A DNA stretch of 64,000 nucleotides. It comes from an uncultured Planctomycetia bacterium (GTDB lineage Bacteria > Omnitrophota > Gorgyraeia > 1-14-0-20-64-10). This document shows positions 1-64,000 of the stretch, one piece after another. The DNA lies in NCBI GenBank assembly GCA_964373805.1, contig CAYJWF010000004.1:1891-65890 (forward strand), read 5' to 3'. The translations under genes were made by a program, and so were the position numbers. How positions within the stretch are numbered: position 1 is the stretch's first letter; each line of letters opens with the position of its first letter. The notes under the pieces were generated by a model. That model was given only the letters and a program-made list of their open reading frames with translations. It ran no database searches and was not told the origin of the DNA.

Positions 1-395
1 AGCTTGAGACACCCATGGGCCGCCTCTTCGGTCAAGCGATCGGCGTTGGCAACGATCCCTACCTTCCATCGACCGGTGTGCGGCGTCAACGCCATCCAAC
101 CGGCGAGGGCCCGAACCTGATCGATTCCGAGCTGACCGGTCTGGGACTCAGAAGTAACGACCATCACATCGGGGAAGATTCCCTTCTCAACCCTCTGACA
201 GGATTCGCACCGATCGCAGGCCTCGGCTCCCATCGACTCACATTCCACCGCCTTGGCCAACTCCAGGGCCAGACGCCGTTTGCCGATCCCTGGAGGACCC
301 ACGAAAAGGTAGGTATGGGCTAATCGATTTTTAAGGAGCTGCCCTCTGATGAGTCGGATCGCCGCTTCATGCCCGACGATATTAGTCCAAGACAC
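1..395 (-). CDS. holB: DNA polymerase III delta-prime subunit, N-terminal part (gene continues beyond window start)
   Basis: Reverse-strand translation gives ...NIVGHEAAIRLIRGQLLKNRLAHTYLFVGPPGIGKRRLALELAKAVECE..., the AAA+ Walker A of delta-prime. A GTG start near 395 overlaps the tmk stop, the usual tmk-holB arrangement. Confidence 0.75.
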   Translation of the reverse strand, partial: MSWTNIVGHEAAIRLIRGQLLKNRLAHTYLFVGPPGIGKRRLALELAKAVECESMGAEACDRCESCQRVEKGIFPDVMVVTSESQTGQLGIDQVRALAGWMALTPHTGRWKVGIVANADRLTEEAAHGCLK

Positions 396-999
396 TTTGG
401 ATCACCTTCCGGATCTTCTGCTGGACTTCTTCCATCGGCCGATCGGCCCGGATCACTCGGAATCGCCGAGGTTCCCGTCGAGCGAGAACCCGATACCCCT
501 GACGGACCTTCCGATGAAAGGAAATGGGCTTTCTCTCCATCCGGTTGGGACGCTGAACCCGACTCAAACCTTGGGCAGCCGGCAGATCCAATAGGATCGT
601 TAGCTGCGGCTTCAATCCACCCGTCGCTAGCCGGCCCATGGTTTCCACCAACCCGAGATCGACTTTCCCGGCGAAGCCTTGATAGACCCAGGTCGAATCC
701 TGGAATCGATCGACGATCACCACCTTCCCGGCCGCCAAGGCCGGATGGATCACTTGGGAAACCAAGACGGCCCGGCTCGCCTCGTATAGACAGAGCTCCA
801 CGATCGGCTCGATCGGCCCGGAACGACATTCCAAAAGGATTCGCCTCAATCTCACACCGAAAGCGGTCCCACCCGGTTCCCGGGTCAAAAGCACCCGAAA
901 ACCCCGCCGCTTAAGCCAGTCCGCGAGCCTCCGACTCTGGGTCGATTTCCCTGCCCCCTCTGGTCCCTCGAAGGTGATGAGGAACCCCCGTCTAAACAC
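382..999 (-). CDS. tmk: thymidylate kinase
   Basis: FEGPEGAGKSTQ P-loop, DRF/LID motifs; 205 aa; GTG start. Confidence 0.9.
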   Translation of the reverse strand: MFRRGFLITFEGPEGAGKSTQSRRLADWLKRRGFRVLLTREPGGTAFGVRLRRILLECRSGPIEPIVELCLYEASRAVLVSQVIHPALAAGKVVIVDRFQDSTWVYQGFAGKVDLGLVETMGRLATGGLKPQLTILLDLPAAQGLSRVQRPNRMERKPISFHRKVRQGYRVLARREPRRFRVIRADRPMEEVQQKIRKVIQSVLD

Positions 1000-2431
1000 G
1001 TTTGCGCACCACGGTTCCGCCGGCGGTATCTTCGAGGAGATAGCCGGACTCTTTCAATTGCATTCGAATTTGATCGGCCTTCTTAAAATCGCCGCGCCGA
1101 CGGGCCTCATCCCGTTCCCGGATGAGTTCTCGAATGGCAACAGGAACTTCCTGTCCGAAGGAAAGGCCCAATACACCGGCCAACTCCTGAAGAACCGTTC
1201 GGACGGCTCGGAGCTTTTTCATCGCCTGAGAACCCCGCTCCTCCAGCCAAGGAAGCGCCTGCGCCACCAAGCCGTACAGGGCCGACAACGCCTCAGGGGT
1301 GTTCAAATCGTCGTCCATCGCCTGAACGAATTTTTCCCGCGCCGCGCGAGCGGCGGGAGGTTCCTCCTCTTCCCCCGGCCCGATCCGCTGATCCACCTGC
1401 GTCAAAAATCCGAAGAGTCGTTCATAGGCGTGGGCCGTCTCTTTAAGTCGCTCCCAGGTAAAATCGATCGGGGATCGGTAGTGGGCGGTCAAGAAGAAGA
1501 GCCTTAACACCTCGGCCGGGTGCCGCTTCAAGGTTTCCTCTATCGTAACAATGTTCCCCACCGATTTCGACATCTTCTGACCGTTCACCGTGAGCAGGCC
1601 GTTGTGCAACCAGACCCTCGCAAACGGTTTGCCGGCGCCTTGCGCTTGGGCGATTTCGTTCTCGTGGTGGGGAAAGATAAGGTCCCCTCCTCCACCGTGG
1701 ATATCGAAGGAGTCCCCGAGAAGAGCGGTCGACATGGTGGAACACTCGATGTGCCAGCCGGGACGCCCCGGCCCCCAAGGACTCGCCCAACTGGGCTCCT
1801 CCGGCTTGGCCCTTTTCCAAAGGGCGAAATCGAGCAGATCTTTTTTCGCTTCCACCGCCTCACTCCGAGCTCCGGCCAACATCTGGTCGGGATTCTGATG
1901 GGACAACTTTCCATACGAAGGGAATTTTCGAACCGAAAAGTAAACGCCGTCGCTCCCCACGTACGCCATCCCTCGGCGAAGAAGCTCCTCCATGAAGGCA
2001 ATCATCTTCGGGAGGTACTCGGTCGCCTTCGGCTCGTGGGTGGGGGATAAAAGGCCCAAGCGAGAGAAGTCGGCCTGGAACCGCTCGGTGAAATGCTCCG
2101 CGACCAGTTGAACCTTCATTTTCAAATCTAAAGGGGTCAGACCCCTTTTGCCCACCTCTTGAAGCTCGCGCAGGTCAGGGGCCTGACCCCAGTGGCGGGC
2201 CCGATCGATGATCTTGTCGTCCAGATCGGTGATGTTGCGCGCGTAGGTGACCTGGTAGCCTTTGAAGATCAGGTACCGCAAAAGAACGTCAAAGACTACC
2301 GCTCCCCGCGCGTGGCCGATGTGGCAGTCATCGTAGACGGTGACCCCACAGACGTAGAGGGTCACTTGAGGTGGATGTAACGGGAGGAATTCCTCTTTGC
2401 GACCAGTCAGCGTATTCACGAGTCGCATCAT
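992..2431 (-). CDS. cysS: cysteinyl-tRNA synthetase
   Basis: HIGH and KMSKS motifs (CHIGHARG, KMSKSVGN); 479 aa. Confidence 0.95.
   Translation of the reverse strand: MMRLVNTLTGRKEEFLPLHPPQVTLYVCGVTVYDDCHIGHARGAVVFDVLLRYLIFKGYQVTYARNITDLDDKIIDRARHWGQAPDLRELQEVGKRGLTPLDLKMKVQLVAEHFTERFQADFSRLGLLSPTHEPKATEYLPKMIAFMEELLRRGMAYVGSDGVYFSVRKFPSYGKLSHQNPDQMLAGARSEAVEAKKDLLDFALWKRAKPEEPSWASPWGPGRPGWHIECSTMSTALLGDSFDIHGGGGDLIFPHHENEIAQAQGAGKPFARVWLHNGLLTVNGQKMSKSVGNIVTIEETLKRHPAEVLRLFFLTAHYRSPIDFTWERLKETAHAYERLFGFLTQVDQRIGPGEEEEPPAARAAREKFVQAMDDDLNTPEALSALYGLVAQALPWLEERGSQAMKKLRAVRTVLQELAGVLGLSFGQEVPVAIRELIRERDEARRRGDFKKADQIRMQLKESGYLLEDTAGGTVVRKRV
2130..2152. repeat. P1 palindrome GGGGTCAGACCCC (A/T-flanked) inside cysS
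   Basis: AAAGGGGTCAGACCCCTTTTGCC; in frame; encodes GKRGLTPL. Confidence 0.85.
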
Positions 2432-2461
2432 TTATAACCAACCGAACGGTTTTTGTTTCAT

Positions 2462-3157
2462 TCACTGTTTCTGGCGGTGCTCTTTGAGCTGCCCCTCGAT
2501 GGCGTCGATCTCGTGCTGGAGTTTCTCTAAGGCCTGGGCTAAGGGATCGGGGAGACTGGTGTGATCCAAGTTGATCCCTGGAAAACGCCGCCCCTCCTGT
2601 CGGACGATGCGGCCCGGGACCCCCACCACCACCGCGTTGGCCGGAACGTCCCGGATCACCACGGCGTTGGCCCCAATCTGGACATCATCAGAAATGGTGA
2701 TGTTGCCAAGCACCTTGGCCCCGGTTCCGATCACCACGTTGTTGCCGATGGTGGGGTGCCGCTTCCCCCGCTCTTTGCCGGTCCCACCGAGGGTTACCCC
2801 CTGGTAGATCGTGACGTTGTCCCTCAAGACCGCGGTCTCACCGACGACCACCCCCATGCCGTGGTCGATGAACAGGCCCTGGCCGATCTGGGCCCCCGGA
2901 TGAATCTCGATTCCGGTCAACCCGCGGCTGGTCTGGGAGATGAGCCGCGCCAAGAACTTTAAGCCCAACCGATGCAAGGCATGAGCGACCCGATGGGAAC
3001 CGATCGCCAACACACTGGGATAAAGGAAAAGGACCTCCCACTCCGATCGGGCCGCCGGGTCTCGCTCCAGGGCGGCTCGAATCTCCCTTTTTAACGAGAC
3101 TCGCATGAAAAGCAACCACCCGACCGCAAAAAATAAAATAACCGCTAGGATCGGCAT
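2462..3157 (-). CDS. cysE: serine O-acetyltransferase
   Basis: Left-handed beta-helix hexapeptide repeats, IHPGAQIG...; 231 aa. Confidence 0.85.
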   Translation of the reverse strand: MPILAVILFFAVGWLLFMRVSLKREIRAALERDPAARSEWEVLFLYPSVLAIGSHRVAHALHRLGLKFLARLISQTSRGLTGIEIHPGAQIGQGLFIDHGMGVVVGETAVLRDNVTIYQGVTLGGTGKERGKRHPTIGNNVVIGTGAKVLGNITISDDVQIGANAVVIRDVPANAVVVGVPGRIVRQEGRRFPGINLDHTSLPDPLAQALEKLQHEIDAIEGQLKEHRQKQ

Positions 3158-4329
3158 CCTTGAAGCAGGACGACCGCGTAGGCGGCCATCGCCTCTTTCG
3201 CACCAATGGGACCTAAACCTTCCATCGTCCGGACCTTCACGTTCACTTGGGATTCCTTAACCTTAAGAAGCCTCGCCACGGAGCTGCGAATCGCCTCTCG
3301 ATGGGGACCTAACCGTGGCTCCTCGGTGATGACCATGAGATCGGCGTTGGAAATTTCAAGTTTCCTGGCTCGAATCAGCCGAAGCGCCTTGGCGATGAAT
3401 CGCTGGCTCGGGGCCCCTTTCCATTTGGAATCGGTATCGGGAAAGTGGCTCCCTAAGTCCCCGGCCCCTGCCGCCCCCAGCATCGCGTCGCAGAGGGCGT
3501 GGAGGAGCACGTCCGCATCGGAGTGACCCAGGAGTCCCTTCTTCGCTGGAATCTTCCTTCCCCCTAAGACGAGCGGCCGGCCCGCGATCAACCGATGAAT
3601 ATCAAACCCAATGCCTACTCGCATATCAAAAGGGGTCTGACCCCTTTTGCCTTTCATCAAGGTTTCCGCCATCAAGAGATCATCCTGAGTGGTCACCTTC
3701 AAATTCCGGGGAGAACCTTCCACGATCCGTACCTTGACCCCCATCGCCTCCACCAAGGCTGCGTCATCCGTTGCGGTAACCCGCCTGATTCTTGCCCGAT
3801 GGTGAGCCGATTCCAACAGATCCCGACGAAACACTTGAGGGGTCTGGATCGCCCAGAGGTGGTTTCGATCCAAGGTTTTGGCCACCCATCCGGCCCTGAC
3901 CTGCTTGATCGTCGGAACCACTGGGATAGCCGCCACGGCCGCTTGCGTCCGTTGGGCGGTCCGGATCGTCTCCATAAGGAGCTCCGATGGGACGAGGGGA
4001 CGAGCCCCATCGTGAACCACCACCCACTCTGCCGATGGAGGAAGCGCCTGCAATCCTCGGAAGACTGAGGCGGTCCGAGAAGCGCCTCCCGGGATGATCT
4101 GAATCACCTTCCGATAGCGGTACTTCTGGACCATCCGTTGGACCGCCGCGACATCGTCCCGATGACTGACCACAACCATCCCATCGATCGGACGAGCCTG
4201 CTCCAAGGCGCTTAAGGTCCAAGACAGCATCGGCCGTCCAGCCAACCGGACGAACGGCTTTCGGACCTTCTTCTTAAAACGTCTGCCCTCTCCAGCAGCT
4301 GGGACAATAGCGACAACCCTAGGTGCCAG
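3145..4329 (-). CDS. ispDF: bifunctional 2-C-methyl-D-erythritol 4-phosphate cytidylyltransferase / 2-C-methyl-D-erythritol 2,4-cyclodiphosphate synthase (IspDF)
   Basis: Tracked ORF starts at a TTG (4245). The same frame upstream encodes the conserved IspD N-terminus VVAIVPAAGEGRRF, right up to an in-frame TAG at 4351-4353. The C-terminal half is IspF (GHSDADVLLHAL...). No ATG/GTG/TTG lies between the TAG and the motif; the start is placed at CTG 4327-4329 by inference. Confidence 0.8.
   Translation of the reverse strand: MAPRVVAIVPAAGEGRRFKKKVRKPFVRLAGRPMLSWTLSALEQARPIDGMVVVSHRDDVAAVQRMVQKYRYRKVIQIIPGGASRTASVFRGLQALPPSAEWVVVHDGARPLVPSELLMETIRTAQRTQAAVAAIPVVPTIKQVRAGWVAKTLDRNHLWAIQTPQVFRRDLLESAHHRARIRRVTATDDAALVEAMGVKVRIVEGSPRNLKVTTQDDLLMAETLMKGKRGQTPFDMRVGIGFDIHRLIAGRPLVLGGRKIPAKKGLLGHSDADVLLHALCDAMLGAAGAGDLGSHFPDTDSKWKGAPSQRFIAKALRLIRARKLEISNADLMVITEEPRLGPHREAIRSSVARLLKVKESQVNVKVRTMEGLGPIGAKEAMAAYAVVLLQGCRS
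3628..3650. repeat. P1 palindrome inside ispDF (IspD-IspF linker)
   Basis: AAAAGGGGTCTGACCCCTTTTGCC; encodes GKRGQTPF. Confidence 0.85.
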
Positions 4330-4350
4330 GTCGACTTTAGACCCCTTTTG

Positions 4351-5379
4351 CTATCTCGCCGCCTTCCAGGCCGCTCGAGAGTTCTCCACCTCCGGCTTGG
4401 CAAAGATCATCCGCCCCGCAGCGGTCTGAAGGACGCTCGTCACCAACACCCGAACCGTCTGCCCGATCAAGGAACGACCCTGTTCGACCACCACCATGGT
4501 CCCGTCATCGAGGTAGGCCACCCCCTGATTGTACTCCTTGCCCTCTTTGATCACCCGGGCCTCCAACAGCTCCCCGGGCAACACCACCGGCTTTAAGGCG
4601 TTGGACAACTCGTTGATGTTAAGCACCGGGACCCCTTGCAGCTCGGACACCTTGTTCAAATTAAAATCGTTGGTCAAGATCTTGGCCCCCATCAGCTTCG
4701 CCAATCGGACGAGCTTCGCGTCCACCTCTTTGGTGTCCGGGAATTCCTCCTCGTGGATCTTCACCTCCACGGAAGGAATCTTCTGCATCCGGGCCAAGAC
4801 GTCCAACCCCCGACGACCTCGGTTGCGCTTGATGGGGTCTTGGCTGTCGGCGATCTGCTGGAGCTCCTTCAAGACAAAACGGGGGATCACCAACCGGCCC
4901 TCGATGAACTGGGTATCACAGATGTCCGCGATCCGCCCATCGATGATGACGCTCGTGTCAAGGATGACGACCTCTTCCCGTTGATCCTGGCGGGTAAACT
5001 TCACATAGGGGATGATGACGTTGAACTCATCCCGACCCCGAACGGCGATGGCCATCCCAAAGTAACAGAAGATCACGACGATCGCCGCCCGAACGGGATT
5101 GCCCAACTCCGGCCCGGTGGGAACCATATCCAAGGTCGTGATGATGAGCCTCGCCATCAACAGCCCAAAGGCCAGCCCAAAGGCGGCGGCCGAGAGGCCG
5201 CGGCTCGAAACCTTCTTCAAGGCCAATTCCAAACCGATCAAGATCAAAGCCACACCGGCTCCCCCCAGGGCTCCGGTCAAGCCCGCCTCGGATCCCCCCA
5301 AGCCCATCAAGGGTCCGATCTGATAACCGACCATGGCCCCTAGGGCCACAAAGAAGAATCGAATGAACCACAGCGTCAT
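4351..5379 (-). CDS. PIN/TRAM domain membrane protein (YacL-like)
   Basis: N-terminal TM helices, PIN domain ([12 protein letters not shown]), C-terminal TRAM-like domain; yacL is the usual neighbour of ispDF. Confidence 0.75.
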
Positions 5380-5400
5380 GGAAAATTCCTCCTGATAACA

Positions 5401-6138
5401 CTATTTCTTCTTGCTCTCCTTGGGACGATAAAGAAGCTTCCAGGGATGGGCCTTGATGTCGGAAGCGATCCCTTTCAGATCCTCGTAGAGATCGTCCTGG
5501 GTCAACAACCGACCGATGGTCCCCTCCCCCTGTCGAACCTTCGCTAAAATGATGTTGCCCTGGTCGAGCATCTGGGACAGCTTCTCGGTAGCCTCCGCCG
5601 AATGGGCGATGGTGTTCTTCAAATCCTCCTGGGTCGCGGGATTGCCGACCACCGCGTGGATGGAGGCGATGGTCTGCTCCAACTGTTGAACCACCCGATA
5701 CCCGGCTTCGACGAGTTGTTCGCTCGGCACCGAATCCTTTCCCTGAAGGACCTCCCCCGAGGTGAGCACCCGGCTGCCCGGGGTTCCGGGGATCACCTCC
5801 AGGTATTTCTCTCCAATGAGTCCCAAGGTATTGATGTAGGCCACCGCATCCTCTTCCACGCGAGCCTGTTTTAAAACCTGTATCCCCAGCTCCGCCTGCA
5901 TCCGCTGCGTGGCCTCGTCTCGGAAGACCCGCACCGAACGGACCTCCCCGACGTTCACCCCGGCCAAACGGACCGGGGCCCCTGCTTCAACCCCGTTGGC
6001 AAAGTTGAACCGCACCCGCAAGGTGTACTGAGGCTTGGCCGTGTAAAAATCGCTGATCGAGAAGACTACGACGGAAAACAGGATGAAGGCAATGAACACA
6101 AACAACCCTATCTTGATCTCTCGGGTATTCCCAGCCAT
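5401..6138 (-). CDS. mlaD: MCE-family lipid transport substrate-binding protein MlaD
   Basis: N-terminal TM anchor plus MCE domain; sits next to the mlaF/mlaE homologs. Confidence 0.75.
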   Translation of the reverse strand: MAGNTREIKIGLFVFIAFILFSVVVFSISDFYTAKPQYTLRVRFNFANGVEAGAPVRLAGVNVGEVRSVRVFRDEATQRMQAELGIQVLKQARVEEDAVAYINTLGLIGEKYLEVIPGTPGSRVLTSGEVLQGKDSVPSEQLVEAGYRVVQQLEQTIASIHAVVGNPATQEDLKNTIAHSAEATEKLSQMLDQGNIILAKVRQGEGTIGRLLTQDDLYEDLKGIASDIKAHPWKLLYRPKESKKK

Positions 6139-6164
6139 GGGACTCCTCTCCTTAAAATACGGCT

Positions 6165-6905
6165 CTAAGCTCCATTCTCATCCCGTTTGCCTAGAATAAA
6201 TTGGCTCACTACAGGATTCGTGGTGGAACGAATCTCCGTTGGCGTTCCTACCTCGATGATTTTCCCATCGTGCAGCATCGCGATTCGATCGGCGATCTTG
6301 TAGGCCGAAACCATATCGTGGGTCACCGCCACGGCAGTCACCTTTAACCGATCGTGCAGTTCCCGAATCAAATCGTTGATGGCATCGGCCATGATGGGAT
6401 CGACGCCGGTGGTCGGTTCGTCGCAGAGGATCACCTTGGGACGAATCGCCAGGGCCCGGGCCAGCCCCACCCGCTTACGCATCCCGCCGGAAAGCTCGGC
6501 CGGCTTTCGATCCTCGATGCCTTGAAGGCCCACCAGCTTCAAACAATCCTTCACCCGATCCTGAATCTCTGGATCGCTCATTCGGGTATGCTCCTTTAAC
6601 GCGAAGGCCACATTTTCCCCGACGGTCAACGAATCGAACAAAGCCGCTCCCTGGAACAGCATCCCAAACTTAAGCCTTAAAGCGGCCAGCACCTCCCCGG
6701 CAACGTGAGCGATGTCTTGACCGTCCACCAGGACCTGGCCCTGATCCGGCTTCACCAAACCGATGATGTGCCGCAGCAAAACCGTTTTCCCCCCTCCCGA
6801 TCGGCCAATGATCACCATCGTCTCGCCGTCCCGTATGGTCAGGTTCACCCCCTTGAGCACCGGATGGCCGTTGAAGTTCTTGTACAGGTTGATGATCTCA
6901 ATCAC
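6165..6905 (-). CDS. mlaF: ABC transporter ATP-binding protein MlaF
   Basis: Walker A GRSGGGKT, signature LSGGMRKRVGLARA, Walker B ILCDEP. Confidence 0.85.
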   Translation of the reverse strand: MIEIINLYKNFNGHPVLKGVNLTIRDGETMVIIGRSGGGKTVLLRHIIGLVKPDQGQVLVDGQDIAHVAGEVLAALRLKFGMLFQGAALFDSLTVGENVAFALKEHTRMSDPEIQDRVKDCLKLVGLQGIEDRKPAELSGGMRKRVGLARALAIRPKVILCDEPTTGVDPIMADAINDLIRELHDRLKVTAVAVTHDMVSAYKIADRIAMLHDGKIIEVGTPTEIRSTTNPVVSQFILGKRDENGA

Positions 6906-6915
6906 CCCGCCACCC

Positions 6916-7812
6916 CTAAGGAAACACGAAGTAAAAGAACGCGGTGAAGAAACAGTCGGCGGCGATGATCAGGATAAAGGAAACCACCACCGAAAAGGTG
7001 GTCGAGCGGCCCACCCCCTCAGCGCCGCCCGACGTCTCGAAACCTTCGTAACAGGCAACCGTCGCGATGATCACGCCAAAGACGACCGCCTTGAGGAGCC
7101 CCGTGAACAGATCCTTAAACCTTAAGGCGTCCCACGTCATGTTCATGTAAAGGCTGGAACCAATCCCCAGCTTGTAGACCCCCACGACGTACCCCCCCAG
7201 GATCCCCACGAGGTCCGCGTAGAGCGTCAAGATCGGCAGCATCGTCACCAGGGCCAGAAGCCGTGGGACCGCCAGATACCGGACCGGATCGGTAGCCAAG
7301 GTTTGCAGAGCGTCGATCTGCTCGGTCACCCGCATGGTCCCTACCTCGGCCGAGATGGAGGCCCCCACCCGACCGGCGATGACGAGAGCCGTGAGCACCG
7401 GCCCTAACTCCCGCACCATGGAGAGGGCAACCAAGGCGCCGATGTACAGCTCCGCCGAGATCTTTTGGAGCTGATAAGCCGTCTGAAGGGCCAACACCAT
7501 CCCGGTAAAGAGGGAGGTGAGGAAAACCAGGGGGAAGCTGGCGACCCCGACCCGCTCCATCTGGAGGAGGATGAGTTCCCATGAACGATTCCGAGCCAAC
7601 CGCTTCCAACGCCACGGGAAGGGGAGATCGACGACCCAACTCCTCCAGGGCAGCGCCAGGATCCCTCCCACCGTCTGCCAGAGGAGGACCGCGGAGCCCC
7701 CCAGGTATTCGAAGAAGGCCAGCGACCCTTCCCCTAAGCCCCCCACCAAACGGCGGGTTACCGCTTCCGCGCCTTGGCCGCTAGAATTTCTTTCGATGTT
7801 CCACCCCGACAA
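6916..7812 (-). CDS. mlaE: ABC transporter permease MlaE
   Basis: MlaE/YrbE-type multi-TM permease pattern; position in the mla cluster. Confidence 0.75.
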   Translation of the reverse strand: MSGWNIERNSSGQGAEAVTRRLVGGLGEGSLAFFEYLGGSAVLLWQTVGGILALPWRSWVVDLPFPWRWKRLARNRSWELILLQMERVGVASFPLVFLTSLFTGMVLALQTAYQLQKISAELYIGALVALSMVRELGPVLTALVIAGRVGASISAEVGTMRVTEQIDALQTLATDPVRYLAVPRLLALVTMLPILTLYADLVGILGGYVVGVYKLGIGSSLYMNMTWDALRFKDLFTGLLKAVVFGVIIATVACYEGFETSGGAEGVGRSTTFSVVVSFILIIAADCFFTAFFYFVFP

Positions 7813-9295
7813 ACTCCTCGTCCCGATCCAACCGAACCTGGACCCTTTGCCCGGAAGAAGACAACGGATACGTCAGCTCCAGCTCCTCGCGCGTCACCGA
7901 TTCCGGTTGAACTTCACGATCCACCTCATAAGCGAGGCCCACCGCCATTCGGTCTTCCGCCGTGGAACGGCGCACGCTCAGGCCCGAAACCGAAGGTCTC
8001 TCGCCCGGCACCTCTACAGGCCGCGCGGGAGACTCCACCCCCAGGGGTCCCACGCGCCAGCCTCCCCCAACCCCTAAACTTCTTTCGGTCGAGGAAAGCC
8101 GCACGTTGGAAAGGAAGTCGCTGCGGCCCAACCGTCGAAGATCGACGGTCCCCTCGATGAGCAGCACGCCGCTTGGCTTGGTGATTTGAGAGTTCTGGAT
8201 CTTTAAGATCGGCCCTTCGCCTCTAAAACGCAGCGTCGCCAGGCGGAATCTCTCCCATCCCAAGGACCCTCCTTCGCTGGAAATCTGGCCTTGGCTTTCC
8301 AGTTGACTTAAGGGGCCGGTCAAGGTGACTCGACCATGAATCGGACCGGAAAGGGTCCATCGCTGAGGTCCAGCAAACCAACGGATCCATCTGTCTAAAT
8401 CGGCCCTTTTAAGCTCCAAGTTCAAGTCCACCGGATAGGGTGGCTTTAAACGAATCCGACCATTCAAAGAGGCCTCTTGCCCCAAAAGCTCCGCCTGCAG
8501 GTGAAGATCGGAACGCTCCACCACCCACCGGACCGTCAGCTGTTCAGGAATTTCTTCCTCCTGGCGCGCCCAGATGGTGATCCTTCCCCCGACCCCATGA
8601 GAAGAAACCTCTTTCTTAAGAACCCCTTCTACCCGCCAGGCTCCTTGGAGTTCGGCCTGTTTCAAGCGGATCGCCTCCCGCGAAAGGGACCATTGGCTGA
8701 CGAAATGACTCCTGGGAAAGTGAGCTCCTTCTTCTACGTTTCTGGCTGCGCCAGCGGCCAGTCTAGGAAAGTCCCGCGCCTCAGCGAGGGGCTCCATCCA
8801 TCCTAAAAGGATCGGCTCCTTAACCGTGCCGCTCAACTCCACCATTCCTTTAAAGAACGGATGCTCCAGGGTGAGCCAACCGTCCCACCCGAGCTGCGAT
8901 GAGTTTTCCTTGGCGTCCTGAGCGGTAAGATGCAAGCGGCCCTGCGCTTCAAGAGGGAGGCCGCCCACCGACAGGGATACCCGAGTCACCGTGATAGAGG
9001 TCACGATACCGTCGCGAAAGAACATCTGTGGATTCTCGAAAGCGCTTCGACTGAAGAGTCGCCAAAGCGATCCTTCCATCTGAAGACGTTCAATCGCCAA
9101 AAAGGAGGGTTTTACGGAAACTCCATAAAGGATCAGTTTCTTGGGAGAAAAGGCCAATCGCTGAATGGATACCGGCGCCTTGAAAAGTTGACTTAAACCT
9201 TGGCTCAACCGAACGCGCCCAACCTGAAGGGCCCAGAAGAATCCTCCAGCGCTCACAAGACTCACGCAGAGAAACGCCCCAAAAAACCGTCTCAA
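7781..9295 (-). CDS. membrane-anchored periplasmic protein, possibly AsmA-like; carries an in-frame repeat element
   Basis: N-terminal TM helix then a 480-aa soluble region; no firm family match; contains repeat R1 encoding [12 protein letters not shown]. Confidence 0.4.
   Translation of the reverse strand: MRRFFGAFLCVSLVSAGGFFWALQVGRVRLSQGLSQLFKAPVSIQRLAFSPKKLILYGVSVKPSFLAIERLQMEGSLWRLFSRSAFENPQMFFRDGIVTSITVTRVSLSVGGLPLEAQGRLHLTAQDAKENSSQLGWDGWLTLEHPFFKGMVELSGTVKEPILLGWMEPLAEARDFPRLAAGAARNVEEGAHFPRSHFVSQWSLSREAIRLKQAELQGAWRVEGVLKKEVSSHGVGGRITIWARQEEEIPEQLTVRWVVERSDLHLQAELLGQEASLNGRIRLKPPYPVDLNLELKRADLDRWIRWFAGPQRWTLSGPIHGRVTLTGPLSQLESQGQISSEGGSLGWERFRLATLRFRGEGPILKIQNSQITKPSGVLLIEGTVDLRRLGRSDFLSNVRLSSTERSLGVGGGWRVGPLGVESPARPVEVPGERPSVSGLSVRRSTAEDRMAVGLAYEVDREVQPESVTREELELTYPLSSSGQRVQVRLDRDEEFVGVEHRKKF
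8733..8800. repeat. R1 repeat element, copy in AsmA-like gene
   Basis: TCTACGTTTCTGGCTGCGCCAGCGGCCAGTCTAGGAAAGTCCCGCGCCTCAGCGAGGGG. Confidence 0.8.
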
Positions 9296-11769
9296 ATGTG
9301 ACGTTCCGCAGGAGTAGGCGCCGGATGGAAGACCAGTCGATCGTTCTCCACCTCGATCAAGAGCGCTGCCCCCTCCTTGTAGTGTCCCGCGATGATCTCT
9401 TGCGCTAGGGGATCCTCCAAGTGCCGGGCAATGGTCCGTTTCAAAGGTCGGGCCCCATAGATCGGATCAAATCCCTTATCGATCAAGAACTCTTTGGCCG
9501 CGGGCGACAACTCGATGGCGATGCCCTGTTCCCGAACCCGGGCCATGACCTCGGCCATCTCGATCTCTACAATCCGATGGAGATCCTGCCGGGTCAAGGA
9601 TCTAAAAACAATGGTCTCATCCACTCGGTTCAAGAACTCCGGCTTAAAGGTTTTCTTCATCTCCTCCAAGAGCTGACCCTTCATGTCTTGATACGTCACC
9701 TCCTCCTTGGGGGTCTTAAATCCCAAGGAGCCCTGCTTACGCAGCAGCTCCGCCCCCAGGTTGGAGGTCATGATCAAGACCGTGTTCTTGAAATCGACCT
9801 TCCGGCCAAAGCTGTCGGTGAGCCTGCCCTCCTCCAAGACCTGCAGGAGAAGATTGAAGACGTCCGGATGGGCCTTCTCCAATTCGTCCAGGAGGACCAC
9901 GGAGTAAGGGCGCCGACGGACCTTCTCGGTCAACTGCCCGCCCTCTTCGTATCCCACGTAGCCGGGTGGGGCTCCCACCAGTCTTGAGACGTTGAACTTC
10001 TCCATGTACTCCGACATGTCGACCTGGATCATCGCCTCCTCATTCCCAAAGAGAAACTCGGCCAGCGCCCGGGCCAACAAGGTTTTCCCCACGCCGGTGG
10101 GCCCTAAGAAGATGAAAGAGCCGATCGGCCGTCGAGGGTCTTTGAGGCCTGCGCGGGAACGGCGAATGGCGTTGGCGATCGCCTCGATCCCCTCCTGCTG
10201 GCCGACCACCCGCTTATGGATCTCCTCCTCCATCCGCAGGAGTTTCTGCGTTTCCTTCTCCTCCAAACGGGAGACGGGGATGCCGGTCCATTTGGAGACG
10301 ATCTGGGCGATGTCCTCCTCGGTGATCACCGGCTGCGCCTCGGCCTTGGAACGGGACCATTCCCGCTTCGCCCGCTCCATCTCGGCCCTGGCCTCCCGCT
10401 CCTGATCCCGCAGCGACGCCGCCTTCTCGAAGTCCTGTCCCTTGACCGATGCCTCCTTTTCCTTGCGCAAGGTTTCGATCCGTTCCTCAACCTCCTTCAA
10501 GTTGGGAGGGGCGGTCAACACCATCAGCCTCGCCCGGGATCCGGACTCGTCCATGAGATCAACCGCCTTATCGGGCAGGTACCGCCCCGAGATGTAGCGG
10601 TCGGACAGCTTGGCCGCCGCCTCGAGCGCGGCGTCCGAGTACTTCACCTTGTGGTGGGCCTCGTACTTGTCCCTTAACCCCTTCAAGATGGCGATCGTCT
10701 CCTCGACCGTTGGGGGATCCACCACGATCGTCTGGAATCTTCGTTCCAGGGCTGCGTCCTTCTCGATGTACTTGCGGTACTCATCCAACGTGGTCGCCCC
10801 GATGCATTGGATCTCCCCACGGGACAAGGCCGGCTTCAAGATGTTGGAGGCGTCGATCGCCCCTTCCGCCCCACCGGCCCCCACCAAGGTATGCAGCTCA
10901 TCGATGAAGATGATCACATTCTCCGAGCGCCGGATCTCATCCATCACCGCCTTGATCCGCTCCTCGAACTGCCCTCGGTACTTGGTACCGGCCACCATCA
11001 AGGCCAGGTCCAGGATGACCACCCTTTTATCCTTCAAGATCTCCGGAACATCGCTCCGAATGACCTTTTGGGCCAAGCCCTCCACAATGGCGGTCTTTCC
11101 CACGCCGGCCTCCCCCAACAGAACCGGGTTGTTCTTGGTTCGACGGGAGAGAATCTGGATCACCCGTTCGATCTCGTTCTTGCGGCCGATCACCGGATCC
11201 AGTTTGTTTTCTCGGGCCAACTGGGTAAGATCCCGGCCAAAGGCGTCCAGGGCTGGCGTCTTGGTCTTGGCCGGAGCCGGCCCCATCGCGCTGTAGCCGG
11301 GAGCGGTCGATCCCAACAGCTCCATGACCTCCTGCCGGACCTTCCCGAGATCGAGCCCTAAGTTCACCAATACCTGGGCGGCGATTCCCTCCCCTTCCCG
11401 GATGAGGCCCAAAAGGAGGTGTTCGGTTCCGATGTAGTTGTGCCCTAAGTTCCGGGCCTCGTCCATCGCCAGCTCAATCACCTTCTTCGCCTTCGGGGTG
11501 AAGGGAATGTCGCCGGAGACAATGGTGGAAGGCCCCAGCTGCACCAGCTTCTCCACCTCCAATCGGATCTGGTCGGAGCTTAACCCTAAATTTTGCAGGA
11601 CCGCAGCCGCGACCCCTTCCCCCTCTCGGATGAGGCCCAGCAGGATATGCTCCGTCCCAATGTAATCATGATTAAACCGTTTGGCCTCTTCCTTGGCCAA
11701 AAGGATCACCTTCCGCGCCCGCTCGGTAAACCGATTAAACATATTCATCCCGTTACACCTCCTTTCCAC
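9292..11769 (-). CDS. clpC: ATP-dependent Clp protease ATP-binding subunit ClpC
   Basis: Two N-terminal Clp repeats, two AAA+ modules ([16 protein letters not shown]), UVR-like linker; 825 aa. Confidence 0.9.
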
Positions 11770-11893
11770 CCATTTCTAAGAGCTCGATTCCTTCCTTAAT
11801 CGTCAGGACAGCAACCCCATTACTCCAACGTGTCATTCCACCTATAAGGATATCATACCAGAAAAATTGGTTTTAGGGATCGTGGGATGAGGC

Positions 11894-13057
11894 TTAGAGC
11901 GGCTTCGCCAAAGACTTCCAGCTCAGGACGCGGACGAACCCCCTTGTCTGCTCTTCATCTCCTGCGTGAATCAGGAAAGCCGATCTTGTTGTCCGTTTCG
12001 TGAGCCTCCCCCAATAGAAGAGATTCTTCAGAGAGTCAGGGGTGACGGTTTTCCCCGATTGGATCTCCACGGGGATCTCTCTGGATCCTTCTTGAAGGAT
12101 CAGGTCAACCTCATGGCCAGCCTTGTCTCTCCAGAAATACAGGTGAGGGGTTCGCCCTTGGTGCAGCCGGTGTTTGAGTATCTCGCAGACGACGAAGGTT
12201 TCAAAAAGGGCGCCGCGGAGCGGATGGCTTTTCAGGTGAGAAAGATTTTCAATGCCCAATAGGGAGCACGCCAGGCCGGTATCGGTCAGATACAGCTTTG
12301 GGCTCTTGACGATCTGCTTCTTGAAGTTTTGATGGAAGGGAGGAAGCAGGTAAGCCAGAAAGCTGGCCTCCAGGACGCCCAGCCACGCCCTGGCCGTGTT
12401 GTGCGTGATGCCACAGTCGTTGGCCAGATTGCTCAGGTTGAGGATACACCCCGTTCGGCCGGCGCAGAGCTGGAGGAACCGGTGAAAACTGGGGAGGTCG
12501 TGGACGTTCTTGATCTGCCGGACATCCCGCTCCAGATAGGTGCGGATGTAATCCGGGTACCAGTCGGCAGGCCGCAGCCGCTTGTCGTAGATTCTGGGAT
12601 ACAACCCCTGCAACAGGAGTTCTTCCGCAGAGGGCAGTCTCTTTAAAGTGGGAAGGAGCTCTGAGAGTGAGAATGGCATCAACGTCAGGATCCGCACGCG
12701 CCCGGCAAGGGTCTGAGACAGCTTCTCTAGAAGAAGGAAGTTTTGAGAGCCGGTCAGGATAAATAAGCCTTCCCCCTTATGCGTGTCCACGTGGGTCTGA
12801 AGATAAGAAAACAGCTCCGGGGCCCGCTGCGCCTCATCGAGGATGGCGCCTCCCCCGTATTCCTTGAGGAATCCGCGGGGATCCTGGGTAGCGTACGCCA
12901 ACGTATCCCGGTTTTCCAGAGAGACGTAGGCCTTTTGGGGGAACAGGTTTCGGGCCAGTGTGGTTTTCCCGGATTGCCTCGGTCCCAGGATGGCCACCAC
13001 CGGAAACTTTCTGGCCATCTCCACAATCTTCTTCTGCAAGGTCCTGACGACCATCAC
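11894..13057 (-). CDS. AAA+ ATPase of the COG1373/DUF4143 family
   Basis: Walker A GPRQSGKTTL, Walker B ILDEAQ, C-terminal DUF4143-like region. Confidence 0.7.
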   Translation of the reverse strand: MMVVRTLQKKIVEMARKFPVVAILGPRQSGKTTLARNLFPQKAYVSLENRDTLAYATQDPRGFLKEYGGGAILDEAQRAPELFSYLQTHVDTHKGEGLFILTGSQNFLLLEKLSQTLAGRVRILTLMPFSLSELLPTLKRLPSAEELLLQGLYPRIYDKRLRPADWYPDYIRTYLERDVRQIKNVHDLPSFHRFLQLCAGRTGCILNLSNLANDCGITHNTARAWLGVLEASFLAYLLPPFHQNFKKQIVKSPKLYLTDTGLACSLLGIENLSHLKSHPLRGALFETFVVCEILKHRLHQGRTPHLYFWRDKAGHEVDLILQEGSREIPVEIQSGKTVTPDSLKNLFYWGRLTKRTTRSAFLIHAGDEEQTRGFVRVLSWKSLAKPL

Positions 13058-13165
13058 AGGGCCAGGCTACCAGGATATGGATAAATTGTCAATACGATTT
13101 ACAATATATCCATTTTTGTCCGGCGCACCCGTCTCCAGACTTACGCCTGGGACCCTAGACCTTTG

Positions 13166-13216
13166 CGACCCCCCCCCTGATTCGTTTTGCTTCGCAAACC
13201 GAATCAAAACGGTGGG
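13166..13216. repeat. R2 hairpin repeat copy A (C-run / G-run clamped)
   Basis: CCCCCCCCCTGATTCGTTTTGCTTCGCAAACCGAATCAAAACGGTGGGGG; 41-nt core identical to copy B. Confidence 0.8.
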
Positions 13217-13271
13217 GGTGTGCCTTTTCGGGAAGGGTTACAGTCTTAAGTTTACCTGAGGGGCATGCGAG

Positions 13272-13320
13272 AAATGGCGAAAATCTTTTGGCTAACTGTT
13301 CATCACGCCCTAACCGAGGC
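13272..13320. repeat. direct repeat X1 (pairs with X2 at 13972-14020)
   Basis: AAAATCTTTTGGCTAACTGTTCATCACGCCCTAACCGAGG versus AAAATCCATGGCTAACTCTTCATTACGCCCTAACCGAAAAGG. Confidence 0.6.
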
Positions 13321-13384
13321 GGGGCGTTACCAGGGTTGGATAACTCCTGGAGTAGCCAGGAAGTTGGTTAGCCGGATAGTTTCG

Positions 13385-13621
13385 CTAGGCAAGAGCAACT
13401 TCGAGGGGTCTGCGCTTGAGGGCGCTGACCCGGAGGATGGAGAATCCGAGAATGTTGCCTTTCTTATCCACTTTCTCCATCACCTGGTCACTGGCTGTCT
13501 CTCGGAAGTACCCCTTTCGTCTTTCAAAGATGACTTCCAGGTAATCCCCCTCTGGATCGTACCAAAGCTTCACAATCTTGCGTGCCATATCACGGTCCCT
13601 CTTCGAACCTTGTCGGTCCAA
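13385..13621 (-). CDS. DUF2283-family small protein (putative antitoxin)
   Basis: KLWYDPEGDYLEVIF... pattern typical of DUF2283; pairs with the adjacent DUF4258-like gene; true start probably at the internal Met (~13588). Confidence 0.5.
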   Translation of the reverse strand: MDRQGSKRDRDMARKIVKLWYDPEGDYLEVIFERRKGYFRETASDQVMEKVDKKGNILGFSILRVSALKRRPLEVALA

Positions 13622-13884
13622 TAGGCGGTCAATACAAAGGCATCGTCACCTTGAACCTTGACCACCACGCACAGAAACTTGTCCCCTACTTGGGTCCCCA
13701 TGTAGAAACGGTGGTACAACCGCGCGCCGGGATCAGCCAAGGAACGGATGACAATCTGAGGAGCTGCCAATGTCTCGGCGATGGCATCTTCCATTCCCAC
13801 CATTTCTGGGTGTTCTCGTATATGTGCCCACCGTTCCTCCGTAAGACGGATGAGCCGGCCTTCAAAGTCACGCAGGCGCTTCAT
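13570..13884 (-). CDS. DUF4258-like protein (putative toxin of a DUF4258/DUF2283 pair)
   Basis: 104 aa; ...FLCVVVKVQGDDAFVLTAYWTDK... RelE-fold-like pattern; overlaps the partner gene. Confidence 0.45.
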   Translation of the reverse strand: MKRLRDFEGRLIRLTEERWAHIREHPEMVGMEDAIAETLAAPQIVIRSLADPGARLYHRFYMGTQVGDKFLCVVVKVQGDDAFVLTAYWTDKVRRGTVIWHARL

Positions 13885-13971
13885 TGCCTCGGGATGCCGA
13901 CGTTCGGTAAAAGAACCTCCAAGTCATCCATGGCCATGATACCTCTAAGTATAGCCGATGGACACCAGAGA

Positions 13972-14020
13972 GATGCCAAAAATCCATGGCTAACTCTTCA
14001 TTACGCCCTAACCGAAAAGG
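13972..14020. repeat. direct repeat X2
   Basis: See X1; the pair brackets the DUF2283/DUF4258 module just inside R2 copies A and B. Confidence 0.6.
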
Positions 14021-14137
14021 AGGGAATTCGAATCTGTTTAGCTCTTTGCGACAGCGACGAGCGCGCCCGACGGCAATCCATCCGTCATTTCGACGACCGG
14101 AGGGAGGAGAAATCCCGCTTTTGAGATTTCTCGTCGT

Positions 14138-14188
14138 CCCCACTGATTCGTTTTGCTTCGCAAACCGAATCAAAACGGTGGGGACTCC
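14138..14188. repeat. R2 hairpin repeat copy B (direct repeat of A)
   Basis: CCCCACTGATTCGTTTTGCTTCGCAAACCGAATCAAAACGGTGGGGAC. Confidence 0.8.
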
Positions 14189-14264
14189 TCGAAATGACAA
14201 TTTTCTCTCAAACCGCTAAACATCTATTCATCTATTTAGAGGGTATCCCCGGGCCCCTGCGGAC

Positions 14265-15257
14265 TTACGCCTGGGACCCTATGCCGAGGGACTGCTCCAA
14301 GCCTGCCGCAAGGATCGAGACCAAGTCCGGCGAAACTCCGAAACCCTTCAAGATCGCATCCATCGAGAACAGCTCCTGCGCGAAGTAAAGACGTAGAACA
14401 TCCGCCGCGACCCGAACCGGATAAACATGTTCCAGCGGACCCAAATAAGTAACTCGGGAAAGACCATGGATTTTCTGGAAGGCGGTTGTTACCGCATCCG
14501 GGGATCGCTCCGGAACGTAATGAATCCGCCGATTCTCACCGACAAGTCCTTCGGCCAACTCCGATTCCCCCAGCAGAACCAGCCGCCCGGCAAACCGATC
14601 CAGCCTCCGGAGAACCTGGACCAAATCAGCATCTAACGTAGCGGCATCCAGAACAACCGCCTGAATCCCCTCGACGCTTGCCTCCGCCATCGCAACCGCC
14701 ATCGCAATCCCCCGATCCCCTTCCTCTACGTTTCTGGCTGCGTTAGCGGCCAGTCCAGGAAAGTGCCGCGCATCAGCGCGGCCTTCCTCCAGCCCAGAGG
14801 GATTACTTTCTCCCGTGGTACCTGGTTTCGCCTCCCGCTCTGACCCTGAGAAATTTCTTAACAATCGAGGAAGGAATCCCATCACCTTACCAGGAATAGC
14901 CCCCTCCCCACCCCGCCAGCGGGAGATCGTCTCCCGACTCACCGGCTTCCCGCCGTTGTACCCTGCACCTGCCAGCGCCTGAGCCATCCCTTCCTGCGTC
15001 AACCCCAGCCAATCCATCACCTGGCCAAACTCTGTATCACCAGCGACTTCCGAATCCGCTGCATCCTCCTCCAGCCCGGCGAAGGCAGCGGAGGAGCCTC
15101 TGGACCCCCCTGGAAAAGCCGCCTCCAGCTCAGAGCTGGCGGCACTTTCCAGGCCAGCCTGGGCACGCAGCGCAAGGGCAACGGAAGGCCGAACAAGCGT
15201 TAGAGCCAAGAAAAGCCCCAACGAGCTTCGCCAACGGTCCATTCGTTCTCTTCTCAT
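14265..15257 (-). CDS. secreted hypothetical protein of the GLEE-motif family, with embedded repeat and an HTH-like segment
   Basis: Signal-peptide-like N-terminus; several (A/S)GLE(E/Q) motifs; C-terminal ...ILAAGLEQSLGIGSQA; segment GLTQEGMAQALAGAGYNGGKPVSRETISRW resembles an HTH; carries repeat R1. Confidence 0.45.
   Translation of the reverse strand: MRRERMDRWRSSLGLFLALTLVRPSVALALRAQAGLESAASSELEAAFPGGSRGSSAAFAGLEEDAADSEVAGDTEFGQVMDWLGLTQEGMAQALAGAGYNGGKPVSRETISRWRGGEGAIPGKVMGFLPRLLRNFSGSEREAKPGTTGESNPSGLEEGRADARHFPGLAANAARNVEEGDRGIAMAVAMAEASVEGIQAVVLDAATLDADLVQVLRRLDRFAGRLVLLGESELAEGLVGENRRIHYVPERSPDAVTTAFQKIHGLSRVTYLGPLEHVYPVRVAADVLRLYFAQELFSMDAILKGFGVSPDLVSILAAGLEQSLGIGSQA
14712..14800. 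repeat. R1 repeat element, longest copy, in GLEE-family gene
   Basis: CTCTACGTTTCTGGCTGCGTTAGCGGCCAGTCCAGGAAAGTGCCGCGCATCAGCGCGGCCTTCCTCCAG; includes hairpin CCGCGC-ATCA-GCGCGG. Confidence 0.8.
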
Positions 15258-15409
15258 AGGCAGACCATCGAATACGTTTGAGTTTACCTGAAGAATTGGG
15301 AAAGCGCAAGATTCCTGACTGTCTATCGTTACGACTTACTCCTGGTGGGCTTGGCGCTGCGAAAGCTGTTGACACCCATTTCGTCACTTAGGACAATAAA
15401 TGACGACAC

Positions 15410-16117
15410 ATGCCTTTCATCTTGTTGGTCATTTTTGGTCTGGCCGGTTGCGCCACAAAGGCTGGTCCAGCCCCCACTGCGGGATTCGTGGCGGCGGCTC
15501 GGCTTACCCAACCGACGGGCCTTCCCTTTCACAAGGCCTGGCAGAAACCGGAATTCGACTGGGGTCAGTACGGAACCATTTCGGTCAGCCCCGTCAACAT
15601 CGATTACCTTCCCCAGATGGACTGGTGGAAAAAGTTGGAACGGGGTCAAGGCTTTCAAGCCGATGCCAAGAAGCTGGCCGAATACACGCGTCAGACCTTT
15701 GAAGAGGCGTTCCGCGAAGATCCGAACCAACGCTTTCAGGTAGTCGATGCGCCTCAAACCGATACCCTGATTCTGGAGATCGCCCTGGTGGAGATCGTCC
15801 CCAGCAAGATCATGTTAAACACCTTAGGCTACGCCCCCTTTGTCGGCAGCGCCTTTAAGCTGATCCGAAACACCAAGTCCAAAAGCTCCGTGGCCTTCGA
15901 GGCCCGGTTCCGAGACGCCCAAACCGGCGAGGTCGTGGCCCAATTCGCCGACCGGGAGTTCGAGAAGATGTCGCCGGTGAATGTCAAGGATGTCACCTGG
16001 TACGGCCATGCCGAGAGCATCCTCTGCGAATGGGCCGACCAGTTCGTCCGGATGGTGAACCGAAAAGAAGGGGAACAGATCCCCGACTCCAAACCGTTCC
16101 ACCTGAAGCCCTGGTAA
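15410..16117 (+). CDS. lipoprotein, DUF3313-like
   Basis: Lipobox LAGCAT after a short signal peptide; 235 aa; one of very few plus-strand genes in the first 35 kb. Confidence 0.5.
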   Translation: MPFILLVIFGLAGCATKAGPAPTAGFVAAARLTQPTGLPFHKAWQKPEFDWGQYGTISVSPVNIDYLPQMDWWKKLERGQGFQADAKKLAEYTRQTFEEAFREDPNQRFQVVDAPQTDTLILEIALVEIVPSKIMLNTLGYAPFVGSAFKLIRNTKSKSSVAFEARFRDAQTGEVVAQFADREFEKMSPVNVKDVTWYGHAESILCEWADQFVRMVNRKEGEQIPDSKPFHLKPW

Positions 16118-16132
16118 GCAGGTTGTTTGCCC

Positions 16133-16185
16133 AGCCCCCCCCCCCCAAGCTTCGCTTTGCGAAGCAAAACGCGGGGGGCCAGCCG
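16133..16185. repeat. R2 hairpin repeat copy C, between convergent genes (possible bidirectional terminator)
   Basis: CCCCCCCCCCCCCAAGCTTCGCTTTGCGAAGCAAAACGCGGGGGG between the lipoprotein gene (+) and mcsB (-). Confidence 0.6.
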
Positions 16186-16186
16186 A

Positions 16187-17230
16187 TTAGAGGGTTTCTC
16201 GCAGGAGTTTGGCGCGGCGGGCGTCCCGTTCGGAAGGGTTTAAGCCGCGGCCCTCCAGCTTCTGAAGATGGGCCGGCTGGGTCTGGATGAAGAGGCGGTT
16301 CACCAGTCCCCGCTCGAGATTGTTCATTAAACCCAGATCGATACCGAGACGCACCAAAGACAAAAGCTCGACCGTCTCGTTGGAGGTGATAAGGTGGGCG
16401 GATTTCAGCGTCCCCAACGCCCGCCAGATCCGATCCTCGAGAGCCTGACGGCTTTGGGTCAGGAGCGCCCGACGGGCCGCCTCCTCCTGCTCGATCACCT
16501 GTTTGATCAACCTTCCCAAGTTGTCCAGGATCTCCTCCTCGGAGACGCCGAGGCTCACCTGGTTGGACAACTGGAAGAGGTTGCCGGAGGCCTCGGTCCC
16601 TTCCCCGTAAAGGCCGCGCGCCGTCAATCCCAATTTGGAAATCGCATGGAGAACCCGGTTGATCTGCTTGGTCATCACGAGACAGGGTATGTGCAGCATA
16701 CAGGAAGCTCGCATCCCGGTTCCTACGTTGGTGGGGCAGGCCGTCAGATACCCCCACTGGGGAGAAAAGGCGTAGGCGAGATGCCCCTCCAACTGGGCAT
16801 CGATCTGACTCAACACCACCCAGGCCTCGGGGAGATTGAACCCCGACTGCAACACTTGAAGCCGCAGGTGATCCTCTTCATTGATCATGAGGGCCAAGAT
16901 CTCCCGGTCGCTCACCACGACCGCCTTTTCTCCGGAGGGGGACGCATGCTCGGGACTGATCAGGTGCCGCTCCGTGAGGAAGAGACGGTCCAGCTCCGTC
17001 AGTTCCGATAGGGCCAAGAGGAGCGACCCTTTCAAGTAGGCGCAAGTTCCCACCGCCTCCTCGATCCGGGCCAAGATTTCGACCCGCCGTTTCTTGCCGG
17101 CCCAGTGAGGAAATGGGGTGTCGCTCAAATTCCTCGCCAGCCGGATCCGGGAGGACATCACGATCTCTCCCTTGGGGCCGGTTCCCCGGAGCCATTCCCC
17201 GGTTTGGTGGACCAGATCGTCAAGGGTCAT
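16187..17230 (-). CDS. mcsB: protein arginine kinase McsB
   Basis: ATP:guanido phosphotransferase catalytic-domain signature (CPTNVGTGMRAS), 347 aa. Confidence 0.85.
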   Translation of the reverse strand: MTLDDLVHQTGEWLRGTGPKGEIVMSSRIRLARNLSDTPFPHWAGKKRRVEILARIEEAVGTCAYLKGSLLLALSELTELDRLFLTERHLISPEHASPSGEKAVVVSDREILALMINEEDHLRLQVLQSGFNLPEAWVVLSQIDAQLEGHLAYAFSPQWGYLTACPTNVGTGMRASCMLHIPCLVMTKQINRVLHAISKLGLTARGLYGEGTEASGNLFQLSNQVSLGVSEEEILDNLGRLIKQVIEQEEAARRALLTQSRQALEDRIWRALGTLKSAHLITSNETVELLSLVRLGIDLGLMNNLERGLVNRLFIQTQPAHLQKLEGRGLNPSERDARRAKLLRETL

Positions 17231-17261
17231 GGAATTACTGCAAACGTATTTAATCGAGAGA

Positions 17262-17345
17262 CGTATCCGCTCGCCCTGAGCCTGTCGAAGGGCGAACCTG
17301 TCTTCGTGCTTCGACTCTGCTCAGCACGAACGGTTGTCACGGCGA
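17262..17345. repeat. R3 nested-hairpin repeat (conserved loop TGAGCCTGTCGAA / TTCGACWNNGCTCA), mcsA-mcsB intercistronic copy
   Basis: TCGCCC-TGAGCCTGTCGAA-GGGCGA followed by TTCGTGC-TTCGACTCTGCTCA-GCACGAA. Confidence 0.7.
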
Positions 17346-17359
17346 ATCTCCAAATCGCC

Positions 17360-17974
17360 TCATCTTTTAGGTCCCTTGCCTTTCACCCTAGATTCTTCAC
17401 CCTTCACTGCCTTTGCCTTTTCCTCCACGGCTCGAACCCGATCCCGAAGACGGGCCGCCTCCTCAAAGGCCTCCGCGGCGACCGCCTTCTTGAGGTTCTC
17501 CTTAAGCCGCGCCAGATCTGTCTCTTCCCCTATGCTTTTAGCGGCATCAGCAGCCCGTCCAGAAAAGTGCCGCGCATCAGCGCGGCCTTCACTTTTCTTG
17601 GCCGCCTTCGGCTGCGAAACGGAAGGACCCTTTCCCACATGTTGGGTGGAACCGTGGATCCGCTTTAACAGGGGAACCAGGTACGGCTCAAACGTCTCGT
17701 AACAGTTCCCGCAGCCAAGCCGACCAACCTTGCGAAACCCTTCGTAAGTCATTCCACACCTGGGGCAGGAAAGCTTGGTTCGCTCGGTCGACTCTCCTTT
17801 AAGCCCGAAGTCGGCGAGGCCGGCCAAAAGGCCTGCTAACCCGAACTCCTGCCCTGCCGCAGTTCCTTTCTCGTGCGCGCAGCTCTCGCAGAGATGGAGC
17901 TCGCGGGTCTGGTCGTCAATGATCTCGGTCAGATGAACCGTCGCCTCGTTTTGTCCACACAGGTCACAGGTCAC
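17360..17974 (-). CDS. mcsA: McsA, activator of protein arginine kinase (zinc-finger / UVR domain)
   Basis: CxxC pairs (CDLCG...CESC; CPRCG...CGNC) and a C-terminal UVR motif (AVAAEAFEEAARLRDRV); carries a partial R1 repeat. Confidence 0.75.
   Translation of the reverse strand: MTCDLCGQNEATVHLTEIIDDQTRELHLCESCAHEKGTAAGQEFGLAGLLAGLADFGLKGESTERTKLSCPRCGMTYEGFRKVGRLGCGNCYETFEPYLVPLLKRIHGSTQHVGKGPSVSQPKAAKKSEGRADARHFSGRAADAAKSIGEETDLARLKENLKKAVAAEAFEEAARLRDRVRAVEEKAKAVKGEESRVKGKGPKR
17533..17600. repeat. R1 repeat element, partial copy (3' half), in mcsA
   Basis: ...CCAGAAAAGTGCCGCGCATCAGCGCGGCCTTCAC; the 33-nt core is identical to the 14712 copy. Confidence 0.75.
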
Positions 17975-17984
17975 AAGCTTTCCT

Positions 17985-18012
17985 CAAAAAGGTACCAGGT
18001 ACCATTTTAAAA
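17985..18012 (-). terminator. putative rho-independent terminator of ilvE (GGTAC-CTG-GTACC hairpin plus U-run)
   Basis: Minus-strand RNA reads ...AAAAUGGUACCUGGUACCUUUUUGAG directly after the ilvE stop. Confidence 0.5.
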
Positions 18013-18017
18013 CCCCA

Positions 18018-18036
18018 ACGGGGTCAGACCCCATCA
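18018..18036. repeat. P1 palindrome, intergenic (ilvE-mcsA)
   Basis: CAACGGGGTCAGACCCCATC. Confidence 0.8.
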
Positions 18037-18906
18037 ATACCGCACCCCGGCGGTTCTGGTGAGCTTCCGGAAATCCCGCATGAACCTCAAGGTCAACCTC
18101 CCCGGCTTTCCGGTGCCAATCGAACGCCCATCGATCTTGACCACCGGGGCAATCTCCGCGGCGGTGCCGGTTAAAAAACATTCCTCGGCGTTGTACAGAT
18201 CGTGTCGGGTCAGCATCTCCTCGCGGACCTTCCGGCGAACCTCAGTTGCCAACCCGATGACGCAGTCGCGGGTGATCCCCCTTAAGATGCCGGCGTAGGC
18301 CGGGGGGGTCATCAGGATTCCCCGACGGACAATGAAGATATTCTCCCCTGTGCATTCCGAGACGTAGCCCTGGGCAGACAGCATCAGGGCCTCTTCGACC
18401 CCCGCGTTGATCGCCTCGATCTTAGCCAAGATGTTGTTCAGGTAGTTCAGCGACTTGATCTGGGGGTTCAGCGCCTCCGGCAGATTCCGGGGGGTGGGAA
18501 CTGTGACGATCTCCATTCCCTCCTGGTAGATCCGCTTCGGGTACAGCACGATTTTGTCCGCGATGATAAAGACCGTCGGCTTCTCGCACTTGCGCGGGTC
18601 CAATCCCAGGTCACCCACCCCGCGGGTGACGACCAGCCGAATGTAGGCGTTGGTCAACCGGTTGGCCCGCAGGGTCCCCACCACCGCCTGGATCATCTCC
18701 TCCTTGTTTAACGGGATCTTGAGCAGGATCGTGTGGGACGACTCGTAAAGGCGATCCACATGTTCCTTCAGTTTAAAGACGAGGCCATCGTAAGAACGGA
18801 TCCCCTCGAAGACCCCGTCGCCGTAGAGAAGGCCGTGATCGTAGAGGGAGATCTGTGCCTTAGAGGAATCCACCAGTTTCCCATTCAGATAGACCTTTAG
18901 TCCCAT
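18034..18906 (-). CDS. ilvE: branched-chain amino acid aminotransferase (class IV PLP enzyme)
   Basis: Fold-type IV aminotransferase motifs, 290 aa. Confidence 0.8.
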   Translation of the reverse strand: MGLKVYLNGKLVDSSKAQISLYDHGLLYGDGVFEGIRSYDGLVFKLKEHVDRLYESSHTILLKIPLNKEEMIQAVVGTLRANRLTNAYIRLVVTRGVGDLGLDPRKCEKPTVFIIADKIVLYPKRIYQEGMEIVTVPTPRNLPEALNPQIKSLNYLNNILAKIEAINAGVEEALMLSAQGYVSECTGENIFIVRRGILMTPPAYAGILRGITRDCVIGLATEVRRKVREEMLTRHDLYNAEECFLTGTAAEIAPVVKIDGRSIGTGKPGRLTLRFMRDFRKLTRTAGVRY

Positions 18907-19685
18907 AGTCGGCCATCCTTTAACGAAAGCACGCGCCCGGCCATTTGGGTGAGCTCCGGCTCGTGCGTCACCACCACCAACGTTGTTCCTCGCTCCCGAT
19001 GGAACTGCTTGAGGAGCTTTAAGATCATCCGGCCGGTCTCGGAATCCAGATTCCCGGTCGGTTCATCGCAGAAAACGATCTTGGGATCGTTCATCAAGGC
19101 CCGGGCCATGGCCACCCGTTGCTGCTCGCCACCCGAGAGTTCAGCCGATCGATGCGCCGCTCGGTTCTTGAGGCCGACCTGTTCGAGGAGCCCTTGGGCC
19201 TTCTTCCAGGCGTCCCCGGAGGCGGTCCCAGAGCCATTCCCCATCCATCCCGGAAGGGCCACATTCTCCAACGCCGTCAATTCCGACACCAAGTGATAAA
19301 ACTGAAAGACAAACCCAAAGGCCCGATTCCGAATCCGAGCCCGTTCCCAATCGGAAAGGCCGAACAGCGACTTGCCTTCAAACCGCACCTCGCCTTCCGT
19401 GGGCCGATCCAATCCACCCAAAAGATGGAGCAACGTCGACTTCCCTGCTCCCGATGGGCCCACGATGACCAGGAACTCCCCGGCCTGCACGGAAAGGTTT
19501 ACCCCTTTCAGGACCTCCAGTAGGCACCGACCCGTTGGATAGGTCTTCTCCAGTCCCACCGCCTCTAACAGCACCCCCATCCTCCCTTTCCTTCTATCCG
19601 CTATCCGCTGTTTTACTCGTACCGAATCGCCTCGGCCGGCTGTTTCCGGGCCGCTACCCATGCTGGATAAAGGCAGGAGGCCCAA
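18897..19685 (-). CDS. lolD: lipoprotein-releasing ABC transporter ATP-binding protein LolD
   Basis: Walker A GPSGAGKST, LSGGEQQRVAMARAL, Walker B; real start is probably the internal Met or GTG near 19580, just after a GGGAGG Shine-Dalgarno. Confidence 0.8.
   Translation of the reverse strand: MGLLPLSSMGSGPETAGRGDSVRVKQRIADRRKGRMGVLLEAVGLEKTYPTGRCLLEVLKGVNLSVQAGEFLVIVGPSGAGKSTLLHLLGGLDRPTEGEVRFEGKSLFGLSDWERARIRNRAFGFVFQFYHLVSELTALENVALPGWMGNGSGTASGDAWKKAQGLLEQVGLKNRAAHRSAELSGGEQQRVAMARALMNDPKIVFCDEPTGNLDSETGRMILKLLKQFHRERGTTLVVVTHEPELTQMAGRVLSLKDGRLWD
19596..19618. repeat. heptamer pair (AGCGGAT x2, mRNA sense) just upstream of the lolD Shine-Dalgarno and start
   Basis: Plus strand CTATCCGCTATCCGCTG. 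Confidence 0.55.
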
Positions 19686-20803
19686 CTAATCCCCATGGCC
19701 GCCAACCCTACGGCCAACGCGTCCCAAGGTTCCAACTTCACCGGCAGCCGATCGATGTAATAGATCTCCGGTGGCAGCTGAATGAACTGGTACTTCGCCA
19801 AGAGGGTGCACAAACCGAGCCCCAGCCCGCCCCCTAAGAAGGTGCCGAGACAACCAATGAGTAGACCGGCCCAGGTAAAGATCCGACGGATGGAGGCGTT
19901 GGTCGCTCCTAAGGCCTTCAAGATCCCAATCTCCTTCGTCTTCTGAACCACCACGATGAGAAGGGTCGCCACGATGTTAAAGCAGGCCACCAACACGATG
20001 AGGGCCAAGATGACGAACATGGTCACCTTCTCCAATTTGAGGGCCGCAAAGAGATTTCGGTTTAAGTCCATCCAGGTCACCACCCAGTACGGAAACCCAA
20101 GCTTCCGCCGAAGGAGATCCCGAACCGAAGGGGCCTCCAGCGCCGCTTTAAGCCGCACCCCAATTCCAGAGACCCGATCCGGAGTGCCGGCGACTCCCTT
20201 CACCGTCTCGATGGAGGCGAGGGCCAGATTGAGATCGTAGTCGTACATCCCGGTCGCAAACGTGCCCTTGACCTTCATGGGGAACTTGGTGGCCTTCTCT
20301 CCGCCGATCACCGTGATGGAATCCCCGGGTCGAACCCCCCAGCGCCGAGCCAGTTCCGACCCCAGGATTAACTCTCCCGATTGCGGCGGCCAGTACCCTT
20401 CTCTTCGAGAAAGGCGGCTCGCCAACTCCGTCACGGAAGGTTCCCTGGCTGGGTCGATCCCTCTGAGGATGACACCGGTCGCCTCCTTCCCCCGTTGAAG
20501 CAGCACTTGGATTTGGAGGAAAGGGGCCGCCGCCTCCACCTGAGGAATTTCGGTGAGCGTGTTTAAAATGGAATCGACCTCAACGACCCCTCCCTCGGCT
20601 TCAACGATGAGATGTGGATTCGCCCCGACGATCTTCGACTGCAAGTCGGCATCGAACCCGCTCATCACCCCTAACACCACGAGAAGCGCCGCCACCCCCA
20701 AGGCCACCCCCCCCACCGAGATCACCGCGATCACCGAGACAAACGGCTGCGATCGCTTCAACCCCTTCAAATACCTCATCGCCAAAAACAGTTCGTACCT
20801 CAT
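19613..20803 (-). CDS. lolC: lipoprotein-releasing system permease LolC/LolE (FtsX-like)
   Basis: MacB/FtsX-type 4-TM permease with a large periplasmic loop; 396 aa. Confidence 0.75.
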   Translation of the reverse strand: MRYELFLAMRYLKGLKRSQPFVSVIAVISVGGVALGVAALLVVLGVMSGFDADLQSKIVGANPHLIVEAEGGVVEVDSILNTLTEIPQVEAAAPFLQIQVLLQRGKEATGVILRGIDPAREPSVTELASRLSRREGYWPPQSGELILGSELARRWGVRPGDSITVIGGEKATKFPMKVKGTFATGMYDYDLNLALASIETVKGVAGTPDRVSGIGVRLKAALEAPSVRDLLRRKLGFPYWVVTWMDLNRNLFAALKLEKVTMFVILALIVLVACFNIVATLLIVVVQKTKEIGILKALGATNASIRRIFTWAGLLIGCLGTFLGGGLGLGLCTLLAKYQFIQLPPEIYYIDRLPVKLEPWDALAVGLAAMGISWASCLYPAWVAARKQPAEAIRYE

Positions 20804-21288
20804 CCGTGAATTTTACTCTCGATCCAATCCAAGGTATTCCGGAGAAGGGCCGCTACGTCTTCAGCATCTTGGCGAGTGGGTAACCCCTCCGGTCCAATCC
20901 CCGGCAACGCATCTGGATAGCGGGTAGGAATGTAATACTGATCAAGCTTCAGACAGGTCTCTTGAAGCTTTGAAAAGCTGGCATCGAGATCTTGACAAAT
21001 AGCCAATAGCTCACCCAGGGCATGCGATCGAGGAACGGATCGCTGGCGGCTCCGCAAGAAACCCTTTAATGCCTTCTCCACACCTTGTTGAGCATGGAAA
21101 CAAGTCTGATTGTAGATCCCTTTCTCTAGGGCTGCTTCCGCCAACACAAAATCCTCGCGTGCAAACTCCATCCACCTATGCGGCTCGGTCATAGAGGACC
21201 TTCCCTTTATGGGCGATCTCGTCCACCCAAAAGCAATGGTCACTTTTCTCCATCTGAGCCACCTCTTGGGGAGTATAGACGACCACAT
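20800..21288 (-). CDS. HEPN domain protein (toxin component of a HEPN/MNT pair)
   Basis: Rx4-6H-like region and YYIPTRYPD motif; start is probably the internal Met near 21192. Confidence 0.7.
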   Translation of the reverse strand: MWSSILPKRWLRWRKVTIAFGWTRSPIKGRSSMTEPHRWMEFAREDFVLAEAALEKGIYNQTCFHAQQGVEKALKGFLRSRQRSVPRSHALGELLAICQDLDASFSKLQETCLKLDQYYIPTRYPDALPGIGPEGLPTRQDAEDVAALLRNTLDWIESKIHG

Positions 21289-21559
21289 TCAAGCCCACTT
21301 TTGGGTGGGTTAGCTGGAGAATTTCACCGATACGATCGATGAAGCGGCGAGGGGTCTTCTTCACAACGGCCAGATCGATATCGCTCCACTCATGAACATT
21401 GCCTTGGGCCAGGGAGCCGAACAGGATCATGCGCTGCGGCCCGTATTCCCGAACAATGATTCCCATGATCCGCTTCAGTTCCTGCTCAAGCCGTGTTTTT
21501 CGATCCAGGCTCTCTTGATTCATTTTTGTCGGCCTCCGCTGCTCTCGCTTGCACCCCAT
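21176..21559 (-). CDS. nucleotidyltransferase (MNT) domain protein (antitoxin component)
   Basis: GS..G....SDIDL motif of the minimal nucleotidyltransferase fold. Confidence 0.75.
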   Translation of the reverse strand: MGCKREQRRPTKMNQESLDRKTRLEQELKRIMGIIVREYGPQRMILFGSLAQGNVHEWSDIDLAVVKKTPRRFIDRIGEILQLTHPKVGLNVVVYTPQEVAQMEKSDHCFWVDEIAHKGKVLYDRAA

Positions 21560-21823
21560 AGAGATGTCTCATGCTCCTTCGTATCCACGGCCGGGCCGCC
21601 TTCGCTCCGGCGATGCCGTCCGCGCATTATTCGCCGTGCCTTGCCCCTGCGCGGGGGATCGGAACGGGCCCCATCCCGTGTTGAGAAGCGGCCATCCTCC
21701 GCCTTCACCTTTACAACGCTTTGCCGAGTCAGTGTCGTATCCATGCCCGAAATTCCGGATGTTCCTCAACAAGCTTTTCAACCTCTGCGAGAGGAAGCTC
21801 AACGGCTTTCTTTGTGAAATCGG

Positions 21824-22225
21824 CTATAAGCTTGACCACGCCAGGGAGGTACGTGCTGTTGAGCTTTTCGGAAGTAATGGACACATTTCCTCGTCGAGCG
21901 GAGCGTCCATTCTTTCTGAAAACGTCAATAATAAAATAAAGTCATGGCTCCTGTTCTCGCGTGCCCGGTCTTGAATCGCTCTTTCTTCAATGTAGGTCCA
22001 ATCGGTCGTACCCCATTCCAAGTCGTGCAAGATAACAACAATTCTCGATTCTTCCCGAAATACCCAAGGGAGAAAAAGCTCCCCATCTGTACCGGCCATT
22101 TCCTGCCGGTGCTCTGTATAAATAAAAACCTTGCATTGATTCCTGATAGGGTCCGCGACTTGTTTCGCAAGAGGGAGCTGTTTCTTGCAGAACGAGATGG
22201 CCACATCATACGAGGGCACGTTCAT
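21824..22225 (-). CDS. hypothetical protein in a lower-GC islet, possibly TIR-like
   Basis: YDVAISF...KVFIY...ESRIVVILHD...W pattern loosely resembles TIR beta-alpha segments; local GC is clearly below the flanks. Confidence 0.3.
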   Translation of the reverse strand: MNVPSYDVAISFCKKQLPLAKQVADPIRNQCKVFIYTEHRQEMAGTDGELFLPWVFREESRIVVILHDLEWGTTDWTYIEERAIQDRARENRSHDFILLLTFSERMDAPLDEEMCPLLPKSSTARTSLAWSSL

Positions 22226-23679
22226 TACCGTTCTCCCTCCGGCTTAAGCGTTGGGAAGAGGATCACCTCCCGGATCGAATCTTGGGCCGTCAGCAGCATG
22301 GCGAGGCGGTCGATCCCGATCCCTAGGCCGCCGGCCGGCGGCATCCCGTACTCGAGCGCCTCGATGAAATCCTCATCGATCGATTGGGAATATTCCTTGG
22401 CCATCTCGGCGTACCCCTCGAAACGTTTGCGCTGCTCTACGGGATCGTTCAACTCCGTGTAGGCGTTGGCCACCTCAAGCCCCCCGATGAACAGCTCGAA
22501 CCGGTCCGCCAATTCCGGCTTCGCCGCCTGAGCCTTGGCTAAGGGAGAAAAAGCTAAGAAATAGTCCACCACAAAGGTCGGTCGGCCGCTGGATTCCGGC
22601 TCCACCAACTCCGACACGAAATTGAGCAGCCACGAACGGGAGGGTTTCTTCCCTGCCTGTCCAGTCGGCATCTCGAGCCGAACCCCGTGGCCCAAAAGTT
22701 TATCGACCCATTCCTCCACCGGGTCTCCGGGCCGAATCCGGAATTTCTTCTCCATATGCTCGGCGAAAGAGAACCGTTTCCAGGGAAGGGTAAGATCCAT
22801 CGTCTTACCGGCAAATTCCCATTTTAAGCTTCCCCGGAGCTCCTGGGCTGACGTGGTGATCAGCTCCTCGGTTAAGGTCATCATCGAGCGGCAATCCCCG
22901 TACGCCTCGTACACCTCGAGCATCGTGAACTCCGGGTTGTGACGGGTGGAGAGCCCTTCGTTCCGGAAATTACGGTTCAGTTCGTAGACCCGCTCGAACC
23001 CACCGACGAGCAGTTTTTTCAAATACAGCTCCGGGGCGATCCTCAAGTAAAGGTCCAGTCCCAACGCGTTGTGATGGGTCTTAAAGGGCTTGCCCGCCGC
23101 CCCACCGGGAATCGGCTGCATCATCGGCGTCTCCACTTCGAGGAATCCCTTCTCGTCCAAGAACCGCCGGATCCCACTCACCAGGCGGCTGCGCAACAAA
23201 AAGGTCTCACGGACCGCCGGATTGGCCATGAGATCCAGGTAACGCTTCCGATACCGAAGCTCGACGTTCTTCAAGCCATGCCATTTCTCCGGCGGGGGCC
23301 TCAAACCTTTGGCCAGAAGCCACCAATCCGAGACACGAACCGTCTTCTCCCCGGTTTTGGTGACAAAGGAGGTGCCGCTTGAAGCCAGGATGTCGCCCAA
23401 ATCCAACATCTGGACGTCCGCGTACCGTTCCTTTAAGTCGGCCTCGGAGAAACACAATTGGACCTTTCCGCTTTGGTCCCTTACATCGGCAAAGATGGTC
23501 TTCCCATGAACCCGAAAGCCGGTCAACCGCCCAGCCACCTTCACGGATCGGCCTTCTTCAAAGGCGCTCAGGATTTCCTGAAGCGACCCGTCCCGTTTAA
23601 AAACGGTTTGATAGGGGTCCGCGCCGGTGGAACGAACCGCCTTCAGTTTCGTAAGGCGTTGCTCAATCAGCTGATCCAT
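22225..23679 (-). CDS. lysS: lysyl-tRNA synthetase (class II)
   Basis: OB anticodon-binding N-domain, class II motifs 1-3 (FRNEG, GGLGIGIDRL); 484 aa. Confidence 0.95.
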   Translation of the reverse strand: MDQLIEQRLTKLKAVRSTGADPYQTVFKRDGSLQEILSAFEEGRSVKVAGRLTGFRVHGKTIFADVRDQSGKVQLCFSEADLKERYADVQMLDLGDILASSGTSFVTKTGEKTVRVSDWWLLAKGLRPPPEKWHGLKNVELRYRKRYLDLMANPAVRETFLLRSRLVSGIRRFLDEKGFLEVETPMMQPIPGGAAGKPFKTHHNALGLDLYLRIAPELYLKKLLVGGFERVYELNRNFRNEGLSTRHNPEFTMLEVYEAYGDCRSMMTLTEELITTSAQELRGSLKWEFAGKTMDLTLPWKRFSFAEHMEKKFRIRPGDPVEEWVDKLLGHGVRLEMPTGQAGKKPSRSWLLNFVSELVEPESSGRPTFVVDYFLAFSPLAKAQAAKPELADRFELFIGGLEVANAYTELNDPVEQRKRFEGYAEMAKEYSQSIDEDFIEALEYGMPPAGGLGIGIDRLAMLLTAQDSIREVILFPTLKPEGER

Positions 23680-23687
23680 ACCCTTTA

Positions 23688-23730
23688 GATGGTACCAGGT
23701 ACCTTTCTAAAATGGTACCTGATACCATTT
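23688..23730. repeat. P2 twin hairpins GGTACCAGGTACC + GGTACCTGATACC (lnt 3' end / lysS upstream)
   Basis: GATGGTACCAGGTACCTTTCTAAAATGGTACCTGATACCATTTTA. Confidence 0.8.
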
Positions 23731-23732
23731 TA
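23706..23732 (-). terminator. putative rho-independent terminator of lnt
   Basis: Minus-strand RNA ...AAAAUGGUAUCAGGUACCAUUUUAGAAAGG just after the lnt stop. Confidence 0.45.
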
Positions 23733-25178
23733 CGGCCTTCCTCGATGCAAAGATAGGGAATCCACCCCGGATTCAAAGCGAGGAACTGAGGAGATCCGCC
23801 GCCCGGCCGGATCGATGAAGCCGGACCACCCGGTGTTGGCGGCGCGAACCACCCAAACCCGGTTTTCAATCGCACGGAACACGCAGGCCTGCAGATGCTG
23901 AAGCGAGGCAGCCGACCGATGAAACCAGGCGTCGTTGGTGATGACCAGGAGCCACCGGGCCCCTTCCCGAACAAAACGTCGAGACAAATCTGGAAAGAGA
24001 TCCTCGAAGCAGATGAGCACACTGAAGGGAAGGACGTCGTGGGTCTTGAGTCTTGAGTCTTCAGTAAAAGGCTGCCGAAAAGTAGCCGGTTGGAAAACGG
24101 TGAATCGACTTCCGGGGGAGAAATTCCCCATTAAAACGAACCGGCGTAGCCATCCAAAAAAGAACTCGAGGGGGAGGTATTCCCCGAAAGGGACCAGATG
24201 AACCTTGTCGTAACGTTCCACGAGATTCCCTTGGGGGTTTAAAAGGCAAGCGCTGTTAAACATCCTTTCGGTACCTGATACCGTTTCAGTAACCGGTGCC
24301 CCCACCAGTAAAGGAGTGTCCGTGGCTTGCGCCAATTTCTGGAGCCGTTCGAAGATCTCGGGGTCCTCCAAGTATCCAGGTACCGCCGTCTCCGGCCAGA
24401 CGATGAGGTCCGGACGGGATTGAGCGGCTTGACCCGTTAACGTTTCGTAGCGATGCCAGATCTCCTCTTGGAAAACCTCATCCCACTTCTCGGTCTGCGG
24501 GATGTTGCCCTGCACCACCGCAACCCTGAAAGACAGTCGTGGGTCGTGGGTCGTGGGTCGCGAGTAAACCTCAAGCTGGTGAATGCGAAAGGAGCCGTAG
24601 GCCAGCGCAGCAAGCAAACAGGCGCCTGCCAACGCTATAGCGGATAGTCCTTTCCTATACGCTGTACGCTGGACGCTATACGCTAACCAAAGGGCCACGT
24701 TGACCAGAACCACGAGAAAAGAGACCCCGTAGACACCGGTCAAATCGGCGATCTGAATGACCGGAATCCAATTCCACTGGGTGTGAGCGATCAGGTTCCA
24801 TCCGAAGCCGGTCAACCAGGTGTTGCGAAGATACTCCAGAAGAACCCACGCCGCCGGCAAAGTGAGAAGGGGTGTACGGTGTACGGTGTGCGGCGTACGG
24901 CGAAGACCACTCACCATTCTCTGGGCGAGCCAGCCCCAGATCCCAAAATACAGAGCCAGGTATCCGATCAGTAAAACCGTCCCGGGAATCGTCACGTATC
25001 CCACCCACCAGATCGTCCCAGCAAAGAAGAGGATCCCGATAAGATAGCTTTGTAGGAAGGCCTTTCTTGGGGAACTTTTCTCCAGCGCAAGCAGCCAAGG
25101 CAGATAGGCCACCCACGCTAGCCACCCCAAATCAAAAGGCGGGAAACTTAAGACGAAAAGAAGGGCAGAGACAGCCAA
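23730..25178 (-). CDS. lnt: apolipoprotein N-acyltransferase
   Basis: N-terminal multi-TM region plus C-terminal CN-hydrolase domain (CFEDLFP); carries three in-frame heptamer tandem arrays and one GGTACCTGATACC palindrome. Confidence 0.85.
   Translation of the reverse strand: MAVSALLFVLSFPPFDLGWLAWVAYLPWLLALEKSSPRKAFLQSYLIGILFFAGTIWWVGYVTIPGTVLLIGYLALYFGIWGWLAQRMVSGLRRTPHTVHRTPLLTLPAAWVLLEYLRNTWLTGFGWNLIAHTQWNWIPVIQIADLTGVYGVSFLVVLVNVALWLAYSVQRTAYRKGLSAIALAGACLLAALAYGSFRIHQLEVYSRPTTHDPRLSFRVAVVQGNIPQTEKWDEVFQEEIWHRYETLTGQAAQSRPDLIVWPETAVPGYLEDPEIFERLQKLAQATDTPLLVGAPVTETVSGTERMFNSACLLNPQGNLVERYDKVHLVPFGEYLPLEFFFGWLRRFVLMGNFSPGSRFTVFQPATFRQPFTEDSRLKTHDVLPFSVLICFEDLFPDLSRRFVREGARWLLVITNDAWFHRSAASLQHLQACVFRAIENRVWVVRAANTGWSGFIDPAGRRISSVPRFESGVDSLSLHRGRP
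24036..24900. repeat. four separate heptamer tandem arrays inside lnt
   Basis: (GTCTTGA)x2.4 near 24044; (GTCGTGG)x3.4 near 24529; (AGCGTMY)x4 near 24640-24690; (GTGTACG)x4 near 24866. All are kept in frame (encode SRLKT, PTTHDPR, AYSVQRTAYRK, RTPHTVHRTP). Confidence 0.7.
24268..24284. repeat. P2 single hairpin GGTACCTGATACC inside lnt
   Basis: In frame; encodes ...ETVSGTER... Confidence 0.7.
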
Positions 25179-25180
25179 GC

Positions 25181-25603
25181 TTACTGCTGCATCCCTCCCA
25201 GAGAAGGCAGGCGGGTGGAGGTGACGATCCGCATCGCCTCCTCCTCGGTGAATCCCCGGTCGATCAAGGCAAGGTAATAGGTCCGCATGAAGGTGGCCAA
25301 GTTCTGCGCCGTTTCCGGCTCGGCCATCACCTTGGTCATCCCCCGGATCATCGACTCCATCATCTGACCCATCATCGGCCCCATGACCGCCTCGGTCATC
25401 TTGTTCATCTCCTCCATCGCCTTAGCCGTCTCTTCAGCCGTCATCCCACCCTTCGCCTTCTCGGCCGGGGCCGCCGACCTTCTCGATGGGGATGAAGCTG
25501 CCGTCGGATCTTCCAGGGTTTGCTCCTCAGCCTGCGATATCCCTGTAAAAGCGCCTAAGCCCACCACCAGAAAACCGATCACGACCTGTTTCCAGATCAC
25601 CAT
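25181..25603 (-). CDS. small secreted Met-rich hypothetical protein
   Basis: Signal peptide, then Met/Glu-rich sequence; no family recognised. Confidence 0.35.
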   Translation of the reverse strand: MVIWKQVVIGFLVVGLGAFTGISQAEEQTLEDPTAASSPSRRSAAPAEKAKGGMTAEETAKAMEEMNKMTEAVMGPMMGQMMESMIRGMTKVMAEPETAQNLATFMRTYYLALIDRGFTEEEAMRIVTSTRLPSLGGMQQ

Positions 25604-25618
25604 CCTCTCATCCCTCCT

Positions 25619-28606
25619 TCATGCACCATGACATCGTTTGTATTTCCTGCCACTGCCGCAGTAACAGGGATCGTTCCTTCCCACCTTGGGATGTTCCCGT
25701 CGAAATGGGTGGGAGCTCTCCCGCGCTTCGGCCATCGGACCGGCTCCCACTCCCGGAACAAACGGTTCGTCGGTCCCTTCACGAAACGATTCGGGGTTTA
25801 TCAACGAAGGCGTCGGAGTCGCCGCCTTCGGGGCTTCTGGATGAAGGAACTGTGTCGGCTCCAAAACCCGAGGCCTCGTCTCGGTCCGAACCGCTTGGAT
25901 CTTGAAGATAAGCTCCACGATCTCTTGTCGGACCGATTCCACCATCCGGGTGAACATCTGGTACGCCTCGTGCTGATACTCGACCAACGGATCCTGCTGG
26001 CCGTAGACCCGATAGCCGATCCCTTCCCGCAGGTGGTCCATGGCGTAGAGATGATCCTTCCACTTGGTGTCGATGACCTGAAGCATTACCCACTGCTCCA
26101 GCCGCCGCATCGACCCTTCCCCCAATACCGATTCTCGGGCCTCGTAGGCCTGATGGGCGGCGGTGAGGAGGCTCTGCGCCAGATCTTCTCTTCCTATACG
26201 TTTCTGGCTGCGCCAGCGGCCAGTCGAGGAAAGTCCCGCATCAGCGGGGCTCCCCAACTTCGCGAAGTCGGGGATCGCCACCGAAAACCGGCCTTGGATC
26301 GCCTCGGACAATCCGGAGAGATTCCACTCCTCCGGATCTTGATGAGACAGCGCATAAAGATCCAACAATCCCTGGATCGATTCCTCCACCATCTCGAGGA
26401 TCTTAGGCTTCAACTCTTTACCCTCCAAGACCGCCCGTCGCTCCCGGTAGATCACCTCCCGCTGGCGGTTCATCACGTTGTCGTACTCCAAGAGACGTTT
26501 CCGAATCTCGAAGTTGTGCGTCTCCACCCTCTTCTGGGCCGTCTCGATCGCCCTGGAGAGCCACGGGTGTTCGATCGCCTCCCCTTCGGGGATGGCCGCC
26601 TTGGTCCACTCGAGAAGTCGGTTCTCTCCGAAGATGCGGATCAAGTCGTCGTCCAGGGAAAGGTAGAATCGGCTAGAGCCAGGATCCCCTTGTCGGCCGG
26701 AGCGCCCGCGAAGCTGGTTATCGATCCGGCGGGACTCGTGCCGCTCGGTGCCGAGGACGTGCAGACCCTTCAAGCCTACCACCTGGGCATGTTCCGCCTC
26801 CACTTGGGTCTGCACCTTCGGTTCGATCTCCTTCAAAAGCTCGGCCTCGACTTCCTGTGAAAATTCAGGGACCATCTCCGCCGGAGGCGGGCCCTGCGCT
26901 TGCCCGCCCTCATTTTGGCGGGGGGACCCTCCCTGAGCGAGCTGGTCCTTTCGGCGTTTCAGCTCCGCGGCGATGAGGAATTGGGGATTCCCTCCCAAAA
27001 GGATATCGGTCCCCCGCCCCGCCATGTTGGTGGCGATGGTCACCGCCTTGAATCGCCCGGCCTGAGCGACGATCTGGGCCTCCTGCTCGTGGTATCGGGC
27101 GTTGAGGACGTGGTGCGGGATCTGGCGGCGTTTCAGAAGCTCGCTTAACCGTTCCGACTTCTCAATGGAAACGGTGCCCACCAGGACCGGCCGGCCTTCC
27201 CCGTGCAGCTGGGTGATCTCCTCTTCGATGGCTTGGAACTTTTCCCGTTCGGTCTTGTAGACCACATCCGCGTAGTTGGTTCGAATCAAAGTCCGGTTGG
27301 GGGGGACGGTGACCACCTCCAGACGATAGATCTGGTGGAACTCGGCCGCTTCGGTGGAGGCGGTGCCGGTCATCCCTGCCAGCTTATCGTACATGCGAAA
27401 GTAATTCTGGAAGGTGACCGTGGCCAAGGTCTGGTTTTCCCGTTCGATCCGAACCCCCTCCTTGGCCTCGATCGCCTGATGGAGCCCGTCCGACCAGCGA
27501 CGACCCGGCATGAGCCGGCCGGTAAATTCGTCGACGATCACCACCTGGCCGTCCTTGACCATGTAGTCGACGTCCCGCCGGTATAAGGTGTGGGCCCGGA
27601 GGGCCTGGTTGATGTGATGAACGAGGGTGATGTTGGTGTCCTCGTAGAGGTTGCCCACCTGGAGAAGCCCCTCGGCCTTCTTGACACCCTCCTCGGTTAA
27701 GATCGCCGAGTGGGCCTTCTCATCCACGGAGTAGTCCGCGCCCTTCGCCAGTTTCGGAACGATCCGATCGATCTTGAAATAAAGCTCGGTCGACTCCTCA
27801 GCCGGCCCGGAGATGATGAGGGGCGTTCTCGCCTCATCGATCAAGATCGAGTCGACCTCATCCACGATGGAATACGACAATCCCCTCTGGACGCATTCCT
27901 CCACGGAAACCACCATGTTGTCCCGAAGATAATCAAAGCCGAACTCGTTGTTCGTCCCGTAGGTGACGTCGCATGCGTAAGCGGCCTTACGATCCGAGGC
28001 ACCCATCTCGTGTTGAATCGCCCCGACGGTTAACCCTAAGCTTTCGTAGATCGGTCCCATCCAGTTCCGATCCCGTTTGGCGAGGTAGTCGTTCACCGTC
28101 ACCAGATGGACTCCGCGCCCCAAGAGGCCGTTTAAAAAGACGGCCAGGGTGGCCACCAGGGTCTTGCCCTCACCGGTAGCCATCTCGGCAATCTTTCCCT
28201 GATGGAGAACCATTCCTCCGATCAGCTGCACGTCGAAATGGCGCATGTTCACCGTCCGACGGGCCGCCTCGCGAACCAAGGCGAAGGCCTCTGGGAGAAT
28301 CTCCTCCATCGCCCGATTCTCGATCTTTAAGCGACGCTTCCGTTCCCCCTTCAGTGCGTCTTCGTCGTTGGGATCGATGGAATCGCCCAGTGGGACGGTG
28401 CCATCGGAATCGATTCCGCCTCCGAGTTGTGCGATCCGGGCCTTCAGACGTTGACGCAACGCCTCGGCCTTTTCCTTTAATTGGGAATCGCTTACATCCT
28501 TCACCGTCGGCTCCAGGGCGCTGATCCTTGCCACAACAGGCATCAGCCGCTTCAAGAACCGCTCGTTCTGCGAGCCGACCAGTTTATTGAGGAACCAGTT
28601 CAACAT
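25619..28606 (-). CDS. secA: preprotein translocase ATPase SecA
   Basis: DEAD-like motor motifs and C-terminal zinc-binding [14 protein letters not shown]; 995 aa; carries an in-frame R1 repeat in a variable C-terminal region. Confidence 0.95.
26196..26265. repeat. R1 repeat element (RPE-like), copy in secA
   Basis: CTATACGTTTCTGGCTGCGCCAGCGGCCAGTCGAGGAAAGTCCCGCATCAGCGGGG...; same element at 8733-8800, 14712-14800 and partially at 17533-17600. Confidence 0.8.
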
Positions 28607-28640
28607 GAGCGTATAGCGGATAGCGTAGAGCGTATAGGAT
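28607..28640. repeat. heptamer tandem array (CGCTATA-like x4) immediately upstream of the secA start codon
   Basis: Plus strand GCGTATAGCGGATAGCGTAGAGCGTATAGG; mRNA sense CCUAUA CGCUCUA CGCUAUC CGCUAUA CGCUC-AUG; no obvious Shine-Dalgarno. Confidence 0.7.
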
Positions 28641-28976
28641 GAAGCATTCGATACAGCATACCGCCAACCTCCCTCATCAAGTCTTCAATAAAAGTACTCT
28701 TCTGGCTAAAGCCTAAATCGGTTGACAGGAGATACTGGGTCTCTAACTCGCATAGGGAACTGTAAGCAATGGACAAAAACTGTTTGTACTCTTTATTGGA
28801 TTGCCGCCCGTACCCTCAGCGACATTCGATGGAATGGCTACCGCTGACCTTCTCATCTGTTGCAATAAACCGTATTTCTCATCTTGAGGAAAGCCGTTGG
28901 TCAACTTATACAGCTCGATCACCAACCGATAAGACTTCTGCCACACGATCAAGTCCTTAAAGCTTTTAGTCTTCAC
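28620..28976 (-). pseudogene. four-helix-bundle protein (TIGR02436-like), frameshifted
   Basis: ORF 28743..28976 encodes the N-terminal two helices (WQKSYRLVIELYKLTNGFPQDEKYGLLQQMRRSAVAIPSNVAEG) and stops early. The expected C-terminal half (LETQYLLSTDLGF...MLYRML) is readable immediately downstream in another frame. Confidence 0.5.
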
Positions 28977-28989
28977 TATACGCCATCCG

Positions 28990-30064
28990 CTATCTCTTCT
29001 GGGCTTTCCACCGAAGATACGCGTCTAAAAATAGGTCCAGCTCCTCGCCGGCTAAGACCCCTTGCGTCTTGCCGGTCTCCACTCCGGTCCGGTGGTCCTT
29101 GACCATCTGGTACGGATGAAGCACGTACGATCGGATCTGTGAGCCCCATTCGATCTTTTGCTTCTCGGCGTACTGCTTGGCCAGGGCCTCTTCCCGAATC
29201 TTTCGCTCCAGCTCGCACAGCCGAGCGCGAAGGACCTTCATCGCGAAGGCCTTGTTCTTGTGCTGGGACCGTTCGTTTTGGCACTGGACCACGATGCCGG
29301 TCGGCAGGTGGGTGATCCGCACGGCGGAATCGGTGGTGTTCACCCCCTGTCCGCCGGGTCCGCTGGCTCGGTAGACATCGATCCGAAGATCCTTCTCCGG
29401 CAGATCGATCGGAAGGTCGTCCGCCACCTCCGGGATCACATCCACCGCGGCGAAAGAGGTGTGCCGCCTCTTGTTGGCATCGAACGGCGAGATCCGAACC
29501 AGGCGATGGACCCCGTTTTCTCCTTGAAGAAGACCAAAGGCGTAATCTCCCCGGAGGAGGAGCGTCACCGATTTGATCCCCGCCTCTTCCCCCACCAGAT
29601 AATCCAGCACCTCGGTCTCGAACCCTTTGGTCTGGGCCCATCGGCTGTACATCCGAAACAGCATCGAGACCCAGTCGCACGACTCCGTTCCGCCCGCGCC
29701 GGCGGTAATGGAGAGGATCCCGTTGTTGGCGTCGGACTCTCCTCGGAACAGGGTGCGTCGCTCGAGAAGGGCAACCTCTTTTCCTAAACTTGTGAGGGAT
29801 CGCTTGAGATCGGCTTGTGCCGCGGTGTCGTGCTCATCGATGAGGGGGGCCAATTCCTGAAGGGTCTCGGCCTCCCCCCAAGCTCTTTTCCAGTGCTCGA
29901 GGATGCCTTTGAATTTTTTAAGTTCCTGGATGGTGACCCCGGCCTTGGTTTGGGTATCCCAAAATCCGGGAGTCGCGATGGCCTGTTCGAGAACCTTTAT
30001 CCTGGACTCAACCTGGTCCAGGTCAAAGATACCTCCGCAGGTTTTGCAGGGTCTCTCGAAGGGA
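28990..30064 (-). CDS. prfB: peptide chain release factor 2, with programmed +1 frameshift
   Basis: Short 0-frame [26 protein letters not shown] ends at CTT TGA C preceded by the SD-like GGAGG (minus-strand sense, near 29982-29988). The +1 frame continues [10 protein letters not shown]... into the tracked ORF, which has the GGQ motif (GPGGQGVN). Confidence 0.9.
29982..29988 (-). promoter_or_regulatory. prfB: prfB programmed +1 ribosomal frameshift site (CUU UGA C) with upstream SD-like GGAGG
   Basis: Minus-strand sense GCGGAGGUAUCUUUGACCUGG; classic autoregulatory RF2 frameshift. Confidence 0.85.
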
Positions 30065-30168
30065 GGTCAGTTGATTCGCTAAGGCGGTATCCATTACGAA
30101 CGATGGCGCTGCTGTTGGTGGCGGTACCAGTAGGTCCAGGCGACTCCACATAAACCGATCACCAAAAG
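30064..30168 (-). CDS. tiny single-TM membrane protein B1 (34 aa), translationally coupled to prfB
   Basis: ATG preceded by AAGGAG at -8; encodes MNSIVGMYVVLLVIGLCGVAWTYWYRHQQQRHRS; its TAA overlaps the prfB ATG (TAATG); a paralog (B2) lies at 32076-32195. Confidence 0.5.
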
Positions 30169-30199
30169 GACCACATACATTCCAACGATCGAATTCATC

Positions 30200-30391
30200 T
30201 TAAGTCTCCTTCACCCCATCCAAGGCGTAACCCCACCAGAGAAAAACGCCAGCCACTGATCCACCTGCCAACAAGCCTATCACATTGAACCGATCCCCAG
30301 CAAGCAGATTCCCAACGCCCGTCGTGGCGAACAGAATCTTCCTGGGGTCGTAAAGACATCGAGCCAAGCTCTCTCGTTGTCGTTTAATCAC
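30200..30391 (-). CDS. small two-TM membrane protein A1 (63 aa)
   Basis: ...KILFATTGVGNLLAG...GLLAGGSVAGVFLWWGYALDG; a paralog (A2) lies at 32200-32409 with the same architecture and a similar AT-rich upstream motif. Confidence 0.5.
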   Translation of the reverse strand: MIKRQRESLARCLYDPRKILFATTGVGNLLAGDRFNVIGLLAGGSVAGVFLWWGYALDGVKET

Positions 30392-30463
30392 AACCCCAAG
30401 TCTAGGGGACTATACCTAATTGTCAATAAATTTTATTTATATACAATAAGTCAGAAAAGGGGG
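30392..30463 (-). promoter_or_regulatory. AT-rich promoter-like island upstream of cassette A1-B1-prfB with ATTGACAA motif
   Basis: Minus-strand sense ...AAATTTATTGACAATTAGGTATAGTCCCCTAGACT...; a similar ATTGACAA -35-like box recurs upstream of A2 (32410-32460) and of the ATPase at 13058-13130. Confidence 0.4.
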
Positions 30464-31810
30464 CTACGGCGCGCCATCGAGAACCAGCCTATTCCTCTGA
30501 GCCTCCTCCAGCCCCGCCGCCAGATCCGGCCCCTCCAATCCGGCCCGATCCATAAGGGGCTGCCGTAAGCTCGACTTCCAGCCCTCCTCCAGCCCGGCGG
30601 TGGTGCGCCACTCTTCGATCAACGGTCGAAACAACTCGTAGGAGATCGTGGGGAGATACATGGTAAACGCTCCGAAGGCTAACCCTTCCAAAGGCTGCTC
30701 CTCCGGGTTTTTCCGCGGGGGCCCTGCCTGTCTCCTTGGAAGTTTTCCCCCAAGGCACTGTCCCAAAAAGTAGAGGGCCAAATCCTCTTGAGTCGGAATC
30801 TTCCCTGCCGGCAAAGAGGTCCGACACGACTCGGCCAAATCTCTTAGTTGGGACTCAAAATGTTCGACGTAGCATCGCACAGCCTTCACAAGGATGCTGT
30901 TTCTAGGCTTCCTACCGAGAGAATCGAGCGCACTGGCAACGTGCCCAATAATTCTACGCGGCGAGTCTGTCCTTGATGCGTAAGCCGGATACGCCACTGC
31001 TAGGAGCGGAACATAGTCTTGCCAGGACAAGCCAGCCGGTTTTCTTCGATCATTCAAGAGCGTCCGGAAGACACTCACCACGGTCAACCTTTCAGGCGCA
31101 GGAGGGACATACTTCTGAAGGACCTCTAAACTCACCGGTTCACCGCTCACTTTATAGAAACGGGTCAGGGCATTGGCGGCGTAGGAGAAAGGAAGCCATT
31201 CCCCAGAAGTCAAAGAAACTCCGTTCTCATCCACCAGACGGCCCGCGTCCCTTAACAATCTCATCCGGTACCCAAGGGAATAGGGGGTAGGATTGTTAAG
31301 GAAATAGCGCAGAGCCTCGTGCGGTGTCGCAAAGGTCAATCCCTGTCGTAGCTCCGGAAGGTCAGGAGGCATCCCCCTTCTCCAAAGAATGAAAATCTTC
31401 TTTCCAGGAGGGGTCATGGCCTGCCGACGGGCGTTTTCTTGGTCGACCAGCTCTGGGAGGCGGTGCTTCCAGAGGGTCTCTTGGCTTACGTTAATGGATC
31501 TAGCAAACTCCCTCCGTTTCAGTTGATCTCCTGGGTGCTTCTGAACTCCCTCGATGATCCGTTGATGGGTGCGCTGCCATCGGGGGCCATGGGGTTTTCC
31601 ATCCTCTGCATCCGAATCGGACCCCAGGGCCTCCTCGAGGCCGGCCAGGTCCGGCCGCTGGCGCAGGAAAAACAGGGACGGTTCTTCAAAACACCTTTTG
31701 GTATAGGCGGTTGGGCCGGCACCGCCCCCATGGCCACAGACAGCCTGCGAGCAGGTCAATAGGGTGAGCGTCAACGTCCAAATGAACCGGCGCATGGCGT
31801 GTGAGATCAA
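30464..31810 (-). CDS. secreted hypothetical protein of the GLEE-motif family
   Basis: Signal peptide; AGLEE motifs; C-terminal ...AGLEGPDLAAGLEEAQRNRLVLDGAP; internal HTH-like stretch REFARSINVSQETLWKH. Confidence 0.45.
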   Translation of the reverse strand: MISHAMRRFIWTLTLTLLTCSQAVCGHGGGAGPTAYTKRCFEEPSLFFLRQRPDLAGLEEALGSDSDAEDGKPHGPRWQRTHQRIIEGVQKHPGDQLKRREFARSINVSQETLWKHRLPELVDQENARRQAMTPPGKKIFILWRRGMPPDLPELRQGLTFATPHEALRYFLNNPTPYSLGYRMRLLRDAGRLVDENGVSLTSGEWLPFSYAANALTRFYKVSGEPVSLEVLQKYVPPAPERLTVVSVFRTLLNDRRKPAGLSWQDYVPLLAVAYPAYASRTDSPRRIIGHVASALDSLGRKPRNSILVKAVRCYVEHFESQLRDLAESCRTSLPAGKIPTQEDLALYFLGQCLGGKLPRRQAGPPRKNPEEQPLEGLAFGAFTMYLPTISYELFRPLIEEWRTTAGLEEGWKSSLRQPLMDRAGLEGPDLAAGLEEAQRNRLVLDGAP

Positions 31811-31909
31811 GTATAGCAGATGAGAGGCTAACGGGCTAGAAGAATACTTGGGCTTGCTTACGACTAACTTAAGCGGTAAAGAGGTAAGAGTTTAGCGTAG
31901 CGAGAGAAA

Positions 31910-32040
31910 TAAGAGCCCGTTCGCCCTGAGCTTGGTCGAAGGGTGAACGGGTGGCGTTCGTGGTTCGACAGGCCTGCCCTGAGCAGCAATCCCAAAGGGG
32001 TCGAAGGGCTCACCACGAACGGCCCTTCTCTCTGTCTCGG
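31910..32040. repeat. R3 nested-hairpin repeat, largest copy
   Basis: CCGTTCGCCC-TGAGCTTGGTCGAA-GGGTGAACGG, then TTCGTGG-...GCCCTGAGCAGC...GGGGTCGAAGGGC...-CCACGAA. Confidence 0.7.
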
Positions 32041-32075
32041 AGAGCTGAACTCTTACAAACAAAGGGCGGAAGGAC

Positions 32076-32195
32076 TTTATCCCTTCGGGGACTTCTGATG
32101 CTGATGTCGGTGGCGGTACTGAGACCAGTAGGTGCAGGCAATCCCTACCAAGGCTATGACCGAGAGGAACAGATAGGTGGCTATCGCTGAATTCA
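32076..32195 (-). CDS. tiny single-TM membrane protein B2 (39 aa), paralog of B1
   Basis: MNSAIATYLFLSVIALVGIACTYWSQYRHRHQHQKSPKG; ATG 3 nt after the A2 stop; His/Gln/Arg-rich C-terminus like B1. Confidence 0.45.
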
Positions 32196-32199
32196 TCCT

Positions 32200-32409
32200 T
32201 TAACTTTTCCTCCCATCCAAGACGTAACCCCACCAGAACAATAGCCAGGCGTTGCTTGCTCCAAAACACAACGTTACCATATCGAAGTTTTTCCAAGCAA
32301 TAAAATTTCCGATCACCGCTGTGGCAAAAACAATCTTGCTCAAATCGTAAAAATACTTGGCTACGTTTTCCTGCTGTCGCTGGGTCACTGAATATTCCTC
32401 CTTACCCAA
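32200..32409 (-). CDS. small two-TM membrane protein A2 (69 aa), paralog of A1
   Basis: ...KIVFATAVIGNFIAWKNFDMVTLCFGASNAWLLFWWGYVLDG. Confidence 0.5.
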   Translation of the reverse strand: MGKEEYSVTQRQQENVAKYFYDLSKIVFATAVIGNFIAWKNFDMVTLCFGASNAWLLFWWGYVLDGRKS

Positions 32410-32451
32410 CCCAGCGTATCCGGAATTTATTATTTTGTCAATATATCTTAT

Positions 32452-32955
32452 TTAAATAAAACCTTCTTCTTTGAGGAGGCGGCGCTTGGCGGCGAGGCCC
32501 CCTTTGGCGGAGTACCCCCCTAAGGTCCCATCACTGGCGATCCCGCTTCGCGGGATTCTCCTTAAACGGTGCACCTTTCGGTGCACGAAAAACTTAGAGG
32601 AAACGACCCGGTGGCAGGGGATCTGAGGCGCCCAGCGGTTTCGTTTCAAGGCCTGCCCCACCGCCCGAGCCGCTTTCGGCTGGCCGATCTGTCTGGCCAC
32701 CCAGGCATAAGTTCGCACCTGCCCCTTGGGAATCTTCAGGATCGCCTCGTATACCTTCCGTTGAAACGGGGTACACTTCTTCCACCACTCCTGCCGATCG
32801 ATCCCATCTCGAATGGGGTCGAAGGGTCGAATCACTACAAGGGGCAGATCCCCACGGGTGATCATCATCGGCTGCCTGTGTCTTGCCACTTCATCCATTA
32901 CCCTATCGAAGTTCCTCTCAGTGAACCTTTCTGATATCTTCTTCACTTTTATCAC
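32452..32955 (-). CDS. ogt: methylated-DNA-protein-cysteine methyltransferase (MGMT/Ogt-like), with a 23-aa insertion in the active-site loop
   Basis: Conserved MGMT C-domain (TPFQRKVYEAI...TYAWVA...PCHRVV ... DGTLGGY). PCHRVV and DGTLGGY are separated by 23 extra residues encoded by two GAA(A)-loop hairpins in the DNA. Confidence 0.7.
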   Translation of the reverse strand: MIKVKKISERFTERNFDRVMDEVARHRQPMMITRGDLPLVVIRPFDPIRDGIDRQEWWKKCTPFQRKVYEAILKIPKGQVRTYAWVARQIGQPKAARAVGQALKRNRWAPQIPCHRVVSSKFFVHRKVHRLRRIPRSGIASDGTLGGYSAKGGLAAKRRLLKEEGFI

Positions 32956-34417
32956 CTTCCTGTGTCTTGTCTGTCTTTAGATGAATCAGGATTCGCTGGG
33001 CGAGTACCGCAGAGATTCCTCGCACCTGGGTGAGATCCTCGGCAGTGGCCTTGCGGATCGCTTCCACCGAACCGAAGAGAACCAAGAGGTCCTGCCGCCG
33101 GCGGGGCCCCACCCCGGGAACATCATCGAGGGCTGAGCTCAGCGCGTGCTTGCCTCGGAGAAGCCGGTGATAGCCAATGGCGAACCGATGGGCCTCATCC
33201 CGGAGCCGTTGGATGAGCTGCAGCGCCTTCGACTGCGGCGGCAAAACGATCGGCTCCTCGTGGCCAGGCAGGAACAGCTGTTCGAACTCCTTGGCGATCC
33301 CCACAGCCGGCAGATCCAGTTTAAGCTCCCTGAACACCTCCAGGGCGGCGTTGAGATGCCCCTTGCTTCCGTCGATCACCACCAGGTCCGGCCTTTTTTC
33401 GGTACCAGGTACCTTTTTAAGAACGGTGCCTGGCACCGTGAGGGGTTCGTATCGCCGCCGGACGATCTCTTTCATCATGGCGTAATCGTCAATCCCGTGG
33501 ACGCCCCTGATTTTAAATCGACGGTACCCATCCTTGAAAGGGACTCCGTCGACAAAGGTCACCATCGACCCGACCGCCTGACGGCCGAAGAGGTTGGAGA
33601 CGTCAAACCCCTCGATGCGCTGGGGCAGCCGCGGCAACTTGAAGATCGATCGTAAGTCGTCCAAGGCCTCGGCCGGGATCAGCCGCCGGGGACGGACGGT
33701 CAGTTGAAGTAAGCCGGCCACCTGATCCCTGAACCTCGCCGCCTCCTCGTAGCGACGGGTCTGGGAGGCCTCGTTCATCTTCCCTTTAAGATCTTCGAGC
33801 ACCTCCTCCTTTTTGCCTTCCATCAATCGGAAAACCTGGGAGAGGTTTTCTCGATAAGCCGCTGGAGAGATCTTTCCTTCACAGGGCGCTGGGCAAAGCT
33901 TGAGATGATAATCGAGACAAGCCCGTTTCGGCAACGTCCGACAGGTTCTAAAAGGGATCACCCGTCGAATGGCGCCGACGGCTTGCCTGAGCAGTTTGGC
34001 GTTGGTGAAGGGGCCGATCGCCTTGATCCCAGACTCGTGGGTCCCCCGCCCAATGAAAAGCCGAGGAAACTCCTCCTCCACGGTGATCTTTAAGGAGGGA
34101 TACGACTTGTCGTCTCGAAAGGAAACGTTGTACTTAGGTTGATGCTCCTTGATGAGGCTCGCCTCGTAGAGAAGGGCCTCCGCCTCCGAGCCGGTCAAGA
34201 TCCACTCCAAATCGTTCGTCTGCTGAATCAGTCGGAGCAGCTTATCGGTGAGCGGCCGACTGGGTTGAAAGTAGCTTGAGACCCTCTTGCGCAGGGAAAC
34301 GGCCTTGCCAACGTACAGGATCTGGCCGTCAACGTCCTTGAAGAGATAGACCCCGGGGCGGTCGGGAAGCTCGCTTAACTTTTTCTGAAGCGCTGGGGGC
34401 ACCGCTCGGCCAGCCAT
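32918..34417 (-). CDS. uvrC: excinuclease ABC subunit C
   Basis: N-terminal GIY-YIG (GVYLFKD...YVGKA), UVR domain, RNase-H-like endonuclease domain and C-terminal HhH; carries a twin-hairpin insertion encoding TVPGTVLKKVPGTEKR. Confidence 0.85.
   Translation of the reverse strand: MAGRAVPPALQKKLSELPDRPGVYLFKDVDGQILYVGKAVSLRKRVSSYFQPSRPLTDKLLRLIQQTNDLEWILTGSEAEALLYEASLIKEHQPKYNVSFRDDKSYPSLKITVEEEFPRLFIGRGTHESGIKAIGPFTNAKLLRQAVGAIRRVIPFRTCRTLPKRACLDYHLKLCPAPCEGKISPAAYRENLSQVFRLMEGKKEEVLEDLKGKMNEASQTRRYEEAARFRDQVAGLLQLTVRPRRLIPAEALDDLRSIFKLPRLPQRIEGFDVSNLFGRQAVGSMVTFVDGVPFKDGYRRFKIRGVHGIDDYAMMKEIVRRRYEPLTVPGTVLKKVPGTEKRPDLVVIDGSKGHLNAALEVFRELKLDLPAVGIAKEFEQLFLPGHEEPIVLPPQSKALQLIQRLRDEAHRFAIGYHRLLRGKHALSSALDDVPGVGPRRRQDLLVLFGSVEAIRKATAEDLTQVRGISAVLAQRILIHLKTDKTQEGDKSEEDIRKVH
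33400..33442. repeat. P2 twin hairpins GGTACCAGGTACC + GGTGCCTGGCACC inside uvrC
   Basis: TTTTTTCGGTACCAGGTACCTTTTTAAGAACGGTGCCTGGCACCGTG; each hairpin reads VPGT in the uvrC frame (TVPGTVLKKVPGTEKR). Confidence 0.85.
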
Positions 34418-35991
34418 CCGACGACCTCACACGCTTCCTCTATCCTTACAAGAAGCCCAAGCCCCAAAAAGGTTCCCACCGCTGAGCCAATGGAAAGAAA
34501 CAGCCAACCCAGCCGCGCCCAATTCTCCAAAATGGGAACGCCGTAGATCCCTAAGGCCCAGCTTCCCCCAGCCACCGCCCCCATCCCTAAGGAGGCGAAG
34601 AAAACCTTGGACAACCAGCGGCCCAGTCCCTCTCCTAGAACGCCCACCTTCCGATGGACCGCTTGGGTGAGGTGAAGGCCGTTGATAAGAGAACTTATGG
34701 AGGTCGCTAACGCGAGGCCCGAAAGTCCCATGGGCCAGATCAGGATCCCATTCAACAGCACATTGAACACTAAAGCTACGCCTGCGGAGCGGACCGGCGT
34801 CCAGGTGTCGTGCAGGGCATACAGGGTATTGGCCAGCACCTTACCGGCGCAAAGCGAGGCCAATCCCAACGCGTAGTAACGGAGCGCCGAAACGGTCATG
34901 GCGCTCGCCTCCGAGAAGAAGGCCCCCCGTTCCAGCAAGGTGGTGATGATCGGACGCCCCAAAACGACGAGCCCCACACTGGAAGGAACGGCCACGAACA
35001 GACTCCATCGCAAGGCCAGAAGACAGGTGTGACGAATCGCCTTGAGATCCTGCGCCGCGGCCTGGGTGGAAAGGGTGGGCAACGCCGCCTGGGCCATGGA
35101 GATTCCAAACAGGGCGAGCGGCAGATGGAGAAAGCGATGGGCAAAGTAGAGGCTCGCCACTCCACCGGTCCCCACCAACCGAGGGAACGAAGCGAAGATC
35201 GTATCGACCAGTACCCCCATCTGATAGACGCCGCTGCCTACCATTCGGGGCACAAGCAGCCGACCGATCTGAAGAACGCCGGGATGCCGCTGCCACTTGA
35301 AATTCAAACGGATCCCCATCCGGCGAAGCGAGGGGTATTGGATCGCCAGTTGCAGCAGCCCTCCGGCGATCACGCCCCACGCTAACCCCAAGGCATCCTT
35401 TCTATAGGTAAGGATCCCGATGATCATACCGAGGTTCAGCAGAGCCGGTCCTAAGCTGGGCAACGCGAATCGTCCGGCGGAATTGAGCAGCCCCATGAAG
35501 AAGGCCGCCATCCCCACCAACCCCACGAAGGGAAACAGGATCCGGGTCAGCCGAACCGTGTGGTCAAACAGAACTGTATCCTGCCGGAAACCAGGGGCCA
35601 CCCCCTTCACGATCCACGGAGCGGCCACTAGGCCGACCACCAACAACGCGATGAAGGCCACCCCCTGTCGGACCCAGATCGCCTGAGCCAATCGGCCCCA
35701 AGAACTTTTCCCCTCCAGGGCGCGGGTTCGGCTGAAGACCGGGACCAAGGCGCTGTTGGCCGCCCCCTCGCCGGCTAAGTCCCGAAGGAGGTTTGGAATC
35801 CGGAAGGCTACCACGAAGGCCTGAGCGGTGGCTGAAGTCCCATAGGCGGCTGCCATCAGCAGGTCCCGTCCGAACCCTAAAATACGGCTTAACGCCGTGG
35901 CGATTCCCATCGCCCCAGCGGCCTTCAGCAGAGGGGGATAGGTTGACAGCAGGGGCTGCTTTGTGCTACGTTCGAGCGCCATGCCGAACAT
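34375..35991 (-). CDS. murJ: lipid II flippase MurJ
   Basis: LLKAAGAMGIATALSRILGFGRDLLMAAAYG...IPNLLRDLAGEGA signature. The 5' 55 codons of the tracked ORF are the reverse complement of rpsT and are excluded. Confidence 0.8.
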   Translation of the reverse strand: MFGMALERSTKQPLLSTYPPLLKAAGAMGIATALSRILGFGRDLLMAAAYGTSATAQAFVVAFRIPNLLRDLAGEGAANSALVPVFSRTRALEGKSSWGRLAQAIWVRQGVAFIALLVVGLVAAPWIVKGVAPGFRQDTVLFDHTVRLTRILFPFVGLVGMAAFFMGLLNSAGRFALPSLGPALLNLGMIIGILTYRKDALGLAWGVIAGGLLQLAIQYPSLRRMGIRLNFKWQRHPGVLQIGRLLVPRMVGSGVYQMGVLVDTIFASFPRLVGTGGVASLYFAHRFLHLPLALFGISMAQAALPTLSTQAAAQDLKAIRHTCLLALRWSLFVAVPSSVGLVVLGRPIITTLLERGAFFSEASAMTVSALRYYALGLASLCAGKVLANTLYALHDTWTPVRSAGVALVFNVLLNGILIWPMGLSGLALATSISSLINGLHLTQAVHRKVGVLGEGLGRWLSKVFFASLGMGAVAGGSWALGIYGVPILENWARLGWLFLSIGSAVGTFLGLGLLVRIEEACEVVGWLAERCPQRFRKS

Positions 35992-36256
35992 GCGTTCCGC
36001 CCTAAAACGGATGCGGGCCGACCAGAAACGTCGGGAGCGAAATTTGGACTTCGCCTCGGAGCTGAAGACGCTGACCAAAAAGTTTCGTGAGCATGTGAAA
36101 AGCGGCGGGGGCCCCCAAACGCAGGAGTTGTTTCGAACGCTGGTCAAACGCCTGGATCAGGCCGCCAGCAAGAAGATCATCCACCGCAACACCGCCTCTC
36201 GGAAACAGGGACGGCTGGCCCGCTCCCTACGGTCCGTTTCAACTTCCAAGACGTAG
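35981..36256 (+). CDS. rpsT: 30S ribosomal protein S20
   Basis: MPNMRSALKRMRADQKRRERN...IIHRNTASRKQGRLAR matches the S20 family. Confidence 0.8.
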   Translation: MPNMRSALKRMRADQKRRERNLDFASELKTLTKKFREHVKSGGGPQTQELFRTLVKRLDQAASKKIIHRNTASRKQGRLARSLRSVSTSKT

Positions 36257-37201
36257 AAGCTCTCGATCCGCTAACCACTCTGGAGCCGGGTGTCCTAACT
36301 TCAAATCGGCGTCGGCCTTCAACAGATCCTCTAAGGCTTGTTGGAGACGGGCCAAAGGCCACTCTTTAAGACGGCCCATCGCCGCCTGCCGGGAAACCGA
36401 GGTCCAGGATCCCATCGAGAAACCGGTTCGGGAGCGCCACACCATTCGGTAGTACCACCCTAAGGCTCCCATCATCTGTTCCACCGCCAGCCGTCCCTGC
36501 CCCAAGGCCTGCCGCAACAACGCCACGGCCAGCCCTGGCCGGCCAGCCGCCGCCTGATCGAGAATGTCAAAGGCGGTCTCTCGAACCGATGGCGCCATCA
36601 AGGCCTCCACCTCGGCCGCGGTGATCCGCGGGAACTGAGCGGCCAAGAGGCTTAAGGACTCCAGGGCATTGGCCAACAACACGAGCTCGTTTCCCAAACG
36701 GGTGATCAGGAGATCGACGGCCTCTGGATCGATCGATTTCCCTAAACGGGACGCCTGCTCCTTGACCCACCCTTTGAGCTCCGGTCCTTTAAGCGCTCGA
36801 CACAAGACGATCTGAAGCGAACCGTCTCGTCGATGTTCCGGAAATAAAAGATTCCAATCCTGTTCCCATCGCTTAAGACAGAGGGCGAGGCAACTCTTGG
36901 GATTCGGCCGTTTAAGATACTGAGCCAACCTCGCCTGGAGCTCAGGGGAAAGAAGGTCCAAGCCCTCGACCACCACCAGACGGCGCGCCGATCCTAGAGG
37001 ATAGATGGAAGCCGCTTCAAAGAGCTCCGCGAGCTCAGCCGGCGGTTCGGGGAAACGGACCCAGTCGACCTCTTCAAACCCTCGAGCGACGTTCTCCTCT
37101 TTAAGCCGACGGATCGCCTGGTCCTTGAGCCACGCCTCCGGACCCATCAGGAGAACTACGGCGGGCGCTTGCACGAGGGGCTCAACATTACCAGTCTTCA
37201 A
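36239..37201 (-). CDS. holA: DNA polymerase III delta subunit
   Basis: Delta-subunit length and helical clamp-loader pattern; conserved lptE-holA adjacency. Confidence 0.7.
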   Translation of the reverse strand: MKTGNVEPLVQAPAVVLLMGPEAWLKDQAIRRLKEENVARGFEEVDWVRFPEPPAELAELFEAASIYPLGSARRLVVVEGLDLLSPELQARLAQYLKRPNPKSCLALCLKRWEQDWNLLFPEHRRDGSLQIVLCRALKGPELKGWVKEQASRLGKSIDPEAVDLLITRLGNELVLLANALESLSLLAAQFPRITAAEVEALMAPSVRETAFDILDQAAAGRPGLAVALLRQALGQGRLAVEQMMGALGWYYRMVWRSRTGFSMGSWTSVSRQAAMGRLKEWPLARLQQALEDLLKADADLKLGHPAPEWLADRELLRLGS

Positions 37202-37736
37202 TGACTCGTTCCACGACCCGGCGGGAAAAGTCGGTGATCAGATCGTCCACCGCCGCCGTCTCACTCTTGGTCAAACTCCCGGAGAGAAAGTAGGTGGTAT
37301 CCCCGATGAAACTCGGCTCCTCCCACACCAAAGCCCCCTTCTTATCCCGAAGGGTGAGCGAAGCCACGAGGTTCAATCGATACTCCTCCACCGTGTTGTC
37401 GTCCGTCCGCCGGACCGGCTGCCGGGAGAAATCGATCAGCGCCCCCTCCAGGATCAGGTCCGCCTCCTCCCGTTTCGTGGTGACTCGAAGGTTCCCATCG
37501 AACAGGAATCGATCGATCAGGCCTCGCGTGGCCCGCTCTTCCAACCGGGGGAGGTTGGCCTGGTAGCTGTATCGTTCGGAGACCTCTTCGGTAAAGGGGA
37601 TCCGGTTCTCCAACGGCTCGATGTAGATTTGCCGGTAGCTGGCCGGAAGCAGCCGGGTCGTGGAGTAGCCGCACCCTGTTAAAAACAGAGGACAGAGGAC
37701 ACAGAACAGAAGACACAGAACAGCGAGGCGTCTCAT
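37188..37736 (-). CDS. lptE: LPS-assembly lipoprotein LptE
   Basis: Lipobox LTGCG, ~180 aa; position immediately upstream of holA as in proteobacteria. Confidence 0.6.
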   Translation of the reverse strand: MRRLAVLCLLFCVLCPLFLTGCGYSTTRLLPASYRQIYIEPLENRIPFTEEVSERYSYQANLPRLEERATRGLIDRFLFDGNLRVTTKREEADLILEGALIDFSRQPVRRTDDNTVEEYRLNLVASLTLRDKKGALVWEEPSFIGDTTYFLSGSLTKSETAAVDDLITDFSRRVVERVIEDW

Positions 37737-38698
37737 GGCTCGAGGGCGCCGGACTGCTCGAGCTCGGTCAGCTTAGCGAGCGCCTGTGGGGCTAAGGAGG
37801 AATCGGGATACCGCTCGACAATCTGTCGATAATAGACCGCGGCGCTGGCCCCCTTCCCCGATCTCTCGTAGAAATGGGCGACTTCCACTAACCCTTCCGC
37901 CTTAAACTCTCGAAGTTTCTTCAAGCTCTCCTTCGCCTCGGGGACCAGCTCGCTCTCGGGGTGACTTTTGATAAAGGTTTCAAACCAGTCGATCGCCTCA
38001 TCGGTGGCCGATTGATCGTAGCTGGGTTTCAAGGAAAGCTGGTAGGCGCAGAAGGCCACGTTGAACTTGGCCTCCTCACCCCAAGGGGAGCTGGGGTATT
38101 CGTCCACCACCTTCTGGAAGGCTCGGCTGGCTTCTTCGTAACGCTTCTGCCTTCGGTAACACTCCCCAAGGCGCAGCTGCGCCTTGGCTCCGTACTCTCC
38201 GTACGGGGCGTTTTTCACCACGTGGCTGTAGATCTCGATCGCCTTATCCAGCGCTGGGAAGGCGACCGGCACCGGATCGATCCACCTCAGGCGTTTCCCG
38301 GAGGCCAGCGTCTCCGCGATCAAGAACTCCCGCTCGATGGCCTCCTTGAATCGGGCCGAGAAGGGGTAGATCTCCACCAGTTTCTTGTAGGCGGCGTACG
38401 CCTCCGCCGTTTTATCGAGAAGCTCGTAGGAGACCCCGGCCAGGTATTGGGCCTCCGGCGCCACTTCCGACCGCGGGAAGGCGCGCACCAACCGCAAGAA
38501 CTCCTTGACGGCCCGGGCGTAGTTGCCCGACTCGAAGAAACCGATCGCCCAATCCATCTGCGCCCGAGGGGTGTCCTTGGCCGCGTACTTCGGGTTCACC
38601 CAGCGTTTGGTCTGCGGAGTCCAAATCCAGACGGCTTGCGCCTCCGAAACCCAGATTCCCATCCAAAGGATCGCGACCATTCCTACGGCTCTTTTCAT
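37733..38698 (-). CDS. bamD: outer membrane protein assembly factor BamD (TPR lipoprotein)
   Basis: Signal peptide plus TPR repeats (YLAGVSYELL..., LRLGECYRRQKRYEEA...) typical of BamD/YfiO. Confidence 0.7.
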   Translation of the reverse strand: MKRAVGMVAILWMGIWVSEAQAVWIWTPQTKRWVNPKYAAKDTPRAQMDWAIGFFESGNYARAVKEFLRLVRAFPRSEVAPEAQYLAGVSYELLDKTAEAYAAYKKLVEIYPFSARFKEAIEREFLIAETLASGKRLRWIDPVPVAFPALDKAIEIYSHVVKNAPYGEYGAKAQLRLGECYRRQKRYEEASRAFQKVVDEYPSSPWGEEAKFNVAFCAYQLSLKPSYDQSATDEAIDWFETFIKSHPESELVPEAKESLKKLREFKAEGLVEVAHFYERSGKGASAAVYYRQIVERYPDSSLAPQALAKLTELEQSGALEP

Positions 38699-38706
38699 CG
38701 GAAATT

Positions 38707-39084
38707 TTACGATACCACAGTTCCCCGTTCAACGAACTCGGCGATGGCACCCCGATCCTCCGGGTCTATCTCCAGGAACTGAATCCCGCACTCGTAAGCC
38801 TCGTTAAAAGGTTTCCGCCGCATCCAGACCACCCGCGCGATAATCCTAAGCGGTTTTAAATCCCTCGGCATGAAGAGGAGCAGCACCAGACGCGCCTCCT
38901 TCGGCAGAAAGTGCGGGGTGATCAAACGGACCCCCGAGGCGCTCAAGTCCTTGGAAAGGGACCCGGAGTACGACTCCTGGGGCTTCAAAACGTTTCGGAA
39001 TTGGACGGCGATCGAGGTCCTCAGGCGTGGAAGGCGACGCCGTTCCGCAAGAGGTTCAGACGTTTCGGAGATAGGTTCCACCAT
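38707..39084 (-). CDS. PilZ domain protein (c-di-GMP binding)
   Basis: RRxxxR (ERRRLPR) and D/NxSxxG (KDLSASGVRL) motifs. Confidence 0.65.
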   Translation of the reverse strand: MVEPISETSEPLAERRRLPRLRTSIAVQFRNVLKPQESYSGSLSKDLSASGVRLITPHFLPKEARLVLLLFMPRDLKPLRIIARVVWMRRKPFNEAYECGIQFLEIDPEDRGAIAEFVERGTVVS

Positions 39085-39097
39085 GCCGAGGACTATT

Positions 39098-40693
39098 TTA
39101 CCACTGAGAACTAGCGAAAGGCCACTGGGCCATCCAGAGAACGAGCTGAGTCAACCCATGCGCCAGCCCCGTAAAGCTGGCGACAAAAGGGGCGGCCAAC
39201 CCTGGATGGATCGCCCCTGCTCCTAACAACCCGATTCCGGTGGCCACCAAAAGCGAGGTCCACGGAACGATGAGGAGATTGGCCAACGGGGCAATGGAGG
39301 TCACCAGATGGAAGTGCCAAGCCACCCAAGGCACCACGGCGACCCAGGCCGCCACGGAAGTGGCCACGGCCTGGGCGATCCACCGCCAGAATCGCCCTTC
39401 GGTGTCCCGTTCGGTGTCAGACACCGAAGCAACTTTTATAAAGATGGTGCAGTGTCTGACACCGTCGGTCAGCAACCTCGCCAACCACGGCGCCAAAACG
39501 AGCAGACCCAGAACCGCCGAAAAGGAAAGCTGAAACCCTGGATCGGCCAACGCTCGAGGACCGACCGAGAGGATCCCCAGCGCCGCCAACCCCAGAAAGT
39601 TGATCTGCGGGTGTTCCCTTCCCCGCCACAAACTTAAGGAAAGCCCGATCCCGGTGATCGTAGCGCGAAGGATGGGGGGATCCGCTCCGGTGAGTAGGCC
39701 GTAGACGGCCAGGATCCCGATCACCATCCCAAAGCGGACAGCGCGCGGGATCCGCAGAATCGTCAATCCTATTCCGGCGATGAATCCGATGAGGCCCACC
39801 TGAAAGCCGCTCACCACCAACACGTGAATCGTCCCGGTCCGGCGAAAGGCTTCCCGCAACGAAGAAGGAATCTCTCCGGGGGTCCCTAGAAGAAGTTCTT
39901 CCAGGTAAGCGGCCTCGAGGGGACCCAGCAGGGAACGGCCAAGCTGTTGAAGCTGCCGCCGAAAGGCCGCCACCCATCGTCGATAACGCACCCAGGGTCC
40001 CCCCATCTGCCCAAGAGACGTCATGGAACTCGGATCCGATACCGTGAGAATTCCACACGCCTCGTTCAGCCAAAGCCAGCGGCGCTCATCCCCCCTCACC
40101 CTTTTCCCTCTCCCCTCAGAGGAGAGGGTGGGGGTAAGGGGCCCACGGATCTCTCCGTGGAGGCGCACCCGGTCCCCGTAAGCCAGCGCGACTCCATACG
40201 TTGGGAGCCGAACCAACACCTTGCCGGAGGCCGGAATCCAGCCGTCCCGCTGCCAAACCTCGGTCAAACGGAGCCACCCTTGCCGACGCGCCGGTCCGGA
40301 GGGAGGTTTGGTCCACTCCACATCGCTGGCCATCACTCCTTTGCAAGTAATGGGCCGCGGTGGCTCTGCTAGGTGACGGGCAATGGAATCGGTCGGCATT
40401 TGGGCATCCACGAAGGCCCGGAAAAATCCGAGGGCTCCGATGAGGAACAAGAGAGCCCCGTTCGCCATCACCGATCGATGCCGAATCCAGTAGTAAATTC
40501 CGGCAACAATTCCGACCCCACCCCCAATCGCCCAGACCGGCGGCTGGATCCACCAGGCCAACCCGATCCCACAGGAAAAAGCTGCGGCCACCGCCGCCAG
40601 GGGCGCCCGATGGGTCGGCTGGCCCCCCGCGTTTTGTTTCGTTGGCGAAGCAAAACGAAACTTGGGGGGCTGGGCAACTGGGGATGGATTCAT
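39098..40693 (-). CDS. comEC: competence protein ComEC/Rec2 (DUF4131 plus competence domain, no beta-lactamase domain)
   Basis: Multi-TM ComEC core; the tracked N-terminus is read through repeat R2 copy D, so the true start is probably further in. Confidence 0.7.
   Translation of the reverse strand: MNPSPVAQPPKFRFASPTKQNAGGQPTHRAPLAAVAAAFSCGIGLAWWIQPPVWAIGGGVGIVAGIYYWIRHRSVMANGALLFLIGALGFFRAFVDAQMPTDSIARHLAEPPRPITCKGVMASDVEWTKPPSGPARRQGWLRLTEVWQRDGWIPASGKVLVRLPTYGVALAYGDRVRLHGEIRGPLTPTLSSEGRGKRVRGDERRWLWLNEACGILTVSDPSSMTSLGQMGGPWVRYRRWVAAFRRQLQQLGRSLLGPLEAAYLEELLLGTPGEIPSSLREAFRRTGTIHVLVVSGFQVGLIGFIAGIGLTILRIPRAVRFGMVIGILAVYGLLTGADPPILRATITGIGLSLSLWRGREHPQINFLGLAALGILSVGPRALADPGFQLSFSAVLGLLVLAPWLARLLTDGVRHCTIFIKVASVSDTERDTEGRFWRWIAQAVATSVAAWVAVVPWVAWHFHLVTSIAPLANLLIVPWTSLLVATGIGLLGAGAIHPGLAAPFVASFTGLAHGLTQLVLWMAQWPFASSQW
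40612..40665. repeat. R2 hairpin repeat copy D at the comEC 5' end
   Basis: CCCCCCGCGTTTTGTTTCGTTGGCGAAGCAAAACGAAACTTGGGGGG. Confidence 0.7.
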
Positions 40694-40984
40694 CGGCTAT
40701 CTTGTGCCTCTCGGCTTTGGTGGAGTGGCCAACGACATAAGTTGCCCAGCCTCTCGGAGGGGGAAACCACTGCCTGGTTCCCGGCCGCCTCACCGTCTCG
40801 GCGGCGTCGCCAAGCGTGGGCTCGTTCTTCCTCGCCCGGCGACCCCCCTCCGGGCTCCCCTATCCGGCAAAGGCTATCGGTTTCATGGGGGAGAGTTTCC
40901 CACTCGGGGGGAAGTCCGTTTCCTTCCGCACGCCCATAGACCCCCTCTCTCCAGAGGAATCGACTGACCCCATTTGTCTTTGCC

Positions 40985-41374
40985 TCAATCAAAGCGGACC
41001 AGCCCCTTGAGCCTCGACAGCATCTTGGAGGTGATCCCTTTGACTCGCTTCAAATCGACCAAGGTCAGATACCGGCCGTGGCGCTTCCGATCCTCCACCA
41101 TCCGCCTCGCCAACACCGGACCGATTCCCGGTAAACCAACCAATTCGGCGGCGGTGGCGGAATTGACCCGAACCTGCAGCTGAACAAAGGGCCTCTGGGG
41201 GGCCGTCGGCAGCCCCAAACCCAGCAGGGCGAGACCGACAAGGCTCGCCCCACCGATAAACCCCAGGGCCATCCTCTCCTGCCGGGTGAAGATTCCCTCC
41301 AAGAATCGCCTCATATGGGATATTGGCAACATATCAAAAAATATTATAATAATGAAATATGGAACAATCAACAA
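40985..41374 (-). CDS. comEA: competence protein ComEA (helix-hairpin-helix DNA-binding)
   Basis: C-terminal HhH pair (AAELVGLPGIGPVLARRMV...GITSKMLSRL); real start probably the Met near 41314. Confidence 0.7.
   Translation of the reverse strand: MLIVPYFIIIIFFDMLPISHMRRFLEGIFTRQERMALGFIGGASLVGLALLGLGLPTAPQRPFVQLQVRVNSATAAELVGLPGIGPVLARRMVEDRKRHGRYLTLVDLKRVKGITSKMLSRLKGLVRFD
41323..41350 (+). promoter_or_regulatory. sigma70-like promoter (TTGGCA-N16-TATAAT) in the AT-rich comEA / phd-relE divergent region
   Basis: TTGGCAACATATCAAAAAATATTATAAT; ~100 nt upstream of the phd start. Confidence 0.45.
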
Positions 41375-41457
41375 AAACGTTCCTTGAAAAGCGGCCCAAA
41401 ACCTGCTAAGCTTATTTATGGCTATGAAAATAGCGCTGTTATAGGGAGGGTCTTGCT

Positions 41458-41727
41458 ATGAAGATGATCAACACGGTGGAACTTAAAAATCACACCAACG
41501 AGGTTCTTCGTCAGGTCCATCGGGGGCACCCCATCGCTGTCACCCGGCACGGGAAACCGTATGCGGCGGTTATCCCTTTAACGGAGGAAAGCCTTGAGGA
41601 TTTGATGTTTGAATACAGTCCCCGTCTACGCCATCTCATTGCGGAGGCGGAAGCAGATGTGAGAGCTGGACGACTCGTCCCATGGGAGAGTTTCCTCAAC
41701 CATGAGCGAAGGCGCAAGACCTCTTGA
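41458..41727 (+). CDS. Phd/YefM-family antitoxin
   Basis: 89 aa; HGKPYAAVIPLTEESLEDL Phd pattern; overlaps the downstream toxin gene. Confidence 0.75.
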   Translation: MKMINTVELKNHTNEVLRQVHRGHPIAVTRHGKPYAAVIPLTEESLEDLMFEYSPRLRHLIAEAEADVRAGRLVPWESFLNHERRRKTS

Positions 41728-41992
41728 GCTTCTTCTGACCCCCCACGCAGAGGCGGATCTCCTTCGCCTATCCACCGACCTGCGGCAAAGGTTAAAGGAA
41801 GACGTCCTGCGCCTCACTCAGGCCCCAATCCCATTTCGACAACTGAAGAAGCTCCGAAGCTTCAACCCTCCCATTTGGCAACTCACCTCAGGCCGTTTCC
41901 GGATTCTCTATCGTCGAGAAGAAGGGAGGCTGCTGATTCTCCGAGTGGTCGCTAAGCCGGACCAAAAAGATCTCTTCCGCTCTCTGCGCTAA
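41702..41992 (+). CDS. RelE/ParE-family toxin
   Basis: 96 aa; ...RFRILYRREEGRLLILRVVAKPDQKD... typical RelE/ParE C-terminus. Confidence 0.75.
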   Translation: MSEGARPLELLLTPHAEADLLRLSTDLRQRLKEDVLRLTQAPIPFRQLKKLRSFNPPIWQLTSGRFRILYRREEGRLLILRVVAKPDQKDLFRSLR

Positions 41993-44900
41993 GCGGACCG
42001 ATCGGGTAGGGTCACCTGCTCCAGGCCGGTCGCCGTGTAGTGGCCCACGTCCACAAGGAAAGTCTGCTCTCCAGAGAAGAGGGCGTTGATCACCACCTCT
42101 TCCAGCCTCTCCCAGGGTAACCGAAGGGATTCCTTCTGGCCACCTTCAGATTCAGGCCGCCGGAGGATTTGGATGATGCGGTAGCCTTCCTTCTCGAGAA
42201 GGCTCTTTTCCGAGAGAAGGCCCAGTTGAAAGCTGCGGCCCTCTTCTTCCGGATACCGATATCTCTTCAGGAGCCTCTTCGTCAAGCCGAGCAACCGAAT
42301 CAAAATCCCCTCCTGCCGAGGTTCCGAGAATCCCACCGGAATCGCTGGGTCCTCGAGCAGTTCCGGATCAAACAGGACCGCCAGCATAGGCGACCCCCTC
42401 ATCGCTTGCAGAACGAGATGGTCCCGTTCCGACCATTCCTGCCCAGGACGCGGCAGTATCAACTCGAGGAGTTGCGCCATATCCGAATGAACCGGCGCCG
42501 AAGAAGCTGTGCCGAGTCCCATCGAAAGGGTATCGTAGGGACCGATCCCCCTGCGAACCTGCACGGTGAGGAGATCAGGCCATAAGGAGGCTCCTCCATA
42601 TGACCGCGACGGGACATGAATGACTGAGGGGTCGTCGGTAAAACGACCTTGCGTGCCTGGATCCAAGATAGCCTCAGGGTGAAGGACGAGCGAAAGGGTA
42701 CGCTCCGCCTGATTGTAGGAGAGATCTTGGAGGATAAATCCATCCTGAGTATCCATAGTCCAGTCCCATCTCCGGACAGCTTCATCTGAGACGAGGCTTC
42801 CCCATAGGATGGTGAACTGACGCGTTGGGGTGTAATAAGGCACGGGTTCTTCTTTAATCTTCAGGCCGTCCACACCGCCTTTGCCGAGGATGCGAAGATC
42901 AGGCCCAGAGGTGGCGGTCTCTATGCGAAGAAGATCGTCCTCCGTACAGAAGATGTACGTTGGCAACTTCCGCTCGGTTCCTGTAAGCAAATTGGGACGA
43001 CCGGCATACCGAATCCCATTCCCCGGCCTTTGCAACAGATCCCGATAATACGTCGACCCCTCCTCCAGGCCGGTGCTAGGTGATGGTGAAGAATCCTCCC
43101 CCAACGGAGCCGCGGAACCGATATCGGGGCGAAAGCCAAGGTCTCGAAAGAGACGTTCGTACTGGTTCACCACAAACCGGTACGATATCCAATTTGGCAC
43201 AGCGAGATTGGGATCGGTTCCTGAAGCCCGGAGGGCGTGCCCGATCTGTCCGCAGAGGTCCCTGATCCTTCTGGCCAGAGCGGCTGTCTGCCTTGCAGTG
43301 GGCTTATAACGGGTCCTGTTCAAGCCTCGGTAAACTGCCTCGTCCGCTGCAAGGGCCGCCAACGAATCCAACAGCCTCGTAAGTCCTTCCTGTAAGAGAA
43401 CCTGGAGTTGAGCTCGCTGCTGCCTGTCGGTGGAGGCATTCAGATCCTTGATGAGCCTCCTGAACGTGGGAATCCCGTCAAGCCTAAACCCTGCCTCTGT
43501 CTCTCTTCGCCTCTTTTGAAGAAAACTGAGAAAGGAAAGCCGCATCTTCGACGCATCCTTCGAACCTTGAGCTAAGCGAAAGGCAACTCCATTGATCGCC
43601 ACTTCGCTGATCATGGCCGCTGCGGGAATTCCCGCTCCCTGGACCAATCTCTTCACGGAGCGACTGGGATTAAGAAGCGCCATGGAAAGACGAGGCCCCT
43701 CAAGAAACGGATGGCCCGGAAATCCTTCAACGATCGCAGCGAGTTGCTTTTCCTTGGATGGGAACCGGCCCTCCAAACCAAAAACGATCAACCCTCCAAG
43801 CGCACGGAGGATCATGGGAGCAGCTTCACGGAGAAACCGTCTGGCCTCTCCAGGCGCACCGGCTAAACCAATGACCAAGATCCTTCGATCCCTTTCCAAC
43901 TCAACCCGAAATCGGTCCCGTTGCCCAAGCTCAGCATCCAGGCGCACCTCGTCAAATCGAATCGGCTGGCCCAGGCGCGAGGTAGCCCGCTCCTCCCATT
44001 TCTCCAGCTCCCCCATCAATCGGACCAAATCCTTGGGTCTCCATTCCTGCGCACGCCAACCGTTCAACACCTCCAAGCCCTTGACCCGCTTCAACCGTTC
44101 CTCCAGGCCGGCCCCTTCGATTCGCCCTTCGGGCTCCCTCAGGCTAAGCCTGAGCGATTCTGCCGAAGGGCCGGTGGATGGTGCCGTGGAATCCTGGTAT
44201 ACTAGAGGTAGATAAAAATCTCCAACGGACAACGAGGGACGTTGGTGCGCTTCTTGACCAACGCGGGTACCATCATCTTGGGAGGGCTGATTGTTGGGCC
44301 TTTCTTTGGACAACAACCATTCCGACCTCACATGTGCGTGATCGGTTGGTTTCTGTACGGCACCGTATTTAGCCTGGCCCTTTGGCTCAGTCCAACTGGA
44401 AAGGAGGAGCCGTGATGGAAGGGATTTGGTTTGGTTACCTGGCGGTTGGAACGTTGATCGTGGTAGCCCTGGTACTTGGTTGCTTGGATCGGAAATCTCG
44501 CCGGCACGAGAAACAGACCCATTAATCCATCCCCTGCCTTCCTCTAAACCTGCCCTCAACGAATCCGCAGGACGACCGGTAGCCGGATCGAGCGCACGAT
44601 CCATCCGCTGATAGGCAATATCGTTCGACCCTATGCGGCCAATATCTGCATTCCAAAACTCCCACCATTTCGGGTCCACCATGGCCCACAGGCCTTCTGC
44701 ACCCGGGGTAACCGCACGGCCCAGCACATAAGTCATCTCTTGAGTCTGCATCGCTTGGCCCAGCCCTTTTGCTTTCTTGGCCACGGCTCCTCTTGCCTTC
44801 GCCATAATCTTTCGAGATAACCCCTCATCCACCAATCCCCCTAGTGGGACAAAGGCCGAGGTTCCAAGAGGTTCTATCAAGGAGTCCGACAAGGCCATTC

Positions 44901-45396
44901 TCTTTAAGTTACGATCTAGGTGGACAATCCGAAACAGTAAACCGTTTCCCGCGTAGTCTGTTGGGAGCCGGAAGAAGGGAAATTCTTTAAAGTAGAGGTG
45001 TAAGTGAATCCACCAGTCGCCTCCTGCTCCTTTGACCAAATGGTCTTGAAGAGGCGCGTCCTCGAAACCAATGTATAAACTGGATCCACCGTGTTCCTTT
45101 ATCTGGCTCTTTAGGTGCTCCCGAACCAAACGCCTTACCCGGTCGACGTGTCGCTCCTCCAGGCCAACGGCCGAAGCAGAAGAGGAACCCAGCAGGGCGG
45201 CGGTGAGCTCCTGCTCCTCTAGGCCGGAGTCCTTGGTTTGGATCTTGCGAAGCCCCAAGGCTGGACTAGGCAGGGCGAGGTTCATGGATAGAAAAAGGGC
45301 CGCCACTCGGGGGAACAAATAAGCTCGTCTCATCGGGTTTGCCTGTTTCGGTTCAAGTATACCCAACGAGGTCCGGTAAGTCAATAGTATAGTCAA
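41989..45396 (-). CDS. large secreted hypothetical protein (about 1115 aa) of the GLEE-motif family
   Basis: Likely start MRRAYLF... near 45334, after a TTGACT-N17-TATACT promoter; signal peptide; many (S/A/T/V)GLEE motifs; C-terminal domain ...EQTFLVDVGHYTATGLEQVTLPDRSA shared with ORF 46863..47141; no known catalytic domains recognised. Confidence 0.6.
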   Translation of the reverse strand: MTILLTYRTSLGILEPKQANPMRRAYLFPRVAALFLSMNLALPSPALGLRKIQTKDSGLEEQELTAALLGSSSASAVGLEERHVDRVRRLVREHLKSQIKEHGGSSLYIGFEDAPLQDHLVKGAGGDWWIHLHLYFKEFPFFRLPTDYAGNGLLFRIVHLDRNLKRMALSDSLIEPLGTSAFVPLGGLVDEGLSRKIMAKARGAVAKKAKGLGQAMQTQEMTYVLGRAVTPGAEGLWAMVDPKWWEFWNADIGRIGSNDIAYQRMDRALDPATGRPADSLRAGLEEGRGWINGSVSRAGEISDPSNQVPGLPRSTFQPPGNQTKSLPSRLLLSSWTEPKGQAKYGAVQKPTDHAHVRSEWLLSKERPNNQPSQDDGTRVGQEAHQRPSLSVGDFYLPLVYQDSTAPSTGPSAESLRLSLREPEGRIEGAGLEERLKRVKGLEVLNGWRAQEWRPKDLVRLMGELEKWEERATSRLGQPIRFDEVRLDAELGQRDRFRVELERDRRILVIGLAGAPGEARRFLREAAPMILRALGGLIVFGLEGRFPSKEKQLAAIVEGFPGHPFLEGPRLSMALLNPSRSVKRLVQGAGIPAAAMISEVAINGVAFRLAQGSKDASKMRLSFLSFLQKRRRETEAGFRLDGIPTFRRLIKDLNASTDRQQRAQLQVLLQEGLTRLLDSLAALAADEAVYRGLNRTRYKPTARQTAALARRIRDLCGQIGHALRASGTDPNLAVPNWISYRFVVNQYERLFRDLGFRPDIGSAAPLGEDSSPSPSTGLEEGSTYYRDLLQRPGNGIRYAGRPNLLTGTERKLPTYIFCTEDDLLRIETATSGPDLRILGKGGVDGLKIKEEPVPYYTPTRQFTILWGSLVSDEAVRRWDWTMDTQDGFILQDLSYNQAERTLSLVLHPEAILDPGTQGRFTDDPSVIHVPSRSYGGASLWPDLLTVQVRRGIGPYDTLSMGLGTASSAPVHSDMAQLLELILPRPGQEWSERDHLVLQAMRGSPMLAVLFDPELLEDPAIPVGFSEPRQEGILIRLLGLTKRLLKRYRYPEEEGRSFQLGLLSEKSLLEKEGYRIIQILRRPESEGGQKESLRLPWERLEEVVINALFSGEQTFLVDVGHYTATGLEQVTLPDRSA
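45366..45394 (-). promoter_or_regulatory. sigma70-like promoter (TTGACT-N17-TATACT) for the 1135-aa GLEE-family gene
   Basis: Minus-strand sense TTGACTTACCGGACCTCGTTGGGTATACT, ~25 nt upstream of the ATG near 45334, inside an AT-rich island. Confidence 0.5.
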
Positions 45397-45521
45397 CTTT
45401 AATTACCACTAAAAGTCGGGAGCCGGCTGCTCCCACCCCCAGCGTCCCCTTTAAGAAACCATTGACAGGGTTACAATAATAGTTATACTATAATTGCATA
45501 GGATGCATAGGAGGTGAGGCT

Positions 45522-46826
45522 GTGCCTATTCGCAGAGACCTGCTGGATCGGATCGGTCCCTTCCTTAAACGGAAGGAGTTTTTGGCGATCGTGGGCCCCC
45601 GGCAGGCGGGGAAGACGATCTTTCTGGAGCTGTTGGGAGCGTATCTGAACGAAAATTTACACGTCCCAAAGGAGCGAATCCAGAACATCACGTTTGAGGA
45701 CCGCCGGCTGCTGGCCGAATTTGAGCGGGACCCTGTTCCCTTCATCCAATCGTATCTGCCGACTAAGGTTCCCCCATCCTTCACCTTGATGATCGATGAG
45801 TTTCAATACGCCCGGGAAGGCGGACAGAAGTTGAAGCTGATCTACGATACGGTTCCCGGGATCAAGGTGATCGTAACCGGGTCCTCCTCCTTGGAGCTCA
45901 AGGCTCAAGTCGGAAGGTATATGGTCGGAAGGATCTTGAACTTCAACCTCTGGCCTTTTCATTTCGGCGAGATTTTAAGAGCCCGTTCTCCCCGGTTGGA
46001 GAGGGTTTACGACCAACGGAATGAATCCCTTCTGCGATGGCTTAAAGAGGGAAAGCCGGTCCCCATGACGCCTGGTCCGGATGGATTCCGTGAGGAGATG
46101 AGGCCCCTCTTTGAAGAGTACTGCATCTGGGGCGGCTATCCGGCGGTGGTCTTGAGCGAAGGACAGGAGGAACGAAAGAAGGTCCTGGCGGAGATTTACA
46201 ACAACTACATTCTCAAGGACATCAAGACCCTGTTGGAATTGGCCACGGAAGAGAAGCTGTACCGGCTGGCTCAAGTATTGGCTACCCAGATCGGGGATCT
46301 CGTGGTTTACCAACATCTCAGTCAGGCATCCGACCTGGATTACCGGAATTTAAAGAAGCATCTGACCATCCTCACGCAGACCTTTATCACCCAGCAGCTC
46401 CGTCCCTTCTTTAAGAACCGACAGAAGGAGCTGGTCAAAAATCCAAAGATCTTTTTCCTGGACCTGGGATTTCGCAATACCTTGACGGAGAACATGAACC
46501 GGTTGACGACGCGGCCAGATGCCGGGGCGATGGTAGAGAACGCGGTGTGGATCCGGCTTCATGGGCTGTTTGAGGGAACGGAGAAGATCAATTTCTGGAG
46601 AACCAAGGCCGGTGCGGAGGTCGATTTCGTTCTTCATCTTGCCGACCGCCTCCTCCCCATGGAAGTAAAATACAGCCCCTCGGCTGGGGAAAAACTCCCC
46701 AGGGGCTTGGCCAGTTTTATCGAACAGTTTCATCCCCCCGCCGCCTTGGTCCTGACGAAAGATTCCTGGGGCCGGATGAAACGGGGCAAGACCTCCATCC
46801 TGTTCGCCCCGGTCTACTATCTTTAG
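45522..46826 (+). CDS. AAA+ ATPase of the COG1373/DUF4143 family (second copy)
   Basis: Walker A GPRQAGKT, DEFQ Walker B, C-terminal DUF4143-like region; preceded by TTGACA...TATAAT-like promoter and a GGAGGTGA Shine-Dalgarno. Confidence 0.7.
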   Translation: MPIRRDLLDRIGPFLKRKEFLAIVGPRQAGKTIFLELLGAYLNENLHVPKERIQNITFEDRRLLAEFERDPVPFIQSYLPTKVPPSFTLMIDEFQYAREGGQKLKLIYDTVPGIKVIVTGSSSLELKAQVGRYMVGRILNFNLWPFHFGEILRARSPRLERVYDQRNESLLRWLKEGKPVPMTPGPDGFREEMRPLFEEYCIWGGYPAVVLSEGQEERKKVLAEIYNNYILKDIKTLLELATEEKLYRLAQVLATQIGDLVVYQHLSQASDLDYRNLKKHLTILTQTFITQQLRPFFKNRQKELVKNPKIFFLDLGFRNTLTENMNRLTTRPDAGAMVENAVWIRLHGLFEGTEKINFWRTKAGAEVDFVLHLADRLLPMEVKYSPSAGEKLPRGLASFIEQFHPPAALVLTKDSWGRMKRGKTSILFAPVYYL

Positions 46827-46862
46827 AGAATCCACCCGTTCTCTCCAGGGGTTAACTCTGCT

Positions 46863-47141
46863 TTACGCGAACCAATCGGTGAGGAGCTTCAGGGTCTCGG
46901 GCAGGGTCATTTCTTCCAACCCGGCCCGATACGCAGCAACGTCCACCAGGAAGGTATCCTGTCGGTGAGCCAAGGCCTCGGCCACCACCCACGGCACCGC
47001 CGACTCCGGAAGGGGCCCAGCTTTAGTCCCTGGTGTTCGTCGTACCTCGATCACCCGAAAGCCAGTCTCCTCAAGCCCTGCCCTCTCATGAAGCAGACCC
47101 AGTTGAAGCTCACCCTCAGGCCATGAGAAAACGGCCTGCAC
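46863..47141 (-). CDS. stand-alone copy or fragment of the GLEE-family C-terminal domain (92 aa)
   Basis: LQLGLLHERAGLEETGFRVIEV...VPWVVAEALAHRQDTFLVDVAAYRAGLEEMTLPE aligns with the last ~85 aa of the 1135-aa protein; GTG start with a weak RBS; may be a gene remnant. Confidence 0.35.
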   Translation of the reverse strand: MQAVFSWPEGELQLGLLHERAGLEETGFRVIEVRRTPGTKAGPLPESAVPWVVAEALAHRQDTFLVDVAAYRAGLEEMTLPETLKLLTDWFA

Positions 47142-47303
47142 GTTCCCCGTTAAACCGATCAGGTGGATCTGCTTCTCCTCTAAACCACCTCCAGTAACAC
47201 ATCTTACTGAAGGGACCCCCGTGGAGAGAAAACCTGTTCACTTCCTCACCCACGGGATGTCTAAAAAGTGTCGTAGCTTATTCAGTACCTCGGAGAACCT
47301 CTT

Positions 47304-49868
47304 TTAAACGACGAGGCTGATGAGGCGGTTGGGGACGACAATCACCTTCTTCGGCGGCTTGCCATCCAACCAGCGTTGAACGTTGGGATCCTGAAGAACC
47401 TTGGCCTTCAGCTCCTCCTCTTGAGAGCCAACCGGGACCGTCAGATGGGAGCGGACCTTGCCGTTGACCTGCACGACCAGGGTCACCTGCGACTCCTGGA
47501 GGAGGGCAGGATCGTAGGTTGGCCAAGGAGCCTTGGCCAACATCTCCTGGTGGCCCAGCCGTTCCCACAGCTCCTCGGCCAGGTGAGGGGCAAGGGGGTT
47601 TAAAAGCCGGGCCAGCGTCTCGATGGCTTCCTTTCTCTGCCCATCGGAAAGCTGAGGAAAAATCCTCTCCAGGGAGTTCCGATACTCCATCAGGGCGCTG
47701 ATCGCCGTGTTGAACTTGAAGCTCTCCAGATCCTCGGTGACCCGCTTGATCGTCGCGTGGGTGAGGCGCTTAAGCTCACCATCCGATGGAAAACCTGATG
47801 GGGTCAGACCCCTTGGGGTCTGACCCCTTTGACCCTCCACCAAGTTCCAGACCCGATTCATGAACCGCCAGATGCCGTCGATGGCGCTGTCGTTCCATTC
47901 CAGTTGATCCTCCGGGGGAGCGGCGAAAAGGATGAAGAGTCTTAAGGCATCGGCCCCGTACTTGGCGATCACTCCCTCCGGATCGACCACGTTCCCCTTG
48001 GATTTGGACATGACCTCGCCATCCTTCAAAACCATTCCCTGAGTCAAGAGGCGAGAAAACGGCTCTGAGATTGTAAGGAGCCCTAGATCCCGCAGGAACT
48101 TGGTGAAGAAACGGGAATACAGGAGATGCAGGATGGCGTGCTCGATCCCACCGATGTACTGGTCCACCGGCATCCAGAAGGCGGCCTCTTGGGAATCAAA
48201 CGCAGTGGCGGCCGCTTTCGGGGCCGCGTGCGGCTTCGGGGAACAGAACCGCAGGAAGTACCACGAGGAGTCGAAGAAGGTGGCTATGGTGTCGGTCTCT
48301 CGACGGGCCGGTTGCCGACATTTGGGACAGGGCGTCTCCACAAAGGCCTTGACCTTGGCCAACGGTGAGCCCCCGGCTCCTGTGATTGAAACCTTGGGCG
48401 GCAAGGTGACCGGCAACTGGTTCTCAGGAACCGGCACGGTCCCGCAACGGGAGCAGTAAACGATCGGGATGGGAGTCCCCCAGTACCGCTGTCGAGAGAT
48501 GAGCCAATCCCGAAGCCGCCAATGGGTCGTCCGCTGGCCAAATCCATTCTCCTCCATCCAGGCGGCGATCTTTCCCTTACCCTCTTGACTAGACAGACCA
48601 TTAAACTGGGCGGAGTTGACCTGGATCCCTTCCCCTTCGAAGGCCTCTTTCCATCGGCTGGGATCAGGGACAGTCCCCGAAGCTTGCCCTGAGCTTGTCG
48701 AAGTGGGAGACGGTCCCTGAGGAGGCTGGATCACGACTCGGATCGGAAGTCGATGTTCCTTGGCGAACAGAAAATCCCGCTGATCGTGCGCCGGGACCGC
48801 CATGATCGCCCCGGTGCCGTACTCCATGAGGACATAATCGGCCACCCAGATCGGGATTGCCTCTGCGTTCACCGGGTTGATGGCCATCCGCCCGGTGAAA
48901 ATCCCCTCCTTCTTTCTATCGGCGGCGGTCCGGACCTCTCTGGGCTGGCGCTTCACCCGATCGATGAAGGCCCGAACCTGGGGCCCTTTAGGGTTACCTT
49001 GAAGAAGCTCCTCGACGACCGGATGTTCTGGCGCCAAAACGACGTAGGTGGCGCCAAAGATCGTGTCCGGCCGGGTGGTAAAGACCGGAAGTTTTGTCGA
49101 GCTGTTCTGAATGGAAAATTGGATCCGAACCCCTTGGCTCTTCCCGATCCAGTTCCGTTGCATGGTTAAGACACGCTCCGGCCAGCGGCCCAAGGTATCC
49201 AGGTCCTGCAGGAGTTCCTCCGCATACGCGGTGATTTTCAAGAACCACTGCTCCAACTCCTTCGGCTCCACGGCGGTTCCACAGCGCCAGCAGCCGTCTT
49301 GGACCACCTCCTCGTTGGCCAGGGTCGTCTGACAACTGGGACACCAGTTGACCGTGGCTCCGGCCCGATAGGCGAGGCCCTTCTCGAACATCTTGAGGAA
49401 GATCCACTGGTTCCATCGGTAATAGTCCGGCTGGCAGGTCACCACCTCTCGATTCCAGTCGTAGGAGAATCCCAAACGTTTCAAGCCGGTTCGCACCTCT
49501 CCGATGCACCGGAAGGTCCACTCGGCCGGATCCACCTTCTGTTTGATCGCCGCGTTCTCCGCCGGCTGGCCAAAGGCATCGAATCCCGTGGGATGAAGGA
49601 CCCGGTACCCCTGGGCCATCCGAAACCGGGCCAGGACGTCGCCGATCGTGTAGTTCCGGACATGCCCCATGTGGAGGCGCCCCGAGGGATAGGGGAACAT
49701 TTCCAGGAGGTAATATTTTCCTCTTCCGGTGTCTGGCACCGACCCGACCTTTGGCTCCTTCGGGGTGCCTGACACCGGTGTGGCCTGGAAGATCTTCGCC
49801 TCTTCCCACCGCCGCTGCCACTTTTCTTCGATTTCTTGAAATGGGTAAGCCATCGTCGGAAAAGCCAT
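47304..49868 (-). CDS. leuS: leucyl-tRNA synthetase
   Basis: HIGH (HMGHVRN) and KMSKS motifs; 854 aa; carries two in-frame repeat insertions. Confidence 0.95.
47798..47830. repeat. two tandem P1 palindromes inside leuS
   Basis: GATGGGGTCAGACCCCTTGGGGTCTGACCCCTTT; encodes [12 protein letters not shown]. Confidence 0.85.
48655..48700. repeat. R3-related segment inside leuS coding sequence
   Basis: ...GCTTGCCCTGAGCTTGTCGAAGTGGGAG...; in frame; encodes part of the [14 protein letters not shown] linker in LeuS. Confidence 0.5.
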
Positions 49869-49937
49869 TCTAGCACGGGGTTTGAAAGGTTGACAACGTA
49901 AGGGTGCCCCAAGTAGACTTAGACCGAATGAGACTTA

Positions 49938-50008
49938 TGGGGCTGTAGCGTAAAGGGAGCGCATCTCCATGGCATGGAGGAGGTGAGGGTTCGATTCCCT
50001 CCAGCTCC
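49938..50008 (+). tRNA. tRNA-Ala (anticodon GGC)
   Basis: Cloverleaf folded by hand: acceptor GGGGCTG/CAGCTCC with G3:U70, anticodon loop ATGGCAT, T-arm GAGGG-TTCGATT-CCCTC; coordinates +/-1. Confidence 0.7.
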
Positions 50009-50029
50009 AACAATTTCCATTCAAATACT

Positions 50030-50113
50030 TGGGGATGTGCTGGAATTGGCAGACAGGGGAGTCTCAAAAACTCCTGGGCGCAAGCCCGTGGGGGTTCAAG
50101 TCCCTCCATCCCC
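50030..50113 (+). tRNA. tRNA-Leu (anticodon CAA), type II with long variable arm
   Basis: Acceptor GGGGATG/CATCCCC, D-arm CTG-GAATTGGCAGA-CAG, anticodon stem GGAGT/ACTCC with loop CTCAAAA, variable arm TGGGCGCAAGCCCGT, T-loop TTCAAGT; coordinates +/-1. Confidence 0.7.
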
Positions 50114-50151
50114 ACTCAAATTTCTCCATCCCTCATTTGGGAGGGCTCTTG

Positions 50152-50895
50152 GTGCCTAAGCCACGGCTTCCTGACAAAGACTTTCCTTGGACACCTGAAC
50201 TGGCTTACGCGATTGGTCTTCTTACGACAGATGGCAATCTATCAAAGGATGGACGACACATCACCCTAAGATCGTCCGATCTACAACTTTTGGAGACATT
50301 CAGACGTTGCCTTAATCTGACGCGAAGCGGCCCGATCGTCCTGACAAAACGGACGGGGTGGGCTAAGAAGCCAAGCTTTAGGGTTCAATTCAGCAACGTT
50401 CAGTTCTATCGATGGCTCACGAAAATCGGTTTGCATCCTGCGAAAACGTATACCTTGGGTGAGCTGCGTGTTCCCGACGCGTATTTTCCAAACTTTCTGA
50501 GAGGCCACCTGGATGGGGATGGTTCCATTACAGTATCCAGGGACACCTATAACACTTTTAAACATCCCAAATATGTGTACACAAGACTCTACGTGAGCTT
50601 TCTATCGGCAAGTAGACAACACGTGGATTGGATTCAATCGAAGATCTCCGTATTGCTCGGCATTCAGGGTCATAGAAGCCACTACTCTCGAAAAGGCAAC
50701 GGTCGCCACGCTACCATGTGGAAGCTCCGATGTGCTAAGAAAGACTCTTTGAAGCTGCTGGCACGGTTATACCATCGGCAGGACATCCCCTGCTTGGAAC
50801 GCAAAAGAGAGATCGCGAAACAACGGCTTATCCCTTCCTGGGAGGAAGGAGACACAGACAGCGAGAGTTCTCAAAAAGTGCTAGGCCTGCCTTGA
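50152..50895 (+). CDS. LAGLIDADG homing endonuclease (double-motif), free-standing
   Basis: Two LAGLIDADG motifs (LAYAIGLLTTDGNL and LRGHLDGDGSITVS); likely GTG start after a GGGAGGG Shine-Dalgarno, ~40 nt after tRNA-Leu; the tracked ORF extends upstream over the tRNA and that part is rejected. Confidence 0.7.
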   Translation: MPKPRLPDKDFPWTPELAYAIGLLTTDGNLSKDGRHITLRSSDLQLLETFRRCLNLTRSGPIVLTKRTGWAKKPSFRVQFSNVQFYRWLTKIGLHPAKTYTLGELRVPDAYFPNFLRGHLDGDGSITVSRDTYNTFKHPKYVYTRLYVSFLSASRQHVDWIQSKISVLLGIQGHRSHYSRKGNGRHATMWKLRCAKKDSLKLLARLYHRQDIPCLERKREIAKQRLIPSWEEGDTDSESSQKVLGLP

Positions 50896-50960
50896 GCGGT
50901 GACCCCACGGGGCTCGAAGGGTCGACCCGACCCTTTTTGTGGTAAAGTAGCGTTGAAGAG

Positions 50961-51362
50961 ATGCCAAAATCCTCGGGCATTAAGATCTTGCTGGTGGATG
51001 ACAATCGGGACGCCCGATTCGTGGTGGGCCGGGTCTTGCGCTCCAAGGGGTACGAGGTGCTGGAGGCGACCACCGGCAAGGAGGTCTTATCCCGAGCTCG
51101 GGAGGAGTGGCCTACCTTAATCATACTGGACGTGATGCTCCCCGACCTGTCGGGGACCGAGGTCTTCCAAACCCTGCGCAACGACCCCATCACCAAGTCG
51201 ATTCCGGTCCTTCTCGTCACGGCCCGCCCCGACATCGTTTCCAAGCTCCCGACCTTTGAACAGAGTCGGGACCGCTACCTGGAAAAGACCGGCCATCTCG
51301 ATGACCTGGTCCGAACGGTCCACGAGATGGTCGTGGGATCCGAGCACAAGCCGCATGCCTGA
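50961..51362 (+). CDS. single-domain response regulator (CheY-like receiver)
   Basis: LLVDD...D(phospho-acceptor)...ILDVMLPD...VLLVTA receiver motifs; no output domain. Confidence 0.8.
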   Translation: MPKSSGIKILLVDDNRDARFVVGRVLRSKGYEVLEATTGKEVLSRAREEWPTLIILDVMLPDLSGTEVFQTLRNDPITKSIPVLLVTARPDIVSKLPTFEQSRDRYLEKTGHLDDLVRTVHEMVVGSEHKPHA

Positions 51363-51738
51363 TTATCGGCTCAAGATCTTCCTCGTAGACGACGAAGCGG
51401 AATCCCGAGGGGCCCTGGCGCGAGCGCTTCTGGCCAAGGGATACGAGGTGGCCGAGGCGGCCTCGGGTCTGGAGGCCGTGGCCCGGGCCAAAGAGGAATG
51501 GCCGGCCCTCATCATCCTCGACATCGTCCTGCCGGACATCCCGGGCACCGAGGTGCTGGAACGGCTTCGGGCCGACCCGCTCACCAAGGCGATCCCGGTC
51601 CTTTTGGTCACGGCCAAACCGGAGATCGTCCGAAAGCAGATGCCTCAATTCACCTTGACGTCGGACCGCTACGTGGAGAAGCCGGGTCGGATCGATGAGC
51701 TTCTGAAGACCGTTCAGGAGATGTTGGGCGGCCGTTAA
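51355..51738 (+). CDS. single-domain response regulator (CheY-like receiver), tandem paralog
   Basis: MPDYRLKIFLVDDE... receiver domain; start overlaps the upstream stop (ATGCCTGA). Confidence 0.8.
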   Translation: MPDYRLKIFLVDDEAESRGALARALLAKGYEVAEAASGLEAVARAKEEWPALIILDIVLPDIPGTEVLERLRADPLTKAIPVLLVTAKPEIVRKQMPQFTLTSDRYVEKPGRIDELLKTVQEMLGGR

Positions 51739-52286
51739 TAGTCGATTCCGAGCTGGGCGGGGATTCCTCGCTTCATGGGATGCTTGATCTCGTGCATCTC
51801 GGTCACCAAATCGGCCAGATCCACCACCTTGGGATGGGCGTTGCGGCCGGTTAGGATGAGGTGCAATTCTGGCGGCTTGGTTTTCAAAAGCTCCAGAACG
51901 TCCTCCAACTCGATCAGCTTAAAGTCGAGATACCCCAACGCGTAGTTGATCTCATCTAAGATGACCACATCGTATTGACCGGAAAAGACCCGCTCCCTGG
52001 TCAGTTGAAACGCCGCCTGGGCGGCCTGGAGGTGCTCCTCAAACGGTTTCTTATCCCCCATGATCTTGACAAAGCCACGGCCCAGTTGGAGAACCTCGAA
52101 TTGGGGATGGAGCCGCTTGGCCATCTCCAACTCTCCGTAAACGACCGGCCAGTCCCCCTTGAAGAATTGGATCATCAACACCCGCAACCCGTGCCCCAAG
52201 GCCCGCAAGGCCGCCCCTAAGGCGGCCGAGGTTTTCCCCTTGGCATCCCCGGTGTAAACGATGATGAGGCCCTTACGCTTCGGCAT
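51735..52286 (-). CDS. cobO: cob(I)yrinic acid a,c-diamide adenosyltransferase (CobO/BtuR-type ATP:corrinoid adenosyltransferase)
   Basis: IIVYTGDAKGKTSAALGAALRALGHGLRVLMIQFFKG P-loop region typical of CobA/CobO; 183 aa. Confidence 0.8.
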   Translation of the reverse strand: MPKRKGLIIVYTGDAKGKTSAALGAALRALGHGLRVLMIQFFKGDWPVVYGELEMAKRLHPQFEVLQLGRGFVKIMGDKKPFEEHLQAAQAAFQLTRERVFSGQYDVVILDEINYALGYLDFKLIELEDVLELLKTKPPELHLILTGRNAHPKVVDLADLVTEMHEIKHPMKRGIPAQLGIDY

Positions 52287-53235
52287 ACAGCCCCAACTTT
52301 CGGAATTTCGCGTAGCGGGCTTCCAACAGCTCCTGGGCAGAGCTTTCTTTTAACTCTTCAAGATGCCTCTTCACCACCGCCTTGAGATTCGCCGCCGCGC
52401 CATCGAGATCCCAATGGGCGCCCCCCAACGGCTCGGGGATGATTTCGTCGATCAGCCCCATCTCCAGAAGATCCTTGGCCGTCAACTTCAAGGAGGCCGC
52501 CGCCTCAGGCGCCTTGGCCCGGTCCTTCCAAAGGATCGCGGCACACCCTTCCGGAGAGATCACCGAATAGTAGGCATTCTCCATAACCAGGATCCGATCC
52601 CCCACCCCGATCCCGAGCGCACCGCCGGATCCCCCTTCTCCGATCACCGTCACCACAATGGGAACTGAAAGCTTCGCCATCTGCCGAAGGTTGTAGGCGA
52701 TCGCCTGGGCCTGGCCACGTTCCTCGGCCCCAATCCCGGGATAGGCCCCGGGGGTATCGACCAGGCTCACAATCGGCCGATGAAACTTGGCCGCGAGCGT
52801 CATGAGCCGAATCGCCTTGCGATATCCCTCCGGATGGGCGGAACCGAAGTTCCGGTAGAGGTTCTCCTTGGTATCCCTTCCCTTCTGATGCCCCACGATG
52901 AGGAGTTTAATCCCATCGAGTTGGGCAAATCCTCCGATCAGGGCCTTATCATCGGAGAAGGCGCGATCCCCGTGGAGCTCAACGAAATCGGTCATCAGTT
53001 TCGCCACGTAGTCCAGCGTGTAGGGACGCTTGGGGTGACGGGCGAGCTGCACCCGCTGCCACGGGGTCAAGTGCTCGTACACCTGTTTCTTGGCCTGAAC
53101 CAGCTTCTCCTCTAATCGCTTGATCTCGCTGTCTAAGTTAATCGATCCAGAAGCCGGCAGGCTCTTTAATTCCTGGACCTTCCCTTCCAGCTCGAGGATG
53201 GGTCGCTCAAAATCGAGGGTAAAGCCGTTGGCCAT
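52273..53235 (-). CDS. accA: acetyl-CoA carboxylase carboxyltransferase alpha subunit
   Basis: Conserved AccA core (RPIVSLVDTPGAYPGIGAEERGQ); 320 aa. Confidence 0.9.
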   Translation of the reverse strand: MANGFTLDFERPILELEGKVQELKSLPASGSINLDSEIKRLEEKLVQAKKQVYEHLTPWQRVQLARHPKRPYTLDYVAKLMTDFVELHGDRAFSDDKALIGGFAQLDGIKLLIVGHQKGRDTKENLYRNFGSAHPEGYRKAIRLMTLAAKFHRPIVSLVDTPGAYPGIGAEERGQAQAIAYNLRQMAKLSVPIVVTVIGEGGSGGALGIGVGDRILVMENAYYSVISPEGCAAILWKDRAKAPEAAASLKLTAKDLLEMGLIDEIIPEPLGGAHWDLDGAAANLKAVVKRHLEELKESSAQELLEARYAKFRKLGLYAEA

Positions 53236-53246
53236 GGGGATGCCGA

Positions 53247-54137
53247 TTACTCGACGATGGTAACCGGGGTCCCTTCCGGTAGAAGGATGAACAGCTCCTC
53301 GACCTCGGCGTTATTCAATCGAACGCACCCTTGGGTGACCTGCCTTCCGATCGAGGCCGGATCGGTGGTCCCGTGGATGCCATAGCTGGCGAGATCGAAC
53401 CCCAGCCAGCGGCTGCCTAAGATGTTTCGAGGATCTCCGGGAGGAATCACCCCGTCGGGGGTAAACCAGGGAGGGTCGACGATCCGATTGACGATTTTAA
53501 AGGATCCACTGGGGGTCATTCCTCCTTGCCCCGTGGAGCATCGGTATACCTTGACCACCTCTTCGCCCTGCTTTAAAGTCAAGGTGTTCTGCGATTTGTC
53601 CACGATTACGCTAAAGTCGGCTTTCATCGCCTTCAAGCGTTGCCCCACCCGGATCCGATCGCTTTTCAAGCCGTTGGCGGCTTTCAATAACTCGACGGTC
53701 GTGCGGTGCTGCTTCGCGATCTTGGAAAGGGTATCCCCCGGTTCCACAACGTGGGTCACGGCCTCCGGCGTCAAGATGGGGGAGAGAATCAGTTCAACGC
53801 TCACCTGGCCGAGACGCTGCCCAACGGTGTTGGCCATAGCCGTTGGGGGAGCCTGCTGGAGAATTTCTTGGTAGAGGCGCTTGGCCTCTAGGAGGGAACC
53901 TTGGACCCGAGCATTCTCCGCTTTCGCGAGAAGGGCCTTAACGTGGGCGAGGTCCGGCGGCCCCTCGCTGGAAACCTCTGCCTTCGGCGGCGTGACGTAG
54001 ACCTCCGGCCTAGGCACGCCGTTGGGGGAACGTTTGAGGACCATCCCCACGATTCCCACGAGAAGGATCCCGATCCCCACCGCTAAGAACCCCCAACGTT
54101 TCCTCAATGCCGATAGATCCCCAGAGCCACCAAACAT
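53247..54137 (-). CDS. L,D-transpeptidase with LysM domain
   Basis: LysM (VEPGDTLSKIAKQHRTTVELLKAANGL) plus YkuD catalytic domain (...HGTTDPASIGRQVTQGCVRL). Confidence 0.75.
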   Translation of the reverse strand: MFGGSGDLSALRKRWGFLAVGIGILLVGIVGMVLKRSPNGVPRPEVYVTPPKAEVSSEGPPDLAHVKALLAKAENARVQGSLLEAKRLYQEILQQAPPTAMANTVGQRLGQVSVELILSPILTPEAVTHVVEPGDTLSKIAKQHRTTVELLKAANGLKSDRIRVGQRLKAMKADFSVIVDKSQNTLTLKQGEEVVKVYRCSTGQGGMTPSGSFKIVNRIVDPPWFTPDGVIPPGDPRNILGSRWLGFDLASYGIHGTTDPASIGRQVTQGCVRLNNAEVEELFILLPEGTPVTIVE

Positions 54138-54634
54138 CCGACCGCCGCCCCCACGAAAACCTCGAAGGGGGTGTGTCCTATCAGTTCCTTCAGCCGCTCT
54201 TCGCTCACCTGGCCGCTTAAGTAAACCTCATCGATCATCTTGTTTAACACGACCGCCTGCCGTCCGGCTGCCCGGCGAACCCCTTGGGCATCGAACATCG
54301 TCACCAAGGCGAACATCGCCGCCACCGCGAAGCCGGCCGCCTGAAAGCCGTTTTCCAACCCGACTCCCGTGGCGAGAGCGGCCACTCCCGCCGAGTGGGC
54401 GGAGGGCATCCCGCCGGTTCCTAAAAACCAGCGGACATCGAACCGCCGTTGCTGACGCACTAAAAGGAAAACCTTCAAGGTCTGCGCGATGACCCACGCC
54501 ACCAACGTACAGAGGAGAACCTGGTTCTGGAACAACTGCCCCAGACGGGTCACGGTTCGACTCCCTCCGATCGCTCGCCATGATCCTGAGCGAGTGAAAC
54601 GAGTCGAAGGATCATGCCGACTATTGTACCTCAA
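54104..54634 (-). CDS. divergent PAP2-family membrane protein (DUF212/YuiD-like)
   Basis: Multi-TM protein with FQNQVLLCTLVAWVIAQTLKV... and GGMPSAHSA motif; the real start is probably a non-ATG codon near 54550. Confidence 0.55.
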   Translation of the reverse strand: MRYNSRHDPSTRFTRSGSWRAIGGSRTVTRLGQLFQNQVLLCTLVAWVIAQTLKVFLLVRQQRRFDVRWFLGTGGMPSAHSAGVAALATGVGLENGFQAAGFAVAAMFALVTMFDAQGVRRAAGRQAVVLNKMIDEVYLSGQVSEERLKELIGHTPFEVFVGAAVGCLVALGIYRH

Positions 54635-54646
54635 CCGAGGGTGGGG

Positions 54647-55207
54647 TCAAAATCGGGCGGTGATCTCTTCTAGGGATTGTCGGAAGCGGCGGTTATCGAC
54701 CACCGGCTCGGCCCCTTCCACGGGAATCGCTTCGGTGAGGGGAACCCACGATTTGCAGCCGGCGTATTCCGGTTTCGCAGGATGCCGAATCGGCTTCGGC
54801 AATCGGTACGCCCTGAGCACCGCCACCCAGGTGGGAGCTTGCGGTCGGTACTGCATCCTTTCCTTAAAGAACTCCGGGGTCCAGATGTGGTACCTCTCCA
54901 ACCCGCCGAGCTGCTCCGGATCCCGGATCTGGCCGCAAAAGGCTATTCCCCCATAGACCTTAAAATCGATGCCGGCCGGATCACTCGTCAAAGGGCTCCC
55001 TTGGCAGAAATGCTGGCGAAACTCGGGACGTACCTGAGACTCCTTCTGGTGCTCTTGCGTGGGGTACAGGAGAAACTCCCGATGCTGCAGGGAAAAGGCC
55101 CCTTTCGGATCCCGAATCCCCCCTTTTCGGACCAGGATCAGCTGTTGGCCAGTACCCAAGGCCTCCACCACCACGGCCCATTCTTTGAGAGCAACGGATG
55201 AGGTCAC
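54647..55207 (-). CDS. DUF1802-family protein
   Basis: N-terminal ALKEWAVVVEALGTGQQLILVRKGG signature of DUF1802. Confidence 0.5.
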   Translation of the reverse strand: MTSSVALKEWAVVVEALGTGQQLILVRKGGIRDPKGAFSLQHREFLLYPTQEHQKESQVRPEFRQHFCQGSPLTSDPAGIDFKVYGGIAFCGQIRDPEQLGGLERYHIWTPEFFKERMQYRPQAPTWVAVLRAYRLPKPIRHPAKPEYAGCKSWVPLTEAIPVEGAEPVVDNRRFRQSLEEITARF

Positions 55208-55811
55208 CCCGCCCCTCCAGATCTACGACCCCACACCCAGGTAACTGGGTGTGGGGTCACTGTGCCGAGCAGTAGCTCGGCACAGGCGCCGTCTGGGCTC
55301 ACCTTCTTCTGCGCCGTCTGACGGCGCAAGAACTGGAGGGGCGGGGTCATCACGTAAAATTTATTATATCACAGCCTACAATTTTCCTTGACAAGCTACA
55401 GCCGGTTGCGGTAGAAGGACAGGTGCCCTCAAGATCTTGTGGGTCGCCGTGCGACGAAGAAGGGTCGCTGTCCGACGAATAAGGAGGACACGGTGAGCGA
55501 CGCCGCCGAGATGTGAGGCGGCCGGACGCAGACGTATGGCGACGCCGGCCTAGAAGGTGAGCCGGCTGGGGGGAGAGGGTTTTAAGCCGAGAGGCCCTCA
55601 TCCGTCTGCTGTAGCAGGCCGAAGAGGTCCCCACGGGCTTTGAAACAAATGGACTCATTCCTCTTGCTCCCCTGAGGAAGACCTTCCTCCCTAAAACACA
55701 AGATCCTGCAAAGGGCATTTCGAGGAAAACCTAAGACGGCGATCACAGGCGTGGGGTGAAGGGGTTTCTTTCCCTTGGGTCCCACGCCTCCCAAGAAGAG
55801 GAGTCTCATCG

Positions 55812-58646
55812 ATGATGAAGGAATCCCAGCCGGTTGCCGTAATCCCTGGTTCTGCCGTAGAGAAAACACCCTTTGCCCCTTCCTCGGCCCCCTCCACGGC
55901 AGGGTTAAAGATCTCCCGTTACTTCACCGCGCCGGGATCGGATCCGTTTCGGGAGGTGACCTGGGAGTTCCGGACCGCCTCTATCGCCAACGAAAACGGA
56001 GAGTCGGTCTTTGAGCAATCTCAGGTGGAGGTTCCCAACTTCTGGTCGCAGACCGCCACCAACGTCGTCGCTTCCAAATATTTTCGCGGGGCCTTGCGCA
56101 CCCCTCAACGAGAGACCTCCGTCAAGCAGTTGATCGGCCGCGTGGTCGACACGATCACGAGCTGGGGAATCCAGGACGGTTACTTCGCGGGATCCGAAGA
56201 GGCTCAAAATTTCCACGCGGAGCTGACCCACCTTCTCCTCATGCAGAAGGCCTCCTTTAATTCCCCGGTCTGGTTCAATGTCGGAATTGAGCCTCATCCT
56301 CAGTCCTCGGCTTGCTTCATCCTATCCGTAGAGGACACGATGGAGTCGATCCTCGACTGGTACAAGGTCGAGGGGATGATCTTCAAATACGGTTCCGGCT
56401 CGGGGGTGAACCTATCTCCGATCCGCTCCTCCTCTGAGTCGCTGGCCGGCGGTGGGACCGCCTCCGGACCGGTTTCCTTCATGCGGGCCGCCGATGCCTC
56501 GGCCGGGGTGATCAAGTCCGGCGGAAAAACTCGCAGGGCCGCAAAAATGATCGTCTTGAACGCCGACCATCCCGACATCGAAAAGTTCATCGCCTGCAAG
56601 TGGCAGGAGGAGAAGAAGGCCCGGACTTTGGTGGACGCCGGCTTCGACGCCTCCCTCGATGGAGAGGCCTACTCGAGCGTTTTCTTCCAGAACGCCAACA
56701 ACTCGGTCCGGGCGACCGATGAATTCATGCGGGCTGCCCTCGAGGATAAGCCGTGGGATTTAAAGGGGGTGACCACGGGCAAGGTGATGAAGACGGTGAA
56801 GGCCCGAGAGCTTCTGCGCATGATCGCGGAGGCCACCTGGCACTGCGGCGATCCGGGCATGCAGTTCGATACCACGTTCAACAAATGGCACACCTGCCCT
56901 AACTCCGGACGGATCAATGCAACAAACCCCTGTTCAGAATACGCCCATTTGGACAACAGCGCCTGCAATCTGGCCAGTCTTAACCTTATGAAGTTTGTCG
57001 ATGACGAGGGCCGATTTCGAATCGCCGATTTCCGCAACGCGGTCCGGACCATGACCATCGCCATGGACATCCTCGTGGACAACTCCTCGTATCCGACCCC
57101 GAAGATTACCGAGAATGCGAAAAATTTCCGAGAACTGGGGTTAGGGTATGCCAACCTCGGGGCGCTCCTCATGTCGCTGGGCCTGCCGTACGATTCCGAT
57201 GGAGGCCGAGCCTATGCGGCCACGGTGACCGCGCTCATGTGTGGGGAGGCGTATCGAACCTCCGCCGAGATCGCCGGAGCGAAAGGCCCTTACGGGGGGT
57301 TTACCAAGAATCGGGAGCCGCAGCTGAACGTGATCCGGATGCATCGGGACGCCTTGATCCACGTGGACGACCGTCTCGTTCCGAAGGAGTTGTTCGCCGC
57401 GGCCGCCCACGCCTGGGAGGAGGCCCTCCGATTGGGAACGGCCAACGGGGTACGTAACTCCCAGATGAGTGTGGTCGCCCCGACGGGGACTATAGGATTC
57501 ATGATGGATTGCGACACGACCGGGGTGGAGCCGGATATCGCGCTGATCAAGTACAAGAAGTTGGTGGGAGGGGGATTGATCAAGATCGTCAACCAGACGG
57601 TTCCCCACGCCTTGAAACGGTTGGGGTACTCCGAGGCAGACGCCCGGGTGATCCTGGAGTATCTGGATCGGCAGGAGACGATCGAAGGAACCCCCGCTCT
57701 AAATCCAAAAGATCTGCCGGTTTTTGACTGCGCCTTCAAACCGGCCAAGGGAACCCGCTCGATCCATTACCTGGGGCATGTCCGGATGATGGGGGTGGTG
57801 CAGCCTTTCATCAGCGGGGCCATCTCGAAGACCGTGAATGTTCCGGCGGAGGCGACCACCGAGGATATCCTGGAAACCTATCTCGAGGCCTGGAAGGCCG
57901 GGGTCAAGGCGATTGCCATCTACCGGGACGGTTCCAAGCGGGTTCAGCCTCTCTCGACAGGAAAATTCGGTGAAGGCAAGCAAGGGGCCGCCGTCCATTC
58001 CACGAAGAATGGAGAGCCTCTCACAGAAATTCCTTCCGCCGATGGCGCCAAGCACCGCCCCCAGCGGCGCTACCTACCCGACGAACGGCACGCGATCACC
58101 CACAAGTTTTCCATCGCCGGCCACGATGGGTACGTCACCGTCGGGCTCTACGAGGACGGAAAACCGGGGGAGATTTTCATCGTCATGTCCAAGGAGGGGA
58201 CCGTGATCTCCGGTTTGCTGGATGCCTTCGCCACCGCCATCTCCCTGGCCCTTCAATACGGCGTGCCGCTGGAGGCATTGGTCAAGAAGTTCAGCCACAT
58301 GCGGTTTGAGCCGGCAGGGGTCACCTCGAATCCGCAGATTCGGTTCGCCCAATCGATCCTCGATTACGTCTTCCGCTGGATGGCGCTCAAGTTCCTGCCA
58401 GCGGATAAGCAGCCGACTCCACCCGCCACCGTGACCGACCTGGCCGCTAAGCAGGCCGACATCACTCTGCCTTCTTCCACCGTAGGGACCACCTCGAGCC
58501 TCGAGCCGGTTCGACAAACGGAGGTCACCCAACTCTTTCAAGGCCAGGTGGATGCCCCACCCTGCCCGGACTGCGGGGCGATGATGATCCGCTCCGGCAA
58601 CTGCTACAAGTGCTTTAACTGCGGCGCCACCTCTGGCTGCTCTTAA
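55812..58646 (+). CDS. nrdJ: adenosylcobalamin-dependent ribonucleoside-diphosphate reductase (class II, NrdJ)
   Basis: Class II RNR catalytic core (...NPCSEYAHLDNSACNLASLNL..., SVVAPTGTIGF) and a C-terminal Cys-rich zinc ribbon; AGAGGAG Shine-Dalgarno; 944 aa. Confidence 0.9.
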   Translation: MMKESQPVAVIPGSAVEKTPFAPSSAPSTAGLKISRYFTAPGSDPFREVTWEFRTASIANENGESVFEQSQVEVPNFWSQTATNVVASKYFRGALRTPQRETSVKQLIGRVVDTITSWGIQDGYFAGSEEAQNFHAELTHLLLMQKASFNSPVWFNVGIEPHPQSSACFILSVEDTMESILDWYKVEGMIFKYGSGSGVNLSPIRSSSESLAGGGTASGPVSFMRAADASAGVIKSGGKTRRAAKMIVLNADHPDIEKFIACKWQEEKKARTLVDAGFDASLDGEAYSSVFFQNANNSVRATDEFMRAALEDKPWDLKGVTTGKVMKTVKARELLRMIAEATWHCGDPGMQFDTTFNKWHTCPNSGRINATNPCSEYAHLDNSACNLASLNLMKFVDDEGRFRIADFRNAVRTMTIAMDILVDNSSYPTPKITENAKNFRELGLGYANLGALLMSLGLPYDSDGGRAYAATVTALMCGEAYRTSAEIAGAKGPYGGFTKNREPQLNVIRMHRDALIHVDDRLVPKELFAAAAHAWEEALRLGTANGVRNSQMSVVAPTGTIGFMMDCDTTGVEPDIALIKYKKLVGGGLIKIVNQTVPHALKRLGYSEADARVILEYLDRQETIEGTPALNPKDLPVFDCAFKPAKGTRSIHYLGHVRMMGVVQPFISGAISKTVNVPAEATTEDILETYLEAWKAGVKAIAIYRDGSKRVQPLSTGKFGEGKQGAAVHSTKNGEPLTEIPSADGAKHRPQRRYLPDERHAITHKFSIAGHDGYVTVGLYEDGKPGEIFIVMSKEGTVISGLLDAFATAISLALQYGVPLEALVKKFSHMRFEPAGVTSNPQIRFAQSILDYVFRWMALKFLPADKQPTPPATVTDLAAKQADITLPSSTVGTTSSLEPVRQTEVTQLFQGQVDAPPCPDCGAMMIRSGNCYKCFNCGATSGCS

Positions 58647-58674
58647 GGGGTGAGATTCCTCGAGGTCATTCCTC

Positions 58675-58692
58675 GGGGTCTGACCCCATCAG
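58675..58692. repeat. P1 palindrome, intergenic (after nrdJ)
   Basis: CTCGGGGTCTGACCCCATCAG. Confidence 0.8.
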
Positions 58693-59276
58693 AATTTTTC
58701 GCACCGTTTTAAGATCGCCCGAAAGTTCCTCTTCAAGCTCGAGCGCTCCAGTTCTTGGAAAACCCACTCGGGAATCCAGAAGTTCGGTTCGACGGTCGTT
58801 TCGTACGTGATTCGGGTTTCCCCTTCGACCGATTCCAAATACCAGTAGCCCTGATTCCATACAAAATCCCCCTCGACCGCCTTAAAGAGAAGCTGGGTGT
58901 TGGAAATTTCTTGAACCTGGAAAACCGTTCGGATCACTCTTCGATAAAACGGCAAGCGGACTCTTGCCTCCTGATAGAGCACTAAGCGATCCCCTTTTCG
59001 CTCAAGGACTTTGGAGATCTTAAGATCCGGGATAAATTCGGCTAGGTGGTCGTAATCGGTCAAAACAGCCCAAACCTTTTCCTTTGGGACAGCAACGACC
59101 ACCCGGGCTAAGACGTAGGTTCGACGGGGGGCTAGACGCTCTACGGTAACGGTAAGGGAATAGGGCCCTATTTCGGTAACGCGGGTTTCCTCGGCAAGAA
59201 GGAAAGAGGCGCTCCCCACGAGAGAGCTTAACGCCAGCAGTAAGGTTACACCACCCATGCAAGTTGACCCGTTCAC
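58689..59276 (-). CDS. secreted SRPBCC (START/Bet v1-like) family protein
   Basis: Signal peptide then polyketide-cyclase/dehydrase-like fold pattern (~150 aa). Confidence 0.45.
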   Translation of the reverse strand: MNGSTCMGGVTLLLALSSLVGSASFLLAEETRVTEIGPYSLTVTVERLAPRRTYVLARVVVAVPKEKVWAVLTDYDHLAEFIPDLKISKVLERKGDRLVLYQEARVRLPFYRRVIRTVFQVQEISNTQLLFKAVEGDFVWNQGYWYLESVEGETRITYETTVEPNFWIPEWVFQELERSSLKRNFRAILKRCEKF

Positions 59277-59345
59277 CCTTCGACAGGCTCAGGGTGAACG
59301 GCAATGTTCGTGCTTCGACAAGCTCAGCACGAACGGTTTTGCACG
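59269..59345. repeat. R3 nested-hairpin repeat, two tandem units
   Basis: CCGTTCACCC-TTCGACAGGCTCAG-GGTGAACGG then GTTCGTGC-TTCGACAAGCTCA-GCACGAAC. Confidence 0.7.
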
Positions 59346-59360
59346 ACTCGTGAGGTTATT

Positions 59361-59528
59361 TTAAAGTGACTGCTGAAGGAATGTATTCGTTCGAGAGATC
59401 TCTTCAAGCCGCTCGCTGATCGAGATCTCCTCTATCGGAGTCCCTTGAAGCGGCGCAAGACCGCTCTCCACGACGAAGCCACTGAGAAGCCCCATCCCCA
59501 TCCAGATCACAGCCCAAACAGAAGCCAT
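59361..59528 (-). CDS. small membrane protein (55 aa), not in ORF track
   Basis: ATG preceded by AAGGAGG at -7; encodes MASVWAVIWMGMGLLSGFVVESGLAPLQG...; coordinates +/-2. Confidence 0.3.
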   Translation of the reverse strand: MASVWAVIWMGMGLLSGFVVESGLAPLQGTPIEEISISERLEEISRTNTFLQQSL

Positions 59529-59664
59529 CTCGATCCCTCCTTCAAGTTTAGGAGGAGACGCTTAAGTCCGCCACAAGAGGTGGCGGACCATTTGCCTTGA
59601 AAGCGGCCCGGGAAGCCCCGTCGGTTCCCCTACGATAAAGGAAACTTTAAAAAAAAGCAACTCC

Positions 59665-60027
59665 TTATTCTTCTGGGCCGAATAAGGGAGATCGCTCCGT
59701 AGAGACCTCGACGAAACGATTGGGAAGATCCTGGTCGTTGTACCGATGAAGCTCGCGGCGAAGCCCTTCCAAAGAAACTTCCTCGGATCCTTCCAAAGTG
59801 GTGAGTTCACTTTCCGGTGGATTCTCCCCCGCAGGGACGATGGCCCTGAAGGGGGCTGACACTCCCTCTAGGACAAACCCCAAGAAAGGAACCGCTAGCC
59901 CTCTCGCAGGAACTTCCATGGGAGGCGCCGCCGTTGGAGTTTCTGCCCATCCGAAAGAAACCAGCCCCGGTAAGCTCAGCACGCTTACCAAGATACTTAA
60001 AACAGCTAAGACCCTCGGCCTTATCAT
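59665..60027 (-). CDS. small secreted hypothetical protein (about 120 aa)
   Basis: Internal Met MIRPRVLAVLSILVSVLSLPGLVSFGWA (signal peptide) preceded by GGGGAGG; the longer tracked ORF reads through repeat R2 copy E and is rejected. Confidence 0.35.
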   Translation of the reverse strand: MIRPRVLAVLSILVSVLSLPGLVSFGWAETPTAAPPMEVPARGLAVPFLGFVLEGVSAPFRAIVPAGENPPESELTTLEGSEEVSLEGLRRELHRYNDQDLPNRFVEVSTERSPLFGPEE

Positions 60028-60104
60028 GTGTTCTTCCTCCCCATGTTTTAGGCGCGAGGGCCTTGGATCTTTCTTGCTACGTCGACTACCGACCTGGCAA
60101 CTGG

Positions 60105-60160
60105 CTATCCCCCACGTTTTGTTTCGCTTCGCGAACCAAAACGAAACTTGGGGGACCCTT
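60105..60160. repeat. R2 hairpin repeat copy E
   Basis: CCCCCACGTTTTGTTTCGCTTCGCGAACCAAAACGAAACTTGGGGGACCC. Confidence 0.7.
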
Positions 60161-60407
60161 TTAGCTTTGCCCCCCCATGCTTTCTTCGAAAGCAGGACTG
60201 GGGGGCCCCGCCATTGCGGGGGACCCCGGATTACTCCGGCCACCACTGGTACGTCGGTGGCCGTTCGCCGAATCTTTCGTGGCGAACGGGTGTGCCTTGA
60301 GACAGGTCCTCGCAACCTTTCCAGTTCACCCTCACCATCAAGTATGGCAGGTCCCGGGACAAAAAGGTAGAGCAAGTCTCAAATGGTCAAAAGGGGAAAG
60401 GTGAAAA

Positions 60408-63400
60408 TTAACTGGTGAGTGCTTGGGTACGCCGTTGGCTTTCCGGAACGAAGAAGCTGGAACTCAGCTGATTGAAGAACTCCTTTAAGACAGACGCCAC
60501 TGGGGTTGCCGTTGAGGCGATCGTCGTGGCAGGAGCCGGGCCGACAGGGGAAGGAGAAGGAGCCGGGGCGGGAGCTGCCGCCAAGGGAAAGATCACCTGG
60601 CCATTGAAGATCACCTGACCCGGGGGGCTGCTTAACAGGTTTAACGTGTTGCTGGGGCTGACCGTCCCGGAGAGATCCGCCGAGACGCCGCTTACCTCGG
60701 AACTGGCCGAAACGCCCAGGGAGGCTCCGGTAACGGAGACCTCGATCGGATCGCTTAAAGTTCCAATCACCCCCACGGCCAGAAGGGAGGAGTCTCCATT
60801 CGCTGTGAGATTGACATTGGAACCGTTGCCATCGAAGAGGGAGCCGCCGGAGGTCAGGGTCACGGCCCCATCGATGTTCAACGAACCCAGCGTCATGTCC
60901 CCCGTGGAAGTGACGGTGGCTGAGCCGTTGGTCGTGGTGAGGCTCGCCAACGTCAGCGCCTGGTCGTTGGCCAGGAAGATGGAACCGTTGCTCGCGGTCG
61001 CCGTCAAGGTGTTGACGGAACAGTCGACCTGGTTACTGCCGGTGTTTCCGATCCGCCCGCCGGCGGTTAAGGTGAGGGCGTTGGCGGCGATCTTGGTCGT
61101 GTCGTCGCCGTCATCGTTGATGTGGCTTCCGCTCGTCGCCGTGATGCTGAGGTTGCCGATTCCAGCGCTTATGGTTCTCACCGTCAGGTTATCGGCCCCC
61201 TGGATGGTGATGTTGCCTCCACCGGTGGAGACGGTGGAGCCGCTATCCTGGATGTAGGTGCCGGAGCCGTTGCCCTCACTGTCTGCGGTGAGACTCACGG
61301 TGCCGCTTCCACCGGTGGACAGACTCTGTCGGATCCGCACATCGTCCCTCGCCAAGGCGGTGATGTTTCCACTGGTGGAGCTGACGGTTCTCAAGTCCAC
61401 ATTCTCGCCACTGGTCAGGGTGATGCCTCCAGTGGCCGTGGAAAGGGAGGAGCCGCTGTTCATGGTGAGTTTGCCGTTGCCATTGGAATCGCTATCAGCG
61501 ATTAAGGTGAGCGTCCCAGAACCGGCAACCACCACGGCGGAAGAGGAGGCCACGGTCAGATTGTTGTCCGCTCGAAGATCCAGAGATCCGCCTGAGGCAA
61601 CGGTCGGCCCGTTCAAGGTAAAGGAACCGATGTCCCGAACCGCAGCGCCCCCGCTTCCCACGTTGAGATTCAAGGTGTCGACATCCGTATTCAAGGCACC
61701 GCTTACGCCTACCCCTTTCCCTGAAGCGTTGGCGGTTAAGGTGAGCGTCTGGGTGGCAATCGCGGTCGCGCTGCTGCCGTCGTCCAGTATGTTTCCAAAT
61801 AACGATTGGATGGAGACACTCCCGGATCCGCCTCCCGTGATCGCGCGAACGGTGAAGTCTCCTCCGGTCTGGAGGGTCACCCCGCCGTTACCGGACAGGA
61901 TCGAGCTGCCCACCGCTTGGGTTATCGTTCCCACCCCATCGGAGGCGGCTCCTCCTCTGGAAGAAAAGTCGTTATCGGCGATCAAGACCATATCGCCGTT
62001 GGAGCCTCTTACCTCCACGTTGGCGTTTAAGTTAATGTGCCGGCCGGCCAAGAAAACCAGATCGTTGTTGTTGCCCATCCTCAAGGTGTTGTTCACCGTG
62101 ATGTCTTGGGTCGCTTCGAACCGGGCCTCGGAAAAACCGGTGATGTCCGAGATCTGAATGGTGGTGGTGCCGCTCGACGGTGCCGCGTCAAAGGCGATGT
62201 CCGGCGTTGGGGAGGTGTTGTTGGTGGGAGAAGATTGCGAAGAGGTATCGAAGATCAGGTTCAGCGGATCGACGAGAAGCCGCCCGCCGAGGAAGCCTTC
62301 CTGCGCTTGGCCCACGATCTGGCCACCCCACTGAACGGTTTGGCCGCTGAGCTCCACAAAACCGGCGTCTCCCCCCATCGGACCAGCGCTGACATCCAAC
62401 ACCGCTGTCGGCCGGAAGCTTGTATGCCCCTCGGTGGTGTTGATCCAGATCGATCCTCCCTGGGCTCTTGGGGCCCCTCCCCGGACCCGTAGGAGAGAGC
62501 CCGTATCCAGAACCGTCTCCTTCACGGCGATCACCTGGATGTCACCTCCCCGACCGGCCTGTTCAGTATCGGCCGTCACCGTTCCCCGCTGAACGATCCG
62601 GGTCCCTTTCAAGAAGATTTGGCCTCCATCGGGAGCTGGAACGGTGCCATCGGCCCGCAAGGTTCCGGTCTGCGCAACGGTTCCCCCCTCACCGACCAAC
62701 TCAATCCGACCGCCTCGATCCACCACCCGGTTCGCCTCGATCAGGCCGGATTGATTGACCACCTGATCGAAGAGCCGCTCCACCGCCTTAGCGGTCACCA
62801 GGACCTGCCCACTGGGAGCCGAGATTTCTCCCTGCTGTTGAATCGCGGCCGAAACCGGTTTCCCATCGAAGCCGGTTGCCACTTCCGACAACGGCTCCTC
62901 CACCGCCACGGCCAGTTGACCCTCCGGATCGAAAGAAAGGGTGATCTTCTCACCGGCGGCCAGGGCCACGGTCCCCAACTCGGCCACCAAACTTCCCTGG
63001 TTGACCACCGCCCCCCCTAAGAGGGAGATGAATCCTCCCGGGTCGGTGAGGATCCGCCCCTCATTTACAACCGCCTTGGGAGATTGACCGGCCATCCGTT
63101 CGAAACGGAGCTTGCCGCTCAAGAAATCGAGGGGACGCAACTCTAAGGTGGAGGCCACAAATCCCTTGGCAACGTCGATGACGGCGGTGGCGGCGGTGTG
63201 GATCCCGGCCGGGTTGACCAGGAAAAGCTGCCCATTGGAGAGGAGCCTCCCCCCAATCTCAGAAGGCTGCCCTCCGGTCACCCTCGCCAGAACACCGGAG
63301 GTGGGGGTGACCTCGTGATGGTGAAATTCCACCCTCTCCGGTTGGGCGATGTCAAAATGGGGGTACTGGAGGACGGCCTGATCCGACTCAATGTGGAGGT

Positions 63401-63587
63401 GAAGGGTCTGGGGATCCGTTTGCTCTGCGGAAACATTCCCATGCTCCACCCCGTAGTCGGTGGGAAGGGCATAAGACAACCCTTGGGGAAGTCCCAGCGA
63501 AATCCCTAGGAAGTAACCCAGCACCGTCGCGCTTGACCTATGACGATGCAGCGCGCTGAAAGCCCCCCGGCTCACGCGCACGTCCAC
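60408..63587 (-). CDS. filamentous-hemagglutinin-family exoprotein (TpsA) with N-terminal TPS secretion domain
   Basis: TPS-domain motif ...LFLVNPAGIH...; long beta-helical Gly/Thr/Ser/Asn-rich repeats (GSGTLTLIADSDSNGNG..., TGGGNITIQGADNLTV...); 1059 aa; no TpsB partner inside the window. Confidence 0.7.
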   Translation of the reverse strand: MDVRVSRGAFSALHRHRSSATVLGYFLGISLGLPQGLSYALPTDYGVEHGNVSAEQTDPQTLHLHIESDQAVLQYPHFDIAQPERVEFHHHEVTPTSGVLARVTGGQPSEIGGRLLSNGQLFLVNPAGIHTAATAVIDVAKGFVASTLELRPLDFLSGKLRFERMAGQSPKAVVNEGRILTDPGGFISLLGGAVVNQGSLVAELGTVALAAGEKITLSFDPEGQLAVAVEEPLSEVATGFDGKPVSAAIQQQGEISAPSGQVLVTAKAVERLFDQVVNQSGLIEANRVVDRGGRIELVGEGGTVAQTGTLRADGTVPAPDGGQIFLKGTRIVQRGTVTADTEQAGRGGDIQVIAVKETVLDTGSLLRVRGGAPRAQGGSIWINTTEGHTSFRPTAVLDVSAGPMGGDAGFVELSGQTVQWGGQIVGQAQEGFLGGRLLVDPLNLIFDTSSQSSPTNNTSPTPDIAFDAAPSSGTTTIQISDITGFSEARFEATQDITVNNTLRMGNNNDLVFLAGRHINLNANVEVRGSNGDMVLIADNDFSSRGGAASDGVGTITQAVGSSILSGNGGVTLQTGGDFTVRAITGGGSGSVSIQSLFGNILDDGSSATAIATQTLTLTANASGKGVGVSGALNTDVDTLNLNVGSGGAAVRDIGSFTLNGPTVASGGSLDLRADNNLTVASSSAVVVAGSGTLTLIADSDSNGNGKLTMNSGSSLSTATGGITLTSGENVDLRTVSSTSGNITALARDDVRIRQSLSTGGSGTVSLTADSEGNGSGTYIQDSGSTVSTGGGNITIQGADNLTVRTISAGIGNLSITATSGSHINDDGDDTTKIAANALTLTAGGRIGNTGSNQVDCSVNTLTATASNGSIFLANDQALTLASLTTTNGSATVTSTGDMTLGSLNIDGAVTLTSGGSLFDGNGSNVNLTANGDSSLLAVGVIGTLSDPIEVSVTGASLGVSASSEVSGVSADLSGTVSPSNTLNLLSSPPGQVIFNGQVIFPLAAAPAPAPSPSPVGPAPATTIASTATPVASVLKEFFNQLSSSFFVPESQRRTQALTS

Positions 63588-63799
63588 TTTTTCGGTGATG
63601 ACCGGGGCTAGCTGTCTGGATTGTTCATTTCGCCATAGAAATGTCCTGTTAGTAACAGGTTACCTGCTCCCGCAGGAAAATTCAAGGCCCCACAAGCCGC
63701 AAGGAAATTTTCCTCACTTTTACCTCCCCATAGGCCATACTTGATGTGAAGACCTCGAAAAAGGCACGGCCACATTCAAGGCCACGCAAAGCCACGGAT

Positions 63800-63845
63800 C
63801 TTTTGGTGCCAGGCACCTTTTAAAGATGGGTGCCTGGCACCAAAA
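63800..63845. repeat. P2 twin hairpins GGTGCCAGGCACC + GGTGCCTGGCACC upstream of tpsA
   Basis: TTTTGGTGCCAGGCACCTTTTAAAGATGGGTGCCTGGCACCAAAAAAG. Confidence 0.8.
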
Positions 63846-64000
63846 AAGAGAGCCGGGCTGCCGAGGTGCAGAAGATTTTGCGTCACGGCAACCCGGCGTT
63901 TTTATTTTCCTGGTTTCCTTCGGCCTTTCGTAAAAGGTGAGAACGGATTAGGATGGAAGGGATAACCTTAAGATGACGATGCAGCGAGTTAATCCTTTGC

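Follow-up and report, generated by a model that had tools for sequence, protein, structure and literature searches.

Dispersed in-frame insertions of a short two-hairpin DNA repeat, one of them in the gene upstream of mlaE, in an Omnitrophota lineage

The window analysed in this work, that is, the whole stretch of 64 kb, contained a gene located downstream of clpC and directly upstream of mlaE-mlaF-mlaD, in an order (clpC-host-mlaEFD) that was conserved in relatives. This gene, called here the host gene, carried one copy of a short repeat, R1 (the focal copy), whose other copies were found at several places in the window and in related organisms (summarized in Table 1). The original prediction had located the focal copy in the gene upstream of mlaE, and the host gene did adjoin mlaE directly on that side. 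Two starts have been proposed for the host protein: the NCBI call (414 aa from Met91), and the long N-terminus given in Table 1, which was favoured by the alignment of orthologues.

Table 1. Features of the host locus and copies of R1 in the window and in relatives
Feature	Coordinates	Strand	Description
Host ORF	7781..9295	-	504 aa from a TTG start; between clpC and mlaE
mlaE	6916..7812		Pfam MlaE, E = 9e-83
Focal R1 copy	8733..8795	-	63-nt in-frame insertion, 21 aa; host residues about 168-188
R1 copy in the 330-aa ORF (14265..15257)	14725..14787	-	After the conserved “GLEE” linker motif; flanking direct repeat GAGGAAGG
Degenerate copy (low confidence)	about 15104..15190	+	Opposite orientation, inside the same 330-aa ORF as 14725..14787
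R1 copy in the McsA-like ORF (17360..17974)	17529..17591	-	Linker ahead of the UVR motif; covariance model 70.5 bits
R1 copy in SecA (25619..28606)	26195..26255	-	Wing/scaffold region; covariance model 88.1 bits
Subfamily-B copy	32539..32601	+	Antisense to the MGMT-like ORF 32452..32955 (-); hairpin 2 = GTGCACC-TTTC-GGTGCAC
L005 copy			In the orthologue of the focal host gene, at another position
L006 copy			Subfamily B; overlaps the last codons (3' end) of a PIN-domain gene
L001 copy			Upstream of a gene start; MAG labelled Planctomycetales
L012 copies			Two shortened tandem units, without hairpin 2, in an MGMT orthologue

The host protein showed no significant family in Pfam and no match in NCBIfam, among PDB sequences or among PDB folds. 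Its orthologues gave sub-threshold Pfam matches to two families of the AsmA-like clan: DUF748 in 5 of 10 (best E = 2e-4; the three orthologues scored one by one reached 10-16 bits, where the cut-off is 50), and TamB, with E = 0.02, in 2 of the 10. The “AsmA-like” label of the original prediction could not be established from these matches. In the AF2 model of the host protein (mean pLDDT of 64), an N-terminal helix (residues 2-38) was followed by about 25 beta strands. The predicted N-terminal membrane helix and the all-beta body, together with the conserved order of clpC, the host gene and mlaEFD, made the description as an “envelope protein” reasonable: the host can be regarded as a predicted membrane-anchored envelope protein, reasonable but unproven, and its location may be periplasmic. 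The residues contributed by the focal copy formed a modelled loop (residues 172-193, pLDDT below 50, 34-38) between two predicted strands (residues 161-169 and 196-204).

The focal copy (78.6 bits with the covariance model) belonged to the repeat family D1. Comparison with the orthologous gene of a relative (L004, 91% DNA identity) revealed the 63-nt block as the sole indel in approximately 1.2 kb: the empty site of L004 reads GGATGGAT^AGAAGGCAC, and the window reads GGATGGAT, then the 63 nt, then AGAAGGAGC. The boundary of the insert has a 3-nt ambiguity once one substitution is permitted. The search with the 504-aa host protein retrieved nine relatives, one of them an identical database twin which also carried the 21 residues; these residues were absent from all of the other eight orthologues, namely P0002 (85% identity), which is encoded on L004 (a Logan assembly) in the same mlaEFD-PIN neighbourhood as in the window, and seven more distant proteins. 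The focal copy is a recent, precise, in-frame 63-nt insertion that took place later than the split from the 91%-identical relative, since the block was the only indel with respect to L004 and was missing from the seven more distant orthologues. No target-site duplication was found at the focal insert with respect to the L004 empty site. A duplication of GGAAGG was considered as a candidate and rejected: the left junction would need 4 changes, despite flanks that are 94.5% identical.

The original prediction had placed this copy at 8733-8800, had quoted a 22-residue peptide for it and had compared it with the copy of secA. The place was right, with 5 nt too many at one end according to the L004 empty site, and the peptide was present in the translation of the host ORF. 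An identity of about 90% over some 55 nt with the secA copy was a fair description: 54 of 63 positions were identical over the full length (86%, with one 2-nt gap), and 43 of 45 in the 3' part. The 45-nt core of the focal copy, searched in the window with up to 3 mismatches, found, apart from its own site, just the secA copy, with 2 mismatches, and gave no match in 100 dinucleotide shuffles. The nucleotide identity between copies was significant, and the comparison of orthologues identified the segment as an insertion.

A repeat search had grouped four copies in family D1: 8722-8789 (the reference, + strand), 14714-14781, 17518-17585 and 26184-26251. All four were on the coding strand of minus-strand genes, with scores of 70-88 bits in the covariance model and E values between 1e-22 and 1e-24 in nhmmer, the latter circular, since these four copies were also the source of the profile. 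An improved profile added the subfamily-B copy (nhmmer E = 3e-8; covariance model 60 bits, 60.1). The degenerate copy was an inverted repeat of 33 nt (76%), detected by the covariance model (17.7 bits, E = 0.02 window-wide) and undetected by nhmmer. The “four R1 copies” counted at first were consequently an undercount: the window contains five clear copies and one degenerate copy, all within intact ORFs. The host ORFs were all open, and the conserved motifs downstream of the copies were intact.

The other copies were located in unrelated proteins. For the 330-aa ORF, three homologues (P0131, P0135, P0141) passed from AGLEE straight into the (I/V)A..IA.AE segment, without the 21 residues; its C-terminal domain was common to proteins of very different lengths. 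The McsA-like protein, in which the Pfam UVR motif was present, had 22-24 aa more than three orthologues. The SecA insert lay in a loop whose length varied among 27 relatives and was greatest in the window protein, and it corresponded to a gap in the solved T. thermophilus SecA sequence. In the MGMT-like protein, the insert added SSKFFVHRKVHRLRRIPRSGI right after the PCHRVV active-site motif; it amounted to 63 nt and 21 aa with respect to a 79%-identical orthologue (L008), and was also absent from two other orthologues (L010 and L011). Two characteristics of these copies were missed by the original prediction: the antisense placement of one copy with respect to its host gene, and the change of frame within the secA copy.

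The anatomy of R1 was deduced from an alignment of eight copies (window and relatives). The 5' end consists of a GGAAGG-like motif, followed by hairpin 1. Five copies, which came from four assemblies, have this hairpin as CCCGC-N4-GCGGG; two window copies have a 7-bp form instead, and in the focal copy it covers 7 positions with mismatches. A conserved single-stranded segment, GGGACTTTCCTGGA, separates it from hairpin 2, CTGGCCGC-TGGC-GCAGCCAG, which is followed by a conserved single-stranded tail, GAAAC(G/T)TAGAGGAAG. In subfamily B (the window copy at 32539 and the L006 copy), hairpin 2 was swapped for an unrelated one, GTGCAC(C)...(G)GTGCAC, without any change in position. RNAalifold also paired the CTTTCC of R1 with the 3' GGAAG, and 5-8 of the 8 copies supported any one of these six pairs; in some copies, CTTTCC had an alternative pairing with the 5' GGAAGG. 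The ends of R1 were direct (GGAAGG...GGAAG), not inverted, and no terminal inverted repeats were found in it. Target-site duplications were absent from the two exact empty sites (L004 and L008).

Compared with dinucleotide shuffles, most copies folded better on either strand (z = -2 to -5). For the focal copy, this was the case for the antisense strand (z = -2.98), and the sense strand was no better than the shuffles (z = 0.18). The significance of these folding energies, the survival of hairpins through the complete stem replacement in subfamily B and the G·T pairs in some of the stems would be in keeping with R1 being kept for a function of its hairpins as RNA or DNA (mRNA stabilisation, translational pausing or a protein-binding site), and thus exapted, instead of being neutral selfish DNA. 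In MGMT, one insertion also appeared to have persisted in lineages with 72% identity between their MGMT proteins. Such a function is nevertheless improbable: both orientations with respect to transcription occurred, the host genes had nothing in common, the close relative L004 lacked the focal copy, the L012 units lacked hairpin 2, and Rfam searches returned no family above the gathering thresholds and, for the regions of two copies, no meaningful match even at E <= 10.

Three of the window copies and the L005 copy were read in one common frame and encoded similar peptides (..ARHFPGLAANAARNVEEG..). This similarity is what would be expected from a protein-level module, that is, a short peptide motif or linker spread among proteins by selection. 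Other copies argued strongly against it. The secA copy kept the DNA but not the frame: it was 61 nt long vs. 63 in the other sense copies. The 2 nt are missing from the 3' side of hairpin 1, and beyond this hairpin the sequence was read in another frame, giving a 20-residue peptide in an ORF that stays open. The MGMT copies were antisense and encoded an unrelated basic peptide, the L001 copy was non-coding, and the L006 copy was at a gene end. R1 was consequently used in two sense frames and in antisense, and in the host protein its peptide lay in a region modelled with very low confidence (see above). A peptide module is thus very unlikely; on sequence grounds, the repeated unit is the DNA.

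The best explanation for these observations is that R1 is an approximately 61-63-nt, two-hairpin, non-autonomous selfish DNA repeat of an Omnitrophota lineage, inserted and read through in frame, which we consider highly probable. The focal copy would persist because it is harmless, and harmlessness is suggested by a length that is a multiple of three, the absence of stops in the frame used and the loop between two beta strands. Ribosomes would read through the insert, adding 21 mostly small or charged residues to the host protein, and the same logic would apply to the copies in SecA, McsA, the MGMT-like enzyme and the 330-aa protein. The host protein evidently tolerates the insert, judging from its intact ORF, the conserved sequence downstream of the insert and the placement in a low-confidence loop.

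Read-through was not the only way in which such a segment could be accommodated. Segments skipped by the ribosome are known from phage T4 gene 60 and from the yeast mitochondrial “byp” elements, and a structured, GC-rich mobile element within a coding sequence could similarly be bypassed, or excised from the mRNA, and remain untranslated. A skipped segment would need neither a length that is a multiple of three nor open frames, yet both inserts with exact empty sites were 63 nt long, the in-window copies were all open in the frame used (though two of the three sense frames hold TGA or TAG), and the 2-nt shortfall of the secA copy was compensated. Bypass or excision is therefore extremely unlikely, and the integrity of the ORFs, the lengths and the loop placement favour read-through, from which we infer that the insert is translated.

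Related organisms, known from several independent assemblies, carried the R1 family as well, at different sites (L001, L005, L006 and L012; Table 1). The best SecA matches to the window were MAGs labelled Candidatus Omnitrophica or Omnitrophota, with identities of 71-77% and star-like distances. The insert in the L012 MGMT orthologue had the same right junction as that of the window (GAGGAA|ACGAC) and the same place after PCHRVV; given the star-like SecA distances, common descent and independent insertion were not separable at this site. A scan of genome contigs with the GCGGSACTTTYCTNGACNGGCYGCT pattern gave two loci, of which L001 was a true copy. L002, the second locus, and L003, the sole metagenome match, were rejected as chance coding matches in a PucR-like regulator (LRGTFLDRLLLG). 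Neither subfamily pattern matched in viral contigs, plasmids gave no match by blastn, and the profile of the duplicated peptide gave no match at E <= 10 among 5.8 billion sequences, the peptide being too short for significance. Look-ups of identical proteins retrieved no contig for the SecA ORF of the window, for its database twin P0010 or for the annotated host protein P0001.

How R1 moves can be suggested only tentatively. Mobility may depend on the hairpins that R1 forms when single-stranded and on an enzyme acting in trans from another locus, perhaps a HUH/Y1 transposase of the IS200/IS605 or RAYT type, and the CTTTCC inside R1 may find a pairing partner in a GGAAG-like sequence of the insertion site. 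The Pfam scan of 27 ORFs, about half of those in the window, revealed neither a transposase nor any other gene for mobilisation. A more specific form of the preferred explanation, nested in it, takes R1 for a mini-element that descends from IS200/IS605-type transposon ends (or is REP/RAYT-like) and is moved as single-stranded DNA by a HUH tyrosine transposase; CTTTCC/GGAAAG would then be the guide, pairing with GGAAG/CTTCC at the site of cleavage or at the target. Several characteristics pointed in this direction: two subterminal hairpins without terminal inverted repeats or target-site duplications, a CTTCC-like motif abutting the same end in 7 of 8 copies, the pairing predicted by RNAalifold, and a TnpB-like gene fragment in L008, a relative and thus a different organism. 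In antisense, R1 has the order guide-like GGAAAG, hairpin, CCTTCC, which we take to resemble the right end of an IS608-type transposon.

Other results did not agree with this origin. The flank motif was present in the L004 empty site (as AGAAGG) but missing from that of L008, a Y1 transposase was absent among the window ORFs scanned, and the relation between guide and target at the left end of IS608-type transposons was not evident. The orientation of the window copies (4:1, or 4:2 if the degenerate copy is counted) would be compatible with it, but this bias was inseparable from the near-uniform orientation of the genes and the negative GC skew of the window. A canonical GTAG-REP would have its GTAG on the other side of the hairpin (PMC3733652). 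An origin from IS200/IS605-type ends is possible, though on the unlikely side. Less likely still, R1 may be an undescribed, site-selective, hairpin-guided mini-transposon specific to Omnitrophota, in which the pairing of CTTTCC with GGAAG-type sequences (Glu/Gly codons, as in the recurrent “AGLEE” linker) would steer the element preferentially into coding DNA, where it would create a new loop or linker; the MGMT-like site after PCHRVV would then have been hit, or kept, in two lineages.

R1 shares characteristics with several known classes of short repeats. It resembles the mini-elements derived from IS200/IS605 ends (palindrome-associated transposable elements) in its subterminal hairpins, in the absence of terminal inverted repeats and target-site duplications, and possibly in a fixed short flank motif; it differs in a target motif that was inconsistent across the two empty sites, and in that no TnpA was found among the scanned window ORFs. 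The resemblance is to what is known of IS608, and any membership of R1 in this class is putative. The hallmarks of classical bacterial MITEs (Correia, ERIC, Nezha) are terminal inverted repeats and target-site duplications. R1 is like them in being a small, non-autonomous, dispersed repeat able to lie in ORFs, and was rejected as a classical MITE because it has no terminal inverted repeats, and no target-site duplication at the two exact empty sites.

The repetitive extragenic palindromes that lie inside genes (intragenic REPs) are GTAG- or CGTC-tagged stem-loops with stems of 5-8 bp and loops of 3-5 nt, often paired, which encode 20-30 residues, including in replication and repair genes, and are thought to occupy linkers or loops; examples were reported in Opitutus terrae (PVC superphylum), together with RPE-4 and RPE-6 (PMC3733652). 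R1 is similar in its short, paired stem-loops, the approximately 20 residues encoded, the placement in loops or linkers and the presence of a repair gene among its hosts. In contrast to a GTAG-REP, its GTAG follows hairpin 2 on the same strand at a distance of 4 nt (3' side), and does not adjoin the stem at the canonical end. Its complement reads CTAC-GTTT-stem (CGTT-T-stem, with a 1-nt spacer), whereas a REP has CGTC-stem, A/T first pairs and a CCA tail (PMC3733652); the stem of R1 starts with C-T, and the sense strand reads stem-AAAC-GTAG. The two hairpins of R1 also differ from each other, so that it is not a dimer of one REP. Membership of R1 in the canonical GTAG- or CGTC-REPs was rejected on the position and orientation of the tag (PMC3733652).

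Together with the intragenic REPs, the closest analogues of R1 were the palindromic elements of Rickettsia (RPE; Ogata et al. 2000, 2002, in the summary given by PMC10969869). R1 is like RPE in being dispersed palindromic selfish DNA, located in frame in unrelated housekeeping genes with intact host ORFs, in having orthologues without the insert and fold-compatible positions, and in that a transposase is not known (PMC10969869). R1 is unlike RPE in its length (63 nt vs. about 100-150 nt) and in the use of two sense frames and antisense, and its host is a free-living or episymbiotic Omnitrophota lineage, not Rickettsia. R1 showed the three features of an RPE-like functional class: it is a dispersed multi-copy repeat, it lies in frame in unrelated intact genes and is absent from their orthologues, and it forms hairpins. 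R1 was filed as an analogue of RPE and not as a member of RPE-1 to RPE-10: its sequence appears unrelated, and it is set apart by size and host phylum. No description of R1 was found in Rfam or in the literature searched, and R1 is best filed as a new family of an already known phenomenon, that of RPEs and intragenic REPs.

In-frame, “protein-coding” selfish repeats are documented mainly in Rickettsia and a few REP-rich genomes. R1 extends the same phenomenon to Omnitrophota, and the comparison with the L004 empty site is unusually clean, a single 63-nt gap interrupting the alignment of otherwise 91%-identical genes. The presence of the focal copy in an envelope protein was correctly predicted and is of modest interest; the antisense copy at the active site of the MGMT-like enzyme and the insert at the same site in L012 are more intriguing leads. 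Inserts of this type make proteins longer, can cause errors in the gene calling and alignment of MAGs, and are usable as markers at the strain or lineage level. With its 63 nt and two hairpins, and without terminal inverted repeats or target-site duplications, R1 is also a compact model for the analysis of how such elements move, and a test case for the absorption of random 21-residue loops by proteins.

An R1 copy of its own was present in the orthologue, on L005 (a contig from a relative), of the protein encoded by 7781..9295 (-), the R1-carrying gene between clpC and mlaE; it encoded the peptide GAEAPQTRDISGSAADAARN, and its position within the host gene differed from that of the window copy. 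The database protein identical to the 7781..9295 (-) product started at Met91 (414 aa). The part upstream of Met91, membrane helix included, was conserved in the orthologues, supporting the TTG start at 9295, which overlaps the clpC stop.

Features of the window and of related contigs (L-numbers)
Feature	Position	Strand	Remarks
R1 copy, orthologue of 7781..9295 (-)	L005 9547-9614	+	gene 8808..10178, GCA_964595335.1
Short intergenic palindromes (D4, D5, D7)	2123, 3622, 17982, 23682, 33392, 47790, 63801		GGGGTCAGACCCC and GGTACCAGGTACC / GGTGCCAGGCACC
Accessory block	about 11800-16200		~4.4 kb, between clpC and mcsB
AAA_14/DUF4143 ATPase	11894..13057		within accessory block
46-nt perfect palindromes	13172-13217, 14138-14183, 40623-40668, 60109-60154		CCCC..GATTCGTTTTGCTTCGCAAACCGAATC..GGGG
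GGNCTGGAGGARG sites	14783, 15065, 30502, 30583, 43059, 44097	-	
Degenerate R1-like segment, inverted	15104-15190	+	17.7 bits, R1 covariance model
DUF3313 protein	15410..16117		within accessory block
Divergent R1 copy	32539-32601	+	antisense in MGMT/Ogt-like ORF 32452..32955 (-)
Second AAA_14/DUF4143 gene	45522..46826		
LAGLIDADG_3 ORF	50029..50895	+	start lies in or beside tRNA-Leu(CAA) 50031-50115
c-di-GMP-I riboswitch match	63753-63865	+	36.6 bits, barely over gathering score 35
Two tandem R1 units lacking hairpin 2	L012 3079-3166	-	MGMT orthologue, gene 2891..3262
TnpB-like (Cas12f1-like_TNB) gene fragment	L008 19689..20033	-	related Omnitrophota MAG

The R1 copy of the MGMT/Ogt-like ORF belonged to a divergent subfamily with a different hairpin 2, and was located immediately after the PCHRVV active-site motif, where it added 63 nt (21 aa) with respect to the L008 orthologue. 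No insert of any kind was found in the MGMT orthologues of L008, L010 and L011. The orthologue on L012, a separate groundwater Omnitrophota contig, carried tandem R1 units with a right junction (GAGGAA|ACGAC) identical to that of the window insert, which may reflect shared ancestry or same-site targeting.

In relatives L005-L007 and L010, clpC and mcsB were adjacent. The block separating them in the window also contained small ORFs, two 98% identical copies of the 46-nt palindrome (a family separate from R1), and the 330-aa ORF 14265..15257, which harboured both the R1 copy at 14725-14787 and, ~320 nt away, the degenerate segment. Other proteins, the longest of 1,693 aa, end in the C-terminal domain of this ORF. 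GGNCTGGAGGARG, coding for (A)GLEE, was enriched in the window (7 matches vs. 0.9 expected), and was located at linker points of the 330-aa ORF and of a 448-aa ORF (30464..31810).

The recurrent short palindromes of repeat families D4, D5 and D7 may be terminator-like or REP-like; one GGTGCCAGGCACC palindrome was overlapped by the riboswitch match. A tRNA-Ala(GGC) lay immediately before tRNA-Leu(CAA) and the start of the LAGLIDADG_3 ORF.

The closest SecA relative (P0011, on L009) had a private 22-aa insertion, ELSPPDKELGQSPLGRILEGAR, at a site other than that of the R1 copy in the window's secA (columns 692-714 of SecA alignment A6), possibly a different in-frame element. The TnpB-like fragment of L008 shows the clade to contain IS200/IS605-family elements.

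Follow-up and report, generated by a model that had tools for sequence, protein, structure and literature searches.

The question raised by this locus is whether the direct repeats surrounding a small toxin-antitoxin (TA) gene pair are the ends of a mobile cassette. The pair is located in the window, i.e., the whole 64-kb stretch of DNA that was analysed. The original prediction described it as a mobile or inserted module of ~1 kb, for which two pairs of direct repeats, R2 and X, served as long terminal repeats. We examined the genes, the repeats and their occurrence elsewhere.

The TA pair and its homologs

The module comprises two small genes.
13570..13884, minus strand: toxin-like gene (104 aa), PBECR2/DUF4258-like, of the BECR-fold nuclease class (ORF, sub-threshold Pfam matches, homologs and structural model)
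13385..13588, minus strand: gene encoding a DUF2283 partner (67 aa), presumed to be an antitoxin or regulator (Pfam DUF2283)

Both overlapping open reading frames originally reported (13570-13884 and 13385-13621, minus strand) were present. The second can be extended to a TTG codon at 13621, but gene callers start it at 13588, which results in a 19-nt overlap with the toxin gene. The assignment of its product to DUF2283 (PF10049) was upheld, with a score of 30.2 bits for a cut-off of 23 (E = 5e-7) over the full profile (1-49). The assignment of the toxin to DUF4258 (PF14076) was not, since the score of 15.5 bits (E = 0.022) was below the cut-off of 25. The match of the toxin to PBECR2 (PF18810) was also below the cut-off (16.7 bits for 27.1, E = 0.0086). 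Among 32 toxin homologs, 27 matched PBECR2 (best E = 1.6e-6) and nine matched DUF4258 at E ≤ 0.01. The structural model of the toxin (pLDDT 93) superposed on the C-terminal domains of phage MuF/polyvalent proteins (TM 0.67-0.71), and a comparison with the PDB returned no match at E ≤ 1e-3. The product of 13570-13884 is best described as a putative nuclease that may act as a toxin, and the DUF2283 protein presumably neutralises this toxin or regulates the operon. DUF2283 proteins have been proposed to be transcriptional regulators (PMC4755241).

More than 300 toxin homologs were found across phyla at 60-82% identity, and a 67-aa DUF2283 gene with an identical 19-nt overlap was present 3' of every homologous toxin examined (five loci). 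The distribution of the module across phyla is patchy, its copies lying amid housekeeping genes, and no homologs were found in IMG/VR. On sequence grounds, the pair appears to be an ordinary, widespread two-gene module of the TA type, toxin gene first, consisting of small co-directional genes conserved as a pair. It shares with type II TA systems harboring BECR-fold toxins (DUF4258, PBECR2) the presence of two small overlapping co-directional genes and a toxin whose profile and fold resemble those of BECR nuclease domains. DUF4258 proteins are listed among the BECR toxins of the RelE/ParE superfamily, and their modules are described as antitoxin-first with MqsA-type partners (PMC11980606). The pair in the window differs by its toxin-first order, its DUF2283 partner, and a toxin scoring below both Pfam cut-offs.

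Homologous TA modules on four other contigs displayed ~75% nucleotide identity to the window, with homology limited to positions 13385-13888. Neither R2 nor X was present at these four loci. TA genes devoid of these flanking repeats, an observation that the original prediction had held to be incompatible with it, were in this sense found. At loci L089 to L091, no such flanking direct repeats were detected, a weak 19-nt inverted pair being present in L091 only, which rules out flanking repeats as a general trait of the module. In the homologous modules, a TATAAT box is usually found just ahead of the start codon; it is missing in the window.

A lineage-specific zone between mcsB and clpC

The pair is located in a zone flanked by conserved genes.
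11770..16186, no strand assigned: lineage-specific accessory zone of 4.4 kb, which splits the conserved mcsB-clpC junction (locus comparison)
11894..13057, minus strand: ATPase gene (AAA_14 + DUF4143, COG1373 type), downstream neighbour of the pair (Pfam)
14265..15257, minus strand: upstream gene, designated geneA, an orphan assigned to no Pfam family

The gap between mcsB and clpC ranged from -16 to 178 nt in 42 of the 46 relatives for which both genes were on the fetched locus, and from 385 to 2162 nt in the remaining four. Across 80 loci, a search up to 10 kb from mcsB recovered none of the zone's four gene families. The GC content was 0.50-0.55 in the presumably inserted stretch versus 0.60-0.65 in core genes. 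A genome scan with McsB identified Omnitrophota metagenome-assembled genomes as the nearest relatives, at only ~60% identity. The locus illustrates how accessory genes can interrupt the normally rigid mcsA-mcsB-clpC stress operon. No integrase, transposase or RAYT (Y1 HUH) was found among the ORFs of at least 90 aa in the 64-kb window.

The adjoining COG1373 ATPase was correctly recognized in the original prediction, its AAA_14 and DUF4143 domains being confirmed. The GC skew of its gene is opposite to that of the neighbours, and a paralog (27% identity) is located at 45522-46826. GeneA carries the 68-nt in-frame repeat that had been referred to as "GLEE". Its similarity to a 504-aa ORF is confined to this shared 68-nt insert. 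A search of 5.8 billion proteins retrieved only geneA itself, and exact-protein look-ups gave no match.

R2 belongs to a dispersed family of hairpins

Three hairpins of the accessory zone are relevant to the cassette question.
13172..13217, plus strand: R2a, a copy of a dispersed clamped hairpin (covariance-model match 13161-13229, 73.4 bits; predicted fold)
14138..14183, plus strand: R2b, second copy of the hairpin (covariance-model match 14127-14195, 78.1 bits)
16131..16189, plus strand: third, diverged copy (covariance-model match, 38.8 bits, E = 1e-8)

An exact search of the window recovered the 41-mer CTGATTCGTTTTGCTTCGCAAACCGAATCAAAACGGTGGGG (R2) exactly twice, at 13177-13217 and 14143-14183. 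The existence of two identical copies was therefore correctly predicted, although the positions initially given (13175-13215 and 14146-14186) were off by 2-3 nt. No further match was detected in the window with up to three mismatches, and 100 shuffles gave zero matches. Together with the C-run, the repeat extends to 46 nt, 45 of which are identical (13172-13217 versus 14138-14183). Both copies are predicted to fold into a hairpin clamped by a C-run and a G-run; the clamp, though not the hairpin, had been noted originally. They are in direct orientation and define an R2-to-R2 unit of 966 bp.

A covariance model detected five members of the hairpin family in the 64-kb window, three of them more diverged than R2a and R2b. 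The copy at 16131-16189 is located between the convergent ends of a DUF3313 gene and mcsB, and is oriented like R2a and R2b. Matches were also found on 19 metagenome loci or contigs (JGI) with GC contents of 38-59%, including at least three copies on a single 54.7-kb metagenome contig; one of the host contigs belongs to Candidatus Omnitrophota. The hairpin (~48 nt) consists of a CCCCCRC/GYGGGGG clamp, an asymmetric internal loop, an 11-bp stem and a UUC loop. The mean identity of the core was ~87% across genomes of 38-59% GC, an apparent invariance that is partly due to the search pattern, which pre-set 25 of 48 core positions. Two stem pairs (16-53 and 20-44) each occurred as three pair types (GC10/AU7/CG2 and UA12/AU5/CG5, respectively), 92.6% of the cells were paired versus 44-61% when the partners were slid, and the observed covariation score was reached by none of 500 shuffles. 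R2a was 95.8% identical to the copies of two unrelated contigs of ~40% GC (L101 and L107) versus 93.8% identical to R2b. Since copies in unrelated contigs match R2a equally well, the near-identity of R2a and R2b is no proof of a local duplication. R2a and R2b are thus two members of a dispersed, structure-conserved, REP-like family of intergenic hairpins and not the ends of a cassette. The family is spread through this genome and other uncultured bacteria, including at least one member of the Omnitrophota. The proposal that R2 acts as a long terminal repeat is not supported, in view of the five copies in the window and of others at 19 metagenome loci.

Most members of the family are located between housekeeping genes rather than beside accessory or cargo genes. 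They occupy short intergenic spacers, such as S10-L3 and mreC-mreD, or positions 3' of uppS and lptB or directly ahead of ribosome-binding sites. The copies occur in either orientation relative to transcription, and, with respect to the conserved outer flanks, the core is likewise found either way round. Flanking direct repeats were not detected above shuffled controls at 24 copies. No Rfam family matched the hairpin at its gathering score, and the only matches at E ≤ 1 were far-sub-threshold models of frameshift elements and miRNA hairpins. The sequence string of the hairpin had no match in the searchable literature, and IMG/VR returned no match to the R2 core or to the pattern of the family. 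We infer that the hairpin is a putative structural RNA or DNA element, acting as a transcript-end or stabiliser hairpin or as a protein-binding site.

The family resembles REP/BIME palindromes, such as the REPs of E. coli, which are also short imperfect palindromes present in many dispersed copies in spacers within and at the end of operons, with stems kept by compensatory changes and no fixed orientation relative to transcription. It differs by its conservation across genomes, whereas REPs are usually species-specific, by the lack of a RAYT-type transposase in the 64-kb window, and by the inversion of the core relative to the outer flanks. Three of the five hairpins of the window are clustered in the 4.4-kb zone (binomial p ~0.003), where they share one orientation and lie at module boundaries. 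This arrangement is unexpected for a purely passive REP-like element and counts against such a status. The sequence conservation of the family across uncultured genomes of very different GC content is unusually high. The family may offer a handle on transcript processing or genome plasticity in the Omnitrophota, a phylum without genetics.

Local repeats around the TA pair

In addition to the hairpins, the following elements surround the pair.
13133..13157, plus strand: D3, displaced copy of the 3'-terminal part of geneA, 75 nt ahead of the ATPase start
13156..13169, plus strand: D16, 14-nt 5' flank of R2a (TAGACCTTTGCGAC), matching 14039-14052 at 12 of 14 positions
13247..13317, plus strand: X1, left copy of X, on the 3' side of the TA pair with respect to transcription (repeat alignment)
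13946..14015, plus strand: X2, right copy of X, 61 nt ahead of the start codon of the toxin gene
14039..14052, plus strand: D16', the matching 14-mer, 85 nt from R2b
14084..14198, no strand assigned: composite three-way structure surrounding R2b (outer stem GTCATTTCGA/TCGAAATGAC; second hairpin at 14104-14135)
14257..14281, plus strand: D3', spanning the four final codons (G S Q A) of the gene at 14265-15257 (minus strand), its stop codon and the next 3 nt

The second direct repeat predicted around both genes was recovered, the initially reported positions (13272 and 13972) falling within the 71-nt copies of X. These copies are 77% identical with one indel. The 29-nt core (13289-13317 versus 13987-14015, 27 of 29 positions identical) is highly conserved, as is a TAnACTTA end, while the middle has diverged. 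X1 precedes the ATPase start by 190 nt, on the same strand. Only two copies of X were found in the window and across all loci compared, and the core was unmatched in JGI metagenomes and IMG/VR. No sigma-70-type promoter was called on the minus strand in X1 or X2.

The outer direct repeat, D3, had been overlooked, as had D16 and the three diverged hairpins of the window. Its two copies are identical at 23 of 25 positions, including an exact 20-nt core (13138-13157) that has only two copies in the window with up to three mismatches. An origin of D3 as the tail of a geneA paralog was ruled out: D3 has just two copies and the 504-aa ORF shares only the 68-nt insert. The truly local duplications at this locus are X (71 nt, 77% identity) and D3 (20 nt, perfect). 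D16 and D16' lie on the same side of the two hairpins, and this position alone makes their match suggestive (E = 1 over the whole flanks), hinting that the R2 units could be a local duplication after all. The 85-nt stretch between D16' and R2b (14053-14137) is for the most part included in the composite structure, which has a predicted folding energy of -54.6 kcal/mol (z = -5.9, and -5.5 for the opposite strand) and is unique among the window and all loci compared.

The order of the repeats is mirror-nested (D3, R2, X, TA pair, X, R2, D3). Since the repeats are direct yet in mirror order, models based on tandem or inverted duplication were ruled out on inspection.

Discussion

We consider it probable that an ordinary TA module was inserted, as a segment of ~1.1 kb, into an accessory patch among REP-like hairpins in an Omnitrophota-like genome. 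Of the original proposal, an insertion of about this size is retained, based on D3, the low GC content and the split mcsB-clpC junction, whereas a cassette defined by R2 and X is not. The segment lacks element-specific terminal repeats but is flanked at both ends by a target duplication, the perfect 20 nt of D3. Because the striking repeats are mostly copies of a scattered hairpin, the locus is unlikely to be a special mobile cassette. The finding is a routine one, namely a horizontally spread TA pair in an accessory patch, amid largely generic repeats.

How, and in which direction, the segment was inserted is inferred as follows. Lineage-specific genes would have accumulated between mcsB and clpC, forming the 4.4-kb patch. 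Segment 13158-14256, already carrying the TA pair, both copies of X and both hairpins, would then have entered geneA at its 3' end by recombination, either mediated by enzymes encoded elsewhere or of the short-homology type, leaving the 20-25-nt duplication D3/D3'. Insertion at this position is the most likely since D3' is the stop-codon region of geneA. The perfect identity of D3 versus 77% for X would fit an old composite unit and a recent insertion. Several observations weigh against this scenario: neither an empty site nor a presence/absence polymorphism was seen in the collections searched, which hold no close relatives, the 20 nt of the flanking duplication exceed what a transposase typically generates at its target, the window lacks a recombinase, and the mirror-nested order of three pairs of direct repeats is not the product of one simple event. 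CIME-like elements, which are non-autonomous, att-flanked remnants of integrative elements, also have direct-repeat flanks, with one repeat rebuilding the 3' end of the target gene, and no internal recombinase. The segment differs from them by its size of only 1.1 kb, by a 20-nt core devoid of recognisable recombinase-binding arms, and by the lack of a known cognate integrase or related full-length element for the window genome.

It is unlikely, though worth considering, that no unit was inserted and that X and D3 arose in situ, by duplication or gene conversion of short functional sequences under selection, the genes being independent arrivals. X would then be a promoter or operator, for instance a candidate site for the DUF2283 protein ahead of both the TA pair and the ATPase gene. 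The conserved core and end of X around a diverged middle are the pattern of a site under selection, X2 and X1 lie upstream of the toxin and ATPase starts, respectively, and the TATAAT box of the homologous modules is missing here. However, no minus-strand promoter was called in either copy of X, D3 duplicates coding sequence and a stop codon with no obvious regulatory use, and a perfect D3 beside a 77% identical X points to events of different ages rather than to uniform selection. A mis-join at the 41-46-nt repeat, implying that the bracketed arrangement is absent from the cell, is very improbable. The window does originate from a metagenome-assembled contig (a single NCBI contig of 66,471 nt), and independent Logan assemblies all break inside R2, their k of 31 being too short to resolve a 41-nt repeat. 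Nevertheless, normal reads exceed the 46 nt of the repeat, as do the larger k-mers used by modern assemblers, the pieces flanking R2 on both sides were 100% identical in four runs, and a chance mis-join would not nest the independent repeats D3 and X consistently around the TA unit. Least credible of all is an integron-like array in which the hairpins are attC sites with no integrase nearby (CALIN). TA genes are common integron cargo, and similar imperfect palindromes do occur here in one orientation between small accessory modules. Inspection of the alignment revealed, however, no RYYYAAC or GTTRRRY core sites in the hairpin, whose ~48 nt are below the usual range of attC; most copies lie between housekeeping genes and the window contains no integrase. 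Assignment to integron cassettes by attC core sites and IntI therefore failed. The likeness to integron cassettes and pdif modules is limited to small recombinase-free modules, often TA-bearing, bounded by similar short sites; the hairpins harbor neither attC core sites nor dif-like XerC/XerD half-sites, and most copies of the family are not beside cargo genes.

The hairpins might also be recombination sites themselves, R2 x R2 exchange, homologous or site-specific, excising the 966-bp TA circle, which would reinsert at other copies, so that the family would provide genome-wide docking sites for small gene cassettes. This appears quite unlikely. The 41-nt identity and direct orientation of the R2 copies are as expected, three hairpins of the same orientation bound two gene modules, and the family is enriched in the zone (three of the five copies, in 4.4 kb of the 64-kb window). 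Logan contigs that end in both R2 copies (927-943 nt) would equally fit a circle and a single-R2 empty site, and a formal single crossover at R2 would place D3 and X in the mirror order seen here. Identity between the copies is nonetheless accounted for by conservation throughout the family, most members of which lie between housekeeping genes rather than around accessory genes; homologous TA modules lack the hairpins elsewhere, the toxin was found in one context only in samples containing this organism, and the window has no recombinase. Other members of the family lack flanking target duplications, and insertion of the hairpin with duplication of its target, which could have explained D3 and X after an R2 x R2 crossover, is ruled out as a family property by the 24 copies inspected. 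The broader proposal that the hairpin is the docking or recognition site of an undescribed Omnitrophota-like recombination system, capturing small modules and shuffling them into arrays bounded by hairpins of one orientation, is improbable. The modules would be the DUF3313 and orphan genes, on the one hand, and the TA pair, on the other, beside the COG1373 ATPase, and the 966-bp R2-to-R2 unit would be an excisable cassette. Exchange between the R2 copies would generate a single-R2 "empty" junction reading ...GACCTTTGCGACCCCCCCCCTGATTCG...AAAACGGTGGGGACTCCTCGAAATGAC... and a circle junction reading ...TTTCTCGTCGTCCCCACTGATTCG...AAAACGGTGGGGGTGTGCCTTTTCGGG..., whereas the D3-empty junction of an active cassette, if present, would read CCGTCTCCAGACTTACGCCTGGGACCCTATGCCGAGGGAC.

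Repeats and genes of the TA locus

As originally predicted, the 41-nt repeat R2 is present as two exact copies (13177–13217 and 14143–14183) and a second direct repeat, X, brackets the two small overlapping genes, the coordinates of both being shifted by a few bases. No further match to the R2 41-mer with up to three mismatches was found in the window or in shuffled sequence. Including the preceding C-run, R2 comprises 46 nt, 45 of which are identical in the left (R2a) and right (R2b) copies. The 29-nt core of X (13289–13317 and 13987–14015) is strongly conserved (27/29 identical), and the full-length repeat of 71 nt (13247–13317 and 13946–14015; 77% identity, one indel) also has a conserved TAnACTTA end. 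X was confined to the TA locus in the metagenome, viral and fetched-locus sequences searched, and no sigma-70-type promoter was called in it. The original prediction had missed an outer repeat (D3), a 14-nt match (D16) adjoining R2a on its 5' side and located 85 nt 5' of R2b, and diverged relatives of R2 elsewhere in the window. A larger three-way structure enclosing R2b (14084–14198; z = −5.9) is unique to the TA locus.

Two overlapping minus-strand ORFs lie between the X copies (13570–13884 and 13385–13621). Gene callers place the start of the second at 13588, giving a 67-aa product and a 19-nt overlap. Their proposed assignment to a DUF2283/DUF4258 module held for the downstream gene, which encodes a DUF2283 protein (Pfam, 30.2 bits for a cut-off of 23); the upstream, toxin-like gene scored below every Pfam cut-off (PBECR2, 16.7 bits; DUF4258, 15.5 bits). 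The toxin-like protein has more than 300 homologs (60–82% identity) of diverse origin, some of them from MAGs labelled Nitrospiraceae, Betaproteobacteria and Terriglobia; among 32 aligned homologs, 27 matched PBECR2 and 9 matched DUF4258 at E ≤ 0.01. An AlphaFold model obtained from this alignment (pLDDT 93) had no PDB match at E ≤ 1e-3, with only weak similarity to HigB1 and a CDI toxin, and superposed on the C-terminal domains of phage MuF, 'minor capsid' and polyvalent proteins (TM 0.67–0.71; E 3e-5 to 2e-4). PBECR domains are found in the C-terminal domains of such phage proteins. DUF4258 appears in a list of RelE/ParE-superfamily toxins with the BECR fold, its activity given as unknown (PMC11980606), and a role as transcriptional regulators has been proposed for DUF2283 proteins (PMC4755241).

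On four other contigs, the toxin gene is followed by a 67-aa DUF2283 gene with the identical overlap each time, among menaquinone and haem biosynthesis genes. Nucleotide homology to these four loci (ca. 75%) is limited to 13385–13888, and the TATAAT box located directly before the start codon in these loci is missing from the window module. Toxin homologs were not found in IMG/VR. The TA pair is of a toxin-antitoxin type that is common and has spread horizontally, the role of the toxin being predicted. R2 and X had been proposed to form the flanking ends of this module; neither was present in the flanks of the homologous modules of the four contigs, and no direct repeats were seen around these modules. 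X and R2 are not components of the TA module.

R2 belongs to a family of dispersed hairpins

A search pattern built from the window copies, TTCGTTTTGNTTCGC N8-9 CAAAACG N1-2 GGGG, matched 4 window sites and, in JGI metagenome contigs, 19 stretches. In the consensus derived from their alignment, CCCCCRCTGnTTCGTTTTGCTTCGCAAAnCGAAnCAAAACGRYGGGGG, an asymmetric internal loop (TG versus CAAAACG) separates a 7-bp clamp from an 11-bp stem that ends in a UUC loop. Pairing in this structure amounts to 92.6%, versus 44–61% when the partners are slid. Two stem pairs covary, each represented by three pair types (GC 10, AU 7, CG 2; UA 12, AU 5, CG 5), and none of 500 shuffles reached the observed covariation score. 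The helices of an alternative register are preset by the search pattern and hence do not allow comparison with the main structure. A covariance model detected five copies in the window.

Hairpin copies detected by the covariance model
13161–13229, plus strand, hairpin copy R2a
14127–14195, plus strand, hairpin copy R2b
16131–16189, plus strand, hairpin copy
40612–40679, minus strand, hairpin copy
60097–60165, minus strand, hairpin copy

The model gave no hit in named loci of Omnitrophota, Planctomycetota and Verrucomicrobiota totalling 1.2 Mb. In the metagenome contigs, one of which is assigned to Candidatus Omnitrophota, the hairpins may point with or against transcription and occupy the short intergenic spacers of housekeeping genes (for example S10-L3, mreC-mreD, directly after uppS and lptB, and 10–40 nt 5' of a ribosome-binding site). 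Core identity averages 87%, with 25 of the 48 core positions preset by the search pattern, although the host contigs span 38–59% GC. The family had no match in Rfam, and its sequence string had none in the searchable literature. R2 is a generic REP-like hairpin, and this undescribed family is the main point of interest at the locus.

Outside the G/C clamp, an additional AT-rich stem and conserved flanks, TAAnTTCG ... CTCAnTTA, are present in many copies (metagenome loci L096, L103, L104, L105, L106, L101, L107 and L108). Relative to these flanks, the asymmetric core is found in both orientations; at several loci CTCATT is immediately followed by a ribosome-binding site and start codon. In L101, a c-di-GMP-I riboswitch (245–335; 68 bits, above the gathering score) precedes the hairpin (425–493) by ca. 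90 nt, ahead of the downstream ORF. The window copy at 40612–40679, between comEA and comEC, falls within 25 codons of the start of the longest ComEC ORF (39098–40693), the true start of which may be downstream of the hairpin. The copy at 60097–60165 is located, with two other C/G-clamped hairpins (59826–59855 and 60170–60205), in a 1.1-kb region 3' of a TPS-domain gene (59277–60407) that lacks a Pfam-supported gene and whose longest ORF (59665–60375) has no Pfam match.

A lineage-specific interval between mcsB and clpC

The nearest relatives of McsB are from Omnitrophota MAGs (ca. 60% identity). Both mcsB and clpC were present in 46 of 80 fetched loci, with a gap of −16 to 178 nt in 42 of them and of 385, 399, 1734 and 2162 nt in the remaining four; the distance is 4.4 kb in the window, where lineage-specific genes split the conserved mcsA-mcsB-clpC stress operon (9292–17974). 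The interval contains a DUF3313 gene, an orphan gene (14265–15257, minus strand), the TA pair and an AAA_14/DUF4143 ATPase gene, all absent within 10 kb of mcsB from the 80 loci. The orphan protein matched only itself among 5.8 billion proteins. The GC content is 0.50–0.55 in the TA segment versus 0.60–0.65 in clpC and mcsB, and the GC skew of the ATPase gene is opposite.

The outer repeat D3 (13133–13157 and 14257–14281) has a perfect 20-nt core, present only in these two copies in the window (up to three mismatches). The right copy spans the last four codons of the orphan gene (G S Q A), its stop codon and three bases; the left is a displaced copy 75 nt 5' of the ATPase start. This pattern is the signature expected when recombination inserts a segment at a gene's 3' end. 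The D3 copies enclose a unit (13158–14256) that holds the TA pair together with the two X copies and the two hairpins. The repeats are mirror-ordered (D3, R2, X on the left; X, R2, D3 on the right), which neither tandem nor inverted duplication would yield; nested single crossovers of circles could formally produce this order. Since D3 is perfect but X diverged, the simplest ordering is that an older composite unit (13158–14256) would have been inserted recently at D3, at the 3' end of the orphan gene. Target duplication on hairpin insertion would have accounted for both D3 and X, but tested negative as a general property. The cassette of ca. 1 kb originally proposed is retained as a plausible 1.1-kb insertion marked by duplication of the gene end, but not as a unit defined by R2 or X.

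Taken together, the locus probably combines a generic REP-like hairpin, an ordinary TA family member and a 1.1-kb insertion, without a cassette delimited by R2 or X. X may serve as an operator or as some other type of promoter, or may be a scar left by recombination. Regulatory sites duplicated in situ appear unlikely. R2a is at least as close to the L101 and L107 copies (95.8% identity) as to R2b (93.8%), so the near-identity of R2a and R2b is typical of the family and provides no evidence for local duplication. A mobile cassette excised or inserted through R2 is also unlikely. Apart from one NCBI contig, the organism was recovered only from the Logan assemblies of ERR4904390-93. The contigs of these assemblies match the window at 100% identity and break off inside both R2 copies, as expected for k = 31; they therefore fit equally the window arrangement and a 966-bp circle alongside a single-R2 site. 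An assembly artefact is considered very improbable. Three of the five window hairpins are in the 4.4-kb zone, where they mark module boundaries and share one orientation. Among window ORFs of at least 90 aa, none was recognised as an integrase, transposase or RAYT; an integron-like array is hardly credible.

Upstream from the ATPase gene, an imperfect palindrome, GGATAAATTGTCAA...TTTACAATATATCC (13077–13113), overlaps a plus-strand promoter-like site (13078–13105) directed towards R2a, antisense to the TA pair. An inverted match of 15 nt (13/15) to 14189–14203 is probably due to chance. Elsewhere in the window, other small genes of the accessory or defence type are scattered between housekeeping genes, the second ATPase being 27% identical to the first.

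Accessory and defence-type genes
4351–5379, PIN-domain protein
20800–21288, HEPN
41702–41992, ParE toxin
45522–46826, second AAA_14/DUF4143 ATPase
50029–50895, LAGLIDADG protein

Other repeats in the window

Four unrelated ORFs contain a dispersed repeat of 68 nt that has internal hairpins and leaves their reading frames unbroken.

Copies of the 68-nt repeat
8722–8789, in a 504-aa ORF
14714–14781, in the orphan gene
17518–17585, in McsA
26184–26251, in SecA

Three ORFs read the repeat in one frame (..GRADARHFPGLAANAARNVEEGD..) and SecA in another; it is the sole similarity between the orphan gene and the 504-aa ORF. The gene attributed to a 'GLEE family' does not reflect a protein family but this in-frame insert, which resembles the Rickettsia in-frame palindromic elements (RPE). 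Further short palindromic repeats, of the GGGGTCAGACCCC and GGTACCAGGTACC types, recur in apparently intergenic positions.

Short palindromic repeats of the two types
2119–2152
3618–3651
17982–18032
23682–23735
33392–33437
47786–47834
63801–63841

The genome is rich in several families of hairpin repeats. Two repeat pairs at 30210–30351 and 32207–32348, with a common spacing of 1997 nt and identities of 90% and 70%, suggest a diverged duplication around two ORFs without a Pfam family.

Follow-up and report, generated by a model that had tools for sequence, protein, structure and literature searches.

Does the sequence between 14712 and 14800 belong to the protein that it encodes, or to a DNA element that has come to lie within the gene? 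The window analysed here (the whole stretch of DNA, 64,000 nt) contains a 330-aa ORF at 14265-15257 on the minus strand, whose translation includes ...ESNPSGLEEGRADARHFPGLAANAARNVEEGDRG... and over a wider stretch reads ...ESNPSGLEEGRADARHFPGLAANAARNVEEGDRGIAMAV.... Positions 14712-14800 of the same strand code PSGLEEGRADARHFPGLAANAARNVEEG. The initial annotation had presented this segment as the longest copy of an interspersed repeat, R1, about 85 nt in length and with two hairpin modules, and had raised the possibility that some GLEE motifs of the repeat-rich host protein derive from fragments of it. Re-translation of both ORFs returned the sequences claimed for 14712-14800 and for the copy in McsA. 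We consider that the feature is probably a small interspersed repeat, a REP/RPE-like selfish DNA lying in frame in the interdomain linker of an Omnitrophota GLEE protein. The window was assigned to an Omnitrophota MAG because the closest relatives of its SecA (up to 73% identity) carry the names Candidatus Omnitrophica or Omnitrophota.

Copies and structure of R1

Four direct-repeat members of R1 were located in the window, at 8722-8789, 14714-14781, 17518-17585 and 26184-26251. Pairwise identity among the four copies was 70-86%; 14714-14781 and 8722-8789 were 87% identical over 68 nt. An nhmmer profile built from these very four copies scored them at E=1e-23 to 1e-25 (E=6e-25 for the host copy, which was 81-86% identical to the others) and gave nothing further below E=0.01 in the whole window. 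For an 82-nt R1 pattern with 3 mismatches allowed, the number of chance matches expected was zero. The description of R1 as an interspersed element with two hairpin modules was thus borne out, as a four-copy family in which both hairpins folded. The copies and the host gene are as follows.

8727-8789, minus strand: R1 copy in the 504-aa ORF 7781-9295 (p504), the ORF directly after clpC
14265-15257, minus strand: host gene, 330 aa, with a signal-peptide-like N-terminus, an HTH-like middle and a Rossmann-like C-terminal domain (about residues 195-330)
14719-14781, minus strand: R1 unit of the host gene, 63 nt, 21 codons, product (G)RADARHFPGLAANAARNVEE(G)
17523-17585, minus strand: R1 copy in the McsA linker (...GRADARHFSGRAADAAKSIGE...), the most diverged copy, with hairpin 2 decayed
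26189-26249, minus strand: R1 copy in SecA, shortened to 61 nt by a 2-nt deletion and located within a variable loop of the helical-wing region
32541-32603, plus strand: R1b, a diverged relative of R1 in MGMT, in the opposite orientation, 63 nt, 21 aa

The McsA ORF (17360-17974, minus strand) reads ...KKSEGRADARHFSGRAADAAKSIGEE..., in which the R1 copy codes SEGRADARHFSGRAADAAKS, and the NCBIfam match to McsA is interrupted around the repeat. The arm coding EGRADARHF, which is hairpin 1, is common to the host and McsA copies as had been claimed, with 27 nt identical. At the nucleotide level the SecA copy was 83-84% identical to the host and p504 copies and 70% identical to that of McsA; its 2-nt deletion lies in hairpin 1 and puts the downstream part in another reading frame. 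R1b was matched by nhmmer at 32546-32621 (E=0.018) within the ORF of an O6-methylguanine methyltransferase (MGMT), a DNA-repair enzyme. It has the architecture of R1 and runs opposite to its host gene. The MGMT ORF itself (32452-32955, minus strand) has a fused N-terminus of Phd/YefM-like type, similar to the antitoxin of contig L002 (BLASTP E=3e-10), and relatives carry phd, PIN and mgmt as separate genes.

A scan of 185,579 species genomes yielded one further copy, at 7252-7334 of CAYJQV010000018.1 (L001), a Planctomycetia-labelled MAG. This copy was 81% identical to those of the window and scored E=1e-17 with a profile from the window copies alone. It fills the gap that separates a DEAD-box helicase gene, which ends at its stop codon just before the copy, from typA, which starts with GTG; the AAGGAGG located 8 nt ahead of this GTG is provided by the tail of the copy. 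The six copies in all (four R1, R1b and L001) underlie what is said below of ends, target site and copy number. Five related Omnitrophota contigs, about 84 kb together, contained no R1, pattern scans of metagenome contigs gave 0 matches, and blastn against plasmids gave none. Since the related contigs and the metagenome scans were without R1, the family is lineage-restricted. The L001 copy lies in a genome assigned to another phylum, and the closest Omnitrophota relatives are without R1, a distribution that might reflect patchy loss, mis-binning or horizontal transfer. No Rfam family matched R1 in the window at its gathering score, and 14600-14900 gave chance-level matches only (E about 0.8-0.9).

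Three of the R1 copies code similar peptides (ARxFxxLAAxAARNVEE), and most differences that set the host copy apart from that of p504 are non-synonymous. That R1 is repeated as DNA and is not a protein motif follows from the frame shift in the SecA copy, the intergenic position of the L001 copy and the inverted orientation of R1b. The unit comprises about 63 nt (21 codons), with two unlike GC-rich hairpins, a CTTTCC spacer and a tail, AAACGTAGAGGAAG. In the host gene its parts, and the codons that precede it, are located as follows.

14782-14795, minus strand: host GLEE(G) codons, GGGCTGGAGGAAGG; aGLEE is kept here in homologues without R1
14766-14781, minus strand: hairpin 1, CCGCGC-TGAT-GCGCGG, 6-bp stem and 4-nt loop
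14734-14753, minus strand: hairpin 2, CTGGCCGC-TAAC-GCAGCCAG, 8-bp stem and 4-nt loop
14719-14733, minus strand: 3' tail, AAACGTAGAGGAAGG, resembling a stop codon and a Shine-Dalgarno site

The two hairpins of the host copy are separated by CACTTTCCTGGA. Hairpin 1 can become longer when the 5' purine run pairs with CTTTCC; every copy has this hairpin, with stems that have changed to CCCTCGC/GCGCGGG, to CCCGC/GCGGG and, in R1b, to TCCCGC/GCGGGA. One position of hairpin 2 is mismatched (C.A) on the gene strand; on the plus strand it forms a G.T wobble, which gives a perfect 8-bp stem. Accordingly the host copy folded with z = -3.4 on the plus strand and -1.9 on the minus strand, and all five R1 copies folded better on the complementary strand (z -1.4 to -3.4 versus +0.2 to -2.3). 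Stability relative to shuffled controls was modest and clear in some copies only (z +0.2 to -3.5). The tail, which reads TAG + AGGAAGG, is kept in the host, p504 and SecA copies and in R1b, and is more diverged in McsA. R1b is laid out as TCCCGC-TTC-GCGGGA, then GTGCACC-TTTC-GGTGCAC and a tail, GAAAAACTTAGAGGAAA, in exactly 63 nt. There were no terminal inverted repeats: the ends of R1, CCGCGCTGAT... and ...GTAGAGGAAGG, are not complementary, and folding paired the internal hairpins only.

Each R1 copy has only one stop-free sense frame, and the first core base is at codon position 3 in 4/4 genes. The same entry phase and the similar peptides of the four intragenic copies follow from a length of 3n and a single open phase, which are the expected residue of selection against gene disruption. 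A role as terminator was rejected for R1, as neither hairpin is followed by a T-run, and a CRISPR-like array was rejected on the irregular spacing and the position of all copies within genes.

Other palindromes in the window are of different kinds. A second, intergenic repeat family consists of a 46-nt nested palindrome, CCCCACTGATTCGTTTTGCTTCGCAAACCGAATCAAAACGGTGGGG, with 13172-13217 and 14138-14183 being 98% identical and related copies at 16136-16186, 40623-40668 and 60109-60154; the copy just downstream of the host gene may be a terminator. Short gene-end palindromes of the types GGGGTCAGACCCC (2123-2152, 3622-3651, 18006-18032 and 47790-47834) and GGTACCAGGTACC/GGTGCCAGGCACC (17982-18012, 23682-23735, 33392-33437 and 63801-63847) are probably families of terminator hairpins. 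A c-di-GMP-I riboswitch was scored at 63753-63865 (36.6 bits, just over the gathering score), and two tRNA genes (49939-50114) are followed by an ORF with a LAGLIDADG-like domain (50029-50895).

Insertion in the host gene and the limits of the element

The host protein belongs to a rare family. An exhaustive search of 1.84 billion cluster representatives found 18 relatives, one of them annotated as Ca. Omnitrophica, and the part common to them is a C-terminal domain, about 135-150 aa long. Neither Pfam nor NCBIfam had a match for the host, 504-aa or 1135-aa protein. An AlphaFold model (AF2, 13 sequences) showed an alpha/beta Rossmann-like C-terminal domain with pLDDT >90 from about residue 200, and the R1 peptide (residues 159-179, pLDDT 43-67) was placed where a disordered linker ends and the helix entering the domain begins. 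In the PDB, Foldseek found no counterpart of this model at E<=0.001; its best match, a weak Rossmann-like one, had E=2.4e-3. The gene lies in a 4.4-kb island (11770-16190) that separates mcsB from clpC, which are adjacent in relatives (L003 and L005). Besides the GLEE host gene, the island carries genes for a DUF3313 lipoprotein, an AAA_14/DUF4143 ATPase and a DUF2283 protein that has a small ORF as its partner. The second GLEE gene of the window (41989-45396) also adjoins an AAA_14/DUF4143 ATPase gene (45522-46826); the GLEE family as collected here comprises 14265-15257, 41989-45396 and the database proteins P0122-P0138.

When the C-terminal domain was aligned with ten homologues, seven had (A/T)GLEE and two AG[TA]EE, followed by the first helix within 1-6 residues. 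The 21 residues GRADARHFPGLAANAARNVEE between GLEE and the domain were present in the window protein only and were missing from 10/10 homologues. Linker length differs by a few residues among the homologues, which puts the insert at 21-24 aa. The proposal that the host copy is the longest was not confirmed, its insert being 21 aa and at most about 24 aa.

Comparable insertions were seen in the other genes. The SecA insert of about 19-21 aa was missing from the 28 closest SecA proteins. Other Omnitrophota SecA proteins (P0003, P0016, P0006 and P0019-P0025) have lineage-specific inserts of their own elsewhere in the protein, 26, 31 and about 84 aa long and without resemblance to the R1 peptide. 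In MGMT, 21 residues (SSKFFVHRKVHRLRRIPRSGI) start two residues past the PCHRVV active-site motif and are missing from 4 orthologues; the DNA alignment has a clean 63-nt gap without duplication or microhomology of at least 3 nt, and this is the only exact empty site. Two McsA orthologues have linkers shorter by 13-21 aa than that of the window protein. For the p504 copy no empty site was available, as the gene after clpC in L003 has an N-terminus without similarity to the 504-aa protein. An assembly artefact was ruled out, the ORFs running on in frame into conserved domains on both sides. Comparison with homologues thus shows the R1 and R1b copies as lineage-specific in-frame insertions in five unrelated genes.

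The limits of the unit were drawn from the same comparisons. An octamer, GAGGAAGG, occurs at 14782-14789 (the ..EEG of GLEEG) and again at 14719-14726 (the 3' end of R1), 63 nt apart. Since GLEE is found in homologues without R1 and the tail is kept across copies, the 5' GLEE codons belong to the host and the unit is about 63 nt long instead of 85. Similarity between copies spans only about 63-70 nt, and the empty site of R1b is 63 nt. The PSGLEE codons (14784-14800) are accordingly part of the host gene and not of R1, and the 'GLEE...EEG' extension of R1 is a junction repeat and not element sequence. The 5' flanks of the other copies are purine runs like the tail, with 5/8, 5/8, 3/8 and 2/8 matches; over five copies, the flanks agree with the R1 3' octamer at 23/40 positions, counted on the alignment. 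A direct repeat of 8 nt is seen at the host copy, of 2-5/8 elsewhere, and none at the exact R1b empty site. Over six junctions only, the 5' flanks are GGAR-like and the 3' flanks are GATC (host, McsA and SecA) or AGCTC (p504 and L001). Bases of the 3' flank in SecA and McsA fall in codons that are conserved in orthologues, which for these six junctions would point to target preference or microhomology and not to element sequence.

The host was repeat-rich at the level of the amino-acid motif, GLE[EQS] occurring 4x (GLES, GLEE, GLEE and GLEQ at residues 35, 61, 155 and 319), but DNA self-matches were only 13-25 nt long. In the 1135-aa protein (41989-45396), GLEE occurs five times, GLEQ once and GLE in two further places. 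The 12 GLE sites of both genes use varied synonymous codons (GGC/GGG/GGT for Gly; CTG/CTA/TTA/TTG for Leu), which is the pattern that a motif kept at the protein level should show. At the N-terminus the two proteins are alike (BLASTP E=3e-4), with a signal-peptide-like stretch ahead of xGLEE in both. In database homologues without R1, [AST]GLEE occurs up to 7x, usually just past the N-terminus, before the C-terminal domain and in a C-terminal ending of the form ..aGLEqalgLGreA.

Smith-Waterman comparison of R1 with 41989-45396 and 14265-14700 gave scores at or below the codon-shuffled mean, so that of the further fragments anticipated in the two genes none was found in these regions. One marginal inverted match was obtained in the remainder of the host gene.

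15139-15171, plus strand: possible inverted R1-like fragment, 25/33 nt with an exact 12-mer (GGAAAGTGCCGC), over the AGLESAA codons

Its score was equalled by 1/500 shuffles with the host copy and by 5/500 with the consensus (about 0.04 when corrected for 4.3 kb), and its nhmmer value was E=1.6 window-wide. The match is probably due to chance, because alignment with the paralogue shows no gain in length there. The derivation of GLEE motifs from R1 fragments was thus not upheld: homologues without R1 have the motif, its codons vary, and the nucleotide-level relation on which the idea had been made to depend is essentially absent. [AST]GLEE is a protein-level motif that recurs in a rare Omnitrophota family, and R1 appears to have landed beside one such motif. 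It is a genuine, uncharacterised family signature, and R1-encoded peptides should not be annotated as conserved motifs.

Proposed origin and movement of R1

The data above show a repeat family of DNA-level nature with hairpins and a single open phase, inserted relative to homologues. From these properties we infer that R1 is, or was, a mobile and non-autonomous element. Copies would land at many places, and those within genes would persist only where a stop-free peptide is added at a tolerant site; in the host gene, one would have settled immediately after an existing, family-conserved GLEE(G) motif. R1 may have moved, with a preference for GGAAG-like sites, by way of a single-strand, hairpin-recognising transposase of the HUH/Y1 type (REP/RAYT or IS200/IS605-like), a tentative suggestion based on hairpins without inverted repeats and on the duplication-free R1b site. 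Microhomology-guided copying with this site preference may be suggested just as tentatively and fits equally, because of the purine repeats at the junctions. Transposase genes (Y1, TnpA, TnpB or RAYT) were not found among the ten non-syntenic ORFs scanned in the 64-kb window.

Could R1 have a function or an origin other than that of a selfish repeat? It might be a functional RNA or DNA structure (an intra-operon mRNA stabiliser, a processing site, a translational coupling device or an antisense-RNA motif) that is normally intergenic, with the intragenic copies being captured or secondary. Such a role would suit the L001 copy, which lies exactly between stop and start and gives the Shine-Dalgarno site, the TAG + AGGAAGG of the tail, the kept architecture of R1 and R1b with their different stems, and the G.T wobbles that favour the strand antisense to the genes; REPs, moreover, are often thought to work as RNA (PMC3733652). 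We regard it as unlikely, however, since L001 is a single intergenic example and 5/5 window copies are within ORFs of unrelated genes, no T-runs follow the hairpins and R1 has no Rfam family. Marginally less probable still is a spread of R1 by ectopic recombination or gene conversion seeded by GGAAG/GAGGAAGG microhomology, without an element-specific transposase. The 8/8 direct repeat at the host junction, the 23/40 flank matches to the 3' octamer in five copies, a GAAGA microhomology at the SecA 3' junction and the lack of a transposase among the scanned ORFs are in line with this explanation, but the exact MGMT empty site has no microhomology of at least 3 nt, the junctions are few and purine-rich composition raises the number of chance matches.

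An origin at the protein level, in which the shared sequence is a selected module or GLEE motifs and R1 descend from a common source, is hardly credible. The similar peptides of three copies and the EEG coded by the R1 tail beside GLEEG agree with it. The frame-shifted, intergenic and inverted copies speak against it, as do the presence of GLEE in homologues without R1, the varied synonymous codons and the lack of significant R1 fragments in the GLEE genes bar one marginal match.

The selfish-repeat reading can be carried further, to a doubtful but possible proposal. R1 and R1b may form an active, frame-neutral family of Omnitrophota mobile elements, with a 63-nt (3n) unit, one open phase and GGAAG (Glu-Glu-Gly or Shine-Dalgarno-like) as its preferred site, that routinely decorates essential proteins (SecA, McsA and, near the catalytic cysteine, MGMT) and has crossed into a Planctomycetia-labelled genome. 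If this were true, R1 would be an independent 'RPE-like' system, with hairpins and tags unlike those of the known REP super-families and possibly with a new mobilising enzyme.

Comparison with known palindromic elements

R1 is a new family of a kind already known, the selfish in-frame palindromic repeat; a full-text literature search found no published reports of their presence in Omnitrophota. The palindromic elements of Rickettsia (RPE; Ogata et al. 2000, outlined in PMC10969869) are selfish and lie in frame in many unrelated, often essential genes, with each family coding a conserved peptide. The earliest RPEs on record, from Rickettsia species, are given there as about 150 bp in length. 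R1 is like the RPEs in its in-frame position in unrelated ORFs and its conserved peptide. It is set apart from them by length (63 nt versus about 150 bp) and host, and sequence relatedness is not expected. Classical MITEs are small, non-coding and interspersed, and are sometimes fused in frame to host ORFs (PMC10969869). R1 lacks terminal inverted repeats and is therefore not a MITE; nor does it show a consistent target-site duplication.

The GTAG/CGTC REP dimers (Di Nocera et al. 2013, PMC3733652) are a closer match to the behaviour of R1 than the RPEs are. They are intragenic and reach their highest numbers in R. conorii (RPE-4/RPE-6) and in Opitutus terrae, which belongs to the PVC superphylum; they code 20-30 aa, probably in loops or linkers, and DNA-repair genes are often struck (PMC3733652). 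Like them, R1 consists of paired short GC-rich stem-loops inside unrelated ORFs, to which it adds about 21 residues. The REPs of this group have stems of 5-13 bp with G.T pairs, a terminal TAG that can serve neighbouring genes, and an unpaired GTAG/CGTC tag that abuts the stem and is kept in >90% of members (PMC3733652). The R1 hairpins are REP stem-loops in this sense, with a stem of 5-13 bp and a short loop. Its tag is not that of a REP: GTAG is found 4 nt 3' of hairpin 2 (stem-AAAC-GTAG), in reversed polarity with respect to 5'-GTAG-stem, and CGTC is absent. The six copies read GTAG, GTAG, ATAG, GTAT, GTAA and TTAG at this position, so that the tag is intact in 2/6. The hairpins of R1 are unlike each other, whereas REP dimers are two copies of one REP. 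The phylum, Omnitrophota, is new relative to REP dimers, and no RAYT gene was present among the scanned window ORFs.

REPINs are formed by two inverted copies of the same REP (Bertels & Rainey 2011, PMC3337134). For REPIN/RAYT elements, which are non-autonomous and defined by hairpins without terminal inverted repeats, single-strand movement that duplicates little or none of the target is assumed (PMC3337134). R1 differs from REPINs in that its hairpins are not two inverted copies of one REP. Elements derived from IS200/IS605 are likewise defined by hairpins, which lie subterminally at both ends, have no terminal inverted repeats, insert beside a short, specific target and are thought to move single-stranded with little or no target duplication. 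The clean 63-nt insertion of R1b fits movement of the REPIN and the IS200/IS605 types, and together with the architecture of R1 it is compatible, over six junctions only, with IS200/IS605-derived hairpin elements.

The five intragenic 21-codon copies in 64 kb, three of them in SecA, McsA and MGMT, extend the phenomenon of the in-frame palindromic repeat to another PVC-related phylum, and the empty-site comparisons available here are suited to questions of target choice and protein tolerance.

Follow-up and report, generated by a model that had tools for sequence, protein, structure and literature searches.

The 64-kb stretch of DNA analysed here (the window; copy counts for the genome refer to the window alone) carries the adjacent genes mcsA and mcsB. 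Their identification in the earlier note was confirmed by matches to protein arginine kinases and UVR-domain McsA proteins, and as both genes lie on the minus strand their mRNA does too. Homologues of the mcsB product bear the names of Candidatus Omnitrophica proteins, and the mcsA product has a diverged C-terminal tail and, separately, a 22-aa in-frame repeat insertion at 17518-17585. Between the two genes is a 129-nt spacer with a minimum free energy (MFE) of -51.3 kcal/mol (z = -3.95), within which two hairpins lie side by side. An intrinsic terminator was considered and rejected, as a scan of the spacer (17231-17359) gave no terminator-like site and no T run follows the hairpins.

The spacer is absent from related genomes. 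In five of five independent relatives the mcsA stop and the mcsB start overlap by 4 nt (ATGA or GTGA), with no spacer (McsB identity 92% in L246, 90% in L121, 79% in L124/L125, 79% in the P0008 contig and 78% in L122/L123). A block of ~99 nt containing the hairpin doublet is missing from the junction in all five, and a search of 62.7 kb from relatives L121-L125 with the covariance model described below (R1) returned no copy. Because the genes overlap in these five relatives, the block is an insertion rather than a conserved mcs regulator and, judged by this comparison of sequences, one specific to this Omnitrophota lineage. A dedicated function in the mcs operon, as the earlier proposal might imply, is therefore not supported. 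A cis-regulatory RNA of mcsA-mcsB(-clpC) was likewise rejected, given that the element is unconserved at the orthologous position and occurs in both orientations within one site.

Comparison with L121 and L246 suggests that the insert has ancestral-junction sequence on either side (Table 1). The downstream copy matches TTCGCCATGAC of L121 and AATCCGTGAC of L246, while the old GTGA in the upstream copy is at present out of the mcsA frame, the mcsA stop now lying at 17360-17362, 12 nt upstream of the duplicated junction. This imperfect duplication of 11-12 nt looks like a target duplication that kept both a stop and a start, a reading taken from a single site. L121 itself carries CCGTTCGCC, the sequence of a hairpin arm, at the junction, and the alignment of the insert boundaries to L121 is therefore ambiguous. 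No pair of filled and empty sites close enough to set the insertion boundaries was found, and an exact McsB protein match, sought for contigs of the same population, is not on record. A 22-mer beside the hairpins matched one unrelated metagenome contig, probably by chance, and was discarded. Since a structured spacer of 129 nt replaces the 4-nt overlap, translational coupling of mcsA and mcsB has probably been lost.

Table 1 Genes, hairpin units and related features, by position in the 64-kb window.
Feature	Position	Strand	Description
mcsB	16187..17230	minus	Protein arginine kinase, 347 aa; homologues with PF00217 and McsB_C
Putative ancestral-junction copy, downstream	17226..17236	minus	AATTCC-ATGAC; includes the present mcsB start codon
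Inserted block, ~99 nt	17237..17335	.	Hairpin doublet plus ~30-nt A+T-rich arm; boundaries approximate
Unit A, site 1	17267..17299 (hairpin 17269-17297)	minus	Stem GTTCGCCC/GGGCGAGC, loop TTCGACAGGCTCA at 17277-17289
Unit B, site 1	17300..17333 (hairpin 17303-17330)	plus	Stem TTCGTGC/GCACGAA, variant loop TTCGACTCTGCTCA; inverted relative to unit A
Putative ancestral-junction copy, upstream	17336..17347	minus	ATTCGCC-GTGAC; old overlapping stop/start GTGA
mcsA	17360..17974	minus	204 aa; aligns with UVR-domain McsA proteins
First unit, site 2	31917..31950	minus	10-bp stem CCGTTCGCCC/GGGTGAACGG, loop TTCGACCAAGCTCA with one extra base
Second unit, site 2	31954..32022 (hairpin 31955-32021)	plus	Stem CGTTCGTGG/CCACGAACG, interrupted loop: TTCGACAGGC / 36 nt / TCA
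Stemless relic, seventh copy	48680..48712	minus	Exact 13-mer loop (48690-48702), in frame within leuS
First unit, site 3	59269..59301	plus	Perfect 10-bp stem CCGTTCACCC/GGGTGAACGG, loop TTCGACAGGCTCA
Second unit, site 3	59304..59336 (hairpin 59305-59335)	plus	9-bp stem GTTCGTGC/GCACGAAC, loop TTCGACAAGCTCA
Possible relative of the hairpin family	60261..60289	.	Arms CCGTTCGCC/GGCGAACGG, unrelated 11-nt loop

The doublet between mcsA and mcsB is one of three in the window (17267-17333, 31917-32022 and 59269-59336), all of them intergenic and each made of two hairpins of ~33 nt. The stems and loops quoted in the earlier note are present at these sites, and its description of each copy as a tandem of two hairpins holds for their number; their relative orientation, however, is inverted at the first two sites and a direct tandem only at the third. 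The loops are TTCGACA(N)GCTCA or near variants of it, whereas the stems vary from copy to copy and keep their complementarity. The exact 13-mer TTCGACANGCTCA occurs four times in the window and not once in any of 100 dinucleotide shuffles. A unit consists of a conserved 13-nt loop (TTCGACARGCTCA) and three to four loop-adjacent pairs that covary freely, and among the copies of this Omnitrophota genome the outer arms CCGTTCG/CGAACGG are conserved as well.

Individual hairpins in the window have MFEs of -10.9 to -19.1 kcal/mol, for example -15.6 kcal/mol (z = -2.7) for unit A, -14.2 kcal/mol for the unit at 31917-31950 and -19.1 kcal/mol (z = -4.6) for that at 59269-59301. Folded jointly, units A and B give one long REPIN-like hairpin as their MFE structure, and the pair at site 3 reaches z = -5.0. 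At site 2, the stem of 31917-31950 has one position that is G.T on the plus strand and A.C on the minus strand, and a nested, oppositely oriented unit (31976-32009) splits the loop of the neighbouring unit (31954-32022), the sole such arrangement in 2.2 Mb of loci.

Model R1, trained on 147 units from many genomes, three of them from the window, scored unit A at 42.8 bits, this copy being part of the training alignment. The use of a covariance model, as the earlier note had proposed, also recovered three copies from outside the training set: 31917-31950 (30 bits, E = 1.2e-5), the relic at 48680-48712 (25 bits, E = 2.6e-4) and unit B (20 bits, E = 0.006). The relic encodes 11 residues that fall inside a 15-residue insertion relative to the LeuRS of Thermus thermophilus (PDB alignment). 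The hairpin at 60261-60289 (MFE -15.9 kcal/mol, z = -4.1) was not detected by the R1 scan.

The family extends far beyond the window. A scan of one genome per species (596 Gb) with the pattern CTTCGACANGCTCAG, which comprises the loop and its closing pair, yielded at least 120 loci, against a background of ~4,400 chance matches expected for this pattern in 596 Gb. Among the matches listed, comprising 181 units, two or more further stem pairs are present in 82%, a proportion expected by chance to be ~14%, and most of these units are therefore true members. Their position profile shows an asymmetric conserved core, in which a stem of 3-4 bp and the loop are often followed by GNN-CGAACGG, with the 3' flank often reading GNNCGAACGG and the sequence 5' beyond the stem unconserved.

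The observation in the earlier note that stems differ and yet remain complementary was borne out on this larger scale. In an ungapped alignment of 147 distinct units, in which the innermost pair is mostly fixed by the search pattern, the three loop-adjacent pairs are paired in 88%, 93% and 98% of units and the pair types are mixed (CG 56, UA 35 and GC 32 at one position; CG 82 and GC 48 at the next). The covariation score of 0.476 compares with 0.173 in shuffles (0 of 500 reach it) and with at most 0.178 when the partners are slid, whereas stem pairs farther out are paired in only 35-60% of units. The two halves of a doublet bear different variable stem triplets, which favours a conserved structure made up of the local hairpins and not of the long hairpin alone. 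Covariation alone is nevertheless no proof of function as RNA, because mismatch correction within a folded palindrome could restore pairing without selection.

The distribution of the family is very wide yet patchy. At least ten phyla contain the core, a covarying stem of 3-4 bp around an identical 13-nt loop with CGAACGG often next to it, and its carriers include Omnitrophota, Bacteroidota, Chloroflexota, Cyanobacteriota, Alpha-, Beta- and Gammaproteobacteria, Actinomycetota, Nitrospirota, NC10, Planctomycetota, Acidobacteriota and others. The outer tail is biased by lineage, with CGAACGG in the Beta- and Gammaproteobacteria, the Chloroflexota and the window, TGACA in the Bacteroidota and CGCCCGG in Microbacterium. 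Plasmids of cultured Sphingobium carry it (at up to 20 places per replicon of ~1 Mb, with 14-20 matches on each of the Sphingobium sp. Tom* megaplasmids), as do those of Comamonas, Moraxella osloensis, Novosphingobium and Microbacterium. The core is also found in IMG/VR viral contigs, with three or more stem pairs in 52% of the matches there.

Sequence free of long ORFs makes up 15% of the loci from the genome scan and holds 65% of the units among the matches listed. Similarly, 39 of the 40 plasmid matches listed fall under no annotated CDS, the remaining one being in an unannotated record. One plasmid match lies between narX and narL of Moraxella osloensis, and a search for an empty site found the element between these genes in seven of seven related plasmids. 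In addition to the leuS relic, a unit lies in frame inside a phage ORF (locus L205). Neighbours no more than 150 nt apart form 55 inverted and 13 direct pairs among the matches listed, the commonest layout being CCGTTCG-[hairpin]-spacer-[hairpin]-CGAACGG, with a single long hairpin as its minimum-energy fold. Relative to co-directional flanking genes, 29 units have the same and 26 the opposite orientation (again among the matches listed), which does not support a strand-specific RNA hairpin.

We consider it likely that the element is a small non-coding interspersed palindromic repeat, that is, non-autonomous, structure-dependent selfish DNA of a REP/REPIN-like kind. This reading takes as observed the repeat itself, its hairpins and their covariation, the insertion relative to relatives, the extragenic bias, the lack of strand bias and the majority of inverted doublets; from these we infer that the element is mobile, that it is recognised in single-stranded DNA and that it has consequences at the level of RNA. 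In this Omnitrophota lineage, the doublet with its ~30 nt of extra sequence would have entered precisely where the mcsA stop and the mcsB start overlapped, splitting the ancestral translational coupling and leaving junction sequence on both sides. To spread or persist, a copy would have to form the hairpin, probably in single-stranded DNA, and there a trans-acting factor would recognise its loop. The stems would remain complementary whatever their sequence because only hairpin-forming copies were propagated or retained. As it is located inside an operon, the doublet must be co-transcribed, and the mcsAB transcript would then carry stable RNA hairpins, or one long hairpin of ~25 bp, between the cistrons. 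REP-like effects on the stability of segments of the mRNA are plausible. Effects on the decay of mcsA and mcsB mRNA, on cleavage by RNase III and on the translation or coupling of mcsB are possible, and any such effect would be a by-product, not the reason for the element's existence.

Where they are understood, REP-type repeats are tied to a RAYT, and the element might be a bona fide REP or REPIN whose hairpins are cleaved and rejoined in single-stranded DNA by an HUH-Y1 transposase encoded elsewhere in the genome. The likeness to the REP/BIME sequences of E. coli and the REPINs of Pseudomonas fluorescens is considerable, as these too are imperfect palindromes, short and rich in GC, that are dispersed through the genome and for the most part extragenic (Bertels & Rainey 2011, PMC3116915; Nunvar et al. 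2010, PMC2817692), lie between co-directional or convergent genes, often pair up as inverted doublets with a longer joint hairpin, fall into several stem 'sequence types' per genome and have occasional in-frame copies within genes. Units of 33 nt are within the 20-40 nt of a REP, which is by definition a short, repeated and mainly extragenic palindrome, and the folding of inverted doublets into one hairpin is that of a REPIN. Another defining feature, restriction to a lineage, is lacking, since the core occurs in many phyla while known REP families are lineage-specific (PMC12306157). RAYT-linked REPs have a GTAG/GTGG foot, a stem of 7-20 bp and a loop of 2-5 nt, or else a bulged long hairpin (PMC6006769, PMC3733652). 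The family here has no such foot and no CGTC, its flanks being CCGTTCG.../...CGAACGG; its 13-nt loop is large and is the most conserved part; and outside this genome the obligatory stem, the part that is reliably paired, is in most genomes 3-4 bp. RAYT genes flanked by their own REPs, known as REPtrons, have been tabulated (Quentin et al.), and the motif appears neither in the REPs of those tables nor in three REP surveys (PMC3733652, PMC6006769, PMC12306157).

A tblastn search of the 64-kb window with IS200 TnpA and E. coli RAYT queries, both approximate, and with the RAYT of locus L018 found no Y1/HUH transposase. The one IS200 TnpA match (E = 2.9, at 32036-32143 beside site 2) is spurious, as two small membrane-protein ORFs occupy other frames. 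RAYT-like genes with HUH and Y motifs do occur in some carriers, and in L018 such a gene (4565-5065) sits 90 nt from a unit; they number two among at least 120 loci (L018 and L035), however, which is not clearly above background, and both are flanked by hairpins of their own that differ from the family, no RAYT flanked by its units having been found in these loci. Of the earlier assignment to a REP/RAYT-type element, the REP-like part fits (extragenic position, inverted doublets and insertion polymorphism) while the link to a RAYT is not supported, and mobilisation by a RAYT is unlikely.

A similarly low likelihood attaches to a host-selected structured RNA, in which a protein-binding mRNA hairpin would govern stability, processing or translation with the loop as its recognition site. 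The strongly conserved loop and covarying stem, the stable RNA folds and the intercistronic or gene-downstream position (as between mcsA and mcsB, or narX and narL) are all consistent with such an RNA, and for doublets so is the absence of strand bias, as an inverted doublet shows both versions of the loop on either transcript. Single units, however, also face either way, conservation at orthologous positions is lacking, and some copies lie within coding sequences, in phage contigs or in tandem arrays. In the unit at 31917-31950, the A.C mismatch falls on the strand that the flanking genes occupy. No Rfam family matched at gathering thresholds, and E <= 10 gave only microRNA and snoRNA matches at chance level. 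In addition, 5,426 complete E. coli genomes contained no match to the core, and no universal factor is thus implied.

The inverted arms, together with the junction sequence TTCGCC-RTGAC on both sides of the 99-nt insert, could also be those of a MITE, a deletion derivative of a DDE-type IS whose arms are terminal inverted repeats and which moved with target-site duplication. MITEs such as Correia/NEMIS and ERIC resemble the element in being non-autonomous, ~70-150 nt long and bounded by inverted arms, and in folding as co-transcribed RNA that can alter expression of neighbouring genes (Delihas 2011, PMC3184786). Here, in contrast, the building block is a single 33-nt hairpin unit that is combined in either orientation, and neither a parent IS nor a consistent target-site duplication was found. 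Around 28 doublets from other genomes, flanking direct repeats were distributed as in a permuted control, and the duplication at mcsA/mcsB may for this reason be a special case. No matching pair of ends enclosing a transposase-sized interval was found in 2.2 Mb of loci, and the intervals between distant units hold housekeeping genes (ffh/ubiG) or phage capsid genes. A search for TTCGAC and GCTCA separated by at most 4 kb and flanked by complementary sequence, as in a split unit, returned just the nested copy of the window, small loop expansions and chance pairs. The variable pairs also lie between a conserved arm and a conserved loop, a pattern of variation unlike that of terminal inverted repeats, and a MITE is very unlikely. 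Finally, a duplex-DNA site for a dimeric operator-binding or nucleoid protein, with the 13-mers as half-sites, would suit their frequent occurrence in inverted pairs but is extremely improbable, given that the spacing of 13-mers within pairs ranges from 4 to more than 100 nt, that direct tandems and singletons are common, that covariation of a local stem has no role in a duplex site and that there is no link to a particular neighbouring gene.

The non-autonomous, REP/REPIN-like repeat favoured here has parallels in several other systems. Rickettsia palindromic elements can sit in frame in protein genes and one cyanobacterial small dispersed repeat can be inserted within another, each family being confined to one genus or phylum; these habits parallel the leuS relic and the nested unit at 31954-32022, respectively, although the sequences are unrelated. 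A conserved loop on a variable but paired stem is characteristic of recognition of a hairpin loop in single-stranded DNA by a nuclease, and is seen in the origin hairpins of HUH-Rep replicons such as CRESS-DNA viruses and rolling-circle plasmids. Those hairpins, however, occur once per replicon beside a rep gene, whereas the present family has many dispersed copies and no linked gene. The CGTC-tagged REPs are likewise a palindromic superfamily in several phyla that mostly forms head-to-head dimers and for which no dedicated transposase has been found (Di Nocera et al. 2013, PMC3733652). Their stems of 8-9 bp starting with A/T pairs, loops of 4-5 nt, terminal CGTC and CCA tail (PMC3733652) are all missing here.

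This kind of element is known and the effect of the mcsA/mcsB copy on its locus is ordinary, but the family itself is unusual. The identity of its 13-nt loop across phyla, unlike the lineage-specific REP families known, argues for a constraint beyond selfish copying. A tentative possibility is that the copies belong to a single cross-phylum family with an invariant TTCGACARGCTCA loop, not tied to RAYTs or known ISs and served by unrecognised machinery of its own. If so, the candidate reader of the loop would be a trans-acting factor of wide but patchy distribution, such as an HUH-type nuclease or a replication or repair protein acting on hairpins in single-stranded DNA. Searches with the exact 13-mers and the translated peptides returned no relevant paper among the open-access literature, and an earlier description elsewhere is possible.

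At this locus, a selfish repeat that split an ancestral overlapping gene pair would explain why mcsA and mcsB are separated, and annotation of the hairpins as a conserved regulator of the McsAB/ClpC system for stress should accordingly be avoided. Members of the family also give rise to spurious ORFs and peptide insertions (…LSLSKGE…, …LRQAQGER…, …FDKLRANG…), and recognising them aids annotation. If the lack of a link to a RAYT seen in these data holds genome-wide, it would point to an unrecognised mobilising or binding factor, for which the 13-mer within a hairpin offers a simple marker in searches by phylogenetic co-occurrence. The family, if it does have such machinery, would be a cross-phylum mobile hairpin of a new class and not another lineage-specific REP.

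Repeats also occur within reading frames in the window. The hairpin units with the 13-nt loop are represented there by a stemless loop copy in leuS, and the 11 residues that it encodes fall in a 15-residue insertion relative to the T. thermophilus LeuRS, positioned between the editing and catalytic regions; the copy probably goes back to a hairpin unit that inserted in frame long ago. A separate family, a repeat of ~66-68 nt that includes the hairpin GCCGCGC-N4-GCGCGGC, lies in four ORFs (an unknown 504-aa ORF, the ORF at 14265-15257, mcsA and secA) and leaves the reading frame intact in each. In McsA the repeat forms a 22-aa insertion (SEGRADARHFSGRAADAAKSIG) that is missing in three orthologues, while the other ORF copies translate as ...RADARHFPGLAANAARNVEEG..., with the SecA copy in another frame. 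This family resembles the in-frame palindromic elements (RPE) of Rickettsia.

Repeat-related features in the window
Feature	Positions	Setting or composition
~66-68-nt repeat, separate from 13-nt-loop units	8722-8789, 14714-14781, 17518-17585, 26184-26251	inside minus-strand ORFs
Stemless 13-mer loop copy	48680-48712	in leuS (47304-49868, minus strand); translated as 11 residues
Hairpin with family arms, different loop	60261-60289	CCGTTCGCC-GAATCTTTCGT-GGCGAACGG
Hairpin with loop halves TTCGAC...GCTCA flanking 11-nt expansion	54579-54616	8-bp stem CATGATCC/GGATCATG
GGGGTCAGACCCC palindromes	2123-2152, 3622-3651, 18006-18032, 47790-47834	
GGTACCAGGTACC / GGTGCCAGGCACC palindromes	17982-18012, 23682-23735, 33392-33437, 63801-63847	
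CCCCC-...AAAACGAAGC... palindromes	13172-13217, 14138-14183, 16136-16186, 40615-40669, 60109-60154	

The window is also dense in further short palindromic repeat families, several members of which sit in the mcsB-to-clpC interval, which spans several kb here versus about 55 nt in relatives. The GGTACCAGGTACC / GGTGCCAGGCACC palindromes frequently carry A/T runs and have the appearance of bidirectional terminators. A match to the c-di-GMP-I riboswitch at 63753-63865 (36.6 bits versus the Rfam gathering score of 35 bits) may be a repeat-driven false positive, as it overlaps two GGTGCCAGGCACC palindromes.

In the closest relative with overlapping mcsA and mcsB genes (locus L121, 975-989), CCGTTCGCC, identical to a hairpin arm, directly precedes the ATGA junction, and GGTCGAA is also present 30 nt upstream. 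These sequences could reflect a target preference, chance, or a scar left by an element since lost. The 22-mer ACGTCTCTCGATTAAATACGTT, which adjoins the hairpins in the window, had one exact match (about 0.1 expected by chance), in a divergent intergenic region next to a MoeB/ThiF-like gene on an unrelated metagenome contig (L248, 4557-4578).

Two further hairpins, one with family arms around a different loop and the other with an expanded loop (14 bits, E = 0.24 with R1, the covariance model built from 147 units), may be diverged relatives of the family, or chance resemblances. In a Dehalococcoidia genome (L033, 5219-5424) and likewise at a second genome-collection locus (L111, 4129-4212), the right half of a unit has grown into a tandem array of 14-nt repeats such as (GACAAGCTCAGGAC)n, and Microbacterium mangrovi carries an array of whole units with a 54-nt period (L006, 4449-4625). 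At 31954-32022 in the window, the loop of one unit houses a second unit in the opposite orientation, whose own loop is enlarged by AGCAATCCCAAAGGG. No further case of a unit within a loop occurred in 2.2 Mb of related loci; the nested arrangement suggests that unit loops can serve as sites of breakage and insertion.
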